Source: a virus (Duplodnaviria > Caudoviricetes). Taken from it: a DNA stretch of 64,000 nucleotides. A program made the position numbers and the translations under genes. Location of the stretch: the IMG/VR virus record IMGVR_UViG_3300021255_003058, positions 1 through 64,000 of that record; one strand, 5' to 3'. The notes under the pieces are model-generated. The model did not search any database and was not told where the DNA came from. It saw nothing but the letters and a program-made list of their open reading frames with translations. Below are positions 1-64,000 of the stretch, piece after piece. Numbering within the stretch: position 1 is the first letter of the stretch; the number at the start of each line of letters is the position of its first letter.

Positions 1-2
1 AT

Positions 3-920
3 ACAAAGTCTGTGTTTAGTAACAACAATTTAATAGAATGTATTATACCTGATAGTGTTAAAATTATTAGTAATAATGTTTTCAATAGTTGTAGTGGTTT
101 AACAAGTGTAACCATACCTGATAGTGTTACAAGTATTGGTCAAAGTGCTTTCATGAACTGTACTGGTTTAACGAGTGTAACCATACCTGATAGTGTTACA
201 AGTATTGGTCAAAGTGCTTTCTATAACTGTAGTGGTTTAACAAGCGTAGTCATAGCTGATAGTGTTACAAGTATTGGTAATAATGCTTTCTATTATTGTA
301 GTGATTTAACAAGTGTAACATTAGGTAATAATGTTACAGACATTGGCCAAGGCGCTTTCTCTTATTGTACTAGTTTAACAAGTATAACCATACCAGACAG
401 TGTTACAAATATTGGTAATACTGCTTTTGGTAGTTGTACTGGTTTAACAAGTATAATATCTAATGCTATTACAGCACCAACAATAACAAATACTACATTC
501 CAAAATGTACATATGTATGGAACATTAGTTACTCCAACAAATTCTACTGGATATAATACATGGATGAGTACTGGAAATTATTACTTAGGTAAATATGGTT
601 GGTATAATGCCAAAGGAACATTTGGAAATACAGAACCAACATTAAAATGGAGTTCTGATTCATATACTATTACTTCTAATTATTATTCTACACCAACATT
701 ATCTAAATCATCTGGAATATCTGTTATTTACGAATCAACTGATACTTCAGTAGCTACAATTAATTCATCAGGAGTTGTAACGAAAGGGTCAAATGGTGTA
801 ACAACTATAAAAGCTATATTTGCAGGTGACTCAACATATAAACCAAAGATTGCTGTATATAAATTAACAGTTAACATATATAGTGGTGGATCATCTGGTG
901 GTGGAGGAGGTGGTGAATAA
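3..920 (+). CDS. BspA-type leucine-rich repeat (LRR_5) protein with C-terminal Ig-like domain, 5'-truncated by window
   Basis: Repeated 23-aa units (LTSVTIPDSVTSIGxxAFxxC); C-terminal YESTDTSVATINSSGVVT Big_2-like motif; frame open to window edge. Confidence 0.85.
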   Translation, partial: TKSVFSNNNLIECIIPDSVKIISNNVFNSCSGLTSVTIPDSVTSIGQSAFMNCTGLTSVTIPDSVTSIGQSAFYNCSGLTSVVIADSVTSIGNNAFYYCSDLTSVTLGNNVTDIGQGAFSYCTSLTSITIPDSVTNIGNTAFGSCTGLTSIISNAITAPTITNTTFQNVHMYGTLVTPTNSTGYNTWMSTGNYYLGKYGWYNAKGTFGNTEPTLKWSSDSYTITSNYYSTPTLSKSSGISVIYESTDTSVATINSSGVVTKGSNGVTTIKAIFAGDSTYKPKIAVYKLTVNIYSGGSSGGGGGGE

Positions 921-945
921 CCTCTAAATAAATATGAATTAGTGT

Positions 946-1716
946 ATGAGGATAAAAAGAGATAATAATTATATAAATATTATCCATTTTCCTGGTAATT
1001 CTATCGATTATTTTTTAAAATTAATTGATTTAATATTAAATTATAATACTGTAACTCTTGATAGTATTAATGAAGACGAATTAACAATTATATCTTGTTG
1101 GACTGATAATGAAAAATGTATTTTATATAAACAATTAAAAAGTCAAAATATAAATATCAATAATTGTTTGCCACAAGATTATGATAAATCTCAAGAATGG
1201 TATATGCCAAATAAAATTAGATTTATATTAGATTATTTAAAAAATAAAGTTAAAACAGAAATCTCATTAATATTGGATGGATATGATGTATTAATAATGA
1301 ACACTAATACTATTTTAAAAAAATTTAAAAATCAAAAATATAGAATATTATTTAATGGCACTGTTGGTAAATATCCTTTAGAAGATATTGAATATATTGA
1401 AGATAGAGATTCATTTGGTGCAAAAAAGTATTTTAATGCTGGTTGTTGTATTGGGTATACTAAGGATTTAATTAAATTCTATGAAGAATGTTTAGAATAT
1501 ATAGACATTGATAATCCTATTAAAAGTGAACAAAAAATAATGAGAACAGCATTTTCAAAATATTCTAATGATAAAAACCAAAATTTTATATATTTTGAAT
1601 ATATTCCCGATATTTTCATAACAATGTCAATGATCAATTTAGTTGTAAAAACTGATGAAATAGATACATACGAAGCCAAAGATGCCGATGAATTATATGA
1701 TAATAAAAATACTTAA
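946..1716 (+). CDS. Putative glycosyltransferase (PLOD/LH3 GT-domain-like)
   Basis: ILDGYDVL DxxD motif, ILFNG and YFNAGCCIGY motifs. Confidence 0.55.
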   Translation: MRIKRDNNYINIIHFPGNSIDYFLKLIDLILNYNTVTLDSINEDELTIISCWTDNEKCILYKQLKSQNININNCLPQDYDKSQEWYMPNKIRFILDYLKNKVKTEISLILDGYDVLIMNTNTILKKFKNQKYRILFNGTVGKYPLEDIEYIEDRDSFGAKKYFNAGCCIGYTKDLIKFYEECLEYIDIDNPIKSEQKIMRTAFSKYSNDKNQNFIYFEYIPDIFITMSMINLVVKTDEIDTYEAKDADELYDNKNT

Positions 1717-1728
1717 ATAAATATAAAT

Positions 1729-2733
1729 ATGACTAACCAAGAAAAAACCAAATTTTATTATGCGGATGGTACTGAAGAATATAAAGAAATTATAGGAAAA
1801 TTAACATATTCAGATGTTGGAAAAGATAGTCCACGCAGTTTTCCTAAAAAAACAATAAAAAGAATTGAAATTGGTACAGCGGTTAATGAAATTGATGAAT
1901 TTTCTATAAAAGCTTGTATTGGCTTAGAAGAAATTATTATACCAGATAGTGTTACAAAAATTGGTCGTAAAGCATTTTCATTTTTAGATTCATTACGAAC
2001 ATTAACAATACCAGATTCTGTAACATATATAGGACCAAAACTTTTTTTATGTAATGAATATATTGATGAGTGGAAAGGATATAAAAGTGTACTTGAATAT
2101 GTTAAATTACCTAAAGATATTGAGGTTATTGGTGAATGGATGTTCCAACAATGTAGAAAATTAGAATCAATTGAAATACCAAATAAAGTTAAATTAATTG
2201 AACATGAAGCGTTTAGAGATTGCTCTGGTCTTACTTCAATAAATATTCCTAATTCAGTAAAAAAAATAAATTATCAAGCGTTTTTTGCTTGCACAAATTT
2301 AGAAAGTATTAATATTCCAAGTACAGTTGAATTTATTGGCGAAGGAACATTTTTAGGTTGTGCAAAACTTAAATCAATTGATATACCTTTATTAGAAATA
2401 ATAGAAATTAATACATTTGGATATTGTTCAAGTTTAACAAATATTATAATACCTGATTCTGTAAAAACAATTAAACCAGTTGCATTTTCTAATTGTGAAA
2501 ATTTGGAATCAGTAATAATTGGAACTTCTGTTGAAAACATTGAAGAAGAAGTATTTACTAATTGTGGAAAATTAAATTCAATTATATCTAATGCTAATAT
2601 TGCACCAAATATTAAAGAAAATACATTTACCAACATTGCACAAAATGGTACATTAACTATTCCTCAAGAAAGTACAGGTTATGATGAATGGTTATCTAAA
2701 TTACCTGAAGGATGGGAGATAATTAAAAAATAA
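1729..2733 (+). CDS. BspA-type leucine-rich repeat protein
   Basis: Multiple LESIxIPxxVxxIxxxAFxxC repeats. Confidence 0.85.
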   Translation: MTNQEKTKFYYADGTEEYKEIIGKLTYSDVGKDSPRSFPKKTIKRIEIGTAVNEIDEFSIKACIGLEEIIIPDSVTKIGRKAFSFLDSLRTLTIPDSVTYIGPKLFLCNEYIDEWKGYKSVLEYVKLPKDIEVIGEWMFQQCRKLESIEIPNKVKLIEHEAFRDCSGLTSINIPNSVKKINYQAFFACTNLESINIPSTVEFIGEGTFLGCAKLKSIDIPLLEIIEINTFGYCSSLTNIIIPDSVKTIKPVAFSNCENLESVIIGTSVENIEEEVFTNCGKLNSIISNANIAPNIKENTFTNIAQNGTLTIPQESTGYDEWLSKLPEGWEIIKK

Positions 2734-2735
2734 CT

Positions 2736-2766
2736 AAAAATGGTATTACTAAGTAATACCATTTTT
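2736..2766. terminator. Bidirectional intrinsic terminator
   Basis: aaaaatggtattac-taa-gtaataccattttt inverted repeat between convergent genes. Confidence 0.75.
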
Positions 2767-3740
2767 TATATTGTAACATTCCAACATTTTATTATTTCTT
2801 CGCATTCTTTAATTTTATCTTCATCAAATACAAATAATTCTTTCATAAATGTTTTATAAGGCAAAAGATGTAAATTATCAGGTTTACATAACATATAACT
2901 CATTGTCACCTTTAATTGTGTAACATAATCACCTTTAATTTTTAAATATTCTTTATCATAATATGGAACAATACCATCAATTATTCTTGGAATTCTTTTT
3001 TTACCTATATAATTTTTGAAATCATATGTATTAGTATAATAATCCCTACTTATATTTGCCATTCCTGATAATATTGTTTTATTATCTTTTATCGGCGATT
3101 CTCTATCTGATGTGTATTCTTTACATGGTAATTTATTAATAACATCTATTGCGTAATTAATTTCTCTCGGATCATTTTTTGTATATATATAATATTGTTT
3201 ACCAGTATTTCTCCAAAAATATGTTAAAGTTCTAGTATCAAATCCACCGCTGAGTTCAATTATTAAATCTTCTGGATCTAAACTACCAATATATTGTTTA
3301 TATTTTTCTAACCAAGGTTGAATAATATATCCGCAATCTCTAATTGGTATATATAAAATTTGATCCCAACAATAATTAAAATTAAAATGATCTTTATACA
3401 ATTCTAAACTATCAAAAAAATGATCTTCACAAATTATTTCATCATATTGATCATATTTTTTATTAGTTGTTATTTTATTTGATGGATCATATTTATCATT
3501 TATAATTCCTTTAATTAAATTATGTTCAATTAAATAATCAGCTAATGATTGTTCATTAAAAGACACCCAGTATCTGTTTCCATAAATAAAATAAAACACA
3601 TTAGTTGAATATGTTTGTTTAAATTTAATGATTACCTTATTCTTTTCTTTTTGTACAGAAAAATTAAAACTATCAATATTTTCTATTTTATCAAAATTAT
3701 CTGAAGAAAAAATTATTTTATGATAATTTGTTTTATTCAT
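2766..3740 (-). CDS. Asparagine synthetase-like (PP-loop) protein
   Basis: IELSGGFDTR PP-loop motif. Confidence 0.5.
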   Translation of the reverse strand: MNKTNYHKIIFSSDNFDKIENIDSFNFSVQKEKNKVIIKFKQTYSTNVFYFIYGNRYWVSFNEQSLADYLIEHNLIKGIINDKYDPSNKITTNKKYDQYDEIICEDHFFDSLELYKDHFNFNYCWDQILYIPIRDCGYIIQPWLEKYKQYIGSLDPEDLIIELSGGFDTRTLTYFWRNTGKQYYIYTKNDPREINYAIDVINKLPCKEYTSDRESPIKDNKTILSGMANISRDYYTNTYDFKNYIGKKRIPRIIDGIVPYYDKEYLKIKGDYVTQLKVTMSYMLCKPDNLHLLPYKTFMKELFVFDEDKIKECEEIIKCWNVTI

Positions 3741-3775
3741 TTATTAATATATTTTTAATAAAAATAAAATTAAAT

Positions 3776-4819
3776 ATGATATACTATGTAAATTCAGAAG
3801 ATATGTTTTTACAATTATTAAATAATATTAAAGAATATGATATAATTTATTTAACAAAAAATGAATATGTTTTTAATAAAACGATAAACATTAGTAAATC
3901 AAATATAATAATTTCTACGCAAAACAATATATCAGTAATATTTAATTTTAAAAATATTCCTTATGTTTGTGATAATTATAATTCTAAAAAAACAAAAGAA
4001 TATATAAAAAAAGGTAATGGAATTAATGTTTATGGTGATAATATTATATTAGAAAATATTATAATAAAATTTGCGGCATTTAGAGGATTAGAAAATTTTG
4101 GAAATAATAATAAATTTATAAATATTGAAACTTCATATAATTGTGATACAGGGCATTCGCAAAAGGGTTGTAACAATATAATAAAAAATTGTGTTTCTCA
4201 TCATAATTTTGATTATAGATTAATAAAAAATTATGTATTAAGTTTTGGCTTTAATTCTGATGGTTTTTCAGATAAATTTCATAATGGTCATGGAAATACA
4301 TATATAAATTGTTTATCATATGAAAATGGTGATGATGGTTATACATTCTTTCAAAGAGATACATCAGAAGAATTTCCAACAATTATGAAAAATTGCAAGG
4401 CTATCAACAATAGTTTACATGTTATTAATTTATCAGAAAATGAAAGATTTTTAGAAGATGATAATAAATTTAAAAATATGTATAATATAGATCTATACCC
4501 AAATTATGGTAATGGGCATGGATTTAAATTAGGTGGTGTACATAAAAGTGTAAAAAATACTTATATAAATAAACATTATATTAAATTATATAATTGTGAA
4601 TCACTAAGTAATAAACTATCAGGTTTTACTAATAATCACAATGAAGCTACAATATATTTAGAAAATTGTGTTTCTAAAGATAATTTTGGAAAAAATTATG
4701 GATTTTATGGTAATGTATCATTATATTTAATTAATTGCAAATCATCTCCAAAAACTAATATTTGTATATCTGATACTGTAAAAATAATTGAAAAATATAA
4801 TAATAATTTTATAAAATAA
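3776..4819 (+). CDS. Right-handed beta-helix protein, pectate lyase PL9-like
   Basis: NSDGFSDK, ENGDDGY and GNGHGFKLGG motifs; start moved to MIYYV. Confidence 0.6.
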   Translation: MIYYVNSEDMFLQLLNNIKEYDIIYLTKNEYVFNKTINISKSNIIISTQNNISVIFNFKNIPYVCDNYNSKKTKEYIKKGNGINVYGDNIILENIIIKFAAFRGLENFGNNNKFINIETSYNCDTGHSQKGCNNIIKNCVSHHNFDYRLIKNYVLSFGFNSDGFSDKFHNGHGNTYINCLSYENGDDGYTFFQRDTSEEFPTIMKNCKAINNSLHVINLSENERFLEDDNKFKNMYNIDLYPNYGNGHGFKLGGVHKSVKNTYINKHYIKLYNCESLSNKLSGFTNNHNEATIYLENCVSKDNFGKNYGFYGNVSLYLINCKSSPKTNICISDTVKIIEKYNNNFIK

Positions 4820-4850
4820 AAACACAACTATTAAATATTTAAATAAGAAA

Positions 4851-4884
4851 AACAAGAGGAGTTACTTAAGTAACTCCTCTTGTT
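4851..4884. terminator. Perfect 34-bp palindrome at convergent gene ends
   Basis: aacaagaggagttactt/aagtaactcctcttgtt. Confidence 0.6.
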
Positions 4885-5206
4885 CAATTTTATGTCTCAA
4901 ATATTCCGGAAGTCCTCCTTCCCAAACTGCAATTGAAGTCATTTTGTTTCCTAAGTCAGGTTCATAGAATTGTTCAAATGATTTAGCTCCATATTCATTC
5001 AATAGTTTCCACCATTTATTAATGTCCACTGCTAAATAAATAAGATAATCATTATTCCAATTCCATTTGATGCCATGTTCTCCACCTTTGTTGGTTTCAT
5101 AGTATTGGTATCTTACCCAATCAGCAACAGCATGACCTCCTTGTACAGCCCCATATATAGGATCTAATTTTTTATCTACTAATATATAAAGTTTATTCTT
5201 TTCCAT
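4862..5206 (-). CDS. Peptidyl-tRNA hydrolase type 2 (PTH2)-like protein
   Basis: KLYILVDKKL..GAVQGGHAVA..FYEPDLGNKMTSIA pattern. Confidence 0.6.
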   Translation of the reverse strand: MEKNKLYILVDKKLDPIYGAVQGGHAVADWVRYQYYETNKGGEHGIKWNWNNDYLIYLAVDINKWWKLLNEYGAKSFEQFYEPDLGNKMTSIAVWEGGLPEYLRHKIEQEELLK

Positions 5207-5426
5207 TGTCTTCATCAAAATCATCTAAGTAAGTAATTGACCAATATCCTTTTGAAGCATAGCTCATTGAATAGTTAGTTTCATCTTCTCCATAGCAAAG
5301 TAATGCAGGATATCTTTCAAAGTCTTTTGCTTCTAAATAATGATTTACTTTGTTTTTATTCCAACTATCAATAAAGCTCTGTGCTTCTTTTTCATTATGA
5401 ATCAAAATCTTATTGTAAAGTTCCAT
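5193..5426 (-). CDS. hypothetical protein
   Basis: ORF in tightly packed operon. Confidence 0.6.
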   Translation of the reverse strand: MELYNKILIHNEKEAQSFIDSWNKNKVNHYLEAKDFERYPALLCYGEDETNYSMSYASKGYWSITYLDDFDEDNGKE

Positions 5427-5427
5427 A

Positions 5428-5835
5428 TTATTTCAATTTTACTTCGTTATTAACTATTTCAAAATTATTTTCAGCAAACTTATTATATATACTTATTACT
5501 TTTCTCTTGAAATTAGGTATTGCCTCATATTTCATGCATCCTTCTCCACCTCCATAAACATAAGCATCTTTACCAGTCCAAAGCATTTTCCAACATCTAT
5601 TAACTATTTCATTATCTAAATATTCGTGAAGATTATCAATACGATGTTTGAACATATAGTAAGCTACATATTCATAATGATGTCTATATTCCGCTTGTTT
5701 AATATATTGTTTGAATGCTAAATATTGTTCTTTAGTTGTAGCATTTATTGAGAAATCTTCTTTACTATAAGTCTGGCAAAACTCATCACTTGACTTAACT
5801 AAATCTATTCTAAAATTGTTTTCTTGTGTATTCAT
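5428..5835 (-). CDS. hypothetical protein
   Basis: ORF in tightly packed operon. Confidence 0.65.
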   Translation of the reverse strand: MNTQENNFRIDLVKSSDEFCQTYSKEDFSINATTKEQYLAFKQYIKQAEYRHHYEYVAYYMFKHRIDNLHEYLDNEIVNRCWKMLWTGKDAYVYGGGEGCMKYEAIPNFKRKVISIYNKFAENNFEIVNNEVKLK

Positions 5836-5847
5836 AATTATCGTTGT

Positions 5848-6294
5848 TTATTTATTTGAAAAAATTAAATTTATATTTTCATTAGAAAATTCAATATTAT
5901 ATTCTTGACATTTATTCTTGTAATAATTCATTGCACTATGAATAATTACATCACCATGAGTTTTACCTTTATTATCACCATATTCTATTAGTTTATCCCA
6001 ATTCTTAATAAACCAATCTTCTGGATCATAGTCTTTGTAATAGTCTTTATAAGATTGCACATCTCTATTAGTCCAATATTTTAAACCGTGCTTAATCCAA
6101 CGATAATTATATAAAAGAACTTTGATTTTATACGCCCTAATTTTAATTTCATGTACTATATCTTGCAAACTCTTTTCTTTAGGACGATTTGTAAATTTAC
6201 GAGTTTTCTTTTGCTCTCTTTGTTCATTTGCGAGTTGAGCAATCTCAGCTTTCATAGCATTAACTAATGCGTTTCTAAATTCTTTGTTTTCCAT
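5848..6294 (-). CDS. hypothetical protein (first gene of PTH2-like operon)
   Basis: 148-aa ORF. Confidence 0.65.
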   Translation of the reverse strand: MENKEFRNALVNAMKAEIAQLANEQREQKKTRKFTNRPKEKSLQDIVHEIKIRAYKIKVLLYNYRWIKHGLKYWTNRDVQSYKDYYKDYDPEDWFIKNWDKLIEYGDNKGKTHGDVIIHSAMNYYKNKCQEYNIEFSNENINLIFSNK

Positions 6295-6403
6295 ATTTGT
6301 AAATATTTATATGATTTTATAAGTGATTTGATGTTCAATGAATCTTCTCTGTTCAAACAAAATGAACATCATAAAAATGTTGAACAGATTCTATAAAATC
6401 TAT

Positions 6404-6445
6404 TTACGGAAAACCTCTAATGTCAATCTACCAAAACTGTTTCAT
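6404..6445 (-). CDS. Candidate leader peptide MKQFW(TAG)IDIRGFP*
   Basis: ATG AAA CAG TTT TGG TAG ATT GAC ATT AGA GGT TTT CCG TAA, upstream of the PTH2-like operon. Confidence 0.45.
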
Positions 6446-6556
6446 AATTATTTAATTTTTATTTATTATTGAAAATTTGCAATTTTCAAATTGCAATAAT
6501 ATTTAATGGTTTGCCTCCACCAAAAGGAGTTTTGCTTAGGAACTTTAACCAAATCG

Positions 6557-6627
6557 TAGTCCCAGTAGGACTCGAACCCACCTCAGCTGGTTTAGAAGCA
6601 GCGGCACAACCTCTGTACCATGGGACC
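6557..6627 (-). tRNA. tRNA-Sup(CUA), amber suppressor
   Basis: Cloverleaf; anticodon arm GCTGC-TTCTAAA-CCAGC, loop centre CTA; same C31.C39 mismatch as tRNA-Thr at 8304. Confidence 0.75.
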
Positions 6628-6632
6628 AAATT

Positions 6633-6722
6633 TGTCAATAACCTTTATAACTATTAGGGATTTCACCTAAACCTGCACCTCGACCGTACCCGTGCTAAAT
6701 TACACCATAGTAGTTATTGACA
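6633..6722 (-). ncRNA. tRNA-like element inside a TGTCAATAAC/GTTATTGACA stem
   Basis: D-arm-like GTGT/GCAC; T-arm-like TTAGG-TGAAATC-CCTAA. Confidence 0.4.
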
Positions 6723-6754
6723 TTTAACAAACATATTGATACAACAAAATTTGA

Positions 6755-6822
6755 AAGCTATACTGGAATCGAACCTGCCTTTCTTGCACTACCAAGCGTA
6801 CTAACCGATATACTAATAGCCT
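6755..6822 (-). tRNA. tRNA-like gene with truncated anticodon arm
   Basis: Acceptor, D and T arms present; anticodon arm CTTG-GTAGTG-CAAG. Confidence 0.55.
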
Positions 6823-6905
6823 TTACACTGTTCATCATACAGCGTTCCTTAAATATAAATAATTTCCAATAAGTGATGAATTTATTTTCTATTATTTATA
6901 TTATG

Positions 6906-6977
6906 CACGGACTGCAGGAATCGAACCCACATCCACGGTTTTGGAGACCGTCATAATAACCGTTATACTAAGTCCGT
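6906..6977 (-). tRNA. tRNA-Trp(CCA)
   Basis: Cloverleaf, loop CTCCAAA. Confidence 0.9.
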
Positions 6978-6980
6978 GTG

Positions 6981-7213
6981 TTGATGAGTAAATTTGCGAG
7001 CTACGGACTAAAGAAACCACGGCTACAAAACGTGGATTGCATTATCTCTTTGAGATTTTACTCTTCTGTTGCGTTGCACCTTATGAGCTCTCACGAAACT
7101 CAACTCCTTTCACTGGGCGAGGACTATTTCTTAGATCCAACCAACGTAATAAGAAGAAGTCGACATTTGCTTATTACTTACCCCAATCCTACTCAGAGGC
7201 CTGTACTCATCAA
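6981..7213 (-). ncRNA. Putative structured ncRNA
   Basis: GC-richer non-coding block closed by TTGATGAGTA/TACTCATCAA. Confidence 0.4.
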
Positions 7214-7360
7214 ATTATATTAAAAACTTGCTTCTGGTGAAGTCAGATTTTTTCAAATCTTCGGTTCCTTGATTCTTCTCCGATAACCTCGTTAATGTGT
7301 ATACCCATAACTGTTAAAACGGTAACCAGTGTCATGAACTGTGTTAAGCAAGTTAATTAG

Positions 7361-7431
7361 TTGGGTCAGGCAGATTCGAACTGCCACTACAAGGACCAAA
7401 ATCTTGTGTACTGCCATTATACGATGGCCCA
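7361..7431 (-). tRNA. tRNA-Gln(TTG)
   Basis: Cloverleaf, loop TTTTGGT. Confidence 0.9.
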
Positions 7432-7438
7432 ATAAATA

Positions 7439-7548
7439 AAACAAACCTGTAACATTCTTATAAAGAAATAAAAATGTAATCGTAATAAAATAAAAATCAA
7501 ACAAACAATAAAATATGAAGTATCTCTATAATACAACAAGGTTTGTTT
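7439..7548 (-). ncRNA. Bipartite intron-like element, permuted order, U-rich cargo
   Basis: AAACAAACCT-TGTTGTA-TTATAGAGA-TACTTC...TCTTTATAA-GAATGTTAC-AGGTTTGTTT. Confidence 0.7.
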
Positions 7549-7682
7549 TTTGCTGTTTTTAACATTCCTTGTGTATATTCACTTATTTAAGTTATAATAC
7601 AACAAGGTTTGTTTTTGTTGTTTTTAACATTCCTTGTGTATATTCACTTATTTAAGTTATAATACAACAAGGTTTGTTTTTG
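7527..7682. repeat. Tandem repeat, 65-66 bp unit, about 2.4 copies
   Basis: tataatacaacaaggtttgtttt at 7527, 7593 and 7658 with near-identical intervening sequence. Confidence 0.85.
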
Positions 7683-7806
7683 TTTGACGTACAGTTACCA
7701 AAATATGGGTTAAGATTACTTACTGTAATCACCATGCAGATATTGGATTACTTACCAATGTCCAGTACTTAACTTTATAATCTCATATTTGACACTTTGT
7801 TACGTG

Positions 7807-7879
7807 TGGAGCCACCGGGCTTCGAACCCGGGATCTCTGCGTGCAAGGCAGAAGTGTTAGCCAACTATACCATGACCCC
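7807..7879 (-). tRNA. tRNA-Ala(TGC)
   Basis: Cloverleaf, loop CTTGCAC. Confidence 0.9.
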
Positions 7880-7936
7880 AAATGGTAATTTTTTATATCA
7901 CTAAATTTATCAAGAGAACTACCAAACTCATTGATT

Positions 7937-8075
7937 ATATCAAGGAACGTTCGACAAAAGTTCATAGAGTTGGATTCGAACCAACGACCTCCAGTTTTCA
8001 AGGCTGGTGTTCTACCACTGAACTACCCTTTCAAATTATTGGGAAAGAAGTAACTCTTATCTACACCATTGACAT
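7937..8075 (-). tRNA. Circularly permuted tRNA (anticodon TGA) flanked by split intron-like element
   Basis: Order: element 3' half, (C)TTTCCCA, spacer, GAAAGGG..D..anticodon..T arm, element 5' half. Confidence 0.7.
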
Positions 8076-8078
8076 TTG

Positions 8079-8149
8079 TTGCGTAGGGAGAAGTCGAACC
8101 CCCAGCACAAGGTTATGAGCCTTATATGTTACCCTTACACCACCACGCG
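8079..8149 (-). tRNA. tRNA-Met(CAT), C1:A72 initiator-like
   Basis: Cloverleaf, loop CTCATAA. Confidence 0.85.
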
Positions 8150-8303
8150 ATATTTACTACTCTGTATATAAACAAAAAAATCAATTTTAAATAATTGGAC
8201 AGATTTTACTGTTACTGTCATCACCTACACCTACGATTAGGAAACTCGTTTGAATTATTTCAGGGACGGAATACATTACGTTGAGGCGCGACCTCTTTTG
8301 ATG

Positions 8304-8375
8304 AGGCGCTACTGAGAATCGAACTCAGATTATCGGGTTACAAAGCCGAGGTAATAACCATTATACTAAAGCGCC
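8304..8375 (-). tRNA. tRNA-Thr(TGT)
   Basis: Cloverleaf, loop TTTGTAA. Confidence 0.85.
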
Positions 8376-8385
8376 ATTTCTTTAA

Positions 8386-8468
8386 AATTTCATGTAACTA
8401 ACAAAGAAAGTATTATATAATATAAACCTTAACATATTGATGTAACTCTCTTTTACAACAATGAAATT
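8386..8468 (-). ncRNA. Bipartite intron-like element, permuted order, short cargo
   Basis: AATTTCAT-TGTTGTA-AAAGAGAGT-TACATC...ACTTTCTTT-GTTAGTTAC-ATGAAATT. Confidence 0.75.
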
Positions 8469-8470
8469 AG

Positions 8471-8554
8471 TTGCGGGGGTTGGAATCGAACCAACACAAG
8501 CATTTTCTGTCTCAAGGTTATGAGCCTTGCATCTTACCATTAGACTACCCCACG
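8471..8554 (-). tRNA. tRNA-Met(CAT), C1:A72, long variable region
   Basis: Cloverleaf, loop CTCATAA, 17-nt variable region. Confidence 0.8.
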
Positions 8555-8626
8555 ATTTTTTAAAAATTTATTCCTTTTGTTTAATAATAATTAAACCAAT
8601 TTAGTTTTTATCATTTAATTTATGTG

Positions 8627-8700
8627 TAGGGTGTGATGGACTTGAACCACCGACCTTGAAGGTATAAGCTTCCTGCGCTAACCTACTGCGCCAACACCCC
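8627..8700 (-). tRNA. tRNA-Ile(TAT)
   Basis: Cloverleaf, loop CTTATAC. Confidence 0.85.
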
Positions 8701-8759
8701 ATATTATAATCATTATAAATAAATATAGTTTTCTAAAAAAATCAATTCAAAAATATATG

Positions 8760-8924
8760 TTGCCACTGCAGGACTCGAACCTGCGACCCCGAGCTTATCA
8801 GGCTGAAGTAACTCTTATCTTCAACAATAATATCATTCATATGTTTACATATTATAATTAATAATATTACGTAACTATCGACAAAGTAAACGTTACGTGC
8901 TCTATCCAACTGAGCTAAATGGCA
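8760..8924 (-). tRNA. tRNA-Ile(GAT) with 91-nt intron (8805-8895) in anticodon stem
   Basis: Removing the insert restores the stem CG|AGC/GCTCG and a full cloverleaf. Confidence 0.85.
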
Positions 8925-8930
8925 ATTTTG

Positions 8931-9150
8931 TAGCGGCCATGGGAGTCGAACCCATTATTTGTAGGTGCTATATCCCTACCGTGATCGTTTCCTAAACAAG
9001 TAACTTAGTTCCTCACTTTATCCCGGGCTTGCTTAACATTTAACCTTGTTTATTTCTTGATGCTGTTAAATACTCATATCAAAATTATAAGTTTTAACAT
9101 AGTCCGTCGACCACATCAACTTAGAAACATTTCCGTTTCACTCGGACACT
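8931..9150 (-). tRNA. tRNA-like gene with about 145-nt D-loop insertion and 9-nt anticodon loop
   Basis: GTGA/TCAC D stem, GTAGG/CCTAC stem, canonical T arm. Confidence 0.5.
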
Positions 9151-9161
9151 GAAGTTAATTG

Positions 9162-9296
9162 CGGGGACGATTGGAGTCGAACCAATTTTTGATTATTTGA
9201 CAGATAATTGCATTGAAGTAACTCACACTCTACACTATCATTATATTAATGAAGAAAAACGAATGAAGTTTTATACTACCGTTTTGCTACATCCCC
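9162..9296 (-). tRNA. tRNA-Asp(GTC) with about 63-nt intron (9215-9277) in D loop
   Basis: Cloverleaf restored after removing insert ending GAGTTACTTC. Confidence 0.8.
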
Positions 9297-9303
9297 ATAA
9301 TTG

Positions 9304-9439
9304 CTGGAGGGGTTGGATTCGAACCAACACTCTTTTGTTTATCAGACAAATACATTAACCTTTGAAGTAACTCACATTCTACACTACCTTCTGGAGAACC
9401 ACAAACGAAGTTTTAAATCTTTTTTTATGTTACCCTCCA
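9304..9439 (-). tRNA. tRNA-Ile(GAT) with about 63-nt intron (9364-9426) in D loop
   Basis: Cloverleaf restored after removing insert ending GAGTTACTTC. Confidence 0.8.
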
Positions 9440-9445
9440 ATAATG

Positions 9446-9518
9446 CGCGCCCTGAAGGAGTCGAACCCTCATCTACTGGGTTTGGAGTCCAGTGCCTTAA
9501 CCATTAGACCAAAGACGC
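9446..9518 (-). tRNA. tRNA-Trp(CCA)
   Basis: Cloverleaf, loop CTCCAAA. Confidence 0.9.
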
Positions 9519-9546
9519 ATTATAGTTTATTTTATTCAAACAATTG

Positions 9547-9625
9547 TACAGCGGGTGGGACTCGAACCCACATACACCAATTACGTGGTTAATGTCAGTG
9601 TATAAGACTGCGACGATACCGCTGT
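9547..9625 (-). tRNA. D-armless tRNA-like gene, anticodon TAT, long variable region
   Basis: Perfect acceptor ACAGCGG/CCGCTGT and T arm; only about 8 nt where the D arm should be. Confidence 0.65.
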
Positions 9626-9629
9626 AAAT

Positions 9630-9822
9630 AATATTTTAACTCACCTAAGTATTTTGTGATATGGTCCACTCAACTTATCCTTTGGCCTCGGATCCTAAGT
9701 AATTGCAACTCCTTAGGGTACTGTACCACCTACACAAGATCATTTCTTACTTTCACCATAACATGTAGATGTAACTCTACTACTTATAAGTATATGTCTT
9801 GTTCCGATCTGGTTAAAATATT
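9630..9822 (-). ncRNA. Putative structured ncRNA
   Basis: Closed by AATATTTTAAC/GTTAAAATATT; internal hairpins. Confidence 0.4.
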
Positions 9823-9824
9823 TG

Positions 9825-9896
9825 TTGCGGAAGTGAGATTTGAACTCCACCACTAAGGTTATGAGCCTTGTATGCGACCAACACACTGCTTCCGCG
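9825..9896 (-). tRNA. tRNA-Met(CAT), C1:A72 initiator-like
   Basis: Cloverleaf, loop CTCATAA. Confidence 0.75.
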
Positions 9897-9902
9897 ATAT
9901 TG

Positions 9903-9976
9903 TGCCTCCATAGGGACTCGAACCCTAACCTCACAGATTAAGAGTCTGGTACGCTAACCATTAACGCCATGGAGGC
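9903..9976 (-). tRNA. tRNA-Lys(CTT)
   Basis: Cloverleaf, loop CTCTTAA. Confidence 0.9.
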
Positions 9977-9979
9977 AAA

Positions 9980-10591
9980 TTATGTATTTAAAAATTCTTT
10001 TATTTGATTAATCAAATTTTCTTTATCATTATTTGACATTTTTTTATATTCAGACCAACGTATTCTAATTCCTTCCCAACCTTTTGTTTTTAAATATTCT
10101 GTTCTTTCAATATCATGTTTAATCATATAATCTGAATAATGTTGTTCACCATCAATTTCTACATATTTCATTAAATTTTCATTATAAAAATCTAATTCAT
10201 ATCTATCAATTTGTTTATGATATTGTAATGGAATATTTTCTTTAACAAACAATTCTTCAAAATATTTTTCTGGATAACTTTGTTTAGAAGAATGATTAAT
10301 TATAAATCCAACTTTATTTGGATGCTCGTTTAAATATTTTTTTCTTGAATTTGATATTTTATTTTTTACTTCATCAGTATGATGTTTTCCTTTAAATGTT
10401 TCTCCGCATTTTTTTCTTGTTTCATCAGAAACAATAATTTCTCTACCTTCTTCTTTAGCTTTTGTAAATTGATTACTATTTTTTGAACGTAATAAATATA
10501 CTGGAGTTAATTTATTAGGATTTTTTGAACATCTCATTTCATGTTGAATTAAATGTTTACATTCCTTTCCACAATATTTACAATTAAACAT
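9980..10591 (-). CDS. Free-standing homing endonuclease-like protein (Zn finger, NUMOD3, DUF559/Vsr-like nuclease)
   Basis: CKYCGKEC, KGKHHTDEVKNKIS, YELDF..VEIDGEQH; start moved to MFNCKYC. Confidence 0.75.
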   Translation of the reverse strand: MFNCKYCGKECKHLIQHEMRCSKNPNKLTPVYLLRSKNSNQFTKAKEEGREIIVSDETRKKCGETFKGKHHTDEVKNKISNSRKKYLNEHPNKVGFIINHSSKQSYPEKYFEELFVKENIPLQYHKQIDRYELDFYNENLMKYVEIDGEQHYSDYMIKHDIERTEYLKTKGWEGIRIRWSEYKKMSNNDKENLINQIKEFLNT

Positions 10592-10609
10592 ATATTCAAA
10601 ATATTTTTG

Positions 10610-10680
10610 TGACCCCACTGGGAATCGGACCCAGGTCACGTGATTAAAAGTCACGGGCTTTACCACTAAGCTATGAGGTC
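10610..10680 (-). tRNA. tRNA-Lys(TTT)
   Basis: Cloverleaf, loop CTTTTAA. Confidence 0.9.
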
Positions 10681-10725
10681 ATAATCATATTTAAATATAG
10701 TTATTTTACCTTTATAATTTAATAG

Positions 10726-10861
10726 TGCCATCGTGGGAATCGAACCTATTCACATATTCAACTTCTATTCATATATATTGTCTCGAGCTATATACTTTCG
10801 ATTGGTTGAACCCGCCTGTACGGGGCGGCTACAGTTACCAATATACTGTGATAAACCGGCA
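10726..10861 (-). ncRNA. Expanded tRNA-like element (GTA loop, about 60-nt variable region)
   Basis: CAGT/ACTG D-like arm, CCGCC-CCGTACA-GGCGG arm, TTCAAC/GTTGAA long arm, GGTTCGATTCC T loop. Confidence 0.45.
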
Positions 10862-10874
10862 TTGTTAAGAATTG

Positions 10875-10968
10875 TGCCTGAGGTAGGATTCGAACCTACT
10901 TACTGCGAGCCCACTACGACAATTTGTTGATGCAGATCGGTTTTACAGACCGGTGCCGTTACTCAGGC
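10875..10968 (-). tRNA. D-armless tRNA-Tyr(GTA)-like gene with 37-nt variable region
   Basis: Perfect acceptor GCCTGAG/CTCAGGC, loop CTGTAAA, T arm; no D arm. Confidence 0.65.
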
Positions 10969-11135
10969 TTGGTATAGAATGCTTCTGAGTCATCTATACC
11001 ACAATAAAATACTGCTTCCTTCATAACTCTTAACTTTTAAATTTATTAATAAAACTCGGACTTACACTGTTTTAACCATTTCTAAACTAAGTAGTACTAC
11101 TTCTCCAAGGATTCGAACCTTGGTTCTGATGCCAG

Positions 11136-11220
11136 TGGGGTGGGAGGGATTCGAACCCCCTGCGTTTCATAGTAACGGATTTACAGTCCGCCGCCCTTCC
11201 ACCATCAGAGCAGCCACCCC
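11136..11220 (-). tRNA. tRNA-Tyr(GTA)
   Basis: Cloverleaf with long variable arm. Confidence 0.9.
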
Positions 11221-11486
11221 AAAAGGTGGAAATTAAAACCGGAATTTCCACGAACCGGCTAAACGTATTTAGCAGTGTTTCATGCGTGGTATAAGTTTAG
11301 ATTCAACCACTGATAAGCCACAACTTATCGCTGTCCGAATTTAAAAGGCTCGGATCTGTTCCTTGTTACTGTTGAGAATTATATCGTCTCAACAGCCCGT
11401 GTTAAATCTATTTTCAACAAACCGACTTAACCAAACTATCTCCATTTCTTCCCATATAATTTGTTATATAAACATATAACAAATAG

Positions 11487-11559
11487 CGGTCCGTACGGGA
11501 ATCGAACCCGTACCACACGGCGTGACAAGCCGGCATTGTTACCGTTCAACCAACGGACC
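11487..11559 (-). tRNA. tRNA-Asp(GTC)
   Basis: Cloverleaf, loop TTGTCAC. Confidence 0.9.
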
Positions 11560-11696
11560 AAATATGGTTGTCATCCAGATACCAAAAAACTGGGAGCAGA
11601 TTTCTCGATTATCCATTCCAACGTCATTGTCTTTACACTTGATACACCTGGACCAAGAGGAAAAATGATAACCCTTATAAGCATGGCATGCAAGAG

Positions 11697-11769
11697 TGGG
11701 GCGGCAGAGAATCGAACTCTGGTTGGTAGGATGTAAGCCTACTGTCCTGGACCACTAAACGACCTCCCC
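11697..11769 (-). tRNA. tRNA-Val(TAC)
   Basis: Cloverleaf, loop CTTACAT. Confidence 0.85.
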
Positions 11770-11936
11770 ATTAAAATTCATATAAATTCACCGAATGGAT
11801 TTGACATTTGTTTTCTTAAGACAAGTCAACATTTACACATTTATTATTCGGTTTATATCAGCCGAACAGCCGTGACAGCTTCCACTTAAATATGAATTTT
11901 TTATATATTGATGCAGTCACATCCAATTTTAATTTG

Positions 11937-12025
11937 TAGCTCCGATGGGAGTTGAACCCACACGCCCATTTGTCTGGACCTCAGTTTTTAAGACTGATGC
12001 GTACTACCAATTTCGCCACGGAGCC
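11937..12025 (-). tRNA. tRNA-Leu(TAA)
   Basis: Cloverleaf with long variable arm. Confidence 0.9.
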
Positions 12026-12051
12026 ATATTGAACAATATGAAACCGTTGTG

Positions 12052-12124
12052 TACCTCCGGTGGGACTCGAACCCACAATCCTCGGCTTAAGAGACCGCAG
12101 CTTTACCAACTCAGCTACAGAGGC
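12052..12124 (-). tRNA. tRNA-Lys(CTT)
   Basis: Cloverleaf. Confidence 0.9.
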
Positions 12125-12138
12125 ATAATTTATAATTG

Positions 12139-12213
12139 TGCTCCCATAGTGATTCGAACCCTGACATCATATGTTAAAAATCTGGTACGCTAACCAATTA
12201 ACGCCATGAGAGC
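12139..12213 (-). pseudogene. Degenerate tRNA-Lys(TTT)
   Basis: Anticodon stem unpaired (CCAGA/CATAT); resembles the Lys gene at 9903. Confidence 0.65.
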
Positions 12214-12219
12214 ATATTG

Positions 12220-12292
12220 TACCCCCTCAGGGACTCGAACCCTGGATCCTCGGCTTAAAAGGCCGCAGCTTTACCAGCTCAGCTAAGAGGGC
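12220..12292 (-). tRNA. tRNA-Lys(TTT)
   Basis: Cloverleaf. Confidence 0.9.
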
Positions 12293-12477
12293 ATACACAT
12301 AATAAATTTCTGAATTAATTATTAAATTCATTTGTTTTGATTTTGATTTTACGTGCATGCTTCTTTTGGTTAAAACATAATACCAATTTCTCTCAGGAAA
12401 CATACACAACTAACGTTTTCGTTTCATTGTTTTCATATGTTTTTAATTTATATTTATAAGTTATTATTTTCTATTTG

Positions 12478-12551
12478 CGGTGACGAGGGGATTCGAACCC
12501 CCACCACACGGATTGACAGTCCGGCATTGTAACCATTCAAACCACGCCACC
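12478..12551 (-). tRNA. tRNA-Asp(GTC)
   Basis: Cloverleaf. Confidence 0.9.
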
Positions 12552-12576
12552 AAAATATATCACTTAGTTTATTTGG

Positions 12577-12648
12577 CGGTCCATGAGGGAGTCGAACCCT
12601 CATCTTGTGATCGACAGTCACATATTCTAACCGTTATACCAATGGACC
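12577..12648 (-). tRNA. tRNA-Asp(GTC)
   Basis: Cloverleaf, encoded CCA. Confidence 0.9.
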
Positions 12649-12693
12649 AAATATCTGTCACCTAAGTGATCCAAATTATTATTTTCTTCATAG

Positions 12694-12779
12694 TAGCTCG
12701 AGCGGGACTCGAACCCGCACGCCCCTTTCGGAACACGACATTTTAAGTGTCGGAAGTCTACCAATTCCTCCATCGAGCC
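12694..12779 (-). tRNA. tRNA-Leu(TAA)
   Basis: Cloverleaf with long variable arm. Confidence 0.9.
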
Positions 12780-12861
12780 ACATTATGGATGAAATTAGCG
12801 TTTTCGGACCACGGGAAGCTCTTCATCCTTTCAGTTGTCAATTCAACACTCAAACCACTCG

Positions 12862-12935
12862 CGGGGACAGAGGGATTCGAACCCACAACCATCGGCTTAA
12901 CAGGCCGCCGCTCTGACCATTATAGCTATATCCCC
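12862..12935 (-). tRNA. tRNA-Asn(GTT)
   Basis: Cloverleaf. Confidence 0.9.
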
Positions 12936-13145
12936 AAGTATAAAAATCAATTCTATACAAGTTTCATTACGGACACTTATTAGAAACTTTATCCTTTGTC
13001 ATAATAACCTCCGAAGCTTTTTGACCTACCCAATGTTATTGTTATTTTATTACTCTCATATTGTCTAAGACCTCTTAATAGTTATTGCAAATGTTCTATT
13101 AAGTTTTCATAAATAATCAATAACCCATAACCTCAAATTGATTTG

Positions 13146-13266
13146 CTATTCAGTGGGATTCGAACCCAACTAACTTGACCGGTTTCCTCATTGCAATCAG
13201 GCCTAATCAAGTAGCCACTTACATCTTCCCTACTGGGACGTTTTATCCATTTAAACTATAAACAAA
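13146..13266 (-). ncRNA. tRNA-like element with stub anticodon hairpin and long insertion
   Basis: D arm GTTT/AAAC, TCCC-AGTA-GGGA, long CTACTTGATT/GGTCAAGTTAG arm, T arm. Confidence 0.5.
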
Positions 13267-13376
13267 TTACTACGGCAATTAGTAATGATTTGTGAGATTC
13301 ACCAGTCCTACTCGATTATTTTGCCGTTCATCTTTCAGTTCACCATTTTGTTACTGGATCTGTCCCGCCATGTTCG

Positions 13377-13448
13377 CGGGAGTAGAGGGAATCGAACCCA
13401 CACCGAGTGGTTAACAGCCACCTGCTACGACCTTCGAGCTATACTCCC
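13377..13448 (-). tRNA. tRNA-Asn(GTT)
   Basis: Cloverleaf. Confidence 0.9.
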
Positions 13449-13633
13449 AAATTTAGATGTTTAATTCTAAATTTTTTGTCAATTAATTTATATTTATCTT
13501 TATATGATTCAATTACACCTAAATTATATAAATCATCTCCAAAATAAATATCTAAATTATCTGTAAATTGTTCCCATTTACAAAAATCTTTTAATGTAGG
13601 ATAACCTTTAATTTCAATATACATCGAAGACAT
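13439..13633 (-). CDS. hypothetical small protein
   Basis: AT-rich coding-like ORF between tRNAs; TAG stop overlaps tRNA-Asn 5' end. Confidence 0.4.
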   Translation of the reverse strand: MSSMYIEIKGYPTLKDFCKWEQFTDNLDIYFGDDLYNLGVIESYKDKYKLIDKKFRIKHLNLGV

Positions 13634-13643
13634 TCATATTAAG

Positions 13644-13732
13644 TTCCTAATATTGGATTTACACCAATGACCTCTCTGTTACTACTCTAAAGGCAACGAT
13701 GAGCGCTCTTATAATATCTGAGCTAATTAGGA
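13644..13732 (-). ncRNA. tRNA-like element with extended anticodon arm
   Basis: Acceptor TCCTAAT/ATTAGGA, D arm GCTC/GAGC, T loop TGTAAAT. Confidence 0.55.
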
Positions 13733-14086
13733 TTCTTAATGATATGGAAATTCTGTTAATGGTAACTGACCAGATTTGCAATAATTGCTTATGGTTACTG
13801 ACCATATTATATTTACTGAACTATTTCGCTGAGGTGCTTGGCATCTCATTGAAAGGGGTTTTCCACCACTCCTCTTCCGTATCAGTTTTTATATTTTGTT
13901 GTACCAATATGTCAATGATCGCTTCGTTCATTGAAACTCTCAGTTTCAATAATGAAATGATTATGTCAAAGAACTCAATTTCAAAAACTAAATATAATTA
14001 GTTTTCAAATATTATATTAATAATATAGAACTTATTTTCAAAATTTCAAATTTCTAAGAAAAATTTTCAAATATTTTCTACATTTG

Positions 14087-14212
14087 TGATTATGGTTGGA
14101 TTCGAACCAACGTAGCTCAGGGTAACTTACTTCCTCAGTTTAACTTTATCAAGAAACCTTCTAACGTTTTCAGCAGTGACCTGATAGCACATCCAATCTG
14201 CTTCACATAATC
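14087..14212 (-). tRNA. tRNA-like gene with about 60-nt anticodon-loop region
   Basis: Acceptor GATTATG/CATAATC, TCAGG/CCTGA stem, canonical T arm. Confidence 0.55.
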
Positions 14213-14228
14213 AAAGATCTATTTTTTG

Positions 14229-14296
14229 TTTCTACATCCGGATTCGAACCGAAGACCCCTTCTTCCAAGTGCTCTTCCTAACTGAGCTATGTAGAA
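14229..14296 (-). tRNA. tRNA-like gene with truncated anticodon arm
   Basis: Good acceptor, D and T arms; anticodon arm only CTT-GGAAG-AAG. Confidence 0.6.
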
Positions 14297-14391
14297 AATC
14301 AGCTTTCATAAAAACTACCATACTCCATTATATACATACGGCCGATATTATATAACTTCATTACTCTCATTAATAATCCCACTTAAAAATG

Positions 14392-14462
14392 TTGGACCTA
14401 CGGGACTCGAACCCATAACATGAGGACCAAAATCTCACGTGTTACCATTACACCAAGGTCCA
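14392..14462 (-). tRNA. tRNA-Gln(TTG)
   Basis: Cloverleaf. Confidence 0.9.
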
Positions 14463-14853
14463 ATTTATAAAAAATCCAGTACTATTCTTCTATAATGTTC
14501 ATTTAAGTGCGAATCCTTGCTTTACATGTGGTGGGTCACTTTACCCTGATTTTCAAATTCCCATGGAAATTATCAATCCCTCATATATAGTACCTTTGTA
14601 CTTTTACAAATTGTCGTTACATAATAATATCCTATTACACGAGTACCTTTAACCTACTGACAACTTGTGGATTTTATTTTCTCTTGAGTTCATATTTTCA
14701 AAGAACGAAATAAACAATTTCAAATATTAAATGTTCATATGAAAAATTCATATTATATTAGTATTCAAATATTATTTATTTTTATTATAATTATAATATA
14801 GTATCTTTAGATTTAATTTCAAATTATTTAAGAATTTTTTAGAAAATATTTTC

Positions 14854-14949
14854 AAAAAATAAGTGGTTAAGTTTTTCACCTAACCACTTGCAGCTATATC
14901 GTTTATAATTATATTCTTATTATCCTTCCATATCATTCTGCAAGTGGTC
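14854..14949 (-). promoter_or_regulatory. Attenuator 2: terminator with competing antiterminator
   Basis: Terminator AAGTGGTTAGG-TGAAAAA-CTTAACCACTT-ATTTTTT; GACCACTTGCAG in the leader ORF pairs with CTGCAAGTGGTT. Confidence 0.75.
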
Positions 14950-15030
14950 ATTCATTAACGCATAATCATTATTCCAAGCATTATCTAATGTTTGGTCTAA
15001 TATTTGTTTATATGTATTGACTAATTGCAT
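14920..15030 (-). CDS. Leader peptide 2 MQLVNTYKQILDQTLDNAWNNDYALMNDHLQNDMEG
   Basis: 36-codon ORF overlapping the antiterminator; composition matches downstream tRNAs. Confidence 0.7.
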   Translation of the reverse strand: MQLVNTYKQILDQTLDNAWNNDYALMNDHLQNDMEG

Positions 15031-15213
15031 TTGTGATATTTTCTTTAATTTAATTTGTATATACTTACATCTATTGATGTAATTTAATTAATAATAAAAA
15101 TTTAATTCTTAATTGTTATATAAAAATAGACTATATAAATAAAAAATTTCATAAAAATGAATGATTATGAAAATATTTTTCAAAAATCATCCAAATATAG
15201 TGTCAATTGCGAG

Positions 15214-15295
15214 TACCTCCCCTGGGATTCGAACCCAGACCCAATTAAGGACCGCTTTTGAGACGGTTGCGTAGACCCAATTCCGCCAGAGAGGC
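15214..15295 (-). tRNA. tRNA-Leu(CAA)
   Basis: Cloverleaf with variable arm. Confidence 0.9.
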
Positions 15296-15426
15296 ATAAT
15301 TATAAAAAGTTAGAATCATATACAGTAAGGGCTTCGTTCATTGGCTTCTCATTTCATGTATTTCTACAATCTCATCTATTCCTTCCCTTAATCATAACTT
15401 TATATAACAAATGTTGATACAATAAA

Positions 15427-15675
15427 TTAGTTTATCTTATACAATTCTTCATTATCAATTGCACGTCTTATCCATCTCATCAATATTAATGCTTTATCGT
15501 AATGAGACATAAATGTAGCTGTTTCTCCAACATCATGTTTATCAGACAAATCTATATCAAGTGAATAAATTGTACCATCTTCTACTGTTATATGATAAAC
15601 AGCTATTCCTCCAGATTTTACACAATCAAGTTCAGCAGAACCTTTAACAATAGTTTTTAAATCATGAATAATCAT
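15427..15675 (-). CDS. hypothetical protein
   Basis: 82-aa coding-like ORF. Confidence 0.7.
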   Translation of the reverse strand: MIIHDLKTIVKGSAELDCVKSGGIAVYHITVEDGTIYSLDIDLSDKHDVGETATFMSHYDKALILMRWIRRAIDNEELYKIN

Positions 15676-15699
15676 TTATACTAATATTTATTTTTATTG

Positions 15700-15779
15700 T
15701 GCGGCTGGTGGGATTCGAACCCACACCCAATTAAGGACGGCTTCTTAAACCGCTGCGTCGACCGTTGCGCCACAGCCGC
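15700..15779 (-). tRNA. tRNA-Leu(AAG)
   Basis: Cloverleaf, loop TTAAGAA. Confidence 0.85.
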
Positions 15780-15920
15780 ATTTAGTATTTTCTGCATAGG
15801 AGAACCTTGGATTTAATGAGTAACGATAACCACTCATCCTATGGTTATTGAAAATACTTTTACTATTGTTTTATTTTAACCGATAAAACTAAATAGCTTA
15901 AATTGTCGATATCGTTTTTG

Positions 15921-15994
15921 TACCCCGAGAAGGATTCGAACCCTCATCATGACATCCGTAGTGTCGTATTCTAAATCCATTGAACTACCGGGGC
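15921..15994 (-). tRNA. tRNA-Arg(ACG)
   Basis: Cloverleaf, loop CTACGGA. Confidence 0.9.
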
Positions 15995-16003
15995 ATTTAT
16001 TTG

Positions 16004-16079
16004 TTGAACTGGACAGATTCGAATTGTCGACCTTCTGTGTGTAAAACAAATACTACTGACCTAATTGAATTACAACCCA
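16004..16079 (-). tRNA. tRNA-Val(TAC), degenerate
   Basis: Cloverleaf with mismatches, loop TTTACAC. Confidence 0.6.
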
Positions 16080-16088
16080 ATATATATG

Positions 16089-16162
16089 CTGGGGTACCGG
16101 GACTCGAACCCAGAACTTCTGCTTCAGAGACAAATGTGTTAACCAATTACACGCATACCCTA
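16089..16162 (-). tRNA. tRNA-Gln(CTG)
   Basis: Cloverleaf, loop CTCTGAA. Confidence 0.8.
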
Positions 16163-16264
16163 ATTTAATAAATTAGACACATTCTGTTATTTAGTTAACC
16201 GAGCAGATATTTTGATTCTTTCAGGTTTCAATCATCTAAGAAACAAATGCAGGCATCTAATTTG

Positions 16265-16351
16265 TACCCTGGGGGAGACTTGAACTCCCACGCTACTATT
16301 ACTTCGCACTTGCTTCTAAGGCAAGGATGTCTACCATTCCAACACCAGGGT
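16265..16351 (-). tRNA. tRNA-Leu(TAG)
   Basis: Cloverleaf with long variable arm. Confidence 0.9.
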
Positions 16352-16566
16352 AAATAGTGTCCATGTTCCATTAACGCAGGTCTTAGACACCTAACCGCAC
16401 GAATAACCATCACAACAATTGGTTACGTTATCAATCAACCAAATTACCTTTCTATAAGATTTTATGACATCCAGTTTGGAGGCAACGGCCATCTTGCTCT
16501 AATGCTGCGTACGCCTGGCACCGATTTTACATCTTAGTAAATAAGATAACTTATAGATCATAATTG

Positions 16567-16635
16567 CCACCGAAGATGGAATCAAACCATCGTCTCTTGG
16601 CAAAATCCAAGGCTCTATCATTGAGCTAATCGGTG
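16567..16635 (-). tRNA. tRNA-like gene with 6-nt anticodon loop
   Basis: CTTGG-ATTTTG-CCAAG; D and T arms present. Confidence 0.55.
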
Positions 16636-16865
16636 AAGTGACCTTTCGAGTTTCAACGGGGCTCCTCGTCCCCTATAGGATGTGACACATATCCGAAGAT
16701 ACAAAATGCAACAACTCTAACTAACGCTTCTACAGATTCCTTAGGTCAACAAGGAATGGAACAAACGATTTCCCCTAAGTGACAGAGACATTAGACTGTT
16801 TCGATTCATAGGCCTGTGCACCAACCTATGAATACCCGTAATTGTATATAGTATTATCTTTAAAA

Positions 16866-18002
16866 TTATTTCAATTGGTCTTCAATTTCCTTAATCATTT
16901 TATTTACCTTTTCAAGATATTCTTTTGCATCACGTATTGATTCATCAGATGAAGATCTATCGAAACTTCCCCAGTTTTCAGGATTTTCTTTACCTCTTTC
17001 TTTTGCGCGTTGAACTGATTTTTCTGCTGAATGTTTATAATTCATTGATTTATAGAATTGTTCATATGCATAAGAAACATATCTCATTAAATCTGATAAA
17101 TCAAAACGCATATCCATATTTTCAGGTTTTGACATTACCTTTTGGAATAAAGCAACAACATCATCATTTGTTTTCTTTATTTCATCAAACAAAACATTTG
17201 GATCATCTTGAAGTTTCTTTGCTTTGATTTCTTTTACCATTACTTTATATCTTGCTTGTTGTTGTCTAAGAAGATTATCCATGCTATCTTTGTCCATTTC
17301 TATTGAACCTTTTTGAGATTCTTCGCGTTCTTTATGTAATTGATCATAATCTTTAATCATTGATTCTGTTATTTCAAGAACATAAACATCAAAATCTTTA
17401 ATTAATTCTAATGTTTCATTAACTTTTAAAGGACGAACATCATATTTATATTTCTTTGCAGTTTTCTCTTGGACTCCTTGTTTCCAACCTTCTGACTCAA
17501 AATAATATACTCTAACATCTCCTAAAGTTTTTGCATATCCTTTAATAAATGCAACAATATCTTTAGTACCTGGAGTACAAACAATCATATCAGCAATAGT
17601 TTTCTTTGCATAAACTGATTTTAAGAACTTTACAAATTCTTTATCGTCACCTTTATATTGTTTGAAATCACTATCTTTAATTTCTGACCATTTCAAACCA
17701 CGAATACCACTTTTCTTGTCACCCCATCTTGGAGTTTCTGTTAATGGACCAAAAATAGATGCAAAAGTTTTTGCTGTCTTTGTTGGCTTATAACCGCGAC
17801 CTCCTTCTTTGTATCTTTGCTCTTGTTTCTTGTCGTTTTCAGCATGTTCCTTTTCAGCATCTTTAATTGCTTTTGCAAGATTTGTTAATAATGATGATTG
17901 AAAACTCTCATTAATTGTTTCATCAATAATTAAATTACATGTTTCAATTAATATTTCATTATTACATAAACCGTCTGATACGAATTCAAATAAATTTTTC
18001 AT
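16866..18002 (-). CDS. hypothetical protein
   Basis: 378-aa ORF. Confidence 0.8.
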   Translation of the reverse strand: MKNLFEFVSDGLCNNEILIETCNLIIDETINESFQSSLLTNLAKAIKDAEKEHAENDKKQEQRYKEGGRGYKPTKTAKTFASIFGPLTETPRWGDKKSGIRGLKWSEIKDSDFKQYKGDDKEFVKFLKSVYAKKTIADMIVCTPGTKDIVAFIKGYAKTLGDVRVYYFESEGWKQGVQEKTAKKYKYDVRPLKVNETLELIKDFDVYVLEITESMIKDYDQLHKEREESQKGSIEMDKDSMDNLLRQQQARYKVMVKEIKAKKLQDDPNVLFDEIKKTNDDVVALFQKVMSKPENMDMRFDLSDLMRYVSYAYEQFYKSMNYKHSAEKSVQRAKERGKENPENWGSFDRSSSDESIRDAKEYLEKVNKMIKEIEDQLK

Positions 18003-18038
18003 TATATTATATATATTTTTTTATATATAAAAATAAAA

Positions 18039-18359
18039 TTATAATTTCATTTGTTTCTGATATTTTCTATCTCTCTTATCAATTTCTGATAATGGAGAAA
18101 CACCAGCATCAAGCAATTCAATTTTCTCAAATCCATTTGCTTCAGTTATAAGAGAATCTTTTTCAGATATGCATCCTTCATATCGTTCTCCATAAGATCC
18201 AGTCATCTTTTTTGTTGCAGGATCTAAATCTCCCCAATCTGCAGAATGTGTATTACCAATAGGTTCTACAAAATATTTCTTTCCTGTTATTTTAGACTTT
18301 ACAATAAAACGACCAGTTTTATCGCTTTCTTGTAAAAATCTCTTTTCATCAATTTTCAT
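18039..18359 (-). CDS. hypothetical protein
   Basis: Start moved to MKIDEK to avoid tRNA overlap. Confidence 0.75.
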   Translation of the reverse strand: MKIDEKRFLQESDKTGRFIVKSKITGKKYFVEPIGNTHSADWGDLDPATKKMTGSYGERYEGCISEKDSLITEANGFEKIELLDAGVSPLSEIDKRDRKYQKQMKL

Positions 18360-18379
18360 TTTCTCTCTATATATTATTG

Positions 18380-18470
18380 CGGAGAGGGTGGGGCTCGAAC
18401 CCACGCACCGGGTATTAGCCGACCTAAGACGTTAGCAGTGTCTCCCCTTCACCAACTTGGGTACCTCTCC
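18380..18470 (-). tRNA. tRNA-Ser(GCT)
   Basis: Cloverleaf with long variable arm. Confidence 0.9.
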
Positions 18471-18536
18471 AAATTGGTTGATCAATTGGCTCAACCATAG
18501 GCCTTAATAGATGAAATGGTTACAACTTACTTACTT

Positions 18537-18621
18537 AATTCCGCGCGAGATTCGAACTCATATTTCTTCAATGAACGTTCGCAAAGTGTTTTCTCCTTTA
18601 TTAAATTTAAACTACAAGAAT
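18537..18621 (-). pseudogene. Degenerate tRNA-like gene
   Basis: T arm and D stem present; enlarged D and anticodon loops. Confidence 0.4.
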
Positions 18622-18640
18622 CTTTCAGTCATTTCATTTG

Positions 18641-18714
18641 GGTGACTTGTGGGTAACGATCCCACTACCTGTTGAGCCACAATCAACCGCTCTACCATTT
18701 GAGCTAAAGCCACC
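18641..18714 (-). tRNA. tRNA-His(GTG)
   Basis: G-1/C73, loop TTGTGGC, atypical T loop. Confidence 0.8.
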
Positions 18715-18848
18715 ATATAAATTAGTTTTTCTCATTAAGAGCTTTTGCATTATAAAACTATAAACTTTCCCGAATCTGTACGTTTCGGTAACTGATGTTC
18801 TTATGGTAATCAATTAACAGTACGTTAAAGCGCGCAACTTTGTTTATG

Positions 18849-18923
18849 GGTATCGTGTCAGATTCGAACTGACATCTCAGTGATTCACAGTCACCGTCTT
18901 TCACCAGTTAAGTTAACGACACC
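18849..18923 (-). tRNA. tRNA-His(GTG)
   Basis: G-1/C73, loop CTGTGAA. Confidence 0.85.
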
Positions 18924-19158
18924 ATATTAATGACAGGTCAACCATTCTCCCTGTCTTGTCCCGATATGTTTTTCACTATAATCAAGGCTTATAGCTGCTC
19001 AAGCAAAGAGGGCGGGATTTCAACATTATATTGTAAATTAAAATTCACAATTTTTATAACCTCATGAAGATGGCCCTACACGGATTAAAAAGGCTGCAGA
19101 GAATCCTCTATTGGAGCAGGGTGGACATGCTGCGTACCTCACAGCTCCCTGCATATTG

Positions 19159-19230
19159 AGCAGTGTACCGGATTTGAACCGGCTCCTTAAGAATGGCGAT
19201 CTCATATGCAACCATTAACACCTACACTGC
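19159..19230 (-). tRNA. tRNA-Gly(GCC)
   Basis: Cloverleaf, U73. Confidence 0.85.
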
Positions 19231-19231
19231 A

Positions 19232-20143
19232 TTATTTTTCATATAATACTTCCCAAAATTTATTTCCATATTTATTAATAACATATTCAAATACTTCAGT
19301 TAAATCTTCTTTAAATAAAACTTTAATATCTGGATTTTGCTCAGATTTTATTTGAGCAACTTTATCATAATATCCTTTTATTTCAATTATTTCATTATCA
19401 TTAATAATAAAATCTGGAAAATATTTACAAACTTTTTTATTTAATTTATAATATCTTATTTCATCGCACCTTTTAATTTTTATATTATGTTCTAAACAAT
19501 ATACCAAATAAGCTAATTCCCATGAACTATCACAATGAATACCTTTATAGTTTCCATGATGATGATTTTTAATAGAATTTGGATGATAACCACCAAAATT
19601 ATTTTTCTTTGCGTTATCGCTTAACTTAGTATGTTTACCAATTTTTAAGCATTCATTTGAACAATATTTTAATTTCTTATTATAATATTTTTTACCACAA
19701 ATAGGACATATATTATAAGGCGTCCAATCTGGATTTACTGTCCATCGATTATTAATATTTAAATTATTAATTCTTTTCTTACCCTTTATCCATGATGATT
19801 TACCCTTTAAAGAATCAGCTATTTTCTTATTCTTTTCTTCTAAATTTGTATGTAATGATGATAACTTATGAGCACATGAAGAACAACACGTTTTTCTATA
19901 ATCACCTGCATTAAATTGTTTTTGTCTTATTTGTAATGTATATTCTTTACCACAAGCTAAACATATTAATTTATACTCTTTTAGAGGATTATTTTTTTCA
20001 AATTTTTCTTTTTTTCGTAAAGAAAAATCTTTTTGATATGAATTAGGATTTTTACTACAATGTATAATATGAGCCCCTAATGATTGACCAGAGTTAAATT
20101 CTTTATTACAAAATTTACAAATATGTTTTTTATTATCTTCCAT
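19232..20143 (-). CDS. Free-standing homing endonuclease-like protein (Zn fingers, PD-(D/E)XK nuclease)
   Basis: CxxC motifs; DSSWELAY..YFPDF..IEIKG. Confidence 0.75.
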   Translation of the reverse strand: MEDNKKHICKFCNKEFNSGQSLGAHIIHCSKNPNSYQKDFSLRKKEKFEKNNPLKEYKLICLACGKEYTLQIRQKQFNAGDYRKTCCSSCAHKLSSLHTNLEEKNKKIADSLKGKSSWIKGKKRINNLNINNRWTVNPDWTPYNICPICGKKYYNKKLKYCSNECLKIGKHTKLSDNAKKNNFGGYHPNSIKNHHHGNYKGIHCDSSWELAYLVYCLEHNIKIKRCDEIRYYKLNKKVCKYFPDFIINDNEIIEIKGYYDKVAQIKSEQNPDIKVLFKEDLTEVFEYVINKYGNKFWEVLYEK

Positions 20144-20224
20144 ATATTAATATAGTTTTATATAATTAATAATAAATATAGCAGAAGAAAAAAGTCAAAC
20201 TATAATTGTTAAAAAATGTTAAAG

Positions 20225-20297
20225 AGCGACTGATGGGAGTCGAACCCACATCACTGGATTGGAAGTCGAGTATAATAAACCGTTATACGACAGTCGC
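20225..20297 (-). tRNA. tRNA-Gly(TCC)
   Basis: Cloverleaf, U73. Confidence 0.85.
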
Positions 20298-20417
20298 AAA
20301 TTCGGTTTTCCTTAGATCCGAAAACTTAGTACCGTGTCTCGCCTCTGTACCCTCGCCTTAGCATACTTCCATTATATTATATAGTACGTAATTCAAATAT
20401 AATGTCTAAGGATTTTG

Positions 20418-20551
20418 TAGGGGAGGTTGGACTCGAACCAACATAATCTTTAACCAAAATAAAGTGTGTAAACCTGAAGTAACTCTAATCTACAGCATTC
20501 ATTAAGAAGCAACAGCGAATAAAGTCAATAAATTAATTTCACCACTCCCCT
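20418..20551 (-). tRNA. tRNA-Gln(TTG) with about 61-nt intron (20476-20536) in D loop
   Basis: Cloverleaf restored after removing insert ending GAGTTACTTC. Confidence 0.8.
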
Positions 20552-20553
20552 AG

Positions 20554-20627
20554 TAGCCCCCACGGGATTCGAACCCGTTATTCCGGCTTGAGAGACCGAC
20601 GACTTAAACCAATCTGTCCCGAGGGCC
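20554..20627 (-). tRNA. tRNA-Glu(CTC)
   Basis: Cloverleaf. Confidence 0.85.
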
Positions 20628-20634
20628 ATCAAAT

Positions 20635-20777
20635 AATTCCTGTAACATGCTTGAAAAGTGTTTTTATGGACTCGAACCATCACCTCGGGCTTTGCAGGCC
20701 CGCGCTCTAACCACTTAAGCTAAAAATCCAAAGTTTCTGGTGGATTAAGAAGTAACTCTTCAATTCAACAAGGAATT
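20635..20777 (-). tRNA. Circularly permuted tRNA-Cys(GCA) flanked by split intron-like element
   Basis: Acceptor 3' strand with CCA (TTAATCC-A-CCA, 20738-20748) lies upstream of the body GGATTTT..T arm (20666-20729). Confidence 0.8.
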
Positions 20778-20881
20778 TGGGTGGAGGTATCTTATCACTA
20801 TCAGATATCCGATTGTTTTTCTTTGCAAGATATAATTATAAGTACTGTTTAACTAGTCCTGCGCAAGTGAACCTCCATGTG

Positions 20882-20953
20882 TACCGATAGGCTGAGTTGA
20901 ACAGCCATCTAAGCCTTATGAGAGCCCCGTAATTACCGTTATACGATATCGGC
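20882..20953 (-). tRNA. tRNA-Met/Ile2(CAT)
   Basis: Cloverleaf, loop CTCATAA. Confidence 0.85.
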
Positions 20954-21247
20954 ATGGTCACCGGCCTAGTTCCATGCCTACCTCGAGTAGCATAGGATGG
21001 GACCGGTGTTGTATGGTCGGGAACCACTGACTTTCACAGGACCTCTACCCACCAACGGGTAGCGCAGTGTGTTCGCTTCTTCAAATTCAATTTCATAAGG
21101 TAGCTAATCTTACTAATTTTTCTCTCTGTCATTACTTATCATTATTATAAATATTATTGATCTCGAGAACTTTTGACCTAATCGCGGTCTTACGCAAATA
21201 TTTATAAATAATGACTTTCATACGAATCATTTTGCTAATTCCCAAAG

Positions 21248-21320
21248 TTGAGCGACCGGGACTTGAACCCGGATTGCGTGATTATCAGTCACGTCTCTTA
21301 ACCGTTTGGAGGATCGCTCA
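21248..21320 (-). tRNA. tRNA-Ile(GAT)
   Basis: Cloverleaf. Confidence 0.85.
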
Positions 21321-21324
21321 ATAT

Positions 21325-21403
21325 ATTCATGTAACATTCGAGAAAAGTAAATTTGGAATAATCTTGGCAAGATTTGAAGTATCTCTTCTCTACAACAATG
21401 AAT
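21325..21403 (-). ncRNA. Bipartite intron-like element, permuted order, short hairpin cargo
   Basis: ATTCAT-TGTTGTA-GAGAAGAGA-TACTTC...ACTTTTCTC-GAATGTTAC-ATGAAT. Confidence 0.75.
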
Positions 21404-21406
21404 TTG

Positions 21407-21480
21407 TTGGGCTACCGAGATTCGAACTCAGACCTTCAGCTTCAAAGGCTGACGTGCTAACCGTTACACAGCATAGCCCA
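21407..21480 (-). tRNA. tRNA-Gln(TTG)
   Basis: Cloverleaf. Confidence 0.85.
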
Positions 21481-21486
21481 ATATAA

Positions 21487-21611
21487 AAAATAATGCTACC
21501 TATTACACCACTCCCCGAATTACACTTTCACCTACAATGTTCATGACCATTAAGGAATCCCTCCATATAGAAGGCGACACAGGGAATTGGGATTCGAACC
21601 CAAACCATTTT
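21487..21611 (-). tRNA. Permuted tRNA-like gene opened at the anticodon loop
   Basis: 3' half (AAAAT..T arm..TTCCCTG) precedes 5' half (CGGGGAG..D arm..ATTTT); 61-nt spacer. Confidence 0.65.
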
Positions 21612-21617
21612 CGTTCG

Positions 21618-21691
21618 TTGGGATATCCGGATTCGAACCGAAACCTGCGGAGTCAGAGTCCGCTGTACTAACCATTATACTGTATATCCCA
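21618..21691 (-). tRNA. tRNA-Gln(CTG)
   Basis: Cloverleaf. Confidence 0.85.
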
Positions 21692-21714
21692 ATATTGTTA
21701 AAATTTTATTATTG

Positions 21715-21787
21715 TTGGGCCACTCGGGAATGATCCGAGATCGCATCCTTATCAGGGATGTATCCTTACCAGTTAGACGACAGCCCA
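21715..21787 (-). tRNA. tRNA-Ile(GAT)
   Basis: Cloverleaf, atypical T loop. Confidence 0.8.
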
Positions 21788-22125
21788 ATATAAAATTGAA
21801 ATTCTTGCAAGTAATACTTAGATAAACCCATCCTGTTTGGACCGTTCTGGGAATTAATAAGTTAACGTCAAATACCAGACTTCCCACGAATAGCATGCTT
21901 TCGAGACATACCTAATTAACTTCCTATTATCTTTGTATAATTTCAATTTAATTTGAAATAAAGTTCTGTTCCATCTCGCTCAATGTATTTAAGCTTAAGC
22001 CTATGGGAGTTCTTTCTTGATGCGCACTCGATTATGACAACTCCAGCAAGTGATATGTGGTAAATTTCCGGATAACCCATATCTCTAATGCCAACTTTAC
22101 CCATCTGTCTGGGATGTGAACTTTG

Positions 22126-22199
22126 TACGGATAAGCAGATTCGAACTGCCATCTCCAGCTTGAAAGGCTGGCCACCTAACCTATTAGTAAGATACCCGC
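22126..22199 (-). tRNA. tRNA-Glu(TTC)
   Basis: Cloverleaf. Confidence 0.85.
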
Positions 22200-22202
22200 A
22201 TG

Positions 22203-22280
22203 AATTCCTGTAATAAGCGAATAAAGTATTTTATTAAGATCCAAATTCTTTGAAGTAACTCTATTCTTCAACAAGGAATT
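22203..22280 (-). ncRNA. Bipartite intron-like element, permuted order, short cargo
   Basis: AATTCCT-TGTTGAA-GAATAGAGT-TACTTC...ACTTTATTC-GCTTATTAC-AGGAATT. Confidence 0.75.
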
Positions 22281-22285
22281 ATTTG

Positions 22286-22357
22286 TAGCCCCGCGGAGAC
22301 TCGAACTCCGATGACCAGGTTGAAAACCTGAGATCCTGACCGTTAGATGACAGGGCC
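22286..22357 (-). tRNA. tRNA-Glu(TTC)
   Basis: Cloverleaf. Confidence 0.9.
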
Positions 22358-22428
22358 ATAATTACAAGTGATAATATTTAAATTTATACTCAAATATATT
22401 TAAACTTATACTCATACATTAATGTAAT

Positions 22429-23370
22429 TTATAAACTTGTATTATTATAATAAATTAAAAACTTATTAATCTTTTCTTCCATTAATTGTTTACCATGTTC
22501 TGAATTAATTTCATTCCATGGTATTCTATAAACTTCTATTCCTTTAGATTTTATGAATTCATCTCTGATTTTATCAGATTCTTTTCGCTCTTTATATAAA
22601 TGTTGTTTACCATCTATCTCTAAATCAATCTTTCTATCATTTATTTCAATATAAAAATCTAAAAAATATCTTTCACCACTTCCTTTGTTACCATATTCTA
22701 ATACATATTCACGTACATATTGAATATTGTTATTATCTAAAACTTGTTTCCAAAATTTTTCTGCATAACTTATAATATTACGAGATTTCCAACCTTGAAA
22801 TGTTCCATTTTGAATTTCTTTTTTTCTTTGTAATGAAGATTGTTTTGATATTGATTTTTGTCTACATTCATCAGAACAATATTTTTGAAATTTATTACTT
22901 TCAAATTCTTTATTACAATATTTACATATACATTTTCGAACACCATAAACATATTCTCCATATTGGTTAGCTAATTTATATTTATGTTGTTTAATACCTT
23001 TTAAAAATGTATTAGATATTTTTCTTTTTGTTTCTTCTGTTCGTTTACCTTTTTTCTTATTTCCTAATGCTGAACCACAAGATTGATTACAACATTTTGC
23101 AAATCTTTTTTTAAATGGTAATTTCTTTCCACAATATTCACAATATTTAGGATTTAAATCATAATCTCGTTTTTGAATTTCTAGCCAATGATTAGATAAA
23201 TTCTTTTTAGAAATTTGTTCTTTAGATTCAATTCCTATTTGTGAAAAATACATAAGAATATCTTTATCTATGTATCCTCCATTTTGATTAGTGCGAATAT
23301 TTAGTTTTTTACAAATTTCTGATTTTGACTTAGAATAATCATAAATATTTTGAATTTCTTCTTTAGTCAT
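22429..23370 (-). CDS. Free-standing homing endonuclease-like protein (Zn fingers, DUF559/Vsr-like nuclease)
   Basis: CxxC motifs; YFLDF..LEIDGKQH..RIPW. Confidence 0.75.
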   Translation of the reverse strand: MTKEEIQNIYDYSKSKSEICKKLNIRTNQNGGYIDKDILMYFSQIGIESKEQISKKNLSNHWLEIQKRDYDLNPKYCEYCGKKLPFKKRFAKCCNQSCGSALGNKKKGKRTEETKRKISNTFLKGIKQHKYKLANQYGEYVYGVRKCICKYCNKEFESNKFQKYCSDECRQKSISKQSSLQRKKEIQNGTFQGWKSRNIISYAEKFWKQVLDNNNIQYVREYVLEYGNKGSGERYFLDFYIEINDRKIDLEIDGKQHLYKERKESDKIRDEFIKSKGIEVYRIPWNEINSEHGKQLMEEKINKFLIYYNNTSL

Positions 23371-23444
23371 TTTAACTATTATATATTTAATTAGTAATAG
23401 TAAAATTTATCAAAAAATTCAAATTCGAACTAACAACTTTATAG

Positions 23445-23517
23445 TCGGGAATGTTGGATTTGAACCACTCCTCATCACCCCAAATGACGTATGCTACCCG
23501 TTTACACTACATTCCCG
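23445..23517 (-). tRNA. tRNA-Pro(TGG)
   Basis: Cloverleaf. Confidence 0.85.
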
Positions 23518-23594
23518 TAGTAAACACTTTTATTATTTATACTCCTCACATGGTTCCCACACATTGTTTATACTCAAGTTTCTTGGAGTTTTTG

Positions 23595-23674
23595 TCTGGG
23601 AGACAGGACTCGAACCTGCATAACTTAATCTCGCTTCCAAAGCGAGTCGGTCACCCATTACCGGCTACACCCAG
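23595..23674 (-). tRNA. tRNA-Pro(TGG)
   Basis: Cloverleaf, enlarged variable region. Confidence 0.8.
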
Positions 23675-23951
23675 ATAAATCTTTCCAAATCCTTGTACTT
23701 AATATTTCCTCTACATTCCACGTAAGCGAGGTAATTCTTGGCGCCTTAAGGACAAGATAACTCTCAAGATACTGAAAATAATTATGAATATGCGCATATT
23801 GTTTAATATAATTACTTTCAGAGTTTACTCAACATCGGTTGAGCTTAAACAAATTTAGACTTAGATACACGTCTGGGGGACTTTGCTCAATTTAATCTAA
23901 GTCTTTATAATACAAATTACAACTTATTTTTTATATAAGTAATTTATATTG

Positions 23952-24028
23952 TGGGTTGGGCCAGAGTTGAACTGTTGAGCTCCTCCAGTTTTTCAGACTG
24001 GCGTGCGGACCGCCTACACCACCAACCC
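23952..24028 (-). tRNA. tRNA-Phe(GAA)
   Basis: Cloverleaf. Confidence 0.85.
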
Positions 24029-24066
24029 AAATTATAACCATTATAAAATGATTAAATTTTATTATA

Positions 24067-24202
24067 ATTATCGGAACAGCTATAAAAGTATTATTATGAA
24101 ACTTTCTCTCGGATTCGAACCGAGGAATCAATTCTGGAAAAATTGCATTAAACCACTTAATTAAAAAAGTAATCGAAGTAACTCTTATATACACCAGATA
24201 AT
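24067..24202 (-). tRNA. tRNA-Gly(TCC) (24100-24170) wholly enclosed by permuted intron-like element
   Basis: ATTATC-TGGTGTA-TATAAGAGT-TACTTC, tRNA, ACTTTTATA-GCTGTTCC-GATAAT. Confidence 0.75.
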
Positions 24203-25063
24203 TTATATCTTATTATTTTTCTTTATGTAAGGTTTATATATATTAAAAAAATCAATATAATATTTTTTTAATGCTCTAAATATACATTTATCAAATAATT
24301 CATTTTTTTCTTTTAAATAATTTATTAATTTTTTTGACCAACCAAATTTTGAAAAATCTATATTTGATTCTTTACATGCAGATTCTAAAATTTGTTTCTT
24401 TTTATTATTATCTTTTTCTTTTTTAATTTTTCTATTAATTTTATCAGTATACTGTTGATCTTTATATTTAGAAAAATCTTCATATAGTATTCTCCAAAAT
24501 TCTTTGCCATATTTATTTATAACATATTCTAAATAAGGTTTTATTAAAATTTCATCAATAACTTTAATATTTGGAAATTGTTTTTCCTTTTCTAAAGATT
24601 TTTTACTTTTTCGCCCTTTAATTTCAATTAAACCTTCATCTGTTATAAAATCAGGAATATAAATATGTTCTTCATTATTCCATATATATTTGAATTTTTT
24701 ATTACATCTTTCAATATATAAATTATGTTCAATATAATAAACTAAAAATGCTAATTCCCAAGTACTATCACAATGAATATTATTATACCAACCTTGTTTA
24801 CTATTACCATGTTTTTTATTAAACTTCCAATTAGTATTACCTTTCATTGATTTTGAAATTTTAATTCTTCTTTCAATTTCCTTTTGTGGATCTTTACATT
24901 TTCCACATGATATACCTTGTCTAGATTTTTTTATATGTTTTTTATATTCATCATTAATTCCATATACCCACCCTTCATTTAGGTATTTGTTAATATCATT
25001 AGGATTAACATAAATACATATATTATTTTTATTCATCCATTTATATCCTTTGCTAGTACTCAT
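24203..25063 (-). CDS. Free-standing homing endonuclease-like protein (PD-(D/E)XK)
   Basis: DSTWELAF..YIPDF..IEIKG; paralogous to 19232-20143. Confidence 0.75.
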   Translation of the reverse strand: MSTSKGYKWMNKNNICIYVNPNDINKYLNEGWVYGINDEYKKHIKKSRQGISCGKCKDPQKEIERRIKISKSMKGNTNWKFNKKHGNSKQGWYNNIHCDSTWELAFLVYYIEHNLYIERCNKKFKYIWNNEEHIYIPDFITDEGLIEIKGRKSKKSLEKEKQFPNIKVIDEILIKPYLEYVINKYGKEFWRILYEDFSKYKDQQYTDKINRKIKKEKDNNKKKQILESACKESNIDFSKFGWSKKLINYLKEKNELFDKCIFRALKKYYIDFFNIYKPYIKKNNKI

Positions 25064-25140
25064 ATATTAATATAGAAATATTTATAATTAAAAATAAACA
25101 TTTTTTATTAAATCAGATTACTACCTTAATAATATTTATG

Positions 25141-25225
25141 ACTCCGGTGTTGGATTCGAACCAACGCGAGGTTACCCTAATGGATTTGCAGTCCATCCCA
25201 ATCGACCAGACTCTAGCAACCGGAG
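25141..25225 (-). tRNA. tRNA-Cys(GCA) with long variable arm
   Basis: Cloverleaf, U73. Confidence 0.85.
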
Positions 25226-25231
25226 ATTAAA

Positions 25232-25395
25232 ATTTACGGAATAATCGAATAAAGAATAATTATAAAAGGACCAGCGCGTTTACCAGTTTCACCACCGCGG
25301 TACATAATGTACATGGGCCGGACTAGAACCGACAAGGAACTTACTTCCACCGGTTTTACAAGCTTATGAAGTAACTCTATTCTTCACCAGTAAAT
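25232..25395 (-). tRNA. Circularly permuted class-II tRNA-like gene (GTA?) split in the anticodon loop, flanked by split element
   Basis: Element 3' half, ..TTGTAAA-ACCGG-V arm-T arm-acceptor, linker, acceptor-D arm-CTGGT, element 5' half; acceptor stem imperfect. Confidence 0.65.
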
Positions 25396-25425
25396 CTTTT
25401 CTTTTATTTATAAAATATAAATTTG

Positions 25426-25512
25426 CGGAGAGACAGGGACTCGAACCCTGAAGCCGTTACTAGCGACCTGCCAATTTTCAAGATTGGTTCCTCATCCAGC
25501 CGGATCCTCTCC
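25426..25512 (-). tRNA. tRNA-Ser(TGA)
   Basis: Cloverleaf with long variable arm. Confidence 0.9.
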
Positions 25513-25605
25513 ATAACTTCCTTCCTCAACAGTTTATCTATACATCTATGAAGGACATCTGATTCTAATTATCTTCTCGACAACCAGTGACTGTATATTA
25601 TTTTG

Positions 25606-25850
25606 AAAGTTTCCTACATCTGTCTTAGAGCTATTAACCAACCGCCTTAAAAAGGATACGGTGCAGATTCTCACTGCTTTTCTCTTTCACAGTCCCCATC
25701 ACGTTGCTTTACGTACCTATGATCTCAATCACATGTTTGCCACTACAAGATCTTCCAACTGTCAATTCAGTATGCCCGTAGGATAAGATGGAATTACTTA
25801 AGGTAAACCTTAAACCCATATTTATATACTTATCCAGCCTCGGAAACTTT
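25606..25850 (-). ncRNA. Putative structured ncRNA
   Basis: GC-richer block closed by AAAGTTTCC/GGAAACTTT. Confidence 0.4.
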
Positions 25851-25889
25851 ATATTTATTTATTGTACCAACATGTCAAAGAACGTTTAT

Positions 25890-25989
25890 TAAATATTCTG
25901 GGATTCGAACCCAGGCGATGAGGTTTTCCCTTTCATCAGGGTTTTGAAATTATCTCGACTCCCGCAATTGGCCACTCTGCCAAATATTT
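25890..25989 (-). tRNA. Class-II tRNA-like gene with 15-nt anticodon loop ending TTTCAAA
   Basis: Acceptor AAATATT/AATATTT; D, V and T arms intact. Confidence 0.6.
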
Positions 25990-25997
25990 AATAATTG

Positions 25998-26069
25998 TAG
26001 CCGGTTCGGGATTCGAACCCGAATGGCAAGAATGAAAATCTTGAATCCTAACCTTTAGATGAACCGGCC
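25998..26069 (-). tRNA. tRNA-Glu(TTC)
   Basis: Cloverleaf. Confidence 0.9.
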
Positions 26070-26072
26070 ATT

Positions 26073-26084
26073 ATGTCAAAGAAC
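26073..26084 (-). promoter_or_regulatory. boxA-like antitermination motif GTTCTTTGACAT
   Basis: Repeated at 25872 and 13963, variants at 14695 and 13909, each shortly after a promoter-like motif. Confidence 0.55.
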
Positions 26085-26113
26085 TAATTCAATTTTAGAA
26101 ATTGAGAAAAAAT

Positions 26114-26188
26114 ACTCTGTTGACTTACCGTTAGTCTACCATGCCTTATTAGGTGCTTTAATCGGATTCGAACCGACATTTCCAGAGT
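26114..26188 (-). tRNA. Permuted tRNA-like gene opened at the anticodon loop
   Basis: ACTCTG..T arm precedes D arm (GACT/AGTC)..CAGAGT; acceptor stem degenerate. Confidence 0.55.
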
Positions 26189-26192
26189 TTTG

Positions 26193-26266
26193 TATGGATA
26201 ACGGGATTCGAACCCGTATCTTTAGCTTGAGAGGATAATCACCTGACCTATTAGTAAGATACCCAC
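26193..26266 (-). tRNA. tRNA-Glu(CTC)
   Basis: Cloverleaf. Confidence 0.85.
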
Positions 26267-26312
26267 ATATTAAATATTATTAATATTCAAATATTATTTG
26301 TTTTCGTTTACA

Positions 26313-26346
26313 ATTATAATATAGTATCTTTAGATTTTGTTTCAAA
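26313..26346 (-). promoter_or_regulatory. Promoter-like motif TTTGAA-N16/17-CTATATT
   Basis: Near-identical copy at about 14790-14823; same consensus ahead of many minus-strand blocks. Confidence 0.55.
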
Positions 26347-26398
26347 ATATTTTAATTTTTTTTCTAATTTTTTTAATTTCTTAATTTCTTATATAACT

Positions 26399-26490
26399 AA
26401 AAACTCCGGAATTTATATTCCGGAGTTCTACTTTATATATTAGTATTAAATTATATAATCATTATTATATTTTAGTATATCCGGAAACAT
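26399..26490 (-). promoter_or_regulatory. Attenuator 1: terminator with competing antiterminator
   Basis: Terminator AACTCCGGAAT-ATAA-ATTCCGGAGTT-TTT; ATGTTTCCGGA in the leader ORF pairs with TCCGGAATAT. Confidence 0.7.
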
Positions 26491-26577
26491 TTGTCTAAAT
26501 TCAAAGCTCAATCCACAAGGTTCACCAAAAATTGATGATCCGAAAATTGATTCAATATGTTGACTTAATTGCTTCAT
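26446..26577 (-). CDS. Leader peptide 1 MKQLSQHIESIFGSSIFGEPCGLSFEFRQMFPDILKYNNDYII
   Basis: 43-codon ORF overlapping the antiterminator; composition matches downstream tRNAs. Confidence 0.7.
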   Translation of the reverse strand: MKQLSQHIESIFGSSIFGEPCGLSFEFRQMFPDILKYNNDYII

Positions 26578-26603
26578 GTTATACTTATTTTATAATCTTA
26601 TTA

Positions 26604-26716
26604 TTTAAGATATTTACTATCTTTATAATTTATAATAATGGAAATTTCATAAATAAAATATTCCATATTTAATCTTACTGTTTAAGATATTTACTATCTT
26701 TATAATTTATAATAAT
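26604..26716. repeat. 36-bp direct repeat, 2 copies
   Basis: tttaagatatttactatctttataatttataataat at 26604 and 26681. Confidence 0.8.
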
Positions 26717-26827
26717 ATTAAATTAGATAAATGTTAAAAGAATTTCAATTTTTTTAGAAAAAATTTCTTATTCTGATAATTTTACTATTATTTTTAATTA
26801 TATATAATATATAGTAAGATTAATAAT

Positions 26828-29800
26828 ATGTTCAAACCTTTATTAAGAACATTACCAACGTTATCTGGTAATTTTACAATTGCATGTAAACTTAGAGAAT
26901 TCAATAAAGAAAATAATAATGAATATTCTACATATGTTAGATTAGCAAATATGATTCCATTACAAAATTTCATGTCAAACAAAAACATTGAAATTAATTT
27001 ATTGGATGGAAAATATGAATATGATGTAGCAAAATATTACTATTACTATTCAAATGTATTTTATAAGCATAATTACACATATAATAAAAATAATTATGCA
27101 ATTTTAGATTTAGACTCTATATATAATTACAATAATGATTCTCGTAATAAAGATTATGAATTTGGTTGTAAACGTATTCAATTTAGTCAGCATGGAAGTC
27201 AATTTAATTTCTATGCTCCAATATATATAGATAATATTAATGACTTACCAGAATATTTCTGTATTAATATTGTTATTAATGACCATTTAACTAAAAAAAT
27301 AAAAATATATATAAATAAAGATAATAAAAGAAATTATCTTAAAAATTACTTAGTAAGATATTTAAAACAAATAGATGAACGAGTAATATTTTGTTTACCA
27401 GAATCTTTACAAGCAACATATTTTGGTATTGATATTAGAAATGGTGGTATAAGCCAATATAAAGATAATGTATTTGGTAGTTTATATATTAATCAAAAGA
27501 CAATTAATAACTTTGATTATACTATATGCAAAGGATTTGAAAGAAATAATATTATAATGAGACAAATCATTCCTTTAAGTTTTTCATTTAATATTAATGA
27601 TTTGTTTAATAATTATGAACGTGATTTCTTTACAGGAGCAAAAATGCATATAAATGGAAATTATTTTACTAAAGGAAATACTGTATATGATATGTATGAT
27701 TTTGATATTAACTATACAAATAGTTTTAAGAATTTCAAAAAATATAATGAATATACAGGAGCATATGATTTCGTTATTGGAAAAGACTCAAATAATAAAT
27801 CAATAAATATAATGGATGTTGGGTTCCCTGCATTAAATGAATCCAAATATATTAAATATGCATACACTAATAAAATAACACCAATGTATTGTAAATTTAA
27901 AATGATGTTATCTGATGATAGTAATCCTTATATAACAAATATTAATTTTGCATATTCATATAACCAATATCCAAATCAGAAATATGGAGAATTTCCTACA
28001 ATGTTTAAAGGATTATTTCCAAAAATCATTATTGATAATAATGATTTAAAACTTCCTATTGGAGCATCATTAGATAAATATTATAAAGTAATAAAGAACA
28101 CCGGTAATAAAGTTATTATAAATACTAACAATATTGACAAATATAATAAATTAATGTCTAACTATTGTTCATCATGGTATAAAATAAATAATAATTTTGA
28201 TACTGATAATTTAGATGATTTCTTTAATAATGAAAATTGGTCAGACGTTAAATATGGATATTCATATTTTAATGGAATATTATATAATTTGAAAGATATT
28301 GGTAAAATTGATAAATTTGGTGTATTCTGTGATGTAAAATTAAATTATTTAAGTGAATCTAATATATATAATAACTTAATTAAAGGTAATATAATTTTAA
28401 GTGGAGAAACATTGTCATCTGGTAAAAAATTCTTTAATTATAATCAATCATATGATATGAAAATATATGATAATGATTATAATATAGAATATTTTAATAA
28501 AATTGTTGATATATCATTAAATAATTTTTCAGAAGATAATGTTAAAATTAATCAAAATATGATTAAAGATATCTATGGAACATATATAATTGAAGAAAAT
28601 TTTATCGAAGAAAATATGTTCTATAAAATTGATGATATATTTAATCAATTTAAAATTTATTTATCTATACAAGAATTAAAAGATAAATTAATAGAAAAAC
28701 AAATAAATGGATTTGAATTATTAGAAGCATACAATAATATAAATTTCTTTAATGAAAAATATGACAGTATATATGGAGAAACTGTTAAACAATTTATGCT
28801 TATTGGAAAAACATATGACACACAAGAATATCAAGAAAAATATAATTGGCTTTATAATTTATTATATTATACTACACAGTTAACGAAAGAAAAATATAAA
28901 GTTAGTGATAATTATAATTCAATATATTATAATGAAGATATTAATGGTAAATTGTGTATGTTTATCAAAAACAGATTTATTCATAAAACAGATTTATTGA
29001 ATATATTAAAAGAATATAATGAAGACTTATTAAAGTTTGGTGATCTGAATCAACTTGTAAAAATTTGTTTTAATTATTTTGTAGAAAACGAAAGAAACAT
29101 ATTTCATAATATTAGTAATATTGATTCTCCAATTTTAGATGAAAATGGGAAAACAATTAGATTGTCATTAGATAATTGGCTTATTAATCAAATTGGAACT
29201 GATTTATTTAATGAATTAAAAACTCATTATGCTTATTCGCAATTTAGAACAATTTTATTACAAATGATTACTGAATATAATAGTGATTCAAGTATAACAC
29301 CAGATAAAATTAATCCTAATGAAACAATAAAAGGGCATAATTTAATATTTCTATCAAATTATTTATCATTATTGCAATCATATAAATTTGAAATACTTGG
29401 TAATAAAAATGGAATTGATATAAAAGATTATTTTATAAAAAATGAATCAAATGAAAAGGACATATATGTTGATCCATATAATTTAGAAAATTATATAGAT
29501 TTATATAATAAAAATCATAATGATAAAATATCAAAAAAATTTACATATAGAAAAATATTTAGTAATATAATTGATAAAAATCATTTAATAGAATTTTGTC
29601 AAAAACTTAAGAATTTTGATAATGATTTAAATCCAATAATATCTAACGTAAATTTATTGGATATTATATATGTAAAAGAACGTTGCTGGTATATTGAAAA
29701 TAATGTAATTGATATTAAAGATAGATATATTTCATTATATGATTATCTTTATAATAAATTCGTTGAAATTGGTAATAAAGAACGTATTAAATATAAATCA

Positions 29801-32344
29801 TATACAAGTAATGAAAATAAAGAAGTTCAAAATCAATTAGAAAATAGATATTTAACATGTCTTGAAGATTTTCTAAAATATTTCATATATTTACATAAAT
29901 CAAATAATAATGGCTTAATATTACAATGGTTAGAAAATTCATTATCTGATACAAAATCAGAATCAAATAAATTTATATTACATATTGAATTATTAGATAC
30001 AAATATTTCAGAATCATGGAATATTGAATTAGATTTATGTGTTTATAAAAATATGATATTGTTTGATAATAACTTAAGAAAATTAATACAAAATAATTTA
30101 TTCTTATATTTATATGTCAATGATAAAATGTCTTTAGAAAATTTAAGTATGTGGCCTATTATTTCATCAAATGATATTAATAATTCAAAATATATATATA
30201 AAGACACTGATGATTTTTTGACACCATTATTTACAAATATTTATTTTAATGAAGATGATTTTAATAATTTAAAGCAAATGATATCTAAAGAAAAAATAAA
30301 TATAAACAACAAATATGTATTGTCAAGTAATAAATATTTTAAAGAAATAAATGTTGATGAAACATTTAACACGTTAATTATAAATAACGATAAATCTATA
30401 TACAATATTATTGATAACATTAATAATTTATATAATATTTTGAATAATGACATATTAGATTTATTAAATCAAATTAAAAATTTATTATCAGATTGTTTTA
30501 ATTTCACATATACTTTATATGATCAAAATGCTGAACACTATTATTTGCAAAAAATATTATTAGAATCATATATTAATAATTTAGAAAACGAAAATAAGCT
30601 AAATAACGAAATATTTGATAATAATTATAAAGACATATTTATTGAATTAAATATTATTCAAGATCAATCTTTATTATTTACTGATATTAAAGATGATATA
30701 AATATATTGCAACGAGTAAATGATTCTTTAGTTAAATATCAATATCAATATAATATATATACATATTTAAAAAAATTAAATGTATATAACATATTTAATA
30801 TGATTGATAACATTATCAATGATTTACTATCATATAAATTAAACAATATTGATTTATTGATTAAAAATGATGCAAATATAAAACATATTATAAATTTATT
30901 ACAAAATATTAATAATATTTATAATGAACAAGTTTTATCATTGTTTAATAATGTTAAAAAATTACTTAATAATTTATATAATACTAATAGTTATTTTAAA
31001 TCATCAATAAGTAATTTTAACATAAAAGGATTACATATTAATACATTATTATCAAATAAAGATATATTTATTGAACAATTAAGAAATACAACATTTAGTG
31101 TAAATTGGATTAATGAAATTTCAAATATTAATTCATATAATAACATTGAAAAATTAACATTTAAAGATAAATGGAATGAATATTGTTTAGATAATGATAT
31201 ATATACTGAAGATATTAATTCTGATAATTATATTGAGCAAATTAATTTAATTATTGATTATCTTAAAAAATATTATAATGATTTATATTATAAAATAATT
31301 GAAAGCAAAGGCATAATTTTATATTCAATAAGTAACATATTAAATATTGATTATAAACCTATTTTATGTGATAAATTTAATTATAATGATTTATATAAAA
31401 TATATACATATGATTATAATGGCCAGACATATGCATTTTATTTTATTAAAATAAATGTTGATAATACTAATAATTCATTTAATGTTCTTAATGAATTTAA
31501 TCTTAATGTAAAATTTGATTCAATTGATGGTGTATTAATTAATGATGCAAAGTTTAATGATTTCTTTAATAAAATATTTTATTTATTAGAGCCTTTTTTA
31601 AAATTAAATATATTTAATGAATTCACAAAAAATATAAATACTATCATATATCCACACGAGTCAGAAATTAATATTGAATATATAGGATCTATTACAAATA
31701 ATGATACAACAAAAATAAGATATAGCAATTTAACAGATGATGGCGTATTATATGATAATATTGTTAAAATGTCAAAATCTAAAAAAATTAAATTATTAAG
31801 ATACTTTAATTATATTACACCTTTGTTAGTTAAAACAAATGTAATAAATGACACATGGGAATTACAATTTATAGACAATAATAATATTAGTATATATAAT
31901 AAAAAATATAATATATTAAGTAAAGAAAACATTAATATTTATAAATATAATGGTATTAAATATTATACTGGAGTATATTCAACTTCTAATGAATTATTTA
32001 TGAAAAACAATAACATTGAAATTCCAGATATAATAGAACAATATGAATATAAGCATTTTAATGATAATGTTGTGTATAATTTACCAGAAGAAATATATAT
32101 AAAAATTGATAAATATTATACATATGATGAAATTTCTTTATTTAAAGAAAATGATATGAATATAATTGAAGAAAAAAAGAATATATTATTAAAATATTTT
32201 AATAATTTGGGATTAGATTTTAAAAATATTATTTTATTTTTATTTAATAAGTATAATAGTAATATGACTATTGAGCCTATTCATTTAAGAGCAAATAAAA
32301 ACGAAAAACTTTATAAAGTTTCATATAAATTTAACTTAATATAA
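26828..32344 (+). CDS. Giant hypothetical protein (possibly structural)
   Basis: 1838-aa uninterrupted Asn/Ile/Tyr-rich ORF. Confidence 0.8.
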   Translation: MFKPLLRTLPTLSGNFTIACKLREFNKENNNEYSTYVRLANMIPLQNFMSNKNIEINLLDGKYEYDVAKYYYYYSNVFYKHNYTYNKNNYAILDLDSIYNYNNDSRNKDYEFGCKRIQFSQHGSQFNFYAPIYIDNINDLPEYFCINIVINDHLTKKIKIYINKDNKRNYLKNYLVRYLKQIDERVIFCLPESLQATYFGIDIRNGGISQYKDNVFGSLYINQKTINNFDYTICKGFERNNIIMRQIIPLSFSFNINDLFNNYERDFFTGAKMHINGNYFTKGNTVYDMYDFDINYTNSFKNFKKYNEYTGAYDFVIGKDSNNKSINIMDVGFPALNESKYIKYAYTNKITPMYCKFKMMLSDDSNPYITNINFAYSYNQYPNQKYGEFPTMFKGLFPKIIIDNNDLKLPIGASLDKYYKVIKNTGNKVIINTNNIDKYNKLMSNYCSSWYKINNNFDTDNLDDFFNNENWSDVKYGYSYFNGILYNLKDIGKIDKFGVFCDVKLNYLSESNIYNNLIKGNIILSGETLSSGKKFFNYNQSYDMKIYDNDYNIEYFNKIVDISLNNFSEDNVKINQNMIKDIYGTYIIEENFIEENMFYKIDDIFNQFKIYLSIQELKDKLIEKQINGFELLEAYNNINFFNEKYDSIYGETVKQFMLIGKTYDTQEYQEKYNWLYNLLYYTTQLTKEKYKVSDNYNSIYYNEDINGKLCMFIKNRFIHKTDLLNILKEYNEDLLKFGDLNQLVKICFNYFVENERNIFHNISNIDSPILDENGKTIRLSLDNWLINQIGTDLFNELKTHYAYSQFRTILLQMITEYNSDSSITPDKINPNETIKGHNLIFLSNYLSLLQSYKFEILGNKNGIDIKDYFIKNESNEKDIYVDPYNLENYIDLYNKNHNDKISKKFTYRKIFSNIIDKNHLIEFCQKLKNFDNDLNPIISNVNLLDIIYVKERCWYIENNVIDIKDRYISLYDYLYNKFVEIGNKERIKYKSYTSNENKEVQNQLENRYLTCLEDFLKYFIYLHKSNNNGLILQWLENSLSDTKSESNKFILHIELLDTNISESWNIELDLCVYKNMILFDNNLRKLIQNNLFLYLYVNDKMSLENLSMWPIISSNDINNSKYIYKDTDDFLTPLFTNIYFNEDDFNNLKQMISKEKININNKYVLSSNKYFKEINVDETFNTLIINNDKSIYNIIDNINNLYNILNNDILDLLNQIKNLLSDCFNFTYTLYDQNAEHYYLQKILLESYINNLENENKLNNEIFDNNYKDIFIELNIIQDQSLLFTDIKDDINILQRVNDSLVKYQYQYNIYTYLKKLNVYNIFNMIDNIINDLLSYKLNNIDLLIKNDANIKHIINLLQNINNIYNEQVLSLFNNVKKLLNNLYNTNSYFKSSISNFNIKGLHINTLLSNKDIFIEQLRNTTFSVNWINEISNINSYNNIEKLTFKDKWNEYCLDNDIYTEDINSDNYIEQINLIIDYLKKYYNDLYYKIIESKGIILYSISNILNIDYKPILCDKFNYNDLYKIYTYDYNGQTYAFYFIKINVDNTNNSFNVLNEFNLNVKFDSIDGVLINDAKFNDFFNKIFYLLEPFLKLNIFNEFTKNINTIIYPHESEINIEYIGSITNNDTTKIRYSNLTDDGVLYDNIVKMSKSKKIKLLRYFNYITPLLVKTNVINDTWELQFIDNNNISIYNKKYNILSKENINIYKYNGIKYYTGVYSTSNELFMKNNNIEIPDIIEQYEYKHFNDNVVYNLPEEIYIKIDKYYTYDEISLFKENDMNIIEEKKNILLKYFNNLGLDFKNIILFLFNKYNSNMTIEPIHLRANKNEKLYKVSYKFNLI

Positions 32345-32345
32345 A

Positions 32346-35300
32346 ATGATAAAAAATGTAAATTTATTACAAAATCCTGTAGAATATGATAAATATTTAG
32401 AAGAATATCTTATACAAGCGTTGGCTAATCTTGGACAACGTATAGGTATTAAAGGTGATGGCATATCATATGAATATTTTACTTTTAGTGATTTATTAGG
32501 AGATTCAATATCATATTATAATGCATCAAAAATAGGATTTGTTCAATATAAAAAATCAATTGATTCAGATAAATATGCTGCTAATTTTGGTATATGTGAT
32601 TATGATCCTGAAACTGGTTCATTATTCAATTATAATAAATTATCTGAAAGTTTAGATATTAATGATATTTTATATTTTCCAAATGATTTGACTTTCGATA
32701 TTACATTAGGTGGTATTGAAAAATATTCAAAAAATAGTATTTGTATTAATGATGGAAATGATATAACATTTATGCTTGTTGGAAAACTAATAGGTACAAA
32801 TGATGATGAAGAACTTAATTCAATATTATATTATTATAAATTTGATATTAATTCTAATTTATTAAAATATGGGGCTAAAATATATCATGATAGTGATGAT
32901 TGGTTTCATTTAATAACATTTGTTAATAAAACATATAAAAATAATAATTATAAGTCTAGTGCATTATCAAATGAATATGAAATGAATATACATATGTTTA
33001 ATGCGCAAAAATTAAAAGAATTAGATTTATTACTTAAAACAACACAAAGCAAATATTATAATAGTTTTATATCATTATTTAAATTTAGTAATTATAAATC
33101 AACAAATGAAATACCATTATCATTAATAAGACCAGAATTTAATGATATTAATGAATTATTAAATTATAGTGATGAAGAGTCATATCATTTTTCAACAAAT
33201 TCACCAATTGCTTTAATACTTAATTATTTACCAAATTCATTATATGATAAAAGAACTATTGATTTAATATATAATACAAGCAATAATGAATTTTTCTCTA
33301 TTGATTCAAATGAATTTGAAGATATAATATCAATGTTCAATTCTGAATATGGAATTAACTTAAATGAAGAATTAGTTCAATTAAATGAAGATTGCAATAA
33401 TTTATATTTTAATATCTTCAATTATTATAATGAAAAATATTATTTAGAAACAAAAGCTGGTTTTATTAAAAGAATATTGTCTAAATTATATGAAAAGATT
33501 TCTGATTACAACTATAATGATGAATTAATGTTATATATACCTTTAGATTATCAATTTCATTATATTTGCAATAGTAATAATAGTATGTATATATATTATT
33601 CTACTAATACATATGTTACATTTGTTAATTTAGACTCTATTAATACAAGTAATTTTTGGGATAATAATACAAATTTGATTTTTGATTATAATAGTGATGT
33701 AAGTAAAGTCAAAACATATAATTTTGAAATTAGTTATAATCGTAGTGATGATAAATTAATTAACTCTGTTGTAATCAAAGATATATTTACGATGCCTTAC
33801 ATTAATGCAAATAGTAATTGGAGTATTAATGATAAAGATACAAAAATTCAAGCAATTGGCAAAGACGCAGGTAATCCAAATATTATATTGATATATAATA
33901 AAGACAAGCAAAATCTTGGTTTAGATAATAGTTTCTATTTACTTAATGCAATATCAAACTATAAAGAAATATTAGGATCAACATTCAATAAGCAAGAGTT
34001 TAATGTTAATCCCGCATTATTTGAAAATACATATACAACAGATGTTAAATGTTGTTCTTATATTCCAGAAATTAATAAGAATAATTTTGAATACTTTAGA
34101 AATAGTATGATTATTAGTATTTCAGATTTAGATTGTTTATCTGATGAATCTATGAAAACATACTATAAAGGATCGTATATATTAACAATGTGGTGTGTTA
34201 AAGAAACATCAAATACTGATTATAAGTTTGAATGTATTAATCATATAAATACTAATTATGCATTAGCTTTAGGTTCAACAGTCAATCTAATTAATGCAAC
34301 TAGTGATTCATCTGTTGAAAACTTAAATGATCAAGATTTAATACTATTAAAAGCAATAATAACAGAATTAGCTCAAAATAGATTATCAATCAATGAAAAT
34401 AATTGGTTAATTATAAAGAATAAGCAATCAGAAGAATATTCTGCAATAAATGAAAACATTGGACAATATTTAAATGATCTTAATGCTATTATCCAATATA
34501 ATGATACTGTGAAACTAAATAATAATCATATACAACATTCACAGACAAATAAGTATATTAAATCATTAACTAATATTAAAACAACAAATTCTCTTTATCC
34601 TAAATATTATAAGACACAAACAACAATTTCTACTGTTAAACAAGATGTAATAAAAGAATTAAGAAATGTAGGAACAACAATTAATAATGTAAGAACATCT
34701 AAAGTTTATGTTGATGGATCACAAGTGCAAAATGTTGAATCATTAATACAAAATATTGAAAACAAATATGGTGAACAAAAAAGTATAATTGAACACGAAA
34801 TACAAATTGAGCAAATAGAAAAATCTAAATATAATTATAATGAATTTATATTTAATGAAAATATTCCTACATTAGATTTTGCTGAAATATTCAATAGAAA
34901 CTTTAATGTATTAAATAGATTAAATGTTGTTTCATTAGATAATAATGGAACTATTTATAATGCATATATTGGAACATCTTACGATGAACAAAATAAATCA
35001 ACATTACATATTGGTACAACAAATACTAATATTAATATTGGTAGTGAAACATTAGTTGATGAATTAGAAAAAACTAAATTTAATACGCATAATAATATTT
35101 CTATTGATTTTGAAAATATTATATTAAATGCAACTAAACAAGTAATAACAAAACAAAATATATTATATCAGGCAACTTTTAATAATATAACATATAATAT
35201 ATTATCAATTCCTTTAATTGGTATTTGTAGTGCTATGTATTCATCATCATTATTTACTACTGAAAATATTAGTTTATCAAATACATTATATATTAATGAT

Positions 35301-35648
35301 ATACCACAAATATCTAATTATAAATTATCTCTATATAATTTATTTAATACATATTTTAATGTTAACTTACCTAATAACGAAAAAAATATATCATTAAATA
35401 TATATAATATTAAAGATATTATATCATCAGTAAATCCTCAGTATAATGAAGATATGTATTTTATTTCTACGAAATATAATAACAATGATAGATTACATAT
35501 TTTATTTAGTAATAATATAATACAAAGTAATAATGTTGTTAATAGTAATGTTATATATGCTGGATATAAATTAAATATAATGTATTATGTTTCATATGAT
35601 AATAATGATAAGATAAGTAAGTATAATATTTATCTTTCTATCAGCTAA
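32346..35648 (+). CDS. Large hypothetical protein (possibly structural)
   Basis: 1100-aa ORF coupled to the previous gene. Confidence 0.8.
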   Translation: MIKNVNLLQNPVEYDKYLEEYLIQALANLGQRIGIKGDGISYEYFTFSDLLGDSISYYNASKIGFVQYKKSIDSDKYAANFGICDYDPETGSLFNYNKLSESLDINDILYFPNDLTFDITLGGIEKYSKNSICINDGNDITFMLVGKLIGTNDDEELNSILYYYKFDINSNLLKYGAKIYHDSDDWFHLITFVNKTYKNNNYKSSALSNEYEMNIHMFNAQKLKELDLLLKTTQSKYYNSFISLFKFSNYKSTNEIPLSLIRPEFNDINELLNYSDEESYHFSTNSPIALILNYLPNSLYDKRTIDLIYNTSNNEFFSIDSNEFEDIISMFNSEYGINLNEELVQLNEDCNNLYFNIFNYYNEKYYLETKAGFIKRILSKLYEKISDYNYNDELMLYIPLDYQFHYICNSNNSMYIYYSTNTYVTFVNLDSINTSNFWDNNTNLIFDYNSDVSKVKTYNFEISYNRSDDKLINSVVIKDIFTMPYINANSNWSINDKDTKIQAIGKDAGNPNIILIYNKDKQNLGLDNSFYLLNAISNYKEILGSTFNKQEFNVNPALFENTYTTDVKCCSYIPEINKNNFEYFRNSMIISISDLDCLSDESMKTYYKGSYILTMWCVKETSNTDYKFECINHINTNYALALGSTVNLINATSDSSVENLNDQDLILLKAIITELAQNRLSINENNWLIIKNKQSEEYSAINENIGQYLNDLNAIIQYNDTVKLNNNHIQHSQTNKYIKSLTNIKTTNSLYPKYYKTQTTISTVKQDVIKELRNVGTTINNVRTSKVYVDGSQVQNVESLIQNIENKYGEQKSIIEHEIQIEQIEKSKYNYNEFIFNENIPTLDFAEIFNRNFNVLNRLNVVSLDNNGTIYNAYIGTSYDEQNKSTLHIGTTNTNINIGSETLVDELEKTKFNTHNNISIDFENIILNATKQVITKQNILYQATFNNITYNILSIPLIGICSAMYSSSLFTTENISLSNTLYINDIPQISNYKLSLYNLFNTYFNVNLPNNEKNISLNIYNIKDIISSVNPQYNEDMYFISTKYNNNDRLHILFSNNIIQSNNVVNSNVIYAGYKLNIMYYVSYDNNDKISKYNIYLSIS

Positions 35649-35669
35649 AAAAATAAATTATGCAGTAAA

Positions 35670-36203
35670 ATGAATTTAAAAACATTTATAGTATGTTTAG
35701 ATAAAAGAAAAGCATTAAATATAGCAAAAGATATCATTAAAGTAAATGATGAGTTATCAATTATTCCAAGATTTACAACAGATATTGAATATAAAAATGA
35801 AGTTAATGAAAACTATATTTATTATCTTGATGTAAACACTGTTAATTTATCATATAAAAATAATGCTCTTTTATATATAAAAACAGATAAATACATATCA
35901 ACAGGAATAACTATTGATGACTTTTATAATAATGATATATGCTATATGAATATTGAAGAATTTAATTTAATTCCTGAAATAATATTTAAGAAATATGACA
36001 TATTAATTATTTGGGTTGATACAAAGAATCATAAATACATATCAAATTCAGACTTAATAGAAATTGATTATTTTAATGCATTTATTAATACAACAAATTA
36101 TTTATATTTTTTAGAAGATGAAATTGAAATTCATAATATTATACTTGAATATATTTTTGGAAATGAAGAAAAAAGAAAGTATTTACTAGAAGAAAATAAT
36201 TAA
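35670..36203 (+). CDS. hypothetical protein, weak guanylate kinase-like resemblance
   Basis: IPRFTTD..NYIYY pattern but no P-loop. Confidence 0.4.
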   Translation: MNLKTFIVCLDKRKALNIAKDIIKVNDELSIIPRFTTDIEYKNEVNENYIYYLDVNTVNLSYKNNALLYIKTDKYISTGITIDDFYNNDICYMNIEEFNLIPEIIFKKYDILIIWVDTKNHKYISNSDLIEIDYFNAFINTTNYLYFLEDEIEIHNIILEYIFGNEEKRKYLLEENN

Positions 36204-36294
36204 TAAAATTTAACAAAATATATAATATATTTGAATTAAAAAATAAATATTATCTATATTTTTGTATAAATAAACATATAAGATTAATATAAAG

Positions 36295-36909
36295 ATGGCA
36301 GAATATCAACCAACACCTTTTGAAGGTAAGGTACAAGGACGTGAATTTGAACCTGGATCTGATGGTAGTGGCATGGGTATTGAAGGTATATGGATGAATA
36401 GACAAACTGGTCAAAAAATTCGTATCAATCAAACCGTACAAGATGGTAATAATATGATAATTATAACAGATAAAGGTCAGCTTCCAATGGAAATCTTTTC
36501 ACGTGATTATATACAAGTTTCTGATGATATATATGATGATTCAGGAAAAGTTGTTGGAAAAGCTGAACCAACAAGTGATGATGTTACAGCAATTGCTGAA
36601 TATGAAAAGGAATTTGGAGTTGACCCTTTAGTTCCACAAGCAACATCAGCACCTATCAATAATGAACAAATAATCAAAAAGGTATTTGATAAATTAACAT
36701 CAGTACCTAAAATTGAAGTAAATGTAAAATGGGATGATTTTCCTGAAGCTCAAATTAATACATTAGTTGAATTTCTTGATGTAAAATTTGAAGACATTTC
36801 TGCTTATATCATCAAAAAATATGTAAATGTTGAAGTATTGGCTTTAGAATTAACAGATATTCTTAAAGAAAAATTACACAAAAATATTGAAGATACAATT
36901 GATGAGTAA
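36295..36909 (+). CDS. hypothetical protein
   Basis: 204-aa ORF. Confidence 0.8.
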   Translation: MAEYQPTPFEGKVQGREFEPGSDGSGMGIEGIWMNRQTGQKIRINQTVQDGNNMIIITDKGQLPMEIFSRDYIQVSDDIYDDSGKVVGKAEPTSDDVTAIAEYEKEFGVDPLVPQATSAPINNEQIIKKVFDKLTSVPKIEVNVKWDDFPEAQINTLVEFLDVKFEDISAYIIKKYVNVEVLALELTDILKEKLHKNIEDTIDE

Positions 36910-37147
36910 GGAAAATGAAAAAATTCTTGTAGAGACATTTTTAGGATTAAATGACAATATATCAAAGGCACAACAATATATAAAAGAAAATTATCATATT
37001 AATAGTGAATATTCTGAAGAAGATGATATATTGTATATTTGGTCTCCTAATGTAAATGAAAGCTTGAACCTTGCAGCTGCTAAGGAATATGTTCAAGAAA
37101 CAATTGGGGATGAATTTATTAATGTAATCTACGGAAAGAAGCAGTAA
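36902..37147 (+). CDS. hypothetical protein
   Basis: ORF coupled to the previous gene (MSKENEK). Confidence 0.7.
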   Translation: MSKENEKILVETFLGLNDNISKAQQYIKENYHINSEYSEEDDILYIWSPNVNESLNLAAAKEYVQETIGDEFINVIYGKKQ

Positions 37148-37230
37148 ATCATTCCTGTATTGCGGTCTATATTCATTCATAATATAATTTAATTATTTTA
37201 ATATTTGACCGTGCTAAAGGAAAGAATAAC

Positions 37231-37259
37231 AATAGCTAGGAAGATATTTCCTAGCTATT
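37231..37259. terminator. Intrinsic terminator
   Basis: aatagctaggaa-gatat-ttcctagctatt between convergent genes. Confidence 0.7.
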
Positions 37260-37293
37260 ATTGCTTTTATTTTATTTAATAATTATTAACAGA

Positions 37294-38361
37294 TTATATT
37301 ATATCTAATATTCCATTTAATTTGTTACTTTTTGCTTGAATTTGACTTTCTGCTATTGATGTATCTTTGCATATTTTATAATCATGATATTTTTCAAAAA
37401 TATCTAAAATTTCTTGTGGATATGAATCTTTTTCTAATGCAACGAGCATTCTATTATATTTGAAATGCTTTATAATATCTGATTCTGATTTATTAATTCT
37501 TCCTATGTAATTTTTTGAATTAATAAGATTATGAATATATTTGTTTATTTCATTGTCATCATTATAGTTTAATGAATAATCAATATCTTTTGATGCAACT
37601 TTAAATAATCGTTCTGATTTTGTTTTTGACGTTCTTAATATTATTGGATATATATTATCTCCTTTATCTCCTCTTATAATTTTGTCAATAATAATATTAG
37701 ATGGATCAATTTTTGTTACTTCATTTGATTTATTAATTAAGTTATTTAATATGTCTTCATTAATATTAAATTCTGTATTAAACAAAAAATTAAATTCTTC
37801 TTCTGGAAAATCTTTTATAAATAATCCATTTTGAGAATTCCACCATGCTGTAAAACATTTATTAGAATCTATATTCACTAATTGCTTAAGATCATTATCT
37901 TTAGTCCAAATAATACAATTAGTGCCTTGTGAATTAAGATATGTTGACCAATGATAACACCAATCATCTCCTTCAACTCCTTGCTCTTGACATGCAGTAA
38001 TTCCATTACTTTGTAATGTCGTTATAAATTCATCATAAGAATTAAATAATAATTCCCAGTTTATATCTGATGATCTTACACGATTTCCCTTATATTCTAC
38101 TGATTGATCTTCTGATGTTTTTTCTTTATATAAAAAATCTGGTACTTCAATAGAATTTCTCCAAGAACCGCCATCAGCAACAAAAATAATATTATCAATA
38201 TCTACAAATGTACGAAGTACAACATTTATAGATTTAATAAGCATTAGTTTAAGTTCTTGATTTAATTCATATTCATCAATATAACGATTATTTAATACTG
38301 AAAGTCTACTCATCAAAAGCCAGTTTCCATCAACAATTAATGTTAATTTACTTTTAGGCAT
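37294..38361 (-). CDS. rnh: T4 RNase H-like / FEN-family 5'-3' exonuclease
   Basis: LIVDGN, YKGNR, EGDD, DNDLKQL and GDKGDNI motifs. Confidence 0.85.
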   Translation of the reverse strand: MPKSKLTLIVDGNWLLMSRLSVLNNRYIDEYELNQELKLMLIKSINVVLRTFVDIDNIIFVADGGSWRNSIEVPDFLYKEKTSEDQSVEYKGNRVRSSDINWELLFNSYDEFITTLQSNGITACQEQGVEGDDWCYHWSTYLNSQGTNCIIWTKDNDLKQLVNIDSNKCFTAWWNSQNGLFIKDFPEEEFNFLFNTEFNINEDILNNLINKSNEVTKIDPSNIIIDKIIRGDKGDNIYPIILRTSKTKSERLFKVASKDIDYSLNYNDDNEINKYIHNLINSKNYIGRINKSESDIIKHFKYNRMLVALEKDSYPQEILDIFEKYHDYKICKDTSIAESQIQAKSNKLNGILDII

Positions 38362-38421
38362 ATTTATGAAAGTATATATTTATATAAAAATAGTAAACAT
38401 GCCTTATATAATAAAACATAT

Positions 38422-38740
38422 TTACTCATTATTTAATTTGTTATTTATATTACACCAGTTTGCACATTCTATGCCATTATTAAAAACAGCTAATGTTAAA
38501 AATTTATTCCCAAACAAATCATTTCCTTTGAATTCATGTAAAAATGATTTATACGAATATTCTACATTGCTTTTAAGAGGAGAATGTGTAACATATACAG
38601 GTTTCATAAACTTAATCGTATAATACTTTGTTACATTAACAATACAAGGAATATAATATATGTTATCTCTTTTTCTTGATAAAAAAACAACATTATATTC
38701 TTTATTGATTTCTAAATCTTTAAGTTCAATAAAATTCATA
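38422..38740 (-). CDS. hypothetical protein
   Basis: ORF in packed minus-strand block; start approximate. Confidence 0.55.
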
Positions 38741-38749
38741 TTAATATAT

Positions 38750-39121
38750 TTAATCTTTCTTGAATCTCTGTGTTGTAAACCAAGGACCAAGTTTAGCAAC
38801 CCACTTCATATATTTCATAAATGCCTCATCATTTTCATCAAAAATTTTAACATAAGGATTATCAGCAAAATACTTATTAAACTCTTCAGTATCCCATGAC
38901 CAAACAGAACCGTAAACATTTCCAGTATAAGAATGACTAATTCCAATTTCTAACCATTCCTGGTCTAATATCTTAGTATTTGGTTTGTCCATGAAAAGAA
39001 AACGAACAGCATTATCGGTACTAAGCCATTCAATAAGATCTGGATTAAATTTGATTACTGCACTCTTTGGCATTACATAACCTTTACGATCAACATAACA
39101 ATTATATGGAAGCTTACTCAT
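38750..39121 (-). CDS. hypothetical protein
   Basis: ORF in packed block. Confidence 0.7.
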   Translation of the reverse strand: MSKLPYNCYVDRKGYVMPKSAVIKFNPDLIEWLSTDNAVRFLFMDKPNTKILDQEWLEIGISHSYTGNVYGSVWSWDTEEFNKYFADNPYVKIFDENDEAFMKYMKWVAKLGPWFTTQRFKKD

Positions 39122-39123
39122 AA

Positions 39124-39327
39124 TTAAAAAATATATCCTTTTTCGTTTAACATTGACTGATACTTGAGATAAATTTCTTTTGCAATATCTCCCGTTGTCT
39201 TATGAATATAATCTTCTGTTTGATAATATCCAGTTGTAACAACCTTCTTTGATTTACTTTCAATAATTTTATATTGATAAGAATGTGATTGTGGATTCCA
39301 ACAGCAATTGATTTTTATCTTCTTCAT
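39124..39327 (-). CDS. hypothetical protein
   Basis: ORF in packed block. Confidence 0.6.
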   Translation of the reverse strand: MKKIKINCCWNPQSHSYQYKIIESKSKKVVTTGYYQTEDYIHKTTGDIAKEIYLKYQSMLNEKGYIF

Positions 39328-39676
39328 ATTAAAAAATATTTGATATTATTAACGATATTTTTCTATTTCTTTCTTAACTTCTCGTTTTGAATCTGTCTCA
39401 TATAAAACTTTGCATTTAGAAGCAATTAATTCATATTCCCAATCAGTTAAAATGCAGATTTCAGTTAAACCGTTTGGTAAAGTAACTTCTCCAATACAAC
39501 ATTTATGAGTCATATTTAATATATTTATTGATTACAAATATAATGAATGTTTTATGTTACCATCCATACATAAATAATATAGAACATATATTAAAAAATT
39601 AAATATTATATGAAAAATATTAAGATAAAAAATGCAGGTATTTCTACCTGCCTATACTACATTTGAGTTTTCAAAT

Positions 39677-39871
39677 TTACTCAGCAACTACTGTAGTATC
39701 TACTGCAATTGTGTCTGCAACAACTGAGTCTACTGCTGTGCTATCTACAAGTACAGTATCAACTTTTGTGCTATCTGCATCTGTTGCTGTTCCAGCTCCA
39801 CATCCATTACAAGATGAAACTGAGAAACCTAACATCATTGCAAAAATTAAAGCAAAAATTGTCTTTTTCAT
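39677..39871 (-). CDS. Small Bacteroidota-type lipoprotein
   Basis: Signal peptide with SSC lipobox; Asp/Thr/Val-rich tail. Confidence 0.75.
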   Translation of the reverse strand: MKKTIFALIFAMMLGFSVSSCNGCGAGTATDADSTKVDTVLVDSTAVDSVVADTIAVDTTVVAE

Positions 39872-39962
39872 TTTACGATTTGTTATATTTAAGTTAATAA
39901 AATAATTAAACGAATTATAAATAGTTCTTAACTATTATATATTCAATAAATAATAATATTTT

Positions 39963-40436
39963 TTATCGTCTTCCGCCAAAATTTCTATGATTATTGTGAT
40001 TTCTGTTAATATTCGAACGATTATTCCTTATTGGGGGTGTTACTCTGTTATGAAAACCTCTATTATGATGTCTATCTGGTCTATTAAATCCTCTATAATG
40101 ACCAGGTCTAAATCTATAGTCATATCTATGAGGTCTAAAATATGGTGGTCTATCAAAGTGAATAAAAGGACGTCTATATGCTCTTACATACCAATAATTA
40201 TTATAATAGAATGGATAGTAATATATATCTCTATAAATATAATATAATAATAGACCATCTCTATAATAAGGTGTTCCATATTGCATAATTACATCAAAAG
40301 ATACATTTGAACGAACAATATCTATTTCAGTTTCTGTATAAATATCGTCTTGTGTAGTTGCATATGTATATGTTTCACATGAACTTAATGAAAATATCAT
40401 CATTAAGCCAATTATTAAAATATATAATTTTTTCAT
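39963..40436 (-). CDS. Lipoprotein with Tyr-rich core and Arg/His-rich tail
   Basis: LSSC lipobox. Confidence 0.7.
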   Translation of the reverse strand: MKKLYILIIGLMMIFSLSSCETYTYATTQDDIYTETEIDIVRSNVSFDVIMQYGTPYYRDGLLLYYIYRDIYYYPFYYNNYWYVRAYRRPFIHFDRPPYFRPHRYDYRFRPGHYRGFNRPDRHHNRGFHNRVTPPIRNNRSNINRNHNNHRNFGGRR

Positions 40437-40444
40437 AATAAATA

Positions 40445-40669
40445 TTAACTTAATTTTGTTGCTAATATTTTAGCTCGTTCAATTGCAGCATCTGCTAATT
40501 GTGATGCTGATTTAGATGTATGATCAAAATCTGAATTTACATATAAGCGAATAGCAATATCCTGAATCATCTTTTTTGGATCATTATTTAACGCTTTTAT
40601 AATTTGATCAAGTTTTTGATTAGTTTCAGTTAAATCTATACTAGTTCCTTCTGGTCCAGATTCAGCCAT
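40445..40669 (-). CDS. hypothetical protein
   Basis: ORF in packed block. Confidence 0.65.
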   Translation of the reverse strand: MAESGPEGTSIDLTETNQKLDQIIKALNNDPKKMIQDIAIRLYVNSDFDHTSKSASQLADAAIERAKILATKLS

Positions 40670-40684
40670 GTTTATTTAAAAATA

Positions 40685-41272
40685 TTATATTTCTTCTGTA
40701 ATAAATTTTTCTAAAGGATTAAATTTAAGTTTAATAAAATTATTATAATATTCTTTCATTTCATTATAATCTTTAATCGTCTTTATATTTTTTAAATCAT
40801 TTTTCTTTAATGCATCATATCTACAACTAAAGTATTCCCATTTTTTATCATTTATTAAATCAATAAGATTTCTATAAATATATTGATAAAGTTTATCATC
40901 TGAATAATCTATACAATATTTATTGAATGTTTTTCCTGTTTCAGTATTATATAATACATATCCATACCATCCTGTATCTCGAGACGTTATAGAATAGTAT
41001 ATAAATAATTTATTATACTTTCCAGGATTCCATTTGTTGTAAGTAAGATCATAAATTAAACAATTAGTCTTTGCTCTATTAAAACGTTCTTGTTCTTCTA
41101 CACTTATTTTATTATTTTTTTCATTTAATGATGTAATTATAGCATATGATGAAAATTTTGCATAATCAATCATTCTGCCACTACTAAATAATCCTTGTAA
41201 AATAAGTGCTCCTTTTTGTTTGAAATTATCAAATTCCTGGTAATTAATTGCTAAATTTAATTCGTAATTCAT
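40685..41272 (-). CDS. hypothetical protein
   Basis: ORF in packed block. Confidence 0.7.
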   Translation of the reverse strand: MNYELNLAINYQEFDNFKQKGALILQGLFSSGRMIDYAKFSSYAIITSLNEKNNKISVEEQERFNRAKTNCLIYDLTYNKWNPGKYNKLFIYYSITSRDTGWYGYVLYNTETGKTFNKYCIDYSDDKLYQYIYRNLIDLINDKKWEYFSCRYDALKKNDLKNIKTIKDYNEMKEYYNNFIKLKFNPLEKFITEEI

Positions 41273-41290
41273 ATATTAAGTTTTATAATT

Positions 41291-41869
41291 TTATTCTCTT
41301 TCATTTAACAGATTTTCTAATTGGAAAATTATCCAATCACTATTTTCAATTGAAATATTATCTGTCTTTTGAAGTTCACTTCTAATATAATTGATTACGG
41401 TACTCTTAATTACACGTTTAGGATATTTCTCTTGAATTTTATCATATATATCAAGTACAGTATCATCAATCCCCATAATTGATATATCCTCTTTATATTC
41501 CTCATGATATGCACTTTTATAAAGATATAAGAAATGATTTAATAGATATTCTTTATAAAAGAGACTTTCAGAAGGTTTCATATCTTTAAGTTTCAAAAAA
41601 TCTTGAATATTTAATTTATCTTCTTGATAATGTTCTTTACCTTCACTATCAAGATAATACTTAAAAAATGAAAACCATGCATCAGTATATTTATCTTTAT
41701 TAATAACTGTATGCATCAAATAATCAATAAAGTCTGGATTGGTTTCCAAAGCTTCATATATATCTTGTTGTCCATCCCAATAAAATAATATTGGAGTACC
41801 GTTTTTATTTATAATTTTATCATTTGAAATAACATTAATTGCTACTAATGATTCACTCATAAATTCCAT
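41291..41869 (-). CDS. hypothetical protein
   Basis: ORF in packed block. Confidence 0.7.
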   Translation of the reverse strand: MEFMSESLVAINVISNDKIINKNGTPILFYWDGQQDIYEALETNPDFIDYLMHTVINKDKYTDAWFSFFKYYLDSEGKEHYQEDKLNIQDFLKLKDMKPSESLFYKEYLLNHFLYLYKSAYHEEYKEDISIMGIDDTVLDIYDKIQEKYPKRVIKSTVINYIRSELQKTDNISIENSDWIIFQLENLLNERE

Positions 41870-41911
41870 TAATAATTTTGTATCTGTAATATAGTTAATA
41901 TGTGTTAATTT

Positions 41912-42478
41912 TTAAAATTTAATTCCATCATAATTTACGAAATTATATATTGCATCTTCTACATAATATTGTCCGTATTTTTTCATTAACTCATATTTGT
42001 TTTCTGTAATTGAACTTGGTTCAGCAATAAACATAATATTATCTAATGGAACATATCTAAATCTTGCTTTACCTTCTTTATTAAAGTAAAATATTTCTAC
42101 AATTTGCATTTTTTTCCAAGGATGTCCATTATTAGTTCTTTCAATTAATGACAAAACTTTAACTTTTATTTCATCATCAACTTTAGCATTTTCAAACCAA
42201 ATTGCATTATCATTTTCAAATTTTAATTCTTGTGTACGGCAAAACTTATTATCATACCAAGCTTTGAAATTTTCTTTATTATCCCACAATTCATTTTCTT
42301 TATACCAATTACCACATATAAGATATTCAATTGTAGGACTCATATAATCACTTGGACCCATATATGTAATATGAATCTTTATTTCACTAATATGCCCATG
42401 CTTAGGTGTTTGTTTGTTTTTATGAATATACCAAACATCTTCTCCAATTTTATATAAAAAACAAACTGCGTGCTCCAT
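41912..42478 (-). CDS. hypothetical protein
   Basis: ORF in packed block. Confidence 0.7.
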   Translation of the reverse strand: MEHAVCFLYKIGEDVWYIHKNKQTPKHGHISEIKIHITYMGPSDYMSPTIEYLICGNWYKENELWDNKENFKAWYDNKFCRTQELKFENDNAIWFENAKVDDEIKVKVLSLIERTNNGHPWKKMQIVEIFYFNKEGKARFRYVPLDNIMFIAEPSSITENKYELMKKYGQYYVEDAIYNFVNYDGIKF

Positions 42479-42480
42479 AG

Positions 42481-42825
42481 TTAATCTAAATTAAAAAGTT
42501 GGTCTTCAGTTACATTATAACCACCATCTCTATCTACACAACAAATATTAAATGGATTTTTGCATTCTTGTATTTTTTGAATTAACTTAAGTTTTAATTC
42601 ATCAATTTTCTGTTGTGTAAAATATTTTTCTTGTACTAATTCTTCCTGTTTATCATATTCTTTATACCAATCTTCTTCAGTAGCTTCTTTTCCTAATAAT
42701 GGTAAGTCAGGAAATGGTTTTGTATAAACAGTTATATCATCTAATTCTAATTCATTTTTTAATGATATTCTAAATCTGAATACATCATTATCTACATATT
42801 CTTTATTCATCTTTAATAATTCCAA
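42481..42825 (-). CDS. hypothetical protein
   Basis: ORF in packed block. Confidence 0.65.
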   Translation of the reverse strand: MELLKMNKEYVDNDVFRFRISLKNELELDDITVYTKPFPDLPLLGKEATEEDWYKEYDKQEELVQEKYFTQQKIDELKLKLIQKIQECKNPFNICCVDRDGGYNVTEDQLFNLD

Positions 42826-42991
42826 ATAGTTTTAAGTTGTTTTCAATATCCTTTTCAATTTTTTCTAATCGTTCATCAATATCACCCCAAAAATGTGAGC
42901 CACAAAAATCATTAACTAAAGGATTTTTTAGAAATTCTGTCTTTTTACGAATTTCTATGATTTCATTTAATACTTCAATATCTCTAATCAT
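42803..42991 (-). CDS. hypothetical protein
   Basis: ORF in packed block. Confidence 0.6.
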   Translation of the reverse strand: MIRDIEVLNEIIEIRKKTEFLKNPLVNDFCGSHFWGDIDERLEKIEKDIENNLKLFGIIKDE

Positions 42992-43179
42992 TACTCAATA
43001 AGTTTAAAGTTTTTATCAAAATCTTCTTCTTGTATATAAATATAATCATCCCACCCTCCATTTTGATATACTTGATAATAGAGTGGAAAAATATCTACTT
43101 GATATTCTCTTCCTTTATGAAATATCAAATCTTCAATTTCATAGTCTTCAGTACAGACACAAGTACGTTCAAACTTCAT
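42991..43179 (-). CDS. hypothetical protein
   Basis: ORF in packed block. Confidence 0.6.
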   Translation of the reverse strand: MKFERTCVCTEDYEIEDLIFHKGREYQVDIFPLYYQVYQNGGWDDYIYIQEEDFDKNFKLIE

Positions 43180-43335
43180 ATTCTTCCTTTTCTTTTTTAT
43201 CTGTATTAATAATTATTGTTTTCTTTGGTCCATGTATTGCTTCACCCATTGCTCCTAATATCCAGCAAAGACCACAAACCAAAAAGAATGTAGTCCAAGG
43301 ATATTCATTTACAAGTTCAAAAAATTCACGCATAA

Positions 43336-43539
43336 TCAAAAGAATGTTTTAAATATTTTCTGTTCATTAGAATCTATAATTTCTCCTTCAAGTTTAAGAG
43401 TGACTTTTATTTTGCCATCATTTAAACCTATAGGAGAATTATATTCAACTTCTATTTTTAAATTATCTTTTAAGTATTTCTTAACTTCATTATCAATGTA
43501 TTCTGTATTTAATGGTTTTGCTAACATACATTGTAACAA
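43336..43539 (-). CDS. hypothetical protein
   Basis: ORF in packed block. Confidence 0.55.
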   Translation of the reverse strand: MLQCMLAKPLNTEYIDNEVKKYLKDNLKIEVEYNSPIGLNDGKIKVTLKLEGEIIDSNEQKIFKTFF

Positions 43540-43609
43540 TATATTTATTACAATATAGTAAATACCAATATATTATTTATAATTTTACACCCCAATATTC
43601 TATAAGTTA

Positions 43610-43891
43610 CTATGAATTAAATTTAATATTGTTTCCGTCCCAGTCATATTGTTTCAAAAACCAACTTAACATCTTCTTATGATTATGATTAAGAAAATCT
43701 GGAGAAGAATAAATAATATCAAATGAATCAGTATCAAAATGATACAAGCCAGTCAACTTACACTTATTATTTACAAATTTCTTATATGTATGCCGCTTGA
43801 CAATCATACAATATAGATCACCATTAGCATCATACTTCGTAGGTTGAAATACATACGGACCGCGCCTTACTGAATTTGTTGCTGATAACAT
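43610..43891 (-). CDS. hypothetical protein (ends TAG-TAA)
   Basis: ORF in packed block. Confidence 0.65.
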   Translation of the reverse strand: MLSATNSVRRGPYVFQPTKYDANGDLYCMIVKRHTYKKFVNNKCKLTGLYHFDTDSFDIIYSSPDFLNHNHKKMLSWFLKQYDWDGNNIKFNS

Positions 43892-43892
43892 A

Positions 43893-44213
43893 TTAAAGAA
43901 TTATTTTACGATTATATTCCTGTTTAACACCGAAGCCAAAACGATAAATACCGTCTTTATAACCAATATAGAACTGACAACCAGTAGGAATATGAACAAC
44001 TTTAAATGCAATTTTGTTATCCATGAAATTTGTATTGTGATCTTTGTTTGCCTTCTCAAGAACCTTATCAAACAAATTCTTTATCTTTTTATCTCCAGTT
44101 CCTGGGCTCCATATCTCATCATACATTCCAAGTGTATATAAAACAACAGAAGGATAAGGATAAAACTCAGTTACCTTCAATTCGTCCATTCGTAAATTAA
44201 ATGTACTATACAT
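43893..44213 (-). CDS. hypothetical protein
   Basis: ORF in packed block. Confidence 0.65.
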   Translation of the reverse strand: MYSTFNLRMDELKVTEFYPYPSVVLYTLGMYDEIWSPGTGDKKIKNLFDKVLEKANKDHNTNFMDNKIAFKVVHIPTGCQFYIGYKDGIYRFGFGVKQEYNRKIIL

Positions 44214-44406
44214 ATTAGTTATTAATATATTTATTGTAATACTTATTATAGTTCTTTATAATATCAATATAATCATGATAATTCAAACCAGTTTCAATAA
44301 GTACCTCACTCATTTGCATTATCATATTATATTTGCCTTTCATTTGACAATTGTAATACTTAAGGAACTTTTTCTTTGTCATAGTTTATATAATTAATAA
44401 TTAATA

Positions 44407-44982
44407 TTAATCAATACGAGATTCAATTCGCATTTCAATTCCCTTTGTTCTTGCAAAATCTACAACATAACTATAATATAAATTTTGAAGATTAAACATC
44501 TGATACCAAATTGCTTCAAGCGGACATCCAATTTTCTTAAGATAATTATAATCTTTCTTTGAAAATTTTTTTACAAGCATATTCAATACTTCATTTCCTC
44601 TATATTTTCTAGCTGCTTCATCAATAGCTTTTGCTTTCTTATTATTCTTATTGTATTTTAACCAAGTAATACCGCAGCCATAGCCAACGAATGCCCATCT
44701 TTTTTTATTTCCATTTTTATTTGGAACATCATTTTCAAGAACTGATTTGAACCCAGTTTCTTTAAGAAGACCTTCGTACATTGAATCAATATTAGACTTA
44801 AGATAGTCAAGAAGCTCATCTTCAATAGTCTTCTTAGATGCCTTTTTATAATTTGGATCACCAAGCTCTTTGATCATTTTTGCAGCCTCTTCTTTAGAAA
44901 GAATTTTATTACGATAATCCTTTTTTGTAATACAGAAAAGGGCCCAACGTTGACGAGGAGTTGCAGTATTTTCTATGTTCAT
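44407..44982 (-). CDS. hypothetical protein
   Basis: ORF after promoter-like motif. Confidence 0.75.
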   Translation of the reverse strand: MNIENTATPRQRWALFCITKKDYRNKILSKEEAAKMIKELGDPNYKKASKKTIEDELLDYLKSNIDSMYEGLLKETGFKSVLENDVPNKNGNKKRWAFVGYGCGITWLKYNKNNKKAKAIDEAARKYRGNEVLNMLVKKFSKKDYNYLKKIGCPLEAIWYQMFNLQNLYYSYVVDFARTKGIEMRIESRID

Positions 44983-45056
44983 ATTTTATATATTAATTAC
45001 TGAATACATAAATAAAATAGAACATTATATATAAAATTCAAATATTATTAAAAAAA

Positions 45057-45689
45057 TTAATCTTCATATCCATTTCTTACTCTATATTCAAGATAATTAC
45101 AAAACCATCTTGCAGCAATTTCGGCTTCATGTTTTGTAAACCAAATAGTGTTTCCTTCTTTATCTTTTACTTGTCTATTACCAATCTTTGCAGACCATTT
45201 AGATAATCCAGTATAATTGTATTTAACATCAGAAAAATGTATTAACTCTTCAGTTGGATAAACTAGCTCTTCAGAATATTTATCTTCTATTATTTCACAA
45301 TAACAATCATTTTTATTTGGCCAAACAAAAATTTGAAGACCATTTGATAGATACATATTTGTACCTTTTGAAAATGACTTAATACGATCTAAATATGTTG
45401 TATCTTTTAATTTATTTGCAATATCAAACCAATCATTTTCAAATATTTTAGTCAATATTTGTACTGATACACCCCAATTGCTATTGAAATCATTTAAAAA
45501 ATGTCTAAATACACTTCCGTCTTTTCTTGTTACTAAAAATTCATTATTGATTTTTTCATAAGTACCCATAGCAATATCTTTGCTTACAATCATATCAAAA
45601 TGTTTAATGACATCTTGTAAGTTTTCTGGCTTAAGATACCAGTAAGATTTGTTTTCTTTATTAAAATGAATTTTTACAAAATGATACAT
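45057..45689 (-). CDS. hypothetical protein
   Basis: ORF in packed block. Confidence 0.7.
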   Translation of the reverse strand: MYHFVKIHFNKENKSYWYLKPENLQDVIKHFDMIVSKDIAMGTYEKINNEFLVTRKDGSVFRHFLNDFNSNWGVSVQILTKIFENDWFDIANKLKDTTYLDRIKSFSKGTNMYLSNGLQIFVWPNKNDCYCEIIEDKYSEELVYPTEELIHFSDVKYNYTGLSKWSAKIGNRQVKDKEGNTIWFTKHEAEIAARWFCNYLEYRVRNGYED

Positions 45690-45690
45690 A

Positions 45691-46164
45691 TTAAAATAAA
45701 ATAAATGACATTATTGCTGGATGAAGATGCTTATTTGTTCTCAAGATAATATCTGAATGCTTTCTGGAGTCTCCGATATATACTGCATTATCTTTATATG
45801 TATATAATAGATTAGTATATGATGTTACATTGCCCTTATAAAATTTTCCAAATGAATGTGTTCCAATGATATTAAATGACATTGTAGAGTTTCCTCTATA
45901 AAGTTTATTATTATGCCATGTAGCAAGTATATCTGATCTTTTTCGTGAATTTCCTAAATAAATGTACTTTCCATCAAATGAAATTGTAATATCTCGTGTT
46001 GAACGTGAACGACCTTCATATAAGTAACCGTTGTAATAATTCCATTTTATATCAGAATATGATGATGAATTTCCAATAAATATATTTTGAGCATTTGAAT
46101 TAATTGAAAACCACAGAATAAAAAGAAATATAAACTTATGCATATTAATTAAATATTTGTACAT
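45691..46164 (-). CDS. Secreted repeat protein
   Basis: Signal peptide (SINSNA-Q); about 22-aa YxGNS..SDI repeats. Confidence 0.6.
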   Translation of the reverse strand: MYKYLINMHKFIFLFILWFSINSNAQNIFIGNSSSYSDIKWNYYNGYLYEGRSRSTRDITISFDGKYIYLGNSRKRSDILATWHNNKLYRGNSTMSFNIIGTHSFGKFYKGNVTSYTNLLYTYKDNAVYIGDSRKHSDIILRTNKHLHPAIMSFILF

Positions 46165-46466
46165 TTATCTGAATCCATGTCTAAAATCTTGCCAGTTGAC
46201 CAGTCTGTCTTTACACAATGAGTAAAATACTCAGTATGCATTGTTAAAAGTGAAAGAATTGCAGTTGTTTCCTTAGGAGCATCATTTCCATTAGCAGTAA
46301 TCCAAGGCTCGTTAATATTGAACTTAATGTATCTGAAATTATAGTTGCCATGATATCCATCAGTTTCATAAAAATCTTTGATGAGAGCTTCAATTACTAA
46401 CCTCATATTTTTCTTTGAAGAAAATACACCAACAAAACTACCGTTTCTTCTAATTAATGCGTACAT
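46149..46466 (-). CDS. hypothetical protein
   Basis: ORF in packed block. Confidence 0.65.
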   Translation of the reverse strand: MYALIRRNGSFVGVFSSKKNMRLVIEALIKDFYETDGYHGNYNFRYIKFNINEPWITANGNDAPKETTAILSLLTMHTEYFTHCVKTDWSTGKILDMDSDKCTNI

Positions 46467-46479
46467 AATATTATATATT

Positions 46480-46722
46480 TTAACAAAAATTCAACCTCAT
46501 AGTAACATACCCAATCACTCCCCAATAGTTTTCTCTAAGATAATTTTCATCTTTGTCTGAAAGTATTTCCATGCAATTCAAAAACTCCTTAAGAACATTT
46601 ACGGGATATTCTTGTAGTTCAACAAGTACATTGTAAATATCTTCATTATTATTATACTTTGTTTTTGCTTCTGCAAACAAATCAACTAAATTCTGAATGT
46701 CTGATGATTTATACTTTAACAT
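46480..46722 (-). CDS. hypothetical protein
   Basis: ORF in packed block. Confidence 0.65.
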   Translation of the reverse strand: MLKYKSSDIQNLVDLFAEAKTKYNNNEDIYNVLVELQEYPVNVLKEFLNCMEILSDKDENYLRENYWGVIGYVTMRLNFC

Positions 46723-46734
46723 ATTATATATAAT

Positions 46735-46971
46735 TTAATTAGCCATTGATTTAATTACATTCATCTCTGTATTTCCAAGAATAGAATGAATTTCAGCAAG
46801 ATCACGTATATTATTTTCCATTACTTTAAGAATCTTGTCGCTTTTCAATTCACCGTTTTCAACTTTCTTTTTGTATATTTCATACTTTTCGGAAAGATTA
46901 CGCTCAGCATTATAAATAGCTTCAAATAATGCATTTAACTGAAATTGATTTGCTTCAAATATAACTTTCAT
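46735..46971 (-). CDS. hypothetical protein
   Basis: ORF after promoter-like motif. Confidence 0.65.
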   Translation of the reverse strand: MKVIFEANQFQLNALFEAIYNAERNLSEKYEIYKKKVENGELKSDKILKVMENNIRDLAEIHSILGNTEMNVIKSMAN

Positions 46972-47077
46972 ATAATATATATTTTTAATTATATATAAAA
47001 TATAGTATAAGATTTATAAAATTCAAATATAATTCAAATTTCACATGAAATTTTCATGTTATATAATATGAATAATT

Positions 47078-47305
47078 TTATTTATTGATTAATTTCCTTA
47101 ATTCTTTATAATCATCAGTATGCATATATGCTCCACAATCATAATCTTCTTCGCGAGGATCATCATCATTGGTATCATCAAAATAATAACAGTCTTTTAC
47201 TGGGTCAAAATCTAAACAATCAGGAAATTTATTTTGACCACCATTAATACATACTTGACACCTACAAAGCAATTTCTTTGATAATTCTTCTCGTTTATAA
47301 TTCAT
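47078..47305 (-). CDS. hypothetical Cys-rich protein
   Basis: ORF in packed block. Confidence 0.6.
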   Translation of the reverse strand: MNYKREELSKKLLCRCQVCINGGQNKFPDCLDFDPVKDCYYFDDTNDDDPREEDYDCGAYMHTDDYKELRKLINK

Positions 47306-47314
47306 AATACATTT

Positions 47315-47641
47315 TTATTTGAATTTATTTATAATTCGTTTCCATAAAGATCTATTTGCTTTAGGTCTATCTAAATGTATTTTTATATAATGTCTCCTAT
47401 GAATAGTAACATAATATCCATTTTCAATAAGTTTTTCTTTAACTGCTTTTGCTAGCATTTCTTCAGTTTCACAGTCACCCCAATTAATAGAAGTAGATGA
47501 TTCTCTTATTCCATATTCTGTTACACTTTTCTGAAAATCTTCAATTGATTTTTTATAATATTCATTAATTTTCTTGCGGAAATTTTTTGTAAATTCACTT
47601 TCTAATTCTGACATTACCTTTTCTGCTTCTAACCCACTCAT
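47315..47641 (-). CDS. hypothetical protein
   Basis: ORF in packed block. Confidence 0.65.
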   Translation of the reverse strand: MSGLEAEKVMSELESEFTKNFRKKINEYYKKSIEDFQKSVTEYGIRESSTSINWGDCETEEMLAKAVKEKLIENGYYVTIHRRHYIKIHLDRPKANRSLWKRIINKFK

Positions 47642-48156
47642 TTTTCAAAAAAATAAATTATGTTATCAATTATTCTTTTTATCTTTTTTGTAATTCTATA
47701 TAATATAAACAATTTATAGTTCATATTATTTGCAATTTAAAGGTTTATCTCTATCTTCGCAAGACAACATGCATTTATAACAATTACCATCACAGAGACC
47801 TTCAAAAATATATTTCTGTGAATCTGATAAACTATCATATAATTTCTTTGTATTCATTATTTATTATAATATTCTTGTGATCTATTAATTATATTATAAA
47901 TCCTTAATTTGGATTATGTTTATTTTTCAAAAAACCAAAATATGTTATCTAAAAATTTTTGTATTTTTCTTACAATTATATATATCTTATTCATTATTTA
48001 TATTCTCCTAATTTAATTAAATTATTCATTTCTCTTTCAAAATATAATAATTGTGTATCAGTGACATTTAATATCCACATATTCATATATTCTTTTGACT
48101 TAAGATACTTTGAATGCCAATTTATTCTGCATCTCCATTCAAGATATCTTTTAATA

Positions 48157-48438
48157 TCATTTCTCATAACTTAATGTAATTGGAATAATACTTATTTTAT
48201 ATTTTTTCTTAGGTGTATAACAAGTCTTTATAAATTCTATTAAAGACAAAATACGTTTATTTTCATCAATATTAAGACCGTAATTGAATTTCATTGCATC
48301 CCAGATATTACCTGTGTTCCTAGCAATTAAATGTCCATATTGATCTAAAGCAATATCTAACAAATAATAATGCTCTTCATACCCATTTATAGAATCTGGC
48401 ATTTTAATAATGCTTATGACATGTTTTGTTGTTTCCAT
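48157..48438 (-). CDS. hypothetical protein
   Basis: ORF in packed block. Confidence 0.6.
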   Translation of the reverse strand: METTKHVISIIKMPDSINGYEEHYYLLDIALDQYGHLIARNTGNIWDAMKFNYGLNIDENKRILSLIEFIKTCYTPKKKYKISIIPITLSYEK

Positions 48439-48439
48439 T

Positions 48440-48673
48440 TTATTTTTTTGAATTATGTCTAAATAATGAACTTATCAAAGAAACAAGAATCATTACACCA
48501 CAAGCCTCCCAAAATGTCAAAATTGGAGCGTTTGTCCAAAATAATGGAGCAAGCCAATTCCATAGTATCATAAATATAAAACCACCAAATGCTCCAAATA
48601 AAATGCAAATCAATAATATTATTGATATTATAAAGCAATAAACAAAAATACCTGATGAATTATAAAAGCTCAT
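48440..48673 (-). CDS. Small membrane protein
   Basis: Two hydrophobic segments. Confidence 0.65.
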   Translation of the reverse strand: MSFYNSSGIFVYCFIISIILLICILFGAFGGFIFMILWNWLAPLFWTNAPILTFWEACGVMILVSLISSLFRHNSKK

Positions 48674-48694
48674 AATTATTTATAAATTTATTTA

Positions 48695-49168
48695 TTAAAA
48701 TGTATCATCAAATGTCGAATGTTCTTTAAGAAATCCATACTCAACATCATGTTTATATGTTATGTTTTTTAGTTTTTCATGTAATTTAATTAATGCATCT
48801 TCATACGATATTGAACTTTTACAATATTCTTCAAATTTTTGATCTGATTTATATCCAGCAATATACATATTTGATTGCTTAAATAATGTCAATTTACAAT
48901 ATGTTTCAAACCACTTCCATTTTTTATTGAATTTACACTCAAAATGAGAAGGTATCTTAATTCCATATATATCATTCATTAAATGAATATATATATCTTC
49001 TTTACAATGTGTCTGATGAATTGTTTTCCAATACCCAAAAATCCAAATACCTTTATAAACTTGTAACTTATATGTAATTTCATCACCATTCATAAGTGCA
49101 AATGAAAGTACTGGCAATAAAAAATAATCAAAAGTATTATCAGTTGTCTTAATCCTATATTTTTGCAT
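48695..49168 (-). CDS. hypothetical protein
   Basis: ORF in packed block. Confidence 0.65.
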   Translation of the reverse strand: MQKYRIKTTDNTFDYFLLPVLSFALMNGDEITYKLQVYKGIWIFGYWKTIHQTHCKEDIYIHLMNDIYGIKIPSHFECKFNKKWKWFETYCKLTLFKQSNMYIAGYKSDQKFEEYCKSSISYEDALIKLHEKLKNITYKHDVEYGFLKEHSTFDDTF

Positions 49169-49170
49169 AA

Positions 49171-49365
49171 TTACTTAAGTTTGAATTCACGTCCACAGAA
49201 AGGACAAAATCTGATTGAAGCATAACAATTTTCTTCACCATGAGCAGTAATAGATCCAAGCTCCATTGTTAGCCCTATGTAATTTTCTTTATGATCTTCA
49301 ATATTTATTGATTTTCTAATACCTTTACGAAGATCGTTGTAAATACAATTTTTATAATCTAACAT
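49171..49365 (-). CDS. hypothetical protein with CPFCG motif
   Basis: C-terminal IRFCPFCGR. Confidence 0.65.
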   Translation of the reverse strand: MLDYKNCIYNDLRKGIRKSINIEDHKENYIGLTMELGSITAHGEENCYASIRFCPFCGREFKLK

Positions 49366-49535
49366 AATTAAATTTATTTATCTGTTAAAATAAAATAGAA
49401 CATTATTAAATAAATTCAAATTATATATAAAAACTAAATATGAAAATAAAAATTTAAAAAATTTAAATGAATTAAATGTATTTAACTATTTTTATTAGAT
49501 AATCTCATTAAGTAGTAAAAATATAATTATGAATA

Positions 49536-50558
49536 ATGAGAACATTAATTATAGGAGATTTGCATTTTGGTATAAAAAATAATTCACTTTCATGGTTAGA
49601 ATTACAATTAGATTTTTTTAAAAAACAAATATTTAATATTATTGAAACAAAAAATATTGATAGAATAATACAATTAGGAGATTTAAGTGATATAAGATAT
49701 TCAATTAATCAACAAATTGGCATAGAAATTAAAAAATTATTTCGTGAAATGCTTAATAAATTTAATGATAAAGAATTTATATTTATAGCTGGAAATCATG
49801 ATTATTATTCGCCTCTTGAAGAATTTGCAGAATATACATCATATGAATTAATGTTTGGTGATGAATTTTATAAATGCCATCCAAATTTTAAAGTAATTCA
49901 AAGTGATCCTTATATAACTGAAGATGGTTGTTTGATACTTCCATGGTATTGGACAGAAAATACGGATCATATAGATGAATTATTATATACATATGATTTT
50001 GGCTCAGAAGTTAAAGCAATCTTTTGTCATACAGATTTAACTTCTTGGCCAGGAGCTCGAATAGCATCATTTAAAGGTGTTCCTATTTATTCTGGCCACA
50101 TACATTTTATAGTTGAAGATAATCTTTGTAATTTACATAATATTGGAGCAGCTGTGCCATTAACATTTAATGATGTTAATCAAGATAGATATTTATATAT
50201 ATTGGAAGATTATAAAATTGTAGACAAAATTAAAAATGAAACTACACCACAATTCAAAAGAGCATATAATGAACAGATATTTGAATTAAAAGAAGAATAT
50301 TTTAATAATTCTTATGTGCAGTTATGTATATCGTCTGCAAATATAAATAAAGCAAAATATGTTGAATATCTTAAAGAGCTAAAAACTACATATATTAATG
50401 CAAATATTAGACTTCATATTATTGATGATGATACAAATATTGAAACGTTAAAAGCTGAAGGATTCAATACAAATATTGAAACTTATATTGAAAAGAATAT
50501 TCCTGAACATTTAGATGATAAGTACAATTTAATTAAACAAAAATTACAAGAGCAATAA
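49536..50558 (+). CDS. SbcD/Mre11-like recombination nuclease (T4 gp47-like)
   Basis: GDLHFG, LGDL, AGNHD and SGHIH metallophosphoesterase motifs. Confidence 0.9.
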   Translation: MRTLIIGDLHFGIKNNSLSWLELQLDFFKKQIFNIIETKNIDRIIQLGDLSDIRYSINQQIGIEIKKLFREMLNKFNDKEFIFIAGNHDYYSPLEEFAEYTSYELMFGDEFYKCHPNFKVIQSDPYITEDGCLILPWYWTENTDHIDELLYTYDFGSEVKAIFCHTDLTSWPGARIASFKGVPIYSGHIHFIVEDNLCNLHNIGAAVPLTFNDVNQDRYLYILEDYKIVDKIKNETTPQFKRAYNEQIFELKEEYFNNSYVQLCISSANINKAKYVEYLKELKTTYINANIRLHIIDDDTNIETLKAEGFNTNIETYIEKNIPEHLDDKYNLIKQKLQEQ

Positions 50559-50567
50559 TATTTAAAT

Positions 50568-52271
50568 ATGACTATACATAGTATACAAATAAAAGATTTT
50601 AAAAGTCTTTATGGCACTCATTATTTTGATTTTGATAAGATGAAAGGTCTTATTAAGTTATCTGGACCTATTGGATCTGGTAAAACATCAATTGGTGAAG
50701 CATTAATATGGGGACTTTATGGAAATGTAAAGGGACAAACTAATCCTGGATTAGTGGCATGGAACTGTAAAGCATGTGAAGTAGAAATCAATTTAACATC
50801 AAAAGATAAAGAAGTTCATATTGTAAGAAATATTCGTGAACCACTGATTGTTGAAATCAATGGAAAAACGTTATCTGCTTCAAACAAAAAAGATACACAA
50901 TCAATACTTGAAGAGGAAGTATTTGATATTCCTAAACTTGCAGTAACAAAAATGTGTATTATTTCATTTAATGCATTCAATAGTCTTGCTTCTATGGGTG
51001 TTGGTGAAACTAAACAATTTCTTGACGATATATTTGGATTTAAATTATTCTCTGAATATAATGATGAAGTTAAGATTGAAAGAAAAACACAAGAAAATGA
51101 AGCAATAAGATTACAGTCAGTATATGATGAAAATTTAGAACAAATTGAGCATCTTAAAGAAAAGCAGATATCACAAACAAAAGAGTTAACACAAACAATA
51201 GATGTTGAAGCTCTTAATAAAAGGAGAGCAGAATATATTGAGCAAGGTGTCGCTGAAAAGAAAAAGAAAGAAGGTTTTGAAAATAAAATCTTCACTGAAA
51301 AACAAGAAGTAGATACAAAGATTAAAGAATGCCAAGATAAGATGACTGAAACAAAGACATTAGGTCAGCAAGCAAAAAGTCATTATAATACATTTAAGAC
51401 TGGTATTTGTCCTACTTGTGGACAAAAAATTGATCAATCACATATTGATGAGTATAAACAAAAATATGATGATTATATTGAGATTTACAAAGAATGGGAT
51501 AAGAAGAAAAAAGAGTATGAATTAGATAAGATTAATATTGACAAGAAATATTATAATAGTATTGAAACTTGTAAGAACAATATGACAGATCTAAAGCAGA
51601 AGATTGTAAATATTGATGCCGAGCTTAAATCTTATAATGATTCAGTTCAATTATTGAATGATAATTATGATGTATTAATTAAAGAATTAGAAGATAAAAC
51701 TAAAAAAATCAAGGAACAACTTGATAAATGTGATTTAGAAATTGCTGAATGGAATGAAATGAATGAATTATTTAGTAAGACGTTACGTTATAATTTATTA
51801 GAAACATTGATACCTCATATTAATCGTTCAATACAATTTTTTATAAATAAACTTGAACAAAACTACAAGATTGAATATGATCAAGAATTTAAGGCTCATA
51901 TTTATGTTGATGGCTGGGATAAAGAAATTTCTTATAACAATTTAAGTACAGGACAGAGAAAATCTCTGGATCTTGCAATTATTTTTGGAATATTGCAAAA
52001 TATTATTGCTAATGTAGATCTTAATATATTATTTTTAGATGAATTATTTAGTAATATGGATGTTAATGCTAGAAACATTATGATATCTCTTTTACAAGAA
52101 AACATGGGTGACAATAAGACAATATTTATTATTAATCATGCAGAAATGGGAGACGATATGTTTAATCATAAAATACGAGTAAAACTTGAAAAGAAAAGAA
52201 TAATATCGGCTTCGCAGAAAAAAGGAGAAGATGTTGTAGTACAAGCTTCAAAATATGAACAAGAATTTTAA
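50568..52271 (+). CDS. SbcC/Rad50-like ATPase (T4 gp46-like)
   Basis: GPIGSGKT Walker A, CPTCGQ Zn hook, LSTGQ signature, FLDE Walker B. Confidence 0.9.
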   Translation: MTIHSIQIKDFKSLYGTHYFDFDKMKGLIKLSGPIGSGKTSIGEALIWGLYGNVKGQTNPGLVAWNCKACEVEINLTSKDKEVHIVRNIREPLIVEINGKTLSASNKKDTQSILEEEVFDIPKLAVTKMCIISFNAFNSLASMGVGETKQFLDDIFGFKLFSEYNDEVKIERKTQENEAIRLQSVYDENLEQIEHLKEKQISQTKELTQTIDVEALNKRRAEYIEQGVAEKKKKEGFENKIFTEKQEVDTKIKECQDKMTETKTLGQQAKSHYNTFKTGICPTCGQKIDQSHIDEYKQKYDDYIEIYKEWDKKKKEYELDKINIDKKYYNSIETCKNNMTDLKQKIVNIDAELKSYNDSVQLLNDNYDVLIKELEDKTKKIKEQLDKCDLEIAEWNEMNELFSKTLRYNLLETLIPHINRSIQFFINKLEQNYKIEYDQEFKAHIYVDGWDKEISYNNLSTGQRKSLDLAIIFGILQNIIANVDLNILFLDELFSNMDVNARNIMISLLQENMGDNKTIFIINHAEMGDDMFNHKIRVKLEKKRIISASQKKGEDVVVQASKYEQEF

Positions 52272-52315
52272 ATTATTTTTAAATATATTGAACAAATTAA
52301 TTAAACTAAAAATTT

Positions 52316-53608
52316 ATGAAAAAGTTAATTTTTACATTAATCTTTGTAATGGTTATGGGATTTGGTTTTATATCATGTACTAAAGATATAGAATCATATA
52401 CTCCACAACAAGTAAAAGAAATGCAGTATGCTGCTGCATTTGAACAAACTTTCGGTGCAATTTCTCCATCACAAACTTGGGGATTTTCAAATCCGACTTC
52501 TGCTACAAAAGCAATAACACGTTCTGCACAACCTAATTCTAACCAATGGGGAACTAACGATTGGGATGGAAGATATAAAGATTACCCAAAGCCAGCAGAT
52601 ATTACTCCTGAAGAAAGAGCTAAAGTGTTAGCTGTGTTTAATGAAAAGGGTGAAGAAAGTTATACTGATTTAGTTAATTGGTCTAATTTTTTTGTACAGC
52701 AAGTTTATTGTGGACCTAATGGATGGAAAATGAATGAGCTTGCATGTTGGGACACACAAGGTTACAATAGCACAATTTATCCAGATTGGAACAATTATCA
52801 ACCAACAATTGTATTTTCAAATGATGATATTGTAAACAATTTTAATGGTGGTAAATATAGTGGAAATGCAGAACAAGGCTGTATGTTAATGTTTAATTCT
52901 TCTACTTCACAATGGAGTTTCAAGACTTCTCAAAGTGGTGGTGAGCGTATATATGACCATTGGAGAATGGAAGAAATTGATGGTAATTATTATGTAGGTC
53001 TTGACCATGAAGCATGGAAACAAGCTCCTACAAATGCAAATGAAGAAGATAAAAGAGACTATGTTTATAATGATTGGATTATAAAGATTGCTCCAGGTAA
53101 CGGGCAAACACCTCCAGATAAAGTTAAAGAAGAAGGAATGATTATTTGTGAAGATTTAGGTAATATAGGTGATTTTGATTTTAATGATGTTGTTTTTTAT
53201 GCAAAGATATTTGAAAGCGGAAGAACTGAAATTACTTTATTAGCTGCAGGTGGAACATTAGATATATCAGTTGCTGGTGTTAATGTTGGTCAAGTAATGG
53301 GTAAGATGGTTAATACTGGTCTTAAATCAGTTCAAGAATATTTCTTTGTTGCAGCAAATACTTATAATTCATTAATTGATATTCCTATTATTGTTTCACA
53401 AACTGATAATGCAGGTAATGTTACATCATATGAATTAACAGCAGTAATGGGTAAAGCTCCACAAAAAATTTGTGTACCACTTGGATTTAAATGGTGTAAA
53501 GAATACAAATCATTAGCAGATGCATATGAAGGATTCAAAACATGGACAACTGGAGCTTCATCAACATGGACAGAAGGAGCATTTAATGAAGAATTAGTAA
53601 TGCCATAA
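52316..53608 (+). CDS. Bacteroidota-type lipoprotein, DUF4842/LruC-like C-terminus
   Basis: FISC lipobox; CEDLGNIGDFDFNDVV..LLAAGGT motif. Confidence 0.7.
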   Translation: MKKLIFTLIFVMVMGFGFISCTKDIESYTPQQVKEMQYAAAFEQTFGAISPSQTWGFSNPTSATKAITRSAQPNSNQWGTNDWDGRYKDYPKPADITPEERAKVLAVFNEKGEESYTDLVNWSNFFVQQVYCGPNGWKMNELACWDTQGYNSTIYPDWNNYQPTIVFSNDDIVNNFNGGKYSGNAEQGCMLMFNSSTSQWSFKTSQSGGERIYDHWRMEEIDGNYYVGLDHEAWKQAPTNANEEDKRDYVYNDWIIKIAPGNGQTPPDKVKEEGMIICEDLGNIGDFDFNDVVFYAKIFESGRTEITLLAAGGTLDISVAGVNVGQVMGKMVNTGLKSVQEYFFVAANTYNSLIDIPIIVSQTDNAGNVTSYELTAVMGKAPQKICVPLGFKWCKEYKSLADAYEGFKTWTTGASSTWTEGAFNEELVMP

Positions 53609-53693
53609 CAATTATAATTATATAAATTAAGGAGGAACATATGTTTCTCCTTTTTAATGTTTAATAAAAGATATGGTGTTGACAGATTCTGTC

Positions 53694-54176
53694 TTAACAT
53701 TTTTTAGCTTTTCTATACTTAATCAACCACTTTCGATAATCTTTATTATTAAAGATACCTATGTGTTCTCGTTTATTAAGTTCATTTTTAATATCCTGAA
53801 TTCTACCTTCCCAATATAATCCTTCAAATCTAAAATTCATTTCATCTCCAAATTGCCATTCATTATATCCATAATAATATCCATCCTCATCCCAGTGAGC
53901 ATCCTGTTTGCTTTTAACAGTTGTGAACTTTTTATGACATTCTTCTCCAGTTGATTTTGTGTAACCTAAACATACGTGATTATATATTACTCCATCTTTT
54001 TCAAATGGTCCATAAAAAGGAATCCAAAATTCATTCTTTTTAGAATTCCAATTATAAATTTCTTTATACTTCCCATGGTCAGTAAGACAATGTCTATTTT
54101 TGCGATAGAAATGTAATATTACCTCTGTTGGGAATTTTGATAACGGTGTTATCTTTTTACTATTATTGTTATGCAT
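53694..54176 (-). CDS. hypothetical protein
   Basis: ORF in packed block. Confidence 0.7.
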   Translation of the reverse strand: MHNNNSKKITPLSKFPTEVILHFYRKNRHCLTDHGKYKEIYNWNSKKNEFWIPFYGPFEKDGVIYNHVCLGYTKSTGEECHKKFTTVKSKQDAHWDEDGYYYGYNEWQFGDEMNFRFEGLYWEGRIQDIKNELNKREHIGIFNNKDYRKWLIKYRKAKKC

Positions 54177-54177
54177 A

Positions 54178-54414
54178 TTAGTCTAAAATTGTTAATTTAA
54201 CTCCAGGCAAACGATTATTAAATGTCCGCCAAATTTTATTATAATGATATTTTGAACACGTTTCAGATCTCATCCAATAATATATTGCAACATTATCGTG
54301 ATCTGGATTTTCATTAACACTTTTGACTAGTACTTTGTAAGCTTCATCATTTAATTGTAAATTTAATTTTGTTGTTCGTATTACGTTTGTTCTTTCTAAT
54401 GTAATGTGGTGCAT
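54178..54414 (-). CDS. hypothetical protein
   Basis: ORF in packed block. Confidence 0.6.
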   Translation of the reverse strand: MHHITLERTNVIRTTKLNLQLNDEAYKVLVKSVNENPDHDNVAIYYWMRSETCSKYHYNKIWRTFNNRLPGVKLTILD

Positions 54415-54417
54415 ATA

Positions 54418-55041
54418 TTAGAACTTCCAAAAATTAATATCCTTATTGATTGACATTTCCATTGAGTTTACGTCCTCCTTGACTTCCTTCAAATCATATT
54501 TCAACTCAAGGAACTTCTTAATAAAATCAAGAGTGATAAACTCATTGCACTGCTCGTAATATTTCTCGCGCCATGAATAAGTTCTAAAATCAGTAATTGT
54601 ATTGAACAATTTCTCAGCGTTAGTCTCACCCTTCTCAATTTCAGCCTGCAGAAACTCGAGGAAGATTCGAACCTCTCCGAGCGACTGAAGCTTTTCCCAA
54701 GTCAAATCAGAATAAATGCGGCCGAACTTACCGAAAGCAATGATTCTAGTTGCCCAGAGGTAGTCAGAGTCATTCTTCTTGCGCCACTTATTAATGTAAC
54801 CTCCCCACTCACGAAGATTATATTTCTTTGAACCAGCTTCCCACCCGAAACGAGCATTGTAACCAACAGCAGCAATTCCCATTGTACCATCAACAATTGC
54901 GGTTTCAACATCTCCAATCCAATGCCAATGATTAAACGGACGGGAGTTCTCGTACTTGCCATCAGAAATCTGTCCTTCCATTTCCATTGAATAGAGGCAC
55001 ATTGCAGAAGCGTTCTTGAAATGAATTGTCAAATTCTTCAT
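54418..55041 (-). CDS. hypothetical protein
   Basis: 207-aa ORF with higher GC, after promoter-like motif. Confidence 0.75.
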   Translation of the reverse strand: MKNLTIHFKNASAMCLYSMEMEGQISDGKYENSRPFNHWHWIGDVETAIVDGTMGIAAVGYNARFGWEAGSKKYNLREWGGYINKWRKKNDSDYLWATRIIAFGKFGRIYSDLTWEKLQSLGEVRIFLEFLQAEIEKGETNAEKLFNTITDFRTYSWREKYYEQCNEFITLDFIKKFLELKYDLKEVKEDVNSMEMSINKDINFWKF

Positions 55042-55204
55042 ATTGTTTATTTATTTTGATTAATGCAATTTTGGAAATTTCATATTTCAATACAATTATA
55101 ATGAATGTTTTTTTTATGTTACCATCCATACATAAATAATATAGTATCTTATTCAAAAAATTCAAATATTATATAAATTTCATATAAAATTTATAAAACA
55201 TATA

Positions 55205-55447
55205 TTAAATATTTTTAGTTACGAATAATTCTACACCATCATATTCTTTAATAAAGTCCTCATAAGATATGATATCTACATCAACCATATCCAATATTCC
55301 ATCACCGCGGTCCTCCCATATTTCAATATCAATAGTATTATTATTACCGAGATAATATGAATTACCATACTCATCATCTAGATGATGAGTAAAACGATTA
55401 GTCATCAAATATAAAAGGGCATCCTGAGAATTTATAAAACTTTTCAT
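55205..55447 (-). CDS. hypothetical protein
   Basis: ORF. Confidence 0.6.
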   Translation of the reverse strand: MKSFINSQDALLYLMTNRFTHHLDDEYGNSYYLGNNNTIDIEIWEDRGDGILDMVDVDIISYEDFIKEYDGVELFVTKNI

Positions 55448-55597
55448 ATTTATTTCTTTTTATAATATTTTTGGTCTTCAATATACAATTCATTAACAAT
55501 AAACATCTTACGAATAAGATATCCATTATCCGTAAATCCTTCAACAGTCCAATATTCTTTTGAACCTATTTTATATATTGTATCGTTAATGTTAAAT

Positions 55598-55861
55598 TTA
55601 CGCTTCATTTTCTTTCTTTTTGATAACTGCTAAAAATATATTTCTATCTGAAACTTTATATGAACGCTTCAAATCATCAATTCCTGCCCCTTTATATTTT
55701 GCAGAAGGAACAACAGTGAACTTCTGATTACCACTTTTATCATAGTCAAATTTTACAACTGTTCCGAAAATAAAGTGTCCTTTAACCTTAATGAACACAG
55801 GATCTCCGAGATGCAGTTCATGACAAAAACTATCGTAAAAATTTTCAAATAATGTACTCAT
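55598..55861 (-). CDS. hypothetical protein
   Basis: ORF. Confidence 0.65.
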   Translation of the reverse strand: MSTLFENFYDSFCHELHLGDPVFIKVKGHFIFGTVVKFDYDKSGNQKFTVVPSAKYKGAGIDDLKRSYKVSDRNIFLAVIKKKENEA

Positions 55862-56040
55862 ACAAATGCTTTATGTGAATCTCTATAACTGTCTGAATAA
55901 CCTTGTGAATAACCTGTTTCCCAGCACTTCTGAAAATAGTTCTTTACAGCAGTTAACTGATATTCATTTAATTGGTTTTCACAAACAGTATTCTGAATGA
56001 ATTTATTGAATATTGACTCTACCTGTGCTTCGTATTTCAT
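55858..56040 (-). CDS. hypothetical protein
   Basis: ORF coupled by ATGA overlap. Confidence 0.6.
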   Translation of the reverse strand: MKYEAQVESIFNKFIQNTVCENQLNEYQLTAVKNYFQKCWETGYSQGYSDSYRDSHKAFV

Positions 56041-56298
56041 ATTATTATGATATATAATTAAACGTAAAACTCACGGAAAAAAGAACCAGGATAACGCTTA
56101 TGTAATTCGCGCATTTCTTTACGACCGGGACTCATTGCCTGATGCCATTCACCGTTCTCAAGATAACGAACTTCGTACCACTTAATTTTTTTCTTTGCCA
56201 TATTATTATTCAATTTTATTACAATATTAATTCAGTTTATTGTATTACTGAATACATAAATAATATAGAACATATTTTAAAAAATTAAATATTATTAA

Positions 56299-56439
56299 AA
56301 AAATTATGCTAATTTTTTAAAATTGCATTATTAGAAAAATTATGCTAATTTTTTAAAATTGCATTATTAGAAAAATTATGCTAATTTTTTAAAATTGCAT
56401 TATTAGAAAAATTATGCTAATTTTTTAAAATTGCATTAT
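56299..56439. repeat. 36-bp tandem repeat, about 4 copies
   Basis: aaaaattatgctaattttttaaaattgcattattag head-to-tail with no spacers. Confidence 0.9.
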
Positions 56440-56534
56440 ATGTAATTTTTTACATACAACATGTAATATAATACATGAAAAATATTTTAATTGTCAAAAA
56501 TTTTTTATTTTTTATTAAAATATATATATATAAT

Positions 56535-57020
56535 ATGATATCAATTAAAGATTTTATACTTGAACATAATAATAAATTTAATGTTAATATGTTAGTAAGT
56601 CAATATGATAAATCAGATTTATTAAAATTAAAAGAACATGATAAAACAACAATACATAATATTGAATTTGAAATTACATACGTTAATCCAAAATATTATA
56701 AAGAAACACAATGTTCACCTATAAAAAATAAAGAATTAAAATATGGTTTATTTCAATTATTTTTATGGGATACTTGTGAAGAGTTAACAAATATGTATCC
56801 TGTACCAACAAATGTTAATAATAATGGTATTTATCCAAATTATTTTACTGATGGCAAAAATATATATGATATTGAAAATAATTTAAAACTAGTTACAAAA
56901 AATTCAAAAGATAAATCACGAATTTTATGTCATGGCGGATATCGTTCTCCAGAAGGTAAATATTATTTATCAACAAATAATTTAATTGATAAATCATTAA
57001 AAATTAAAGAATTATTATAA
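56535..57020 (+). CDS. hypothetical protein
   Basis: Likely start MISIKDFILE. Confidence 0.65.
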   Translation: MISIKDFILEHNNKFNVNMLVSQYDKSDLLKLKEHDKTTIHNIEFEITYVNPKYYKETQCSPIKNKELKYGLFQLFLWDTCEELTNMYPVPTNVNNNGIYPNYFTDGKNIYDIENNLKLVTKNSKDKSRILCHGGYRSPEGKYYLSTNNLIDKSLKIKELL

Positions 57021-57025
57021 TAAAC

Positions 57026-57053
57026 AAAGGGTTGTTTTACGACAACCCTTTTT
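57026..57053 (+). terminator. Intrinsic terminator
   Basis: aaagggttgt-tttacg-acaacccttt-ttt. Confidence 0.7.
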
Positions 57054-57222
57054 ATAATATATTTTGTTTATAATTTAAATATTATATAAAAAATAATAAG
57101 AAATAAATATAATTTATGTATTTTTTTATTAATATTTGTTAAAAGAATCTATTTTTTCTATATATAGTTATATTTTTATATAATCAGAAACAATACAAAA
57201 ATATATATAGTTTTTTATTTAT

Positions 57223-58344
57223 ATGAGTGTTACAGATGAAGAATTAATGGAAAGAGTATTAGCAGAACAAATTCCTGAAGCTCCAGAAGATGCACATCAA
57301 GGTGAAGATCACGAATCAGAAAAAGAAGCTTCTGTTGAAGAAGCACCAAGATCTGAAGCAGCAAAATATCTTGGTACAAAATTGAATCATAAACCAGGTG
57401 ATAATCCATTTGCTGACAAAGAGGCAGATAAAGAAATGATTGAAAAAAAAGGTCTTTCCCGCATTGGTGAAAACCTTAATAAAAATATTGAATATCGTGA
57501 AGGATGGTTACCAGTTGATATTGCGCTTTTAGGCAAGAGAGCAACATATTATCCTGAAGATTGGTCGTTCCGTATTCGTCCTGCAACTGTTGAAGCAATT
57601 CGTAACTGGTCAAATATTGATGATGAAAATCCAAATTCAGTAGATGAAGTTTTCAATGAAGTTATCAAGAGTTGTGTTGCTATTGTTGGCCCAAGTGGAC
57701 AACCAATTTCTTGGGGTAACTTGTCAGACTGGGATCGTTTCTTCTTCTTATGTCTTACCCGTGAATATACATTCCGTAACGGTGAGAGAAAGATTAAGTA
57801 TACTGATTATTGTCCAGAATGTGATAATGAAATTGAATTTGAATTAAATTCACAATCATTAATGTACGACTTCCCTGATGAAGAAGTAATGAAGTATTAT
57901 GATCGTGAGAATAGATGTTGGTATATCGACCCATCAGAATTTGGTATTGAAGGAGAAGAACCAATTCAATTGTATATTCCTACACTTGAAAAGGATGCTG
58001 CAATTAAAGCATGGCTTATTGCTCGTCTTCAAGAAAATCGTAACTTCAAGATTGACCAAACATTCTTACGTTTTGTTGCATGGATGACTCCAAAACTTTC
58101 AAAGGATGCAACTATTGCAGCACGTCAAATTAGAGAGCTTAACTTAAAATACAAGAGCTGGGATGAAGAGATGTTCTCATTTATGGATGATGTTATTCGT
58201 AATATTGTTGTTACACCTTCAAATAAATTGGTAATTAATTGTCCAATATGTGGAGAGGAGGTAACATCAAATATACGATTTCCGAACTCAATCAAGGAAC
58301 TTTTCTCTTACGAATCAAAGTTCAAGAAATTCGGAAAGAAATAA
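57223..58344 (+). CDS. Baseplate hub subunit, T4 gp26-like
   Basis: IRPATV, CPECDNE and C-terminal CPICGE motifs. Confidence 0.55.
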   Translation: MSVTDEELMERVLAEQIPEAPEDAHQGEDHESEKEASVEEAPRSEAAKYLGTKLNHKPGDNPFADKEADKEMIEKKGLSRIGENLNKNIEYREGWLPVDIALLGKRATYYPEDWSFRIRPATVEAIRNWSNIDDENPNSVDEVFNEVIKSCVAIVGPSGQPISWGNLSDWDRFFFLCLTREYTFRNGERKIKYTDYCPECDNEIEFELNSQSLMYDFPDEEVMKYYDRENRCWYIDPSEFGIEGEEPIQLYIPTLEKDAAIKAWLIARLQENRNFKIDQTFLRFVAWMTPKLSKDATIAARQIRELNLKYKSWDEEMFSFMDDVIRNIVVTPSNKLVINCPICGEEVTSNIRFPNSIKELFSYESKFKKFGKK

Positions 58345-58393
58345 ATATTCTATTTTATCTAAAGCTGAACAGGATATTTATGATTCTTATTTA

Positions 58394-58690
58394 TTGTTAA
58401 TTTATGCTCCATTTAGAATTGACACGGAGCAAATGTTGAAAAACTTTTTATATATATGTAAAGATTATCATATTCAGCCTTCTGAAATTAATCAGATGCC
58501 ATATTATCAATATGAAATATATCTTGAAGAAATAAAAGCAATTCAAAAACAACAAGAAAAAGAGAACGAAAATCAAGAAAAACAACAGGCGCAAATGATG
58601 AAAGGTATGAATCCTAATTCAATGATGAATAATATTAATAGAAATATGCCTAATATGAGTATGCCTAAGATTAATGTTCCAAAATTTTAA
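58394..58690 (+). CDS. Baseplate hub assembly protein, T4 gp51-like
   Basis: YHIQPSEINQMPYYQYEIY motif downstream of the gp26-like gene. Confidence 0.5.
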   Translation: MLIYAPFRIDTEQMLKNFLYICKDYHIQPSEINQMPYYQYEIYLEEIKAIQKQQEKENENQEKQQAQMMKGMNPNSMMNNINRNMPNMSMPKINVPKF

Positions 58691-58710
58691 CATAGAAAAA
58701 GCGAAGCTTA

Positions 58711-59196
58711 TCAATAAGTTTCGCTTTTTTGTTGTATATTACTTGCCATTATTGACAATATAATTTCTGGTTTTTTGCTTATAATATTTTTCTCATCAAT
58801 TTCACCTTCTCTTGAATTGTCCCAATTATGAATAACTGTTCTTGTATCATCAAAACAATACATTTGTTCTGCAATATCAATTCCATCTTTCATAATATCA
58901 GGCAAATCCATAATAGGATTTAAATCTGCAAGAACTAATGATGATGCTAAGAAACTACCAAATCCACAAAATTGCTCAGAAACATCAGAATAATCTGGAA
59001 AGATATAAAACATACAATGTGAACGAATATATGTTATTCTTATCTTATGCCATCCAGCCCCATGTTTTCGACCAATTGGAGTATCATAAGGCCAGTCCCG
59101 CCAGTATTCTCTTCCTACTTTAAGAGCTCTTTCATAATTATCTCTACCATATAAATCACTAATCATAGTAGAAAAACAAGTTTTTTTAATTTTCAT
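58711..59196 (-). CDS. hypothetical protein
   Basis: ORF in packed block. Confidence 0.7.
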   Translation of the reverse strand: MKIKKTCFSTMISDLYGRDNYERALKVGREYWRDWPYDTPIGRKHGAGWHKIRITYIRSHCMFYIFPDYSDVSEQFCGFGSFLASSLVLADLNPIMDLPDIMKDGIDIAEQMYCFDDTRTVIHNWDNSREGEIDEKNIISKKPEIILSIMASNIQQKSETY

Positions 59197-59202
59197 ATTA
59201 CA

Positions 59203-59937
59203 TTACAATGTTTTATTTTTTATGATTTCTCTTAAAATTATTTCTCCATTATCATTAATTGTTTCAATTAAATATTCTGTTGTTATACAATCAATATCAT
59301 AAAAATCTGCATTATTAACTTTAAATGTTAATACAAATTTATTGTGAGTATGACCAAAAACTTGATTCCATGTTATTCCACTATTATCAATATATGGATC
59401 ACTTTTTAATGCTTCAGGACGAACCCACATTGGAGAATTACGTTTATCATTTCCAAACCAATCAGATCCAACATGTTCAAATGCTTTATATTCTATTGTA
59501 TTGATATTTCCTAATGAAGGATAACACCATTTCATAAACCAAGTCATTGTAACACCAGCATGTGTATAAATTGTTTTATTAATTTCATCAACAAAACAAA
59601 AACTTAGTATATTATCATCTATTGCTTTTGAAACAAAATCTGAAGCAAACCACGCAGTATCTTTATTATATCCAGAATATTGACCTCTAAAACTCGTAAG
59701 ATAATGCATATCATGATTACCAATTAGCATTATGAATTTACCTTTTTTAGATTTAATATGTTGCTTACGAAGTTTAATTAAATCTAACCATGCTAATTTT
59801 TGTAGCTCAGGAGCAATTGTAAATGAATCAAAATAATCACCAACAATTATAACATCATCAGGTTGTTCAAGATCATAAATATCTTTTATAATCCCAAACA
59901 TACCATGCATATCTCCTAAAACTAATCTTTTTCTCAT
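59203..59937 (-). CDS. Calcineurin-like metallophosphoesterase
   Basis: GDMHG, GDYFD, GNHD, THAG and FGHTH motifs. Confidence 0.85.
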   Translation of the reverse strand: MRKRLVLGDMHGMFGIIKDIYDLEQPDDVIIVGDYFDSFTIAPELQKLAWLDLIKLRKQHIKSKKGKFIMLIGNHDMHYLTSFRGQYSGYNKDTAWFASDFVSKAIDDNILSFCFVDEINKTIYTHAGVTMTWFMKWCYPSLGNINTIEYKAFEHVGSDWFGNDKRNSPMWVRPEALKSDPYIDNSGITWNQVFGHTHNKFVLTFKVNNADFYDIDCITTEYLIETINDNGEIILREIIKNKTL

Positions 59938-59960
59938 TTTAAATATTATCTAATCATAAA

Positions 59961-60155
59961 TTATAAAAATAAAACAATTAACAAACAAAATATTATAAAT
60001 ACCCAAAATAGACATCCTAATCCTTTAATTAAACCTTTCCATAGAAATTCAAACACATATTTAAATAATTCACATGCCCAGCCAAGAATACCTAAAAATA
60101 CAAAAATTACTACTAATGATATTAAAACTTCTAAAGCAGATATAATAGCTGTCAT
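59961..60155 (-). CDS. Small membrane protein
   Basis: Two hydrophobic segments. Confidence 0.6.
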   Translation of the reverse strand: MTAIISALEVLISLVVIFVFLGILGWACELFKYVFEFLWKGLIKGLGCLFWVFIIFCLLIVLFL

Positions 60156-60262
60156 ATTCTATAAATTTTATATAAATTAATATAGAATATTATATATAAA
60201 ATTCAAATATAATTCAAATTTCACATAAAATTTCATGTTATAAATGATAAATAATATATAAA

Positions 60263-60913
60263 TTATAAATTATATTTATTTAAATATGATTCTAATTTAT
60301 TTTTTATTTCATTTGCATAAGGTTTCCATTTTTCTCTCTGAATCTCATATTCAAGAGTTTCACGAGCATCAAGTTGTGCTACTTGCTTTGACAAACCACA
60401 GCATTCCCAATCAATCATTAATGCTTCCCAGTCAATAGCATCCCAACCATGTTCTAATCCGTATTCAAGATGATGTCTATTATGTGTACGATGCCATTTT
60501 TGTACTCTTTTATAATCACCTCTCCATAACAATTTAAGCCATGGCTTTTCAGCGTCATGCAATAAATACTTAGGTTTCCAAATACCAAGATTAAGAGCTG
60601 TCAATTGAAATCCGCACCAATGAGCGAACCAATATTTGAATGAACTTCTATCTTGTTTTGTAAACATTGAAAAGTTCTTATAAAAATCTAATACATCTTC
60701 AAATGATGAATATAACCAATAATCTTTATGATATTCATCTACAGCTATCCAATATTGTTTGGCTTGAGAACATTGTTCGCAAATCCATAAATATTTATCT
60801 CCACCAAATACCTTTGTAAGATATTCTACAGCTGCGGGATCGTTAAGCATATCAATAACAGTAACCTTTCCTACTCTATCATGAACTGATAATCTTTTTC
60901 TTAATGTTATCAT
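60263..60913 (-). CDS. HD-superfamily (DUF5662-like) protein
   Basis: LLHDAEK..HRTHNRHHLEY..MIDW motifs. Confidence 0.55.
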   Translation of the reverse strand: MITLRKRLSVHDRVGKVTVIDMLNDPAAVEYLTKVFGGDKYLWICEQCSQAKQYWIAVDEYHKDYWLYSSFEDVLDFYKNFSMFTKQDRSSFKYWFAHWCGFQLTALNLGIWKPKYLLHDAEKPWLKLLWRGDYKRVQKWHRTHNRHHLEYGLEHGWDAIDWEALMIDWECCGLSKQVAQLDARETLEYEIQREKWKPYANEIKNKLESYLNKYNL

Positions 60914-60914
60914 A

Positions 60915-61310
60915 TTATCTTGTGTATTTGTTAAAATAAATTGGTTTTGTTATTCTTTCATAATATCCTGATGGATCTGAAACATGTTGTTCAAGTTGAT
61001 GACATAATTTGTCCCATTCCTTAAATCGTTTATATTCCTCAAGATATTCATTAGGGCAATCAGGAACATACATATAAGTTCCCCATTTATGATAATCTTC
61101 ACAATCTTTGCCTAAGACCATTGTATTATCAATATCACTAAACATACGATTATCTGAAAAATAACCCTTATTAGGCTTAGTATCAAATTCAGGATAATAT
61201 GTTATATTATATTGATGAATCTTGAAATTGGGAAAGCAACAGTAGTCACCGTCCCAAAAACAAAAATTCTCACAATTGATACAACAATCTTTATGTGTAA
61301 AATCTTTCAT
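60915..61310 (-). CDS. hypothetical protein
   Basis: ORF in packed block. Confidence 0.65.
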   Translation of the reverse strand: MKDFTHKDCCINCENFCFWDGDYCCFPNFKIHQYNITYYPEFDTKPNKGYFSDNRMFSDIDNTMVLGKDCEDYHKWGTYMYVPDCPNEYLEEYKRFKEWDKLCHQLEQHVSDPSGYYERITKPIYFNKYTR

Positions 61311-61484
61311 TACATTTCTTTAATATAATTTTTTAATTCAGCAAGAATATCTAATGATCCATTGAAATAATTTATATCGCAACTTTCAATACTTGATTTT
61401 AATTGTTTTCTTGTTGTATCAATAGAATCATTAATATAATCTATTAACTGATTTTTAAATAGTTCTTTATATTATTTAATTAAA

Positions 61485-62246
61485 TTATCCATAAATTTTA
61501 TCAAAATATTGTAAAAGAATTTCTTTTATTAAATATGATGAATATGAATTTGATTCTTTACGCCAATGATTTTCGGAAATACGTCCAAAATATATTTCTT
61601 TAATAGTTGTTGTATATGTTTTAAAATTTCGTTCTACTCTACAAAGTGTATAATAATGCATTTCATCCATACTTTTTGTTTTTCTAGAAGTTTCTGCGTT
61701 TTGGCAAACATGATTTTTAAAATTATTATCACCTACTGCAGATTTTACTTCCATATCATATGAAGGTGTTTCAATACATACAACATCAGTTTCAACATTT
61801 TCATTTTCGCAAGATCTGAAATGATAATTACTTTGAGCTTTATTCATTTCATCTGCAAAAAATGCGTCAAAATATTTTCCATAATGAGGCATATCTTTTT
61901 TATCAATTGGACCGAGAACACTTAAAATTTTATCATCAAATATTTTTGCAACATTATGAACAACATTAATTATTTGTTCTTTAGATAATACATTACTATA
62001 ATATTTATCTATTTTTTCTCTTGTTAAAGAATCCATAGTCAGATCTTTTAACATATATCCTCTTGGAATTTTTCTATATGACGGATCACTTTTTGTATTA
62101 ATATTTTTAATTCTCAAGCAATCATCATATTCAATTAATCTATATGTATATTTATCTTCAGATGTTGGAACATAATATACAAATATTGTTTCTAAATTTG
62201 TATTATAACTTGTATAACATTCTGATGCGTAAATAATATTTTTCAT
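61485..62246 (-). CDS. hypothetical protein, possible PD-(D/E)XK nuclease
   Basis: TDVVC..YDMEVKS pattern. Confidence 0.4.
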   Translation of the reverse strand: MKNIIYASECYTSYNTNLETIFVYYVPTSEDKYTYRLIEYDDCLRIKNINTKSDPSYRKIPRGYMLKDLTMDSLTREKIDKYYSNVLSKEQIINVVHNVAKIFDDKILSVLGPIDKKDMPHYGKYFDAFFADEMNKAQSNYHFRSCENENVETDVVCIETPSYDMEVKSAVGDNNFKNHVCQNAETSRKTKSMDEMHYYTLCRVERNFKTYTTTIKEIYFGRISENHWRKESNSYSSYLIKEILLQYFDKIYG

Positions 62247-62263
62247 TTATTCAATTTTATAAT

Positions 62264-62488
62264 TTAACTTAATTTTTCTTCAATCCACTCATTAATTGCA
62301 AGTATTCCACCAACTAAAAGAAATACACTTATAACAAATATACCTAACCATGAAAATATACCTGTCCAAAATGATCTCCAAACAATAAGTTTTTTACTTT
62401 TCCAAGATTTTTCATAATGTACAGTATATACATAATAGCATACTGACAAAATAATCCAACCTATTAAATATGCAATAAATTGTTCCAT
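62264..62488 (-). CDS. Small membrane protein
   Basis: Two hydrophobic segments. Confidence 0.6.
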   Translation of the reverse strand: MEQFIAYLIGWIILSVCYYVYTVHYEKSWKSKKLIVWRSFWTGIFSWLGIFVISVFLLVGGILAINEWIEEKLS

Positions 62489-62629
62489 TATTTGTTAATT
62501 TCAAAATTCATATAATAACAATATCCAGTAAACAATAATCCAATCATTTCAAGTTCAGAAAGATCTTTAGTATATTTATGATTGGACACAAGAGTCATTA
62601 AATTATAAATCAAACTTTCTCTCATTTTA

Positions 62630-64000
62630 TTAATATAAACGAAGTTCAATTCCCTTCTCACGGGCTTTTTTCATCTTACCAGTATTTGACTCGAGTGAAT
62701 TTGTAAATACAATTTGTACCTCCTTCCAAGAACCTGTCTGACGATACTCAGGGTGACAAGCAAGGAACTCACCCTTTGACTTATAATCATTAGGTTCACC
62801 TGTTAAAATAACAGGAATCTGATTTGAAGTAGTCTTCTTAATTGCTGCATGAACAACTTTGAAATCATCAACAGTCATTCCAATTTTGTTCAAAATTTCA
62901 TTAATCTCCTTACACTCATTTGAATTTTCATTCTTGACCCACTGATAACCTTCTGTTGCAAGGTGTTCAAAATCAGCATCTCCAGTAAGAATATAACTTG
63001 CACACTGCTCAGCAACCTTTGAACCACAAAGCTTGAATGAACAAGATTTGATAATATCAGTTAGAGTCAACTGTTTCAAAACTTCCTCAAAAGCTTTCTT
63101 TGCATTTGAACCATTCTTACCAGCTCCTGCGCCAAAATAAATCTCCTCAGGAGTACATTCCAAAATATTATATTTCAATGTTGGCTCAGCTTCATCGAAG
63201 AAATTAGCAGTTGTCGGATCTACAGAAGAAATATAATCAAAAATCTTCTTAGCAGTTTCACCTCCGATACTAGGAATATTCAAACTATTTGCTGAATAGA
63301 TAAACTTTAATTTTGCATGATCCTTTTCATTAAGTACAGCCATCAAATGAATATCATCAATAAGAGTTTCTCCTTCAGGCATTGGAATTTCTCCATCATT
63401 TGCTTGGGTAACTTTGTAAAGGAAAGGAATAATATCACCAGCAAGTGACATAATAACCTTTGAGCCAATTGTTACACCTTTTGACTTTAAATATCCATAA
63501 TTGTGACCAGAACATTTCTGAACATCTCGACCATCCATATTAACTGGATTAACCCAAATAATTGGAGTATATTCTCCAGTTTTTCCAAGATTCCATGTAA
63601 TGTTTACAACCTCAGTTTCCTCAAGCATTGGTACAAACTTAATTGCAACACAGTCAGATGGACGATGCTCAGTTGTATTATTAATTCGGAAATCTTCAGT
63701 TGGCTTAATAACGATGCCATCAAGAGCAAATGGGCAATTGTGACGGTACTCAGCAAATTCATTATAGATATTTGCAAAGTCATTTTCATTCAAGATATAA
63801 CGAGTCTTGAAGAATTGTGGAGTAACACCCGAATGATAATCAGCTTCAGACATCAGAACATTAAGTTTCGTCCACTCACGATCTTTAACAATACCTCCAC
63901 TGACTTGACGCCAATCATAAATAACAATTGACAAATCATTTCTCATTGCAAGATATTCAGGATCTTCTGAATAATCACGGTTCAGAACTCCTGATACAAA
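62630..64000 (-). CDS. ligA: NAD-dependent DNA ligase, N-terminus outside window
   Basis: LDGIVIK, AIKF, WNLGKTGEYTP, AGDIIP motifs and C-terminal BRCT (LTG..KMKKAREKGI). Confidence 0.9.
   Translation of the reverse strand, partial: FVSGVLNRDYSEDPEYLAMRNDLSIVIYDWRQVSGGIVKDREWTKLNVLMSEADYHSGVTPQFFKTRYILNENDFANIYNEFAEYRHNCPFALDGIVIKPTEDFRINNTTEHRPSDCVAIKFVPMLEETEVVNITWNLGKTGEYTPIIWVNPVNMDGRDVQKCSGHNYGYLKSKGVTIGSKVIMSLAGDIIPFLYKVTQANDGEIPMPEGETLIDDIHLMAVLNEKDHAKLKFIYSANSLNIPSIGGETAKKIFDYISSVDPTTANFFDEAEPTLKYNILECTPEEIYFGAGAGKNGSNAKKAFEEVLKQLTLTDIIKSCSFKLCGSKVAEQCASYILTGDADFEHLATEGYQWVKNENSNECKEINEILNKIGMTVDDFKVVHAAIKKTTSNQIPVILTGEPNDYKSKGEFLACHPEYRQTGSWKEVQIVFTNSLESNTGKMKKAREKGIELRLY

What the first reader, a model, noticed from the sequence alone, without database searches (positions are those of the whole stretch)
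7937..8075. Second permuted tRNA split in the acceptor stem, with UGA anticodon on a class-I body
Same architecture as the Cys gene: (C)TTTC-CCA lies upstream of GAAAGGG.., and joining gives a 7-bp acceptor stem. The anticodon reads TGA (Ser), but the long variable arm that SerRS normally needs is missing, so the charged amino acid is uncertain.
Basis: partly seen in the sequence, partly recalled or inferred. Interest (0 to 1): 0.78.

Follow-up and report, generated by a model that had tools for sequence, protein, structure and literature searches.

The report
Back-to-front tRNA look-alike on Ro60 handle
A giant gut or rumen phage encodes a 139-base RNA that is a complete tRNA shape with its top closed by a loop and its ends leaving through the side, mounted on a conserved helix that elsewhere sits beside genes for the Ro60 RNA-binding ring. 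It is therefore most likely a tRNA-mimicking Y RNA, not a tRNA gene that must be cut and rejoined.

Summary
On the minus strand, 8075-7937, a class-I tRNA body with anticodon loop CUUGAAA (UGA) has no usable collinear acceptor stem. The sequence CUUUC-CCA lies 7 nt upstream of G1 and pairs with GAAAG. With the UC that follows the T arm, this gives a 7-bp acceptor stem closed by a 10-nt loop that starts with CCA.

Of 51 tRNA calls in the contig, only this one and the Cys-like element have that feature, and none encodes CCA at its 3' end. Two related megaphage contigs carry the same element with A-CCA or G-CCA.

The reading as a gene awaiting re-joining is only partly supported. The flanks are the two strands of a covarying helix, here called half B and half A.
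- 20 of 28 viral records with the motif encode a TROVE/Ro60 gene, against 88 of 50,697 phage records overall.
- The motif lies within about 1 kb of TROVE in 11 of 12 TROVE loci examined, and a TROVE gene lies in 6 of 8 bacterial or archaeal MAG loci that carry it.
- Sister copies give sub-threshold hits to Rfam YrlA.

Most likely this is a Y-RNA-like tRNA mimic in a new topology, possibly opened by RNase P to expose CCA, as in M. smegmatis YrlA. This contig has no TROVE gene. The scan has noted the same handle before, on this genome and on others.

The parts
8069..8075 (-). Outer stem, 5' strand (AUGUCAA). It starts 3 nt after the 3' end of the upstream tRNA-Met.
   Evidence: Pairs with 7943-7937 in the MFE fold. 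The stem covaries in the homologues L036 and L043 (helix 1: 4 pairs changed on both sides).
8047..8068 (-). Half B of the handle (UGGUGUAGAUAAGAGUUACUUC): bulged U, 2-bp GG, internal-loop strand, and the 5' strand of the 9-bp inner helix. Its last C doubles as acceptor position 68.
   Evidence: The motif occurs 9 times in the window against 2.07 expected. It matches exactly in 44 viral stretches and 8 MAG contigs. Covariation with half A was measured.
8040..8046 (-). UUUC (acceptor positions 69-72) followed directly by CCA. The discriminator is absent in this copy.
   Evidence: The homologues have A-CCA and G-CCA. Only 2 of 51 array tRNAs have such an upstream piece.
8033..8039 (-). Rest of the 10-nt loop that closes the acceptor stem (AUAAUUU). 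The predicted RNase P site lies between 8033 and 8032.
   Evidence: for the fold. The cleavage is inferred by analogy with M. smegmatis YrlA.
7967..8032 (-). tRNA-like body: GAAAGGG (positions 1-7), D arm, anticodon arm with loop CUUGAAA, variable loop AGGUC, T arm, and UC (positions 66-67).
   Evidence: Rfam tRNA 50.3 bits over model positions 6-65; ARAGORN. D, T and acceptor helices are invariant and the anticodon stem shows compensatory changes across the 3 homologues.
7962..7966 (-). Junction spacer UAUGA between the body and half A.
7944..7961 (-). Half A of the handle (ACUUUUGUCGAACGUUCC): 3' strand of the inner helix, internal-loop strand, and 2-bp CC.
7937..7943 (-). Outer stem, 3' strand (UUGAUAU).

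Best explanation
The 139-nt transcript segment 8075-7937 (minus strand) is a Y-RNA-like non-coding RNA and probably not a decoding tRNA.

Its two ends pair to form a conserved handle: an outer stem, a bulged U, 2 bp, an internal loop and a 9-bp helix. I infer that this handle is the docking site for a Ro60 (TROVE) ring protein, encoded either in the unsampled half of this phage or by the host.

The handle carries a full tRNA mimic. The mimic's acceptor stem is closed by a loop, and the handle leaves it through the 3' strand between positions 67 and 68. This is a different circular permutation from YrlA, where the handle replaces the anticodon arm.

The RNA is made as part of the polycistronic tRNA array and is released by the processing of its tRNA neighbours.

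The loop encodes CCA directly after the acceptor 3' strand and the stem is 7 bp long. I therefore infer that RNase P can cut 5' of G1 (8032) and that trimming exposes a CCA end. That would give a two-piece RNA held together by the handle, as shown for M. smegmatis YrlA.

Shown here: the sequence anatomy, its conservation and covariation, and the link of the handle to Ro60 genes. Inferred: Ro60 binding, RNase P opening, and the biological role (tethering Ro60 to tRNA-binding enzymes or nucleases, or acting as a tRNA decoy).
For: Anatomy.

The handle is a real structure.
- Across 63 distinct copies, 87.9% of cells are paired against 70.3% in shuffles (0 of 1000 shuffles reach the observed value). 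The 2-bp element switches among GG:CC, GU:AC, GC:GC and AG:CU.
- Across the three homologues of this element, 96.6% of cells are paired, with 7 compensatory pairs.

The handle is linked to Ro60.
- The ORFs immediately after stand-alone handles in L007 and L024 are TROVE plus vWA proteins.
- 20 of 28 viral records with half B encode TROVE, and 9 of 10 that are at least 90% complete do. The base rate is 88 of 50,697 phage records.
- Half B lies within about 1 kb of TROVE, on the same strand, in 11 of 12 TROVE loci.
- TROVE lies in 6 of 8 MAG loci that carry the motif.

The handle is linked to YrlA. Handles carrying T arm, acceptor hairpin and D arm in that order hit RF02553 over the full model at 25-45 bits, E down to 7e-7.

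Relatives of this phage: G014, G012/G009 and G017 share 83%, 75% and 60% amino-acid identity in an SMC-like protein. G012 and G017 encode TROVE.

Precedent: M. smegmatis YrlA, with a 7-bp acceptor stem, is cut by RNase P and carries CCA in vivo. D. radiodurans Y RNAs are co-transcribed with a tRNA (PMC4201824).

The CCA is specific to these elements. In the L043 homologue the anticodon loop is non-canonical while the stem is kept by compensatory changes.
Against: - No TROVE gene is found in this 116-kb contig (CheckV completeness 44%), nor in the closest relative G014 (83% complete).
- In the megaphages that do have TROVE, it lies tens to hundreds of kb from the tRNA arrays. This does not meet the criterion for known Y RNAs of lying within 4 kb.
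- The element itself gives no RF02553 hit at E<=1. No copy reaches the gathering score of 69 bits.
- The handle does not carry the GNCGAAN0-1G motif on its 5' strand. It has GKUGWAG there.
- The array contains no other tRNA-Ser(UGA), and two of three homologues keep a canonical UGA loop. A decoding role would explain both.
- Encoded N-CCA is exactly what a tRNA end needs.
- There is no transcript or binding data.
Confidence: 0.6

Rival explanations
1. It is a true permuted tRNA gene. On this reading the handle acts as a permuted intron. An endonuclease cuts at both junctions, a ligase such as phage RtcB joins position 67 to 68 to give a circle, and RNase P plus 3' trimming open the loop at G1 and CCA. 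The product would be a normal-topology tRNA with anticodon UGA.
For: - Joining gives a perfect 7-bp stem with CCA correctly placed.
- The same handle interrupts otherwise tRNA-like genes in the opposite permutation. A mobile intron would explain that.
- Relatives G012, G014 and G017 encode RtcB.
- No other tRNA-Ser(UGA) is present in the contig.
Against: - The junction has 4-5 unpaired nt on each side of a three-way junction and is not a bulge-helix-bulge.
- No tRNA_int_endo (PF01974) gene is found in this contig or its four relatives.
- The handle also occurs with only a short hairpin as cargo, or around closed YrlA-type domains without CCA. In those cases splicing would yield nothing useful.
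- The handle tracks Ro60 genes.
- This copy lacks a discriminator, and the L043 homologue has a non-canonical anticodon loop.
- A class-I body cannot be a standard SerRS substrate (established knowledge of Ser identity).
Confidence: 0.1
2. It is a two-piece working tRNA. After RNase P opens the loop, the CCA end is aminoacylated and the RNA decodes UCN codons while still carrying the handle, or it serves as a charged tRNA mimic.
For: - CCA is conserved in 3 of 3 homologues.
- The acceptor stem is 7 bp.
- The anticodon loop is canonical in 2 of 3 homologues.
- The contig has no other Ser(UGA) decoder.
- Chen et al. raise possible aminoacylation of cleaved M. smegmatis YrlA.
Against: - A roughly 20-bp helix protruding at 67/68 lies on the acceptor/T-arm face used by EF-Tu and the ribosome (established structural knowledge; not tested here).
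- There is no discriminator in this copy.
- The body has no identity set for SerRS.
- The anticodon is not conserved in L043.
Confidence: 0.12
3. The handle is a Ro60-independent processing or stability clamp for the polycistronic tRNA array, pairing leader with trailer. On this reading the element is a decaying tRNA gene trapped inside it.
For: - One handle encloses a complete collinear tRNA-Gly(UCC) with leader and trailer (24187/24089).
- Handles start 3-15 nt after tRNA 3' ends.
- No TROVE gene is found in this contig or in G014.
Against: - The co-occurrence and adjacency with TROVE is strong in small phages and bacteria that have no tRNA arrays.
- The tRNA-like core and the CCA are conserved across phages that share only 60-75% protein identity. 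That argues against decay.
Confidence: 0.13
4. It is an ordinary collinear tRNA-Ser(UGA) gene with a weak acceptor stem, or a pseudogene, as ARAGORN annotates it. On this reading the upstream complement is chance.
For: ARAGORN call at 7960-8033; Rfam tRNA 50.3 bits.
Against: - The collinear stem pairs 4 of 7 positions, two of them G-U, and its 3' strand runs into the conserved half A.
- Rfam aligns only model positions 6-65.
- The upstream CUUUC-(N)-CCA is conserved in two other contigs and is unique to 2 of 51 tRNAs.
Confidence: 0.03

Closest known systems
YrlA-type Y RNAs of bacteria and phages bound by Ro60/Rsr (Rfam RF02553; Chen et al. 2014, PMC4201824)
   Same: - A terminal stem presumed to dock Ro60, plus a tRNA-like domain with canonical D and T arms and an acceptor stem closed by a loop.
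- Sister RNAs with the same handle give full-length sub-threshold RF02553 hits and sit next to TROVE genes.
   Different: - Here the handle enters the acceptor stem at 67/68 and a complete anticodon arm is kept (order acceptor-D-anticodon-V-T). In YrlA the handle replaces the anticodon arm (order V-T-acceptor-D).
- The 5' strand has GKUGWAG in place of GNCGAAN0-1G.
- There is no RF02553 hit on this element.
- It is embedded in a tRNA array far from any Ro60 gene.
M. smegmatis YrlA, processed by RNase P and given a CCA tail (PMC4201824)
   Same: - A 7-bp closed acceptor stem.
- A predicted two-piece product with a CCA 3' end, held together by the Ro60 stem.
   Different: - There CA is added after cleavage. 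Here CCA is encoded in the loop.
- Cleavage is shown there and only inferred here.
Circularly permuted tRNA genes of Cyanidioschyzon merolae and Thermofilum pendens (Soma 2007; Chan, Cozen and Lowe 2011, PMC3218864)
   Same: - The 3' part of the tRNA lies upstream of the 5' part on one transcript.
- Standard tRNA finders give a truncated, low-quality call with a failed acceptor stem.
   Different: - Those have a bulge-helix-bulge at the joining site, an archaeal or eukaryal splicing endonuclease, and breaks at 59/60 or in the anticodon or D regions.
- Here the break is at 67/68, there is no BHB and no endonuclease gene, and the flanks form a Ro60-associated helix.
D. radiodurans Yrn1/Yrn2 and Thermus phage phiLo Yrl1/Yrl2 (PMC4201824; PMC12135203)
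   Same: - Y RNAs co-transcribed with tRNA.
- Yrn1 can be drawn with an anticodon-like arm.
- Phage Ro60 binds phage-encoded Y-like RNAs and host PNPase.
   Different: - Those carry a CGAA-type motif and lie beside the Ro60 gene.
- None has a complete cloverleaf or an encoded CCA.

Membership tests
YrlA / bacterial-phage Y RNA (RF02553) | Scores at or above the Rfam gathering threshold (69 bits) | tested here: not met
   There is no RF02553 match at E<=1 on 7880-8080. Sister handles with YrlA order score 25-45 bits.
YrlA / bacterial-phage Y RNA (RF02553) | tRNA-like domain with conserved D and T arms and an acceptor stem closed by a loop | tested here: met
   D, T and acceptor helices are 100% paired and invariant in the 3 homologues.
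YrlA / bacterial-phage Y RNA (RF02553) | Terminal stem replaces the anticodon arm (order V-T-acceptor-D) | tested here: not met
   The order here is acceptor loop-D-anticodon-V-T, with the stem leaving at 67/68.
YrlA / bacterial-phage Y RNA (RF02553) | GNCGAAN0-1G motif near the 5' end (Ro60 contact) | tested here: not met
   The 5' strand reads UGGUGUAGA. The only literal match, GUCGAACG, is on the 3' strand and is not conserved in the homologues.
YrlA / bacterial-phage Y RNA (RF02553) | Encoded within about 4 kb of a Ro60/TROVE gene on the same strand | tested here: not met
   This contig has no TROVE gene. The criterion is met for the same handle in other records. In the related megaphages G012 and G017, TROVE is far from the arrays.
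YrlA / bacterial-phage Y RNA (RF02553) | Bound by Ro60/Rsr | not testable with these tools
   This needs RIP or EMSA.
Circularly permuted tRNA gene (C. merolae / T. pendens type) | 3' segment upstream of 5' segment on the same strand, giving a full cloverleaf when joined | tested here: met
   Only 5 nt plus CCA are displaced.
Circularly permuted tRNA gene (C. merolae / T. pendens type) | Bulge-helix-bulge motif at the joining site | tested here: not met
   The junction has 4-5 unpaired nt on each side and is followed by a 9-10-bp helix. The defining feature is taken from PMC3218864.
Circularly permuted tRNA gene (C. merolae / T. pendens type) | Splicing endonuclease available | tested here: not met
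   PF01974 is absent from G000, G012, G017, G014 and G009. Bacterial hosts are not known to have it (established knowledge). RtcB ligase is present in 3 relatives.
Circularly permuted tRNA gene (C. merolae / T. pendens type) | Circular intermediate and mature joined tRNA | not testable with these tools
   This needs RNA sequencing.
tRNA-Ser | Long variable arm (class II) used by SerRS | tested here: not met
   The variable loop is the 5 nt AGGUC. The genuine tRNA-Ser(GCU) at 18379-18470 is 92 nt.

The most novel reading that the evidence does not exclude
The Ro60-associated handle is a new kind of protein-dependent tRNA intron that also works in the permuted arrangement. It would be excised from this transcript and the ends sealed by phage RtcB. 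The circle would then be opened at the encoded CCA, giving the first circularly permuted tRNA gene known in a virus of bacteria: a class-I tRNA reading UCN codons with unknown charging.
Probability: 0.08. Interest if true: 0.92.

Novelty: new variant of a known kind. Interest (0 to 1): 0.6.

Why it matters
Known Y RNAs mimic only part of a tRNA and lie beside their Ro60 gene. This RNA differs in four ways.
- It displays a whole cloverleaf, anticodon arm included.
- It encodes its own CCA.
- It uses a permutation point (67/68) that I did not find described.
- It sits among more than 50 genuine tRNA genes of a megaphage.

The handle is modular. It occurs alone, inserted in tRNAs, around YrlA-type domains, around a complete tRNA, and here.

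If Ro60 binding holds, phages would be building a repertoire of tRNA-shaped adaptors for one ring protein. That bears on how phages manage or protect tRNA pools, and on the open question of what the tRNA-like domain of bacterial Y RNAs is for.

There is also a practical consequence. tRNA finders count such elements as decoding tRNAs (here 'Ser-UGA'), which inflates phage tRNA inventories.

The handle is also present in the culturable Bacteroides phage crAss001, so the family can be tested at the bench.

Tried and rejected
1. Collinear tRNA. Rejected: the acceptor pairs only 4 of 7 positions and overlaps half A.

2. Half B as a D-arm hairpin or a promoter. Rejected: its internal GUAG/UUAC pairing is not kept between copies, whereas its pairing with half A covaries.

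3. The literal GNCGAAN0-1G match in half A (GUCGAACG). It is the only minus-strand match in the window, but it lies on the 3' strand and is not conserved in L036 or L043. I treat it as coincidence.

4. Rfam. There are only tRNA hits at gathering thresholds in the window and in 12 related loci, and no ribozyme family.

5. More homologues by exact D-arm patterns. These found only L042/L043 and an unrelated ordinary tRNA, L060. L036 was recovered through the handle search instead.

6. TROVE in this contig: none.

7. Similarity of the body to the other array tRNAs. None is close. The nearest is the Cys-like element, so the body is not a recent copy of a working tRNA in this array.

8. Literature. 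No paper in the library links crAss001 with TROVE or Y RNA, and none reports permuted tRNA genes in phages.

Full report
**Context.** The window is the first 64 kb of a 116-kb IMG/VR viral contig, 44% complete by CheckV, with 17-36% G+C. It carries 51 ARAGORN and 54 Rfam tRNA calls, all on the minus strand between 6.5 and 26.3 kb. An SMC-like protein of the window is 83%, 75% and 60% identical to proteins of viral records of 236 kb (G014), 376 and 200 kb (G012, G009) and 193 kb (G017). The phage therefore belongs to a megaphage lineage.

**The observation.** The minus strand 8075-7937 holds a tRNA body whose D arm, anticodon arm (loop CUUGAAA, anticodon UGA), 5-nt variable loop and T arm are canonical. 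Rfam tRNA scores 50.3 bits, but the alignment stops at model positions 6 and 65.
- The ARAGORN call (7960-8033) forces a collinear acceptor stem that pairs only 4 of 7 positions.
- Seven nucleotides upstream of G1 (8032) lies CUUUC-CCA. CUUUC pairs with GAAAG (positions 1-5), and the UC after the T arm pairs with G6 and G7.
- The result is a 7-bp acceptor stem whose top is closed by a 10-nt loop beginning with CCA and whose 3' strand is interrupted between positions 67 and 68.
- Among the 51 tRNA calls of the contig, only this one and the Cys-like element at 20657-20729 have such an upstream piece. None of the 51 encodes a 3' CCA.
- The same element occurs in L036 (193-kb contig) with UUUC-A-CCA and in L043/L042 (376- and 200-kb contigs) with UUUC-G-CCA. 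This copy lacks the discriminator.

**The flanks.** The element is bracketed by two conserved half-motifs.
- Half B is TGKTGWAGAWWAGAGTTACTTC, at 8068-8047.
- Half A is ACTYTWWTCGNNNGTT(CC/AC), at 7961-7944.
- Each is extended by a 7-bp outer stem (8075-8069 with 7943-7937).
- Half B occurs 9 times in the window against 2.07 expected. About 12 B/A pairs are present on the minus strand.
- B and A form a 9-bp helix, an internal loop and a 2-bp element, followed by a bulged U and the outer stem.
- Over 63 distinct copies from this genome and 44 other viral stretches, 87.9% of the proposed pairs are standard, against 70.3% after shuffling partners (0 of 1000 shuffles reach the observed value). The 2-bp element switches among GG:CC, GU:AC, GC:GC and AG:CU.
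- In the three homologues of this element, 96.6% of cells pair. Seven pairs carry compensatory changes, in the outer stem, the handle and the anticodon stem. The acceptor, D and T helices are invariant.

**The handle is modular.** It occurs in five forms.
1. With only a short hairpin as cargo, directly after tRNA 3' ends.
2. Closed by a loop and inserted into tRNA-like genes.
3. Around domains with the order V, T arm, closed acceptor hairpin, D arm, which is the YrlA order.
4. Around a complete collinear tRNA-Gly(UCC), at 24187/24089.
5. Around the Ser-like and Cys-like acceptor-split elements.

**Link to Ro60.**
- The ORFs that follow stand-alone handles in L007 and L024 are TROVE plus vWA proteins.
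- Of 28 viral records carrying half B, 20 encode TROVE, and 9 of the 10 that are at least 90% complete do. A tblastn with one of these proteins finds TROVE in 88 of 50,697 phage records.
- In 11 of 12 TROVE loci fetched, half B lies within about 1 kb on the same strand.
- Half B also matches 8 contigs of bacterial and archaeal MAGs. TROVE lies in the fetched locus in 6 of them.
- Handles with YrlA order give full-length sub-threshold hits to Rfam YrlA: 25-39 bits in phages and 33-45 bits in MAGs, against a gathering score of 69.
- One carrier is the culturable Bacteroides phage crAss001, where the stretch is unannotated.

Limits of this link:
- This contig has no TROVE gene.
- Relatives G012 (98% complete) and G017 have one, far from their tRNA arrays.
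- G014 (83% complete) shows none.

**Mechanism.** The best-supported reading is a Y-RNA-like molecule: a presumed Ro60-docking handle carrying a tRNA mimic.

The published precedent is close (PMC4201824). Bacterial and phage YrlA RNAs have a Ro60-binding stem and a tRNA-like domain with a closed acceptor stem. M. smegmatis YrlA is the one with a 7-bp acceptor stem. It is cut by RNase P in vivo and in vitro, and its 5' half ends in CCA. D. radiodurans Y RNAs are co-transcribed with a tRNA.

By analogy, I infer that the loop here is opened 5' of G1 and trimmed to the encoded CCA, giving two pieces held by the handle. The conservation of N-CCA in 3 of 3 homologues supports this inference, as does its absence from all ordinary tRNAs of the array. 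So does its absence from the YrlA-order copies, whose acceptor loops are short (GAA, UUCG and the like). The step itself is not shown.

**What differs from YrlA.**
- The permutation point is 67/68 in the acceptor stem, whereas in YrlA the handle replaces the anticodon arm.
- A complete anticodon arm is retained.
- The 5' strand has GKUGWAG where YrlA has GNCGAAN0-1G.
- The location is inside a tRNA array, away from any Ro60 gene.

The element itself gives no RF02553 hit. I therefore file it as working like a Y RNA, and as a new variant of that kind, without claiming membership of RF02553.

A permuted tRNA gene that needs re-joining is not excluded.
- For it: relatives encode RtcB, the contig has no other tRNA-Ser(UGA), and two of three homologues keep a canonical UGA loop.
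- Against it:
  - The junction is not a bulge-helix-bulge (the defining feature is taken from PMC3218864).
  - No splicing-endonuclease gene is present in this contig or its four relatives.
  - The handle occurs where splicing would produce nothing useful.
  - This copy lacks a discriminator.
  - The L043 homologue has the non-canonical loop UGUUUAA on a compensated stem.
  - The class-I body lacks the long arm SerRS uses.

**Literature and earlier notes.** I found no paper in the searchable library describing this handle, crAss001 Y RNAs, or permuted tRNA genes in phages. A jumbo-phage survey notes only that some jumbo phages carry a TROVE protein, which in cells works with a tRNA-like partner (PMC7824862). 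Earlier notes of this scan had already proposed the Ro60 reading for the same handle, on this genome and on other phage genomes. I re-derived the TROVE association, the covariation and the YrlA similarity independently here.

Noticed in passing
window 24089-24196 (-): A complete, collinear tRNA-Gly(UCC) (24170-24100, good 7-bp acceptor) is enclosed by half B (24196-24175) and half A (24089-24075), with a 4-nt leader and a 10-nt trailer. Here the handle carries a whole pre-tRNA as cargo.
   Followed up: partly
window 20659-20775 (-); L031:~1290-1450; L045:~3400-3540: The Cys-like acceptor-split element has AAUCC-A-CCA in this window and AAUCC-G-CCA in L031. The L045 homologue has a 5-nt loop without CCA. 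The anticodon loops read CUGCAAA, CUACAAA and CUACAAA.
   Followed up: partly
window 8411-8470, 21348-21405, 22227-22285 (-): Stand-alone handles with only a short hairpin as cargo start 10-15 nt after tRNA 3' ends. Their outer stems covary between copies.
   Followed up: partly
window 6556-6627 and 6753-6822 (-): There is a suppressor-type tRNA with anticodon CUA (ARAGORN labels it 'Pyl') and a tRNA-like call with a 2-nt anticodon. The first hints at TAG reassignment in this phage.
   Followed up: no
MH675552.1 96283-96783 (= L027:7850-8350): The handle, inserted in a tRNA-like gene next to the TROVE gene, is 100% identical in the culturable Bacteroides phage crAss001, where the stretch carries no annotation.
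   Followed up: partly
G012:C1:6722-7942, G014:C1:179073-180287, G017:C1:157165-158364: The related megaphages encode RtcB RNA ligase. G012 and G017 also encode TROVE. This echoes the Salmonella rsr-yrlBA-rtcBA grouping, but the genes are dispersed.
   Followed up: no
window 26828-35648 (+): Two very large ORFs (1838 and 1100 aa) lie in a stretch of only 17-20% G+C immediately after the tRNA array.
   Followed up: no
L014/L050 and L032/L051: Three handles lie in tandem immediately upstream of a TROVE gene. The middle one carries an anticodon-like hairpin, T arm, closed acceptor hairpin and D arm.
   Followed up: partly

What the first reader, a model, noticed from the sequence alone, without database searches (positions are those of the whole stretch)
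8760..8924. tRNA-Ile(GAT) split inside the anticodon stem by a 91-nt element
This is the cleanest junction. Exon 1 ends GAGCA-CG and exon 2 starts AGC-CTGATAA-GCTCG. Excising 8805-8895 restores a perfect CGAGC/GCTCG stem and places the 3' splice site just after UACUUC. Position 28/29 is not a canonical bacterial intron site.
Basis: seen in the sequence. Interest (0 to 1): 0.85.

Follow-up and report, generated by a model that had tools for sequence, protein, structure and literature searches.

The report
tRNA carrying a Ro60-type Y-RNA arm
A phage tRNA-Ile gene really is interrupted in its anticodon stem by a 91-base insert. The insert is one copy of a widespread structured RNA module that travels with phage and bacterial Ro60 (TROVE) protein genes, so the gene is more likely a tRNA-shaped Y RNA than a tRNA waiting to be spliced.

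Summary
On the minus strand, 8924-8896 and 8804-8760 join into a perfect 74-nt cloverleaf (anticodon GAU), split between positions 28 and 29 by 8895-8805.

The insert is one of 12 copies in the window of a covarying two-half RNA module: outer stem with a bulged U, a UGWA/GYUKGUU internal loop, a 9-bp helix, then UACUUC. It matches no Rfam family at threshold.

It is not a group I or bulge-helix-bulge intron, and its junctions lie at variable distances from the conserved core.

The module tracks Ro60/TROVE genes:
- A TROVE gene is present in 9 of 9 near-complete virus genomes that carry the module.
- Where a TROVE ORF lies in the same locus, it is a median 354 nt away and on the same strand in 63 of 63 module copies.
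- TROVE homologues occur in only 79 of 50,697 phage records.
- Open-ended copies hit Rfam YrlA below threshold.

Best reading (about 0.58): an unspliced tRNA-bodied Y RNA, a circular permutation of YrlA. A true RtcB-sealed intron remains possible (about 0.25). No RNA data were available.

The parts
8896..8924 (-). 5' part of the tRNA body: acceptor 5' strand, D arm, A26, C27, G28
   Evidence: Sequence read; junction test; orthologues.
8888..8895 (-). 5' linker of the insert (UAACGUUU), not conserved in the family
   Evidence: Linker lengths vary between 2 and 18 nt across family members.
8880..8887 (-). Half A, inner helix P2 3' strand (ACUUUGUC). It is 1 nt shorter than in the orthologues (ACUUUUGUC), which leaves one bulged A in P2.
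   Evidence: Alignment A1; pair counts.
8873..8879 (-). Half A internal-loop strand GAUAGUU (family consensus G-Y-U-K-G-U-U)
   Evidence: Consensus from 332 elements found by a permissive parser, a minority of them false positives.
8824..8872 (-). Outer stem P1 closed by an AU-rich hairpin. It includes the covarying 2-bp element AC/GU and the bulged U at 8826.
   Evidence: The five P1 pairs counted all show changes on both sides. The bulged U is T in 88% of elements.
8820..8823 (-). Half B internal-loop strand UGAA (consensus UGWA). With its flanks it reads GUUGAAG, resembling the Ro-binding motif GNCGAAN0-1G.
   Evidence: Consensus; motif as described in PMC4201824. The resemblance is an inference.
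8811..8819 (-). Half B, inner helix P2 5' strand GAUAAGAGU
   Evidence: Motif-anchored covariation test: 70 of 74 cells paired, against a shuffle mean of 35; pair counts.
8805..8810 (-). Conserved single-stranded UACUUC (each base 90-98% in the family, in a sample picked by this motif). It contains the YUAY-like UUAC.
   Evidence: YUAY is described for YrlA in PMC4201824.
8760..8804 (-). 3' part of the tRNA body: A29-C31, anticodon loop CUGAUAA (anticodon GAU at 8799-8797), G39-G43, variable loop, T arm, acceptor 3' strand, A73
9211..9279 (-). Second hairpin-insert copy of the module, in the D loop of a tRNA-Asp(GUC) body
   Evidence: Model R1 scores 54.2 bits (this copy was in the training alignment). 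Reading of the exons.
9360..9421 (-). Third hairpin-insert copy, in the D loop of a second tRNA-Ile(GAU) body
   Evidence: Model R1 scores 48.6 bits.
20472..20535 (-). Fourth hairpin-insert copy, in the D loop of a tRNA-Gln(UUG) body
   Evidence: Model R1 scores 71.9 bits.
7441..25396 (-). Span holding the eight open-ended copies (half B, then an insert, then half A). They lie at 7441-7545, 7936-8075, 8386-8467, 20634-20777, 21323-21404, 22202-22280, 24065-24203 and 25230-25396. Some enclose whole or rearranged tRNAs; others enclose only 24-50 nt.
   Evidence: Parser output. The tRNA model hits 20657-20729 and 24100-24170, inside two of these copies.

Best explanation
The gene encodes a tRNA-shaped Y RNA, not a conventional intron-bearing tRNA.

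The 91-nt insert is a hairpin version of a conserved RNA module: P1 with a bulged U, an asymmetric UGWA/GYUKGUU internal loop, a 9-bp P2, then single-stranded UACUUC. This module is the likely docking site for a phage Ro60 (TROVE) protein.

In classical YrlA Y RNAs the Ro-binding stem is made by the RNA's two ends, and the tRNA-like domain has a closed acceptor stem. Here the same parts are circularly permuted. The stem is closed by a loop and projects from anticodon-stem position 28/29, and the acceptor ends are free.

Inferred steps:
- The RNA is cut out of the tRNA array by RNase P and RNase Z like its neighbours.
- It keeps the arm.
- It binds the phage Ro60 protein, probably as part of an RNA surveillance or repair set that includes RtcB in related phages.

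Shown here: the structure and its covariation, the family, and its linkage to TROVE genes.

Inferred, not shown: binding to Ro60, retention of the arm, and the biological role.
For: Structure:
- In 30 hairpin-insert copies, 95.9% of cells are paired against 76.9% in shuffles (0 of 500 shuffles reach the observed value). The covariation score is 0.527 against 0.182, and at most 0.10 when the partners are slid.
- With motif-only anchoring, 70 of 74 and 72 of 74 cells are paired, against shuffle means of 35 and 53. Many are G-U pairs, so the structure exists in RNA of the tRNA strand.

Linkage to Ro60:
- Pfam TROVE is found in 9 of 9 module-carrying virus records that are at least 90% complete, and in 11 of 15 records overall. 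The four without it are fragments.
- A TROVE-like ORF lies in the same locus (at most 15 kb) for 38 of 67 viral and 25 of 46 bacterial loci holding a two-half module. For loci holding only a chance match to the motif the figure is 3 of 73.
- The median distance from module to ORF is 354 nt, and all 63 of 63 are on the same strand.
- TROVE homologues occur in only 79 of 50,697 phage records.
- In PhiCrAss001-type phages, four module RNAs (two plain hairpins, two tRNA-bodied) fill the unannotated 880-nt gap right after the TROVE gene.

Likeness to YrlA:
- Open-ended copies hit Rfam YrlA at 38-45 bits, E 1e-5 to 1e-7.
- YrlA is defined by lying within 4 kb of rsr on the same strand, a GNCGAAN0-1G motif on the 5' strand, a YUAY motif and a tRNA-like domain (PMC4201824). 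The module has RKUGWAG and UUAC in the corresponding places.

Against splicing:
- Junction distances to the core vary: (8,6), (7,6), (10,9), (14,14), and a total of 7 in one case.
- No EndA gene was found in 5 related genomes.
- No Rfam ribozyme or intron family matches.
- The anticodon differs between orthologues: GAU here, UUU in six relatives.
- Intact isoacceptor copies of every module-bearing tRNA exist in the same array.
Against: - No TROVE gene lies in the 116-kb contig that holds this window. The contig is only 44% complete, so the partner is inferred from relatives.
- In huge-phage relatives the modules sit in tRNA arrays far from the TROVE gene. In G001, TROVE is at 130 kb and the modules at 329-345 kb.
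- Unlike YrlA, this RNA keeps a canonical anticodon stem and a 7-nt loop with U33 and a purine at 37. The two body parts rejoin into a flawless tRNA, which a pure mimic would not obviously need.
- RF02553 scores only 22 bits here, against a gathering score of 69.
- RtcB, and in one case Tpt1, occur in related phages. That also fits splicing.
- No RNA or binding data exist.
Confidence: 0.58

Rival explanations
1. A genuine, protein-dependent tRNA intron. An unidentified endonuclease cuts both linkers at the edge of the tRNA body, possibly recruited through the module or through Ro60. RtcB then joins the halves into a working tRNA-Ile(GAU). The open-ended copies would be processed by the same cut-and-join route.
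For: - The parts rejoin into a perfect cloverleaf, with compensatory changes in stems that span the insert.
- The anticodon loops are canonical.
- RtcB is present in four related huge phages, with Tpt1 next to it in one.
- Hairpin inserts occur at several tRNA positions: 28/29 and the D loop.
- The two halves also flank rearranged tRNA pieces.
Against: - No nuclease candidate was found.
- No EndA gene and no bulge-helix-bulge could be drawn at the junctions (own reading).
- Junction positions are not fixed relative to the conserved core, and no nucleotide at the junctions is conserved.
- Complete PhiCrAss001-type genomes carry the module but no RtcB.
- RtcB is a known neighbour of rsr and Y RNA genes without any splicing (PMC4201824).
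- Copies with a 24-27 nt insert cannot be exons.
Confidence: 0.25
2. A small self-cleaving or self-splicing ribozyme of a new class that removes itself from the tRNA, with or without RtcB to seal the break.
For: Unpaired nucleotides are highly conserved (UACUUC, UGWA, GYUKGUU) next to covarying helices. The module occurs between tRNAs and in 5' leaders, as some ribozymes do.
Against: - No match to any Rfam ribozyme, even at E up to 10.
- One cleavage site could not free both ends.
- The junctions move relative to the core, and in some members lie inside UACUUC.
- The last intron base is not G and there is no group I or group II signature.
- The TROVE linkage explains the conservation better.
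Confidence: 0.04
3. A tRNA gene inactivated by insertion of a selfish mobile element, that is, a pseudogene on its way to decay.
For: The window copy has a 1-nt deletion in P2 compared with its orthologues. The array is full of homing-endonuclease-like ORFs. Intact tRNA-Ile(GAU) genes exist at 21247-21320 and 21714-21787.
Against: - Seven orthologues in different phages keep both body parts intact.
- Double compensatory changes are seen in the T stem (GCAGG/CCTGC against GTGGG/CCCAC) and in the anticodon stem of L034.
- The module itself covaries.
- No target-site duplication is present.
Confidence: 0.05

Closest known systems
YrlA-type bacterial and phage Y RNAs bound by Ro60/Rsr (Rfam RF02553; Chen et al. 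2014, PMC4201824)
   Same: - A long two-strand stem with an asymmetric internal loop.
- A purine-rich 5'-strand motif: GNCGAAN0-1G in YrlA, RKUGWAG here.
- A YUAY motif just past the stem (UUAC here).
- The stem is joined to a tRNA-like body.
- Family members lie next to a TROVE gene and on the same strand.
- Open-ended members give significant sub-threshold RF02553 hits.
   Different: - The stem is closed by a loop and the acceptor ends are free, which is a circular permutation of YrlA.
- A complete anticodon arm is kept.
- The sequence motifs differ, and RF02553 stays below its gathering score.
- This copy sits in a tRNA array with no TROVE gene on the contig held.
Mycobacterium smegmatis YrlA, cut by RNase P in its acceptor loop and given CCA (PMC4201824)
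   Same: After that cut, the RNA has a free tRNA-like acceptor end plus a Ro-binding stem. This is the same overall shape as the RNA predicted here. It also explains the window's open-ended copies that carry CCA-like ends.
   Different: The M. smegmatis RNA is in two pieces held together by the stem. Here it would be one chain.
Archaeal and eukaryal tRNA introns with a bulge-helix-bulge motif, cut by EndA and sealed by RtcB
   Same: The insert is small, lies at a non-canonical tRNA position, and would need proteins to be removed. RtcB is present in relatives.
   Different: No bulge-helix-bulge can be drawn. No EndA gene was found in five related genomes. The core of the insert is conserved in sequence, which BHB introns are not.
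Group I introns in bacterial and phage tRNA genes
   Same: They also interrupt a tRNA gene in a bacterial virus.
   Different: The insert is 91 nt, too small for a group I core. It has no terminal G and no Rfam match. It sits in the stem (28/29), not in the anticodon loop.
'Enigmatic' tRNA introns of Lak megaphages (Devoto et al., bioRxiv 10.1101/356790)
   Same: These are also unexplained inserts in the tRNA genes of very large gut phages that carry suppressor tRNAs.
   Different: Those were described in the anticodon region, and one was said to resemble a tRNA. No sequences were available to me, so membership could not be tested.

Membership tests
YrlA / bacterial Y RNA | Encoded within about 4 kb of a Ro60/TROVE gene, on the same strand | tested here: inconclusive
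   Met for the family: median distance 354 nt, 63 of 63 on the same strand, and TROVE in 9 of 9 near-complete genomes. Not met for this copy: no TROVE gene in the 116-kb, 44%-complete contig.
YrlA / bacterial Y RNA | Stem carrying the Ro-binding motif GNCGAAN0-1G on its 5' strand | tested here: inconclusive
   The consensus here is R-K-U-G-W-A-G (GUUGAAG in this copy). U stands where C is expected, though 14% of copies have C. The resemblance alone does not show binding.
YrlA / bacterial Y RNA | tRNA-like domain with T arm, D arm and acceptor-like stem | tested here: met
   A full cloverleaf is obtained once the arm is set aside.
YrlA / bacterial Y RNA | Score at or above the Rfam RF02553 gathering threshold (69 bits) | tested here: not met
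   22.2 bits at 8865-8983. Open-ended relatives reach 38-45 bits. The model expects the unpermuted order of parts.
YrlA / bacterial Y RNA | Physical binding to Ro60/Rsr | not testable with these tools
   Needs RIP, CLIP or EMSA.
BHB tRNA intron (EndA plus RtcB) | Two 3-nt bulges separated by a 4-bp helix at the splice sites | tested here: not met
   The exon-intron pairing that a BHB requires is absent in the registers I tried for two family members. For this copy the central helix AGCA/UACU would have 3 of 4 pairs; for L004 it would have none (own reading).
BHB tRNA intron (EndA plus RtcB) | A splicing endonuclease gene (PF01974) | tested here: not met
   0 of 5 related virus genomes, two of them at least 98% complete. 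The control search rings in four archaea.
BHB tRNA intron (EndA plus RtcB) | An RtcB-type ligase is available | tested here: inconclusive
   Present in G001, G002, G005 and G007. Absent from G000 and from the complete PhiCrAss001-type genomes G003 and G004, whose Bacteroides hosts can supply one.
Group I intron | Conserved P1-P9 core, terminal G, and an Rfam match | tested here: not met
   The insert is 91 nt and ends in C. No Intron_gpI match even at E up to 10.
Known self-cleaving ribozymes (hammerhead, twister, pistol, hatchet, hairpin, HDV) | Match to the family covariance model | tested here: not met
   No match at E up to 10 in the window, or up to 1 in six other loci holding the module.

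The most novel reading that the evidence does not exclude
The module is the signal of a bacterial and phage tRNA cut-and-rejoin system. Ro60 bound to the module would hold the precursor while the linkers are removed, and RtcB would seal the tRNA body. The hairpin-insert copies (introns), the rearranged copies and the bracketing copies would then all mature into working tRNAs. That would give bacterial RtcB and Ro60 a natural splicing substrate.
Probability: 0.2. Interest if true: 0.9.

Novelty: new variant of a known kind. Interest (0 to 1): 0.62.

Why it matters
- Y RNAs and Ro60 are poorly understood in bacteria and barely studied in phages. This module family is missing from Rfam, and I found it in no paper.
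- It is present in the cultured model gut phage PhiCrAss001 lineage, where the TROVE gene is an early gene and the RNAs beside it are unannotated. It also occurs in huge rumen and gut phages and in Acidobacteriota chromosomes.
- It shows that a Ro60-type docking stem can be grafted onto complete tRNA bodies in three topologies. tRNA finders miss this, and it can be mistaken for tRNA introns or permuted tRNA genes.
- It gives a directly testable system for what phage Ro60 proteins do during infection, for example tRNA surveillance or repair against host anticodon nucleases.
- If the minority reading is right, it would be the first protein-dependent tRNA splicing system in bacteria.

Tried and rejected
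- **Promoter or processing-site reading of the conserved GTTACTTC.** Rejected: a partner half covaries with it, with G-U pairs.
- **IS200/IS605-type insertion (TTAC target).** Rejected: the 5' flanks vary and there are no terminal hairpins of that type.
- **Bulge-helix-bulge intron.** No such fold, and no EndA.
- **Group I, group II and known ribozymes.** No Rfam match. Hammerhead, hairpin and K-turn consensus patterns compared by eye did not fit.
- **Internal guide sequence.** The variable loop bases of half A change between orthologues that have identical exons, so they do not guide exon choice.
- **Fixed-distance cutting from the core.** Rejected by the variable linker lengths.
- **Cas12a repeat likeness of UGUUGUAGAU.** The UGAAGA variants break that stem, so I judged it coincidence.
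- **Intron-less orthologues.** None were found in two scans of the viral collection. Only tRNA-Arg(TCT) genes share the junction string, and all six orthologues carry an insert.
- **Literature.** Seven searches found no description of the module, of permuted tRNA genes in bacteria or phages, or of Y RNAs in crAss-like phages.
- **ARAGORN-based splice-site mapping.** Too permissive at default thresholds, so I redid it with graded stringency.
- **Motif in bacterial genomes.** The raw count (118) is what chance predicts. Only hits that also have the partner half were used.

Full report
**Setting.** The window is an AT-rich phage contig. The record held is 116 kb and estimated 44% complete. A tRNA array runs from 6.5 to 26 kb on the minus strand, with 51 ARAGORN calls and 54 Rfam tRNA hits. 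Homing-endonuclease-like ORFs (DUF559, NUMOD3) lie among the tRNAs.

On the minus strand, 8924-8896 and 8804-8760 are the two parts of a tRNA body. They are separated by 91 nt (8895-8805) between positions 28 and 29. Joining them gives a 74-nt cloverleaf with a CGAGC/GCTCG anticodon stem and the loop CUGAUAA. Of 441 junction combinations tried, this one is one of only two that survive ARAGORN at 120% stringency. The same contiguous D-arm and anticodon-stem string occurs uninterrupted in tRNA-Arg(TCT) genes of other phages.

Six orthologues in other phage contigs have an insert at the same junction. Their body parts are almost identical to the window's, but their anticodon is UUU where the window has GAU. 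The window's T stem differs by a double compensatory change (GCAGG/CCTGC against GTGGG/CCCAC), and L034 has a compensated anticodon stem. So the body is under structural selection and is not a decaying pseudogene.

**The insert belongs to a family.**
- Its last 8 bases (GTTACTTC) occur 9 times on the tRNA strand of the array, against 1.1 expected for the whole window on both strands.
- A 19-base degenerate pattern recovered 74 loci from the viral collection.
- Reading those loci showed a second conserved half (ACUYUnnUC, then G-Y-U-K-G-U-U) and two topologies. In one, half A, a hairpin and half B sit inside a tRNA (the hairpin-insert form). In the other, half B comes first and half A follows an insert of 11 to more than 200 nt (the open-ended form).

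**The fold.** An outer stem P1 has a bulged U two pairs from its end. Next comes an internal loop, UGWA on the B side and GYUKGUU on the A side. Then a 9-bp helix P2 (GAnnAGAGU with ACUYUnnUC). Then single-stranded UACUUC on the B side and a variable linker on the A side.

Covariation is strong:
- When both halves were located by sequence motif only, the free nn positions paired in 70 of 74 cells, against a shuffle mean of 35 and a maximum of 49.
- The 2-bp element paired in 72 of 74 cells, against a shuffle mean of 53. Many are G-U pairs.
- On a 30-sequence alignment, 95.9% of cells pair against 76.9% in shuffles (0 of 500 shuffles reach this). The covariation score is 0.527 against 0.182, and at most 0.10 when partners are slid.

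The window holds 12 copies: four hairpin inserts and eight open-ended. The copy under study is intact, except that P2 lacks one base compared with its orthologues.

**It does not behave like a known intron.**
- Rfam gives nothing at threshold, and nothing relevant at E up to 10.
- The last base is C. The size rules out group I and II.
- No bulge-helix-bulge can be drawn, and no EndA gene is present in five related genomes.
- The distance from the conserved core to the tRNA junctions is not fixed. The linker pairs are (8,6), (7,6), (10,9) and (14,14), and in some members the junction lies inside UACUUC.
- No base at the junctions is conserved.
- The variable loop bases do not track the exons.

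I found no rule by which a nuclease or ribozyme anchored on the core would find the junctions.

**The turn in the reading.** I tested that idea on this family.
- Pfam TROVE is present in all 9 module-carrying virus records that are at least 90% complete, and in 11 of 15 overall. The four without it are fragments, including this contig.
- Using phage TROVE ORFs as queries, a TROVE-like ORF of 430-560 residues lies inside the same locus for 38 of 67 viral and 25 of 46 bacterial loci that hold a two-half module. For bacterial loci holding only a chance match to the motif, the figure is 3 of 73.
- The median distance from module to ORF is 354 nt, and all 63 of 63 are on the same strand.
- TROVE homologues occur in only 79 of 50,697 phage records.

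In the PhiCrAss001 lineage (Kehishuvirus, host Bacteroides intestinalis), an 880-nt unannotated gap follows the TROVE gene. It holds two plain-hairpin and two tRNA-bodied module RNAs. That TROVE gene is reported as an early gene and "a possible ribonucleoprotein component" (PMC8375218). I found no mention of partner RNAs.

**Comparison with YrlA.** Bacterial Y RNAs of the YrlA type lie within 4 kb of rsr on the same strand. They carry a Ro-binding stem with GNCGAAN0-1G on the 5' strand, a YUAY motif, and a tRNA-like domain. The M. smegmatis RNA is even cut by RNase P and receives CCA (PMC4201824).

Open-ended copies of the module in Acidobacteriota and Acetivibrio genomes hit RF02553 over its full length at 38-45 bits, E 1e-5 to 1e-7, below the gathering score of 69. 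The module has RKUGWAG and UUAC where YrlA has its two motifs, and the same layout of stem, asymmetric loop and stem. I therefore read the module as a divergent Ro60-binding stem.

The hairpin-insert form studied here is a circular permutation of YrlA. The stem is closed by a loop, the acceptor end is open, and a full anticodon arm is kept. The motif equivalence is an inference, and binding is untested.

**What still favours splicing.**
- The body rejoins perfectly and the anticodon loop is canonical.
- The hairpin inserts sit at several positions (28/29 and the D loop).
- RtcB is encoded by four related huge phages, with Tpt1 beside it in one.

Against this:
- RtcB is a known companion of rsr and Y RNA genes.
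- Complete PhiCrAss001-type genomes have the module but no RtcB.
- The anticodon is not conserved between orthologues.
- Every module-bearing tRNA in the window has intact isoacceptor copies.
- Some open-ended copies simply enclose a complete tRNA, or only 24-27 nt.

I put the unspliced Y-RNA reading at about 0.58, a true protein-dependent intron at about 0.25, and a ribozyme or a dead gene at about 0.05 or less each.

**Limits.** The Ro60 partner of this particular phage is inferred from relatives. The consensus figures come from sequences picked by the motif itself, so the conservation of half B is overstated.

Noticed in passing
window 8797-8799 (minus strand); L001, L015, L034, L047, L056, L067: The same tRNA body carries anticodon GAU here but UUU in six orthologues (loop CUGAUAA against CUUUUAA). 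Either the anticodon switched, or the loop is free of decoding constraint.
   Followed up: partly
L205:3920-4799 (Bacteroides phage PhiCrAssBcn4, OQ221539.1); also L202 and L203: In PhiCrAss001-type phages the unannotated 880-nt gap after the TROVE gene holds four module RNAs. Two are plain hairpins and two are tRNA-bodied. Some of the tRNA-bodied ones have a 9-nt 'anticodon' loop. ARAGORN calls no tRNA there.
   Followed up: partly
L075:876-2742 (G001): In a related huge phage that is 98% complete, an RNA 2'-phosphotransferase (Tpt1/KptA) gene directly precedes and overlaps the start of RtcB. This pairs two tRNA-splicing or repair enzymes.
   Followed up: no
L206, about 7590-7720 on the minus strand: Another phage tRNA-Lys(UUU) body is split at the same 28/29 position by a different 46-nt insert that lacks this module. 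A neighbouring gene shares its CAGCAAnUUUACU motif. Position 28/29 is therefore a recurrent insertion point.
   Followed up: no
L084, L097, L137, L149, L153, L159, L187, L192, L193, L201 (Acidobacteriota, Terriglobia): The two module halves enclose conserved non-tRNA inserts of 100-130 nt beside TROVE genes, often in tandem arrays with tRNA-like units. What these inserts are is unknown.
   Followed up: no
window 24065-24203 and 20634-20777: Two open-ended copies enclose sequences that the Rfam tRNA model scores as complete tRNAs: Gly(UCC) at 51 bits and Cys(GCA) at 47 bits. The module pairs their leader with their trailer. The Cys unit also has an upstream TTAATCC-A-CCA that could serve as an alternative acceptor strand.
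   Followed up: partly
L005:653, L007:3499, L037:604: Short-loop copies of the module lie about 20-40 nt upstream of the TROVE start codon itself. They could be a leader through which the protein controls its own mRNA, or a Y RNA made from the same transcript.
   Followed up: no
window 6556-6627; 9980-10666; 22429-23370; 24203-25063: A suppressor-type tRNA (anticodon CUA) heads the array. DUF559/NUMOD3 homing-endonuclease-like ORFs lie between the tRNAs.
   Followed up: no
window 8759-8835: ARAGORN reports a 77-nt tRNA-Ile(gat) here by borrowing insert sequence as a false 5' half. Automated annotation would hide the split.
   Followed up: yes

What the first reader, a model, noticed from the sequence alone, without database searches (positions are those of the whole stretch)
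9162..9439. Adjacent tRNA-Asp and tRNA-Ile with about 63-nt D-loop introns
Two neighbouring tRNAs carry closely similar inserts (ACTTC..TTCT..TAGTGTA-GA.TGTGAGTTACTTC) on opposite sides of the D-loop GG. The same subtype at different positions in different tRNAs suggests the element moves independently of exon context (inference).
Basis: partly seen in the sequence, partly recalled or inferred. Interest (0 to 1): 0.75.

Follow-up and report, generated by a model that had tools for sequence, protein, structure and literature searches.

The report
Ro60-handle hairpins inside phage tRNA genes
The two "D-loop introns" are real inserts, but they belong to a widespread structured RNA module that sits next to Ro60 (TROVE) genes in phages and soil bacteria. 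They are most likely protein-docking handles on tRNA look-alikes (Y-RNA-like RNAs), not spliced introns.

Summary
Observation confirmed. tRNA-Ile(GAT)-like (9439..9304, minus strand) and tRNA-Asp(GTC)-like (9296..9162) each carry a ~62-nt insert in the D-loop. The Ile insert lies before the GG and the Asp insert after it. They share a 23-nt block that differs at one base.

The insert is one of 12 copies in this tRNA array of a covarying stem/bulge/stem module. The same module occurs in dozens of IMG/VR phage contigs, in cultured Bacteroides phage crAss001, and in Terriglobia (Acidobacteriota) contigs. It appears in three forms: inside tRNA bodies, flanking rearranged tRNA-like cargo, and as a bare hairpin.

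Three results argue against an intron and for a Y-RNA-type Ro60 handle:
- Clusters of modules lie within about 1 kb of Ro60/TROVE genes in five separate lineages.
- All 6 near-complete module-bearing phage genomes encode TROVE.
- One strand carries a close variant of the published Ro60-binding motif, and Rfam YrlA weakly hits the cargo.

No bulge-helix-bulge motif, no fixed splice-site geometry and no EndA endonuclease were found. Splicing is not excluded, because no RNA data could be obtained, and this 44%-complete genome shows no TROVE gene.

Other follow-ups in this scan reached a similar Ro60 reading for a different handle on other DNA.

The parts
9304..9439 (-). tRNA-Ile(GAT)-like gene that carries the insert in its D-loop, 5' of the GG
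   Evidence: Cloverleaf read from the sequence. ARAGORN calls tRNA-Ile(gat) after in-silico removal of the insert. Rfam tRNA scores 36.5 bits on the 3' part.
9364..9425 (-). Insert in the Ile-like gene. Module core is 9411-9364: ACUU+N5 strand, internal loop, 2 bp, hairpin, bulged U, UGUA loop, N5'(U)GAGU strand, UACUUC tail. A-rich linker is 9425-9412.
   Evidence: RNAalifold and pair counts on 17 copies.
9162..9296 (-). tRNA-Asp(GTC)-like gene that carries the insert in its D-loop, 3' of the GG
   Evidence: ARAGORN calls tRNA-Asp(gtc) after in-silico removal of the insert.
9215..9276 (-). Insert in the Asp-like gene. Module core is 9269-9215, with a short linker 5' of it.
8759..8924 (-). tRNA-Ile(GAT)-like gene with a ~91-nt copy of the module between anticodon-stem positions 28 and 29 (module about 8895-8805)
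   Evidence: Orthologous 28/29 inserts occur in Lys(UUU)-like genes of L003, L053, L063, L077 and L040.
20411..20549 (-). tRNA-Gln(TTG)-like gene with a D-loop copy of the module (core 20525-20476). It is homologous to a D-loop-insert tRNA look-alike downstream of the TROVE gene in phage crAss001.
25230..25397 (-). Module in flanking form: the 5' strand (with GAGU-UACUUC) lies upstream and the ACUU strand downstream of ~110 nt of rearranged tRNA-like cargo
   Evidence: P1 8/9 pairs, 8-bp outer stem.
24066..24203 (-). Module flanking tRNA-Gly(TCC) (24170-24100)
22203..22280 (-). Cargo-less module (hairpin form) between two tRNA-Glu genes
21325..21403 (-). Cargo-less module between tRNA-Gln and tRNA-Ile
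20635..20777 (-). Module flanking a tRNA-Cys(GCA)-like cargo. The acceptor 3' strand plus ACCA lies upstream of the body.
8386..8468 (-). Cargo-less module upstream of tRNA-Thr
7937..8075 (-). Module flanking a class-I body with anticodon UGA. The acceptor 3' strand lies upstream, and there is no long variable arm.
   Evidence: In orthologues (L052, L060, L069) the upstream acceptor piece covaries with the 5' strand and is followed by N-CCA.
7441..7546 (-). Cargo-less module upstream of tRNA-Gln

Best explanation
The inserts are copies of a Y-RNA-type stem/bulge/stem module that serves as a docking handle for a Ro60 (Rsr/TROVE) ring protein. Here the handle is grafted onto tRNA scaffolds.

Anatomy, shown by covariation: a variable outer helix; one bulged U; 2 covarying base pairs; an asymmetric internal loop (4 nt [C/U]G[A/U]A on one strand, 6-7 nt R-N3-4-UU on the other); a 9-bp helix (ACUU+N5 pairing with N5'+GAGU); then a conserved UACUUC tail.

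Inferred working:
- The RNA is transcribed with the tRNA operon.
- Its tRNA part folds like a tRNA, and tRNA enzymes trim its ends.
- The hairpin stays in the RNA, projecting from the D-loop corner, and binds a phage or host Ro60.
- The tRNA-like body acts as the effector end, as in YrlA Y RNAs, which tether Ro60 to PNPase and other partners.

On this reading the Ile and Asp genes are tRNA-mimicking Y-like RNAs derived from duplicated tRNA genes. They would not be decoding tRNAs that need splicing.

The structure, the family and the gene neighbourhood are shown. Ro60 binding, retention of the insert and the downstream function are inferred.
For: 1. Structure. RNAalifold on 17 insert-type copies gives 14 pairs, 8 with compensatory changes. 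98.7% of cells are paired versus 78% in shuffles and 32-47% when partners are slid; covariation is 0.60 versus 0.21, with 0 of 500 shuffles as high. The same two strands pair in all three arrangements in 54 distinct copies.

2. Gene neighbourhood. TROVE plus Ro60-type vWA proteins are encoded in 8 of 13 module-bearing virus records searched. That includes all 6 that are 98-100% complete. Clusters of 2-7 modules lie within about 1 kb of that gene in crAss001-like phages, in three 244-255 kb phages and in two Terriglobia contigs.

3. Cultured phage. In crAss001 the unannotated 905-nt gap after TROVE gp96 holds two bare modules, one tRNA look-alike with an anticodon-stem insert, and one with a D-loop insert. 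The window's Ile insert region hits the equivalent spot of phage cr112_1 by blastn, about 1 kb past its TROVE gene (E 1e-5).

4. Motif. The strand reads G[G/U][C/U]G[A/U]AG, and GGCGAAG in some Terriglobia copies. The published Rsr-binding motif is GNCGAAN0-1G, also called the 'CGAA motif' (PMC4201824, PMC12135203).

5. Rfam YrlA hits the cargo of Terriglobia units at 36.7, 31.5 and 25.8 bits.

6. Cargo does not look like decoding tRNA. Asp(GTC), Ile(GAT) and Gln(TTG) each have 2-3 intact copies in the array. The 'Ser(UGA)' and 'Tyr(GUA)' bodies lack long variable arms. Orthologues swap anticodons GAT/GTT and GTC/GTA on near-identical bodies. crAss001-like copies have 9-nt or aberrant 'anticodon' loops.

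7. Bare modules and variable linker lengths need no special explanation if nothing is excised.
Against: - No TROVE gene is present in the 116 kb held for this phage, which is 44% complete. None is present in relative G008 either, at 83% complete. A host Ro60 would then be needed; Bacteroides thetaiotaomicron has one (control).
- The two D-loop copies read AGUGUAG, which departs from GNCGAAG at three positions.
- YrlA scores stay below Rfam's cut-off of 69 bits, and the YrlA model does not align to the handle itself.
- Many cargo bodies keep canonical 7-nt anticodon loops and perfect stems once the insert is removed.
- Some rearranged copies encode N73-CCA. That looks like selection for a genuine tRNA end. 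However, M. smegmatis YrlA is also cut by RNase P and receives CCA (PMC4201824).
- A huge phage with the module encodes RtcB.
- No RNA or binding data exist.
Confidence: 0.62

Rival explanations
1. The module is a true, protein- or ribozyme-processed tRNA intron, and in the flanking form a permuted intron-exon cassette. It would be cut at both ends, and the exons would be joined by RtcB or another RNA ligase to give functional (or circular, then re-opened) tRNAs. Ro60 would be incidental, or a chaperone for this step.
For: - Removing the element restores a cloverleaf in 33 of 34 insert-type copies.
- In L005, L014, L022, L033, L056 and L069 a tRNA is found only when the segment between the two strands is circularised.
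- The upstream acceptor pieces covary with their partners and carry N-CCA.
- RtcB is encoded by the 376-kb phage G002.
- Lak megaphages were reported to have unexplained tRNA introns (PMC6784885).
Against: - There is no fixed cut-site geometry and no bulge-helix-bulge motif.
- No EndA was found in G000, G001 or G002.
- crAss001-like phages have neither EndA nor RtcB.
- No Rfam ribozyme or intron family matches.
- Cargo-less copies have nothing to splice.
- Rearranged tRNA-like order with a closing stem is exactly the known YrlA architecture (PMC4201824).
- Ro60 adjacency is unexplained by this model.
Confidence: 0.17
2. The module is a processing signal for the polycistronic tRNA transcript, a structured site for a host RNase such as RNase III, E or P. 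Copies inside tRNA genes would then simply inactivate them, leaving pseudogenes.
For: Bare copies fill whole spacers between tRNAs. Their outer stems abut the 3' end of one tRNA and the 5' end of the next. Phage RNase III sites are irregular hairpins with internal loops (general knowledge).
Against: - Copies inside tRNA bodies are conserved with their hosts across phages, with compensatory changes in both the module and the tRNA stems.
- Terriglobia arrays next to TROVE hold no ordinary tRNAs that would need separating.
- Strong sequence conservation of the loop and tail is not typical of RNase III sites.
Confidence: 0.08
3. The conserved 23-30-nt block is a DNA-level signal (phage promoter) or the end of a small mobile DNA element scattered through the array.
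For: It is strand-specific, often lies just upstream of tRNA genes, and is about the length of a T7-type promoter.
Against: - It always has a complementary partner strand 25-120 nt away.
- G-U pairs and compensatory changes show selection at the RNA level.
- No target-site duplications are present.
- The block also lies inside tRNA D-loops, where a promoter would split the gene.
Confidence: 0.04

Closest known systems
YrlA-type bacterial and phage Y RNAs bound by Ro60/Rsr (Rfam RF02553; Chen et al. 2014, PMC4201824; Thermus phage phiLo Yrl1/2, PMC12135203)
   Same: They are encoded beside a TROVE gene. They have a stem/bulge/stem with a CGAA-like motif on the 5' strand. Their tRNA-like domain has T arm, D arm and acceptor, often in rearranged order. 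They can be an RNase P/CCA substrate.
   Different: The handle sequence is distinct: ACUU/GAGU helix, UACUUC tail, and mostly UGAA/UGUA in place of CGAA. It scores below Rfam's threshold. In YrlA the handle replaces the anticodon arm. Here it is also inserted as a closed hairpin into the D-loop or anticodon stem of complete cloverleaves that keep an anticodon loop. It also occurs in up to 12 copies inside a tRNA operon far from any TROVE gene.
Archaeal and eukaryal bulge-helix-bulge tRNA introns, split and permuted tRNA genes (EndA + RtcB; PMC4090602, PMC3978253)
   Same: Inserts occur at non-canonical positions including the D-loop. The same element appears in intron-like and permuted arrangements. 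Similar inserts occur at different sites.
   Different: There is no BHB motif and no EndA gene, and the hosts are bacterial. The conserved part is the distal helix and loop, not the junction. The element also occurs without exons and next to Ro60 genes.
'Enigmatic' tRNA introns of Lak megaphages (Devoto et al. 2019, PMC6784885)
   Same: These are unexplained inserts in tRNA genes of huge gut phages, conserved between cohorts.
   Different: The sequences were not compared here. Lak introns were called at anticodon-loop positions by tRNAscan in eukaryotic mode, and one seems to encode a tRNA. A relationship is untested.
tRNA-associated HDV-like theta ribozymes of gut phages (PMC10879173)
   Same: They are small structured RNAs placed directly beside phage tRNAs.
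   Different: Theta ribozymes are double-pseudoknotted and lie 3' of the tRNA. No HDV-like model matches here.

Membership tests
Y RNA / YrlA-like Ro60 partner RNAs | Gene lies next to a Ro60/TROVE gene | tested here: inconclusive
   Met for the family: modules lie within about 1 kb of TROVE in crAss001-like phages, G005, G006, G010 and two Terriglobia contigs. Not met for this window: no TROVE gene is present in the 116 kb held, at 44% completeness.
Y RNA / YrlA-like Ro60 partner RNAs | Bulged stem carrying the Ro60-binding motif (GNCGAAN0-1G / CGAA) | tested here: inconclusive
   The architecture matches: outer stem, 1-nt bulge, 2 bp, 4/6-7-nt loop, upper stem. The family motif is G[GU][CU]G[AU]AG, and GGCGAAG in some Terriglobia copies. 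The Ile and Asp inserts read AGUGUAG.
Y RNA / YrlA-like Ro60 partner RNAs | tRNA-like domain (T arm, D arm, acceptor) | tested here: met
   The YrlA model aligns to the T arm, closed acceptor and D arm of Terriglobia units.
Y RNA / YrlA-like Ro60 partner RNAs | Scores above Rfam RF02553 gathering threshold (69 bits) | tested here: not met
   Best scores are 36.7 bits in L099 and 22.2 bits in the window at 8983-8865.
Y RNA / YrlA-like Ro60 partner RNAs | Physically bound by Ro60 | not testable with these tools
   Needs RIP/EMSA.
BHB-type (archaeal/eukaryal) tRNA introns | Two 3-nt bulges separated by a 4-bp helix at the exon-intron junctions | tested here: not met
   Junction folds show only short, register-variable pairings. 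Linker lengths are 4-15 and 4-14 nt.
BHB-type (archaeal/eukaryal) tRNA introns | EndA/Sen splicing endonuclease available | tested here: not met
   PF01974 is absent from G000, G001 and G002. The control rings only in archaea.
Group I / other self-splicing or self-cleaving RNAs | Match to a curated ribozyme/intron covariance model | tested here: not met
   No Rfam family other than tRNA passes threshold in the window. A permissive scan of 7400-9800 gives no ribozyme or intron hit. The core is only 48-55 nt.

The most novel reading that the evidence does not exclude
The module is both a Ro60 handle and a removable element. Ro60 bound to the hairpin would hold the two tRNA halves together, while a nuclease and RtcB excise it. 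In the flanking form they would circularise and re-open the cargo. That would be a protein-guided tRNA splicing and permutation system in bacteria and phages, unrelated to the archaeal BHB/EndA pathway. A milder variant: the handle is retained on chargeable tRNAs and tethers Ro60/PNPase to tRNA-binding host factors such as anticodon nucleases.
Probability: 0.15. Interest if true: 0.9.

Novelty: new variant of a known kind. Interest (0 to 1): 0.58.

Why it matters
If correct, several things follow.
- It explains a set of puzzling 'introns', 'split' and 'permuted' tRNA genes in huge gut and rumen phages as Y-RNA-like molecules.
- It adds a new, easily searchable handle to the Y RNA family.
- It shows that Ro60 handles can be grafted into the D-loop or anticodon stem of full tRNA scaffolds.
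- It predicts unannotated Ro60 partner RNAs in crAss001, a cultured model of the most abundant human gut phage family, where the TROVE gene is an early gene (PMC8375218). It also predicts tandem arrays of ten or more such RNAs in Terriglobia.
- Practically, it warns annotators not to call these inserts introns. It also offers a tractable system, crAss001 with Bacteroides intestinalis, for testing what phage Ro60 particles do.

Tried and rejected
- Promoter reading of the GAGTTACTTC block: dropped once every copy proved to have a covarying partner strand.
- BHB motif, a fixed ruler from the core, and RNase P/Z 'minihelix' excision: none gives consistent exon ends.
- RNase III-type site: kept only as a weak rival.
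- Hammerhead, hairpin, twister or HDV-like core: no model match. The A/U variation in the loop is incompatible with a hammerhead core.
- Intron-less orthologues: none found among 544 tRNAs of the fetched loci.
- Paralogue alignments were too divergent to fix the junctions.
- Cellular-genome scan: most of the 124 pattern hits are chance. For example, Sulfurovum hits lie in a protein-coding frame I read as a tRNA-synthetase gene (not run against Pfam). Only the Terriglobia hits and one phage-like Clostridia contig are real modules.
- Array-embedded ORFs: four are homing-endonuclease-like and one (16866-18002) has no family match. None is a candidate RNA enzyme.
- RtcB presence was judged uninformative, because RNA ligases are common in jumbo phages (PMC7824862).
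- No paper describing permuted tRNAs in phages or Y RNAs of crAss001 was found in the held library.

Full report
**What is there.**
The window is the first 64 kb of a 116-kb IMG/VR virus record, estimated 44% complete. G+C is 15-37%. A minus-strand array of more than 54 tRNA genes runs from 6.5 to 26.3 kb.

At 9439..9304 and 9296..9162 lie two cloverleaves that ARAGORN does not call as they stand. Reading the minus strand gives the following:
- An Ile(GAT)-like gene has 71 nt between its D-stem strands.
- An Asp(GTC)-like gene has a similarly inflated D-loop.
- The surplus is about 62 nt in each. It lies 5' of the D-loop GG in Ile and 3' of it in Asp.

After in-silico removal, ARAGORN calls tRNA-Ile(gat) and tRNA-Asp(gtc). 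The inserts align along their length. They share a 23-nt block that differs at one base and is found nowhere else in the window, against 0 expected.

**The insert is one member of a family.**
The last 10 nt of the block, preceded by a TG-W-AGA context, recur on the minus strand at 11 further sites of the array. Each copy has a partner, ACUU+N5, that pairs with N5'+GAGU.

Across this genome and 82 IMG/VR loci fetched with a 16-base pattern, 105 of 291 sites with the 10-nt block (up to one mismatch) have a perfect 9-bp partner within 450 nt. More than 14 different N5 pairs are seen. Parsing 54 distinct copies gives one architecture:
- a variable outer helix;
- a bulged U;
- 2 bp that covary as AC-GU, CC-GG, CU-AG or UC-GA;
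- an internal loop, UGWA on one strand and R-N3-4-UU on the other;
- the 9-bp helix;
- a UACUUC tail.

RNAalifold recovers this structure independently on 17 copies: 14 pairs, 8 with compensatory changes. Pair counts give 98.7% of cells paired against 78% in shuffles and 32-47% when partners are slid. Covariation is 0.60 against 0.21. No Rfam family matches.

**Three arrangements.**
1. The ACUU strand comes first and the element sits inside a tRNA body. In 33 of 34 such cases a tRNA appears when the element is removed. Break points are in the D-loop or at positions 28-43. The window holds four: the two of the finding, Ile 8924..8759 (position 28/29) and Gln(TTG)-like 20549..20411 (D-loop).
2. 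The GAGU strand is upstream and the ACUU strand is 86-121 nt downstream, enclosing a tRNA or a rearranged tRNA-like cargo. In six loci a tRNA is found only after circularising the enclosed segment.
3. The two strands are separated by a loose 21-42-nt loop with no cargo.

The window has 12 modules in all.

**Why I first took the intron reading seriously, and why I dropped it.**
Restoration of cloverleaves, rearranged genes, and upstream acceptor pieces that covary and carry N-CCA all look like archaeal or red-algal BHB systems. Several results do not fit:
- The conserved part of the module is far from the junctions.
- The linkers between the core and the inferred exon edges vary from 4 to 15 nt (5' side) and 4 to 14 nt (3' side). 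Their pairing is short and shifts in register, and no BHB can be drawn.
- EndA is absent.
- The bare copies have nothing to splice.

A note from another follow-up in this scan described a different 'handle' that travels with a Ro60-shaped protein, so I tested that idea here.

**The Ro60 connection.**
TROVE (PF05731) matches were found in 8 of the 13 module-bearing virus records searched. That includes all six that are 98-100% complete (G001, G002, G006, G010, G013, G014). The proteins have TROVE plus Ro60-type vWA domains, and their closest solved relative is a phage TROVE protein.

More telling is position. Two to seven modules lie within about 1 kb of the TROVE gene in the ~100-kb phages, in G005, G006 and G010, and in two Terriglobia (Acidobacteriota) contigs. 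In one of those contigs, ten or more units in tandem precede two TROVE genes.

The ~100-kb phages turn out to be Bacteroides phage crAss001 and its relatives. In crAss001 the unannotated 905-nt gap after TROVE gp96 holds four things:
- two bare modules;
- a tRNA look-alike with the module in its anticodon stem;
- a second look-alike with the module in its D-loop, homologous to the Gln-like gene of this window.

The window's Ile insert region itself hits the equivalent spot of crAss-like phage cr112_1, about 1 kb past its TROVE gene.

Three further points agree with a Y RNA reading:
- Rfam's YrlA model hits the cargo of Terriglobia units at 26-37 bits, below its cut-off. It aligns to the T arm, closed acceptor and D arm.
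- The module strand that comes first in the flanking form reads G[G/U][C/U]G[A/U]AG, and GGCGAAG in some copies. The motif proposed for Rsr binding is GNCGAAN0-1G (PMC4201824; 'CGAA motif', PMC12135203).
- Rearranged tRNA-like order closed by a protein-binding stem is the published YrlA design. M. smegmatis YrlA is even cut by RNase P and receives CCA (PMC4201824), which accounts for the encoded CCA.

**Do the cargo bodies look like working tRNAs?**
Mostly not.
- Asp(GTC), Ile(GAT) and Gln(TTG) have two or three intact copies each in the same array.
- The UGA and GUA bodies lack the long variable arm that bacterial Ser and Tyr tRNAs carry.
- The orthologues of the Ile-like gene in two related contigs read GTT on a ~97% identical body. 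The Asp-like partner reads GTA in one relative.
- crAss001-type copies have 9-nt or otherwise aberrant 'anticodon' loops.

The stems stay paired throughout, so the tRNA shape is what is conserved.

**Mobility.**
The module is clearly context-independent over evolutionary time. However, the adjacent Ile/Asp pair, with inserts at the same two D-loop sites, is shared with L071 and L078. The likeness of the two inserts may reflect common descent or gene conversion between neighbours. The GAGU strand of the Ile copy also pairs 9/9 with the ACUU strand of the Asp copy.

**Verdict.**
The best-supported reading (about 0.6) is that these are tRNA-scaffolded, Y-RNA-like Ro60 handles that stay in the RNA. 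A true splicing system is not excluded (about 0.15-0.2). Canonical anticodon loops in many copies, the absence of TROVE in the part of this genome we hold, and the lack of any RNA data keep it open.

This is a new variant of a known kind, not a new class of intron. It can be tested directly in crAss001.

Noticed in passing
L099:250-2520 (Terriglobia MAG contig, 'Candidatus Angelobacter'); also L091, L095, L113, L125, L130, L146, L156, L161, L162, L167: Tandem arrays of up to ten or more module-flanked units lie directly upstream of one or two TROVE genes in Acidobacteriota. Some units hold YrlA-like tRNA mimics and others hold non-tRNA cargo. This is many more Y-like genes per locus than described for Salmonella or Deinococcus.
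   Followed up: partly
L220:2416-3320 (= MH675552 95,965-96,869, Bacteroides phage crAss001): The unannotated gap after TROVE gp96 contains four module-bearing small RNA genes. In two of them the 'invariant' ACUU/GAGU helix is changed compensatorily, to AGUC/GACU and AAUC/GAUU.
   Followed up: partly
window 9625-9547 (-): An odd tRNA-like gene (Rfam tRNA 30.3 bits) has a good acceptor and T arm and a UAU-type anticodon hairpin. It has no recognisable D-arm and an extra hairpin in the variable region.
   Followed up: no
window 9116-8925 (-): A degenerate unit lies between the Asp-like and the next Ile-like gene. It has a T arm plus acceptor 3' strand (8955-8930) with no clear 5' partner, and a decayed copy of the module strand (AAGTTACTTG, about 9000-8991). 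Rfam YrlA gives a weak hit at 8983-8865 (22.2 bits), spanning this T arm and the D arm of the following gene.
   Followed up: partly
window 6556-6627 (-): There is a tRNA with anticodon CTA (amber suppressor type) at the end of the array. Long ORFs are nevertheless open under code 11 in the window.
   Followed up: no
window 9980-10666, 19232-20143, 22429-23370, 24203-25063 (-): Four free-standing homing-endonuclease-like ORFs (NUMOD3, DUF559/Vsr-like, C2H2 finger) are interspersed in the tRNA array. ORF 16866-18002 (378 aa) has no family match.
   Followed up: partly
window 56318-56437 (+): Four copies of TAAAATTGCATT are spaced exactly 36 nt apart, a short tandem repeat seen while scanning for motifs.
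   Followed up: no
window 4859-4876: A perfect palindrome (GAGTTACTTAAGTAACTC within a longer inverted repeat) resembles the module's tail by chance. It is probably a bidirectional terminator between convergent genes.
   Followed up: no
window 9373-9364 with 9269-9261 (-): The GAGU strand of the Ile insert is also fully complementary (9/9) to the ACUU strand of the Asp insert 104 nt downstream. An alternative 'flanking' fold that encloses Ile-3' plus Asp-5' is therefore possible.
   Followed up: no

What the first reader, a model, noticed from the sequence alone, without database searches (positions are those of the whole stretch)
9547..10968. Two D-armless tRNAs with D-loop-like sequence in an enlarged variable arm
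9547-9625 (TAT) and 10875-10968 (GTA) have perfect acceptor and T arms but only about 8 nt in place of the D arm. Their long variable regions contain D-loop-like GTAATTGGT and GTCGTAGTGG. Inference: the elbow-forming GG may be supplied from the variable arm, giving a rewired tRNA fold. D-armless tRNAs are otherwise familiar from mitochondria.
Basis: partly seen in the sequence, partly recalled or inferred. Interest (0 to 1): 0.7.

Follow-up and report, generated by a model that had tools for sequence, protein, structure and literature searches.

The report
Phage tRNAs with a permuted D-arm
Two conserved genes in a giant phage's tRNA cluster encode an isoleucine and a tyrosine tRNA that are not cloverleaves: one D-stem strand and the D-loop lie after the anticodon arm and pair back across it, a layout that I found in no paper and that gene finders miss.

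Summary
Both elements are real and sit at the stated coordinates on the minus strand. Each has a 7-bp acceptor stem, U8-A9, an anticodon arm (UAU, GUA), a consensus T arm and A73, but no D hairpin.

They are not D-armless. The 4-5 nt after U8-A9 pair with a segment 3' of the anticodon arm, and that segment is followed by an A-N(1-2)-GG D-loop-like stretch. The D-stem strands and D-loop are all present, but in permuted order.

Evidence:
- **Tyr type:** in 49 distinct relatives the helix is 97.6% paired, in 18 strand combinations. A second helix crosses it, making a pseudoknot.
- **Ile type:** the same layout recurs with at least 8 covarying versions of the helix. A close relative is an unannotated Arg(UCU) gene in Salmonella phage Felix O1, and 263 GenBank phage records match that gene.
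- **Need:** in one complete relative, the permuted gene is the only tRNA-Tyr.

Most likely these are working tRNAs that keep the L-shape with a different strand order. Charging, translation and the 3D fold are untested.

This scan has noted the same layout on other phage DNA. I found no paper describing it.

The parts
9619..9625 (-). Ile(UAU) gene: acceptor stem, 5' strand
   Evidence: 7/7 Watson-Crick with 9548-9554. 6 of 7 pairs covary in relatives.
9617..9618 (-). Ile gene: U8-A9
   Evidence: TA is invariant in all class I relatives aligned.
9613..9616 (-). Ile gene: helix H1, 5' strand (takes the place of D-stem positions 22-25)
   Evidence: Pairs with 9583-9586 as 3 Watson-Crick pairs plus a conserved U.U at the top. 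The three pairs are 100% paired, with 2-4 pair types each.
9595..9611 (-). Ile gene: anticodon arm, anticodon TAT at 9602-9604
   Evidence: 4 Watson-Crick pairs plus a G.A at the top. Loop is CTTATAC. Stem pairs covary.
9587..9594 (-). Ile gene: 8-nt linker from the anticodon stem to the H1 3' strand
   Evidence: Length is 5-8 nt in relatives.
9583..9586 (-). Ile gene: helix H1, 3' strand (takes the place of D-stem positions 10-13)
9572..9582 (-). Ile gene: D-loop-like A14-A15-..-G18-G19-..-A21, then U48
   Evidence: A and GG are conserved. The nucleotide after A14 and the nucleotide before the T stem co-vary as A..U (13 distinct sequences) or G..C (3), with no other combination.
9555..9571 (-). 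Ile gene: T arm
   Evidence: 5/5 stem, loop TTCGAGT.
9547..9554 (-). Ile gene: acceptor 3' strand and discriminator A73. No encoded CCA.
   Evidence: The trailer starts CAAT, like most tRNAs of the array.
10962..10968 (-). Tyr(GUA) gene: acceptor stem, 5' strand
   Evidence: 7/7 with 10876-10882. All 7 pairs covary in 49 relatives.
10960..10961 (-). Tyr gene: U8-A9
   Evidence: TA in 49 of 49 relatives.
10955..10959 (-). Tyr gene: helix H1, 5' strand (D-stem 3'-strand equivalent)
   Evidence: Pairs with 10916-10920. 97.6% of 245 cells are paired, 4 of 5 pairs show changes on both sides, and there are 18 strand combinations.
10936..10954 (-). Tyr gene: anticodon arm, anticodon GTA at 10944-10946, with one flanking nucleotide on each side
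   Evidence: Stem pairs covary. The first stem pair is C.A in this copy.
10932..10935 (-). Tyr gene: helix H2, 5' strand (variable-arm stem)
   Evidence: Pairs with 10903-10906. 100% paired in 49 relatives, with one pair switching U-A to C-G in 6 of them. RNAalifold predicts this helix on its own.
10921..10931 (-). Tyr gene: 11-nt A-rich linker inside the variable-arm loop
   Evidence: Conserved AAAT core. Role unknown.
10916..10920 (-). Tyr gene: helix H1, 3' strand (D-stem 5'-strand equivalent). It crosses H2, which makes the pseudoknot.
10907..10915 (-). Tyr gene: D-loop-like A-G-U-G-G-G-..
   Evidence: A-N(1-2)-GG in 49 of 49 relatives.
10903..10906 (-). Tyr gene: helix H2, 3' strand
10883..10899 (-). 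Tyr gene: T arm
   Evidence: 5/5 stem, loop TTCGAAT.
10875..10882 (-). Tyr gene: acceptor 3' strand and discriminator A73
   Evidence: A73 in 49 of 49 relatives.

Best explanation
Both genes encode working elongator tRNAs, for AUA (Ile, anticodon UAU) and for UAY (Tyr, anticodon GUA). In both, the D-plus-anticodon domain is internally permuted.

The order along the RNA is:
1. Acceptor 5' strand, then U8-A9.
2. A strand equivalent to D-stem positions 22-25, then position 26.
3. The anticodon arm.
4. A linker.
5. A strand equivalent to D-stem positions 10-13.
6. A D-loop-like A14, R15, G18-G19.
7. The T arm, then the acceptor 3' strand.

The D stem still forms, as helix H1, but it closes around the anticodon arm instead of around the D-loop. 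The D-loop is then free to dock on the T-loop and build the elbow. In the Tyr gene the relocated strand and loop lie inside the loop of a 4-bp variable-arm stem (H2), so H1 and H2 form a pseudoknot.

Shown: the secondary structure, its conservation, and its spread among phages.

Inferred:
- The RNA keeps the L-shape. The three new chain joins (9 to 22, 43/44 to 10, 21 to 48) link residues that are neighbours in the canonical tRNA core.
- Host IleRS and TyrRS charge it, and the ribosome uses it.
- It arose by partial tandem duplication of the D-anticodon segment followed by loss of the outer copies.
For: Structure:
- H1 in the Tyr type: 97.6% of cells paired, against 75.8% in shuffles and 15-58% when the partner is slid. 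39 double-change cells against 8.3 expected, with 0 of 500 shuffles as high. 18 strand combinations.
- H1 and H2 were not part of the retrieval pattern.
- H2: 100% paired, with one compensatory switch seen in 6 sequences.
- H1 in the Ile/Arg type: three pairs 100% paired, each with 2-4 pair types. At least 8 versions are seen across.

Tertiary marks:
- U8-A9, A14, GG, the T-loop consensus and A73 are invariant or nearly so.
- In class I the 15/48 positions covary as A..U or G..C in 16 of 16 distinct sequences.

Selection:
- The Ile gene is 95-100% identical in four contigs whose flanks are 10-77% identical.

tRNA-like behaviour:
- The anticodon is fixed within each family while the stems covary.
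- The 3' trailer is the same as in neighbouring tRNAs.
- The phage uses ATA at 36.6 and TAT at 58.3 per 1000 codons.
- In the complete 183-kb relative G004, canonical tRNAs cover 19 amino acids, and Tyr comes only from the permuted gene.
- Felix O1 carries a 77%-identical permuted gene with anticodon UCU and an encoded CCA. Its only annotated tRNA-Arg has anticodon ACG (ARAGORN), and no canonical UCU gene appears in bases 1-50,000 of the record, which hold every tRNA gene listed there.
- 263 GenBank phage records match the Felix O1 gene.
Against: - No expression, processing, charging or structural data exist for any member.
- This window also holds a canonical Ile(UAU) gene (8626-8700) and a canonical Tyr(GUA) gene (11135-11220), so neither permuted gene is needed here.
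- H1 of the Ile type has only 3 Watson-Crick pairs. Its anticodon stem starts with a non-Watson-Crick pair in 8 of 9 aligned sequences.
- Three Tyr relatives have C33 and one has C37.
- In the Tyr type the 15/48 covariation is not seen.
- Single-sequence folding does not return H1.
- No phage IleRS or TyrRS was found in three records, so host enzymes would have to accept the altered core.
- 44 of the 49 Tyr-type sequences were retrieved with a pattern that fixed the anticodon loop and the T arm, so conservation of those two parts is partly built in.
Confidence: 0.7

Rival explanations
1. The fold is as described, but the RNA is a tRNA mimic that is not used in translation. It could be a decoy for host anticodon nucleases or other tRNA-targeting defences, a partner of a phage protein, or a regulator of the array.
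For: - The window already has canonical Ile(UAU) and Tyr(GUA) genes.
- The same array holds several tRNA look-alikes with large inserts. Earlier notes of this scan read these as Y-RNA-like (unchecked by me).
- Some relatives have C33 or C37.
Against: - The anticodon, A73 and all the marks needed for charging and decoding are kept.
- The shared insert motif of the array's look-alikes is absent from both genes, and no YrlA or other Rfam family matches there at E up to 10.
- In G004 the permuted gene is the only Tyr tRNA in a set that otherwise covers 19 amino acids.
- Felix O1 encodes CCA on its copy.
Confidence: 0.18
2. These are truly D-armless tRNAs in the mitochondrial sense. H1 is only an extension of the anticodon stem, and the A..GG stretch is a flexible connector that does not rebuild the D-loop/T-loop elbow.
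For: - H1 stacked on the anticodon stem is also what D-armless mitochondrial tRNA-Ser(AGY) shows (PMC9427863, PMC4013460; titles and abstracts only).
- No structural data exist here.
Against: - A14 and GG are invariant, and the T-loop keeps full consensus. D-armless mitochondrial tRNAs have lost these marks (my own knowledge).
- The 15/48-type covariation in class I points to a Levitt-like tertiary pair.
- H1 plus the anticodon stem together have the length of the canonical D-plus-anticodon stack.
Confidence: 0.08
3. They are decaying tRNA pseudogenes that lost the D arm and gained junk in the variable region.
For: - Gene finders skip them.
- The array holds other damaged-looking tRNA remnants.
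Against: - 49 distinct Tyr-type and more than 16 distinct class I sequences keep every helix through compensatory changes.
- The gene is far better conserved than its flanks.
- 252 near full-length copies exist in GenBank phages.
Confidence: 0.02

Closest known systems
Canonical bacterial and phage tRNA-Ile(UAU) and class II tRNA-Tyr(GUA) (Rfam RF00005), for example the window's own genes at 8626-8700 and 11135-11220
   Same: Same acceptor stem, U8-A9, anticodon arm and anticodon, T arm, A73 and G18-G19-type D-loop sequence. The Tyr gene also has a variable-arm stem.
   Different: Strand order differs. The 5' D-stem strand and the D-loop come after the anticodon arm, so the D helix encloses the anticodon arm. 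The Tyr form is a pseudoknot. Neither can be drawn as a cloverleaf.
Unannotated tRNA-Arg(UCU)-like gene of Salmonella phage Felix O1 (NC_005282 25951-26029) and its 263 GenBank relatives
   Same: Same permuted layout. 77% identical to the window's Ile gene, with a near-identical linker and D-loop-like segment.
   Different: Anticodon is UCU, the acceptor stem differs, and CCA is encoded. It is not described as a tRNA in the record. Relatives are labelled tRNA-OTHER, tRNA-TERM or tRNA-Leu, or carry no label.
D-armless mitochondrial tRNA-Ser(AGY) and nematode mitochondrial tRNAs (PMC9427863, PMC4013460)
   Same: No D hairpin between the acceptor and anticodon stems, and a short 5' connector.
   Different: Those RNAs have lost the D-loop/T-loop elbow marks. 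Here the D stem, A14, GG and the consensus T-loop are all kept, only in another order.
Circularly permuted tRNA genes of Cyanidioschyzon merolae (Soma 2014, PMC3978253, as cited in PMC10085705)
   Same: tRNA parts are encoded in a non-standard order.
   Different: In those genes the whole gene is permuted at the termini, and processing restores a normal cloverleaf. Here the termini are normal, the permutation is internal, and it would persist in the mature RNA.
Non-circular permutations of self-cleaving ribozymes (PMC10085705)
   Same: A within-molecule rearrangement of helix strands that should keep the 3D fold.
   Different: A different RNA class. That paper states that no non-circular permutation was previously known in natural RNAs, and it does not treat tRNA that way.
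allo-tRNAs with 8/4 or 9/3 acceptor branches (PMC5389517)
   Same: Non-standard tRNA architectures found in bacteria and phages through metagenomes.
   Different: allo-tRNAs are still cloverleaves with altered stem lengths. Here the stems have standard lengths (7/5) and it is the topology that differs.

Membership tests
tRNA (Rfam RF00005, cloverleaf) | 7-bp acceptor stem with a discriminator base | tested here: met
   7/7 Watson-Crick and A73 in both genes. The stem covaries in relatives.
tRNA (Rfam RF00005, cloverleaf) | T arm: 5-bp stem and a TTCRANY loop | tested here: met
tRNA (Rfam RF00005, cloverleaf) | Anticodon arm with a 7-nt loop, U33 and a purine at 37 | tested here: met
   The first stem pair is non-Watson-Crick in both window copies.
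tRNA (Rfam RF00005, cloverleaf) | D hairpin between positions 9 and 26 | tested here: not met
   The Rfam alignment deletes the 15 D-arm positions. No alternative register gives a local D hairpin when the sequence is inspected.
tRNA (Rfam RF00005, cloverleaf) | Score at or above the family's gathering threshold (29 bits) | tested here: inconclusive
   30.3 and 34.8 bits in sensitive mode, but neither is reported in the default gathering run.
tRNA (function) | Aminoacylated and used by the ribosome | not testable with these tools
   There are indirect hints only: the sole Tyr gene in G004 and the encoded CCA in Felix O1.
Permuted-core phage tRNAs (unpublished class; Felix O1 Arg(UCU) type) | Order: UA, 22-25 equivalent, 26, anticodon arm, linker, 10-13 equivalent, A..GG, T arm. 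The two D-stem strands covary. | tested here: met
   Both genes fit. Model R1, built on this layout, scores non-seed cultured-phage members at 68-88 bits.
D-armless mitochondrial-type tRNA | No D stem, and the D-loop/T-loop elbow marks are lost | tested here: not met
   The H1 helix exists and covaries. A14, GG and the consensus T-loop are conserved.
Circularly permuted tRNA gene (C. merolae type) | The 3' half is encoded upstream of the 5' half, with the mature termini joined in the precursor | tested here: not met
   The acceptor 5' and 3' strands lie at the two ends in normal order.
YrlA-type Y RNA / tRNA mimic with a Ro60-binding stem | A long Ro60-binding helix takes the place of the anticodon arm | tested here: not met
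   A normal anticodon arm is present. No Y-RNA family matches in 9200-11300 at E up to 10. The insert motif shared by the array's look-alikes is absent from both genes.

The most novel reading that the evidence does not exclude
A natural class of translating tRNAs exists outside mitochondria that is not a cloverleaf. An internal permutation of the D-anticodon domain, pseudoknotted in tRNA-Tyr, still yields the L-shape. The class covers several isoacceptors (Ile, Tyr, Arg) in hundreds of phages, including Felix O1. It may have been selected because the altered core escapes host enzymes that attack or inspect tRNAs.
Probability: 0.6. Interest if true: 0.9.

Novelty: new variant of a known kind. 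Interest (0 to 1): 0.8.

Why it matters
- **The cloverleaf rule.** The cloverleaf is treated as universal for cytoplasmic-type tRNAs. A conserved family that builds the same parts in another strand order would show that the L-shape, not the cloverleaf, is what selection keeps. It would also be a rare natural internal permutation of an RNA.
- **Annotation.** ARAGORN, default Rfam and GenBank annotation miss or mislabel these genes, so phage tRNA repertoires and codon-supply analyses are incomplete.
- **Testability.** A close relative sits in cultured model phages (Felix O1, rV5-like and 121Q-like phages), so charging, decoding, structure and resistance to host anticodon nucleases can all be tested directly.
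- **Engineering.** Such scaffolds could also serve as starting points for orthogonal tRNAs.

Tried and rejected
- **Intron or processing reading.** I looked for a canonical D arm in other registers, and for a spliced or re-ordered product. None exists. Both acceptor strands are in normal order, and removing the insert does not restore a D hairpin.
- **Single-sequence folding.** It gives neither H1 nor a convincing alternative (z-scores -1.7 and -2.1).
- **RNAalifold on 49 sequences.** It returns H2 but not H1, as expected for a program that cannot draw pseudoknots. H1 rests on the pair counts.
- **blastn of the Tyr gene against GenBank phages.** No match. The Tyr type was found only in IMG/VR and metagenome contigs.
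- **Phage-encoded TyrRS or IleRS.** None in three records. The window's own contig is only about 44% of a genome, so this is weak evidence.
- **25427-25512 (anticodon TGA, 86 nt).** It looked like a third case, but it has a local 3-bp D hairpin and an ordinary variable arm, so it is not permuted.
- **L006:8200-8280 and L015:7821-7901 (anticodon TCG).** Both fit the layout, but H1 has only 2-3 pairs, so I do not count them as firm members.
- **MAFFT alignment A5.** It misaligned two divergent Ile members, so I used A6 and the model-fitted A9 instead.
- **Literature.** Six full-text searches and two papers read gave no description of this layout. Subscription journals are not covered.
Full report
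**Observation**

The window belongs to a virus record: one linear contig of 116 kb, about 25% G+C, which CheckV estimates at 44% of a genome. Its minus strand carries a tRNA array from about 6.5 to 26.3 kb. ARAGORN genes there, and Rfam reports 54 tRNA matches.

Neither run reports 9547-9625 or 10875-10968. A sensitive Rfam search of 9200-11300 matches both end to end to the tRNA model, at 30.3 and 34.8 bits. In both matches the 15 D-arm positions are deleted, and 20 or 34 nt are inserted in the variable region.

Read segment by segment, each element has:
- a 7/7 acceptor stem;
- U8-A9;
- a 5-bp anticodon stem with a 7-nt loop (anticodons UAU and GUA);
- a 5/5 T stem with a consensus loop;
- A73.

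**What replaces the D arm**

The first diverged relatives showed that the 5 nt after U8-A9 of the Tyr gene change together with a 5-nt segment inside the "variable insert". The D-loop-like A-N-N-GG follows that segment directly. The same holds for the Ile gene, with 4 nt on each side.

I call this helix H1. It encloses the anticodon arm. Mapped on standard numbering:
- The strand after A9 runs toward the anticodon stem, as positions 22-25 do.
- The distal strand runs away from the anticodon stem and continues into A14, R15 and G18-G19, as positions 10-13 do.

All D-arm parts are therefore present, but the block 10-21 has moved behind the block 22-43. This is an internal, non-circular permutation of the D-anticodon domain.

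In the Tyr gene the moved block lies in the loop of a 4-bp stem, H2 (10932-10935 with 10903-10906). H2 sits where the long variable arm of bacterial tRNA-Tyr sits. H1 and H2 cross, so the fold is a pseudoknot.

**Comparative test, Tyr type**

Pattern scans fixed only the anticodon loop and the T arm region. They returned 11 viral and 55 metagenome loci, giving 49 distinct sequences. On a MAFFT alignment made without reference to structure (A8):
- The whole model is 95.3% paired, against 25-52% when partners are slid.
- H1 alone is 97.6% paired (shuffles 75.8 +/- 1.7). It has 39 cells changed on both sides (8.3 +/- 2.1 expected) and a covariation score of 0.564 against 0.142. None of 500 shuffles was as high.
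- H1 occurs in 18 strand combinations.
- H2 is paired in all 196 cells. One pair switches from U-A to C-G in 6 sequences.
- RNAalifold predicts H2 independently.
- U8-A9, A73 and A-N(1-2)-GG are present in 49 of 49.

**Comparative test, Ile type**

Nine sequences align without trouble (A6). The three Watson-Crick pairs of H1 are 100% paired, with 2-4 pair types each. The fourth position is a conserved U.U.

A covariance model of this layout (R1) found further members with anticodons UAU and GAU in other contigs. It scored genes from cultured phages that were not in the seed at 68-88 bits. Across, H1 appears in at least eight versions.

A descriptor for the layout gave 22 hits in the window's contig plus 16 loci, two of them apparently spurious. 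It gave none on the reversed or complemented controls.

**Link to cultured phages**

The first blastn of the region had already hit Felix O1-like phages over the Ile gene at 77% identity. In NC_005282 the match lies at 25951-26029. It is unannotated, and the annotated start of an HNH gene overlaps it.

The Felix O1 gene has the same layout, anticodon UCU (Arg) and an encoded CCA. The only annotated tRNA-Arg in that record has anticodon ACG according to ARAGORN.

The Felix O1 gene matches 263 GenBank phage records, 252 of them nearly full length. They include Felixounavirus, rV5-like, Justusliebigvirus and 121Q-like phages, and Klebsiella and Vibrio phages. Most carry no annotation there, or labels such as tRNA-OTHER, tRNA-TERM or tRNA-Leu.

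**Marks of a canonical core**

In class I, the nucleotide after A14 and the nucleotide just before the T stem are A..U in 13 distinct sequences and G..C in 3, with no mixed case. This is the pattern of the R15-Y48 Levitt pair.

From what is established for yeast tRNA-Phe (my own knowledge, not tested here):
- U8-A14-A21 stacks on the 13-22 pair.
- A9 lies in the D-stem groove at the 12-23 pair.
- Positions 44 and 45 touch 26 and the 10-25 pair.
- The 15-48 layer is next to the layer that holds A21.

So the three new chain joins (9 to 22, 43/44 through a linker to 10, and 21 to 48) connect residues that are already neighbours. H1 plus the anticodon stem also has the length of the normal D-plus-anticodon stack. 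This is why I infer that the L-shape is kept. It remains an inference.

**Evidence that they act as tRNAs**

- The Ile gene is 95-100% identical in four contigs whose 120-nt flanks are 10-77% identical.
- Both genes share the trailer that follows most tRNAs of the array.
- The phage's long ORFs use ATA at 36.6 and TAT at 58.3 per 1000 codons, so both decoders are in demand.
- In G004, a 183-kb relative with terminal repeats that CheckV estimates as complete, ARAGORN and Rfam together find canonical tRNAs for 19 amino acids. The only GUA gene is the permuted one.
- No TyrRS or IleRS domain was found in the three records searched, so host enzymes would have to charge these tRNAs.

**Evidence against and limits**

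- There are no expression or biochemical data for any member.
- This window also has canonical Ile(UAU) and Tyr(GUA) genes.
- H1 of the Ile type is short, and its anticodon stem opens with a mismatch.
- Three Tyr relatives have C33 and one has C37.
- The Tyr type shows no 15/48 covariation.
- The retrieval pattern fixed the anticodon loop and the T arm for most Tyr relatives.

The main rival, which I put at about 0.18, is a tRNA mimic that is not used in translation. This array does hold other tRNA look-alikes with inserts. Decay as pseudogenes is excluded by the covariation.

**Comparison with what is known**

These genes work like ordinary tRNA-Ile and tRNA-Tyr, but they fail the defining cloverleaf feature of a local D hairpin.
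- They are not D-armless in the mitochondrial sense.
- They are not circularly permuted genes of the C. merolae kind.
- They are not allo-tRNAs.
- They are not Y RNAs.

Six full-text searches found no description of this layout. The 2020 review of non-canonical natural tRNAs contains none of the words phage, pseudoknot or permuted. A 2023 paper on permuted ribozymes states that no non-circular permutation was previously known in natural RNAs.

**Earlier notes of this scan**

I reached the permuted reading, before opening the notes. The notes report the same layout for Arg(UCU), Ile(UAU) and Tyr(GUA) genes on other phage DNA. They also report that no paper describes it, and one later check priced the functional claim at about 55 in 100.

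They agree with my reading but are not independent evidence. I confirmed one of their leads, Felix O1, on the sequence itself. This window adds two isoacceptor types side by side in one array, next to their canonical twins.

Noticed in passing
window 9163-9296, 9305-9439, 14088-14212, 20419-20551 (minus strand): Four tRNA-like genes of 125-135 nt have perfect 7-bp acceptor stems and good T arms. Each carries an insert of about 60 nt in the D-loop region, and the inserts share a short motif. ARAGORN misses all four. Earlier notes of this scan read such inserts as Ro60-type Y-RNA handles; I did not test that.
   Followed up: partly
window 6556-6627 (minus strand); also L027:238-310: A tRNA with anticodon CTA (an amber suppressor, which ARAGORN calls tRNA-Pyl) sits at the end of the array, and also in the complete relative G004. 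This hints at TAG read-through or recoding in part of the phage genome. Long ORFs in the window are open under the standard code.
   Followed up: no
window 10690-10870 (minus strand): Between tRNA-Lys and the Tyr gene lie the 3' end of a tRNA-like element, whose T stem is interrupted by 4 nt, and a G+C-rich hairpin. No gene finder calls anything here.
   Followed up: no
window 25427-25512 (minus strand): An 86-nt tRNA-Ser(TGA)-like gene that ARAGORN and default Rfam miss. It has a perfect acceptor stem, a 3-bp local D hairpin reached by a single connector nucleotide, and a long variable arm. It is not of the permuted type.
   Followed up: partly
L005:4200-4280: A tRNA-Lys(TTT) gene has a normal D hairpin, and also a remnant of the relocated D-loop-like segment in its variable region, joined to the same T arm as the permuted Ile genes. 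It may be a recombinant or an evolutionary intermediate.
   Followed up: no
L018 (NC_005282) 25951-26029: Felix O1 carries an unannotated permuted tRNA-Arg(UCU) with an encoded CCA. The annotated HNH endonuclease ORF45 starts inside it at 26003, so that start codon may be misplaced.
   Followed up: partly
window 9980-10591 (minus strand), 22429-23370, 19232-20143: Endonuclease-like ORFs (DUF559/REase-type, plus a zinc-finger protein) are scattered between tRNA genes, as HNH genes are in the Felix O1 array. They are possible drivers of tRNA gene shuffling.
   Followed up: no
whole array, window 6500-26300: Most tRNA genes lack an encoded CCA. In about three quarters of them the discriminator is followed by C-A, most often CAAA or CAAT, which may be a shared 3' processing signal.
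   Followed up: partly
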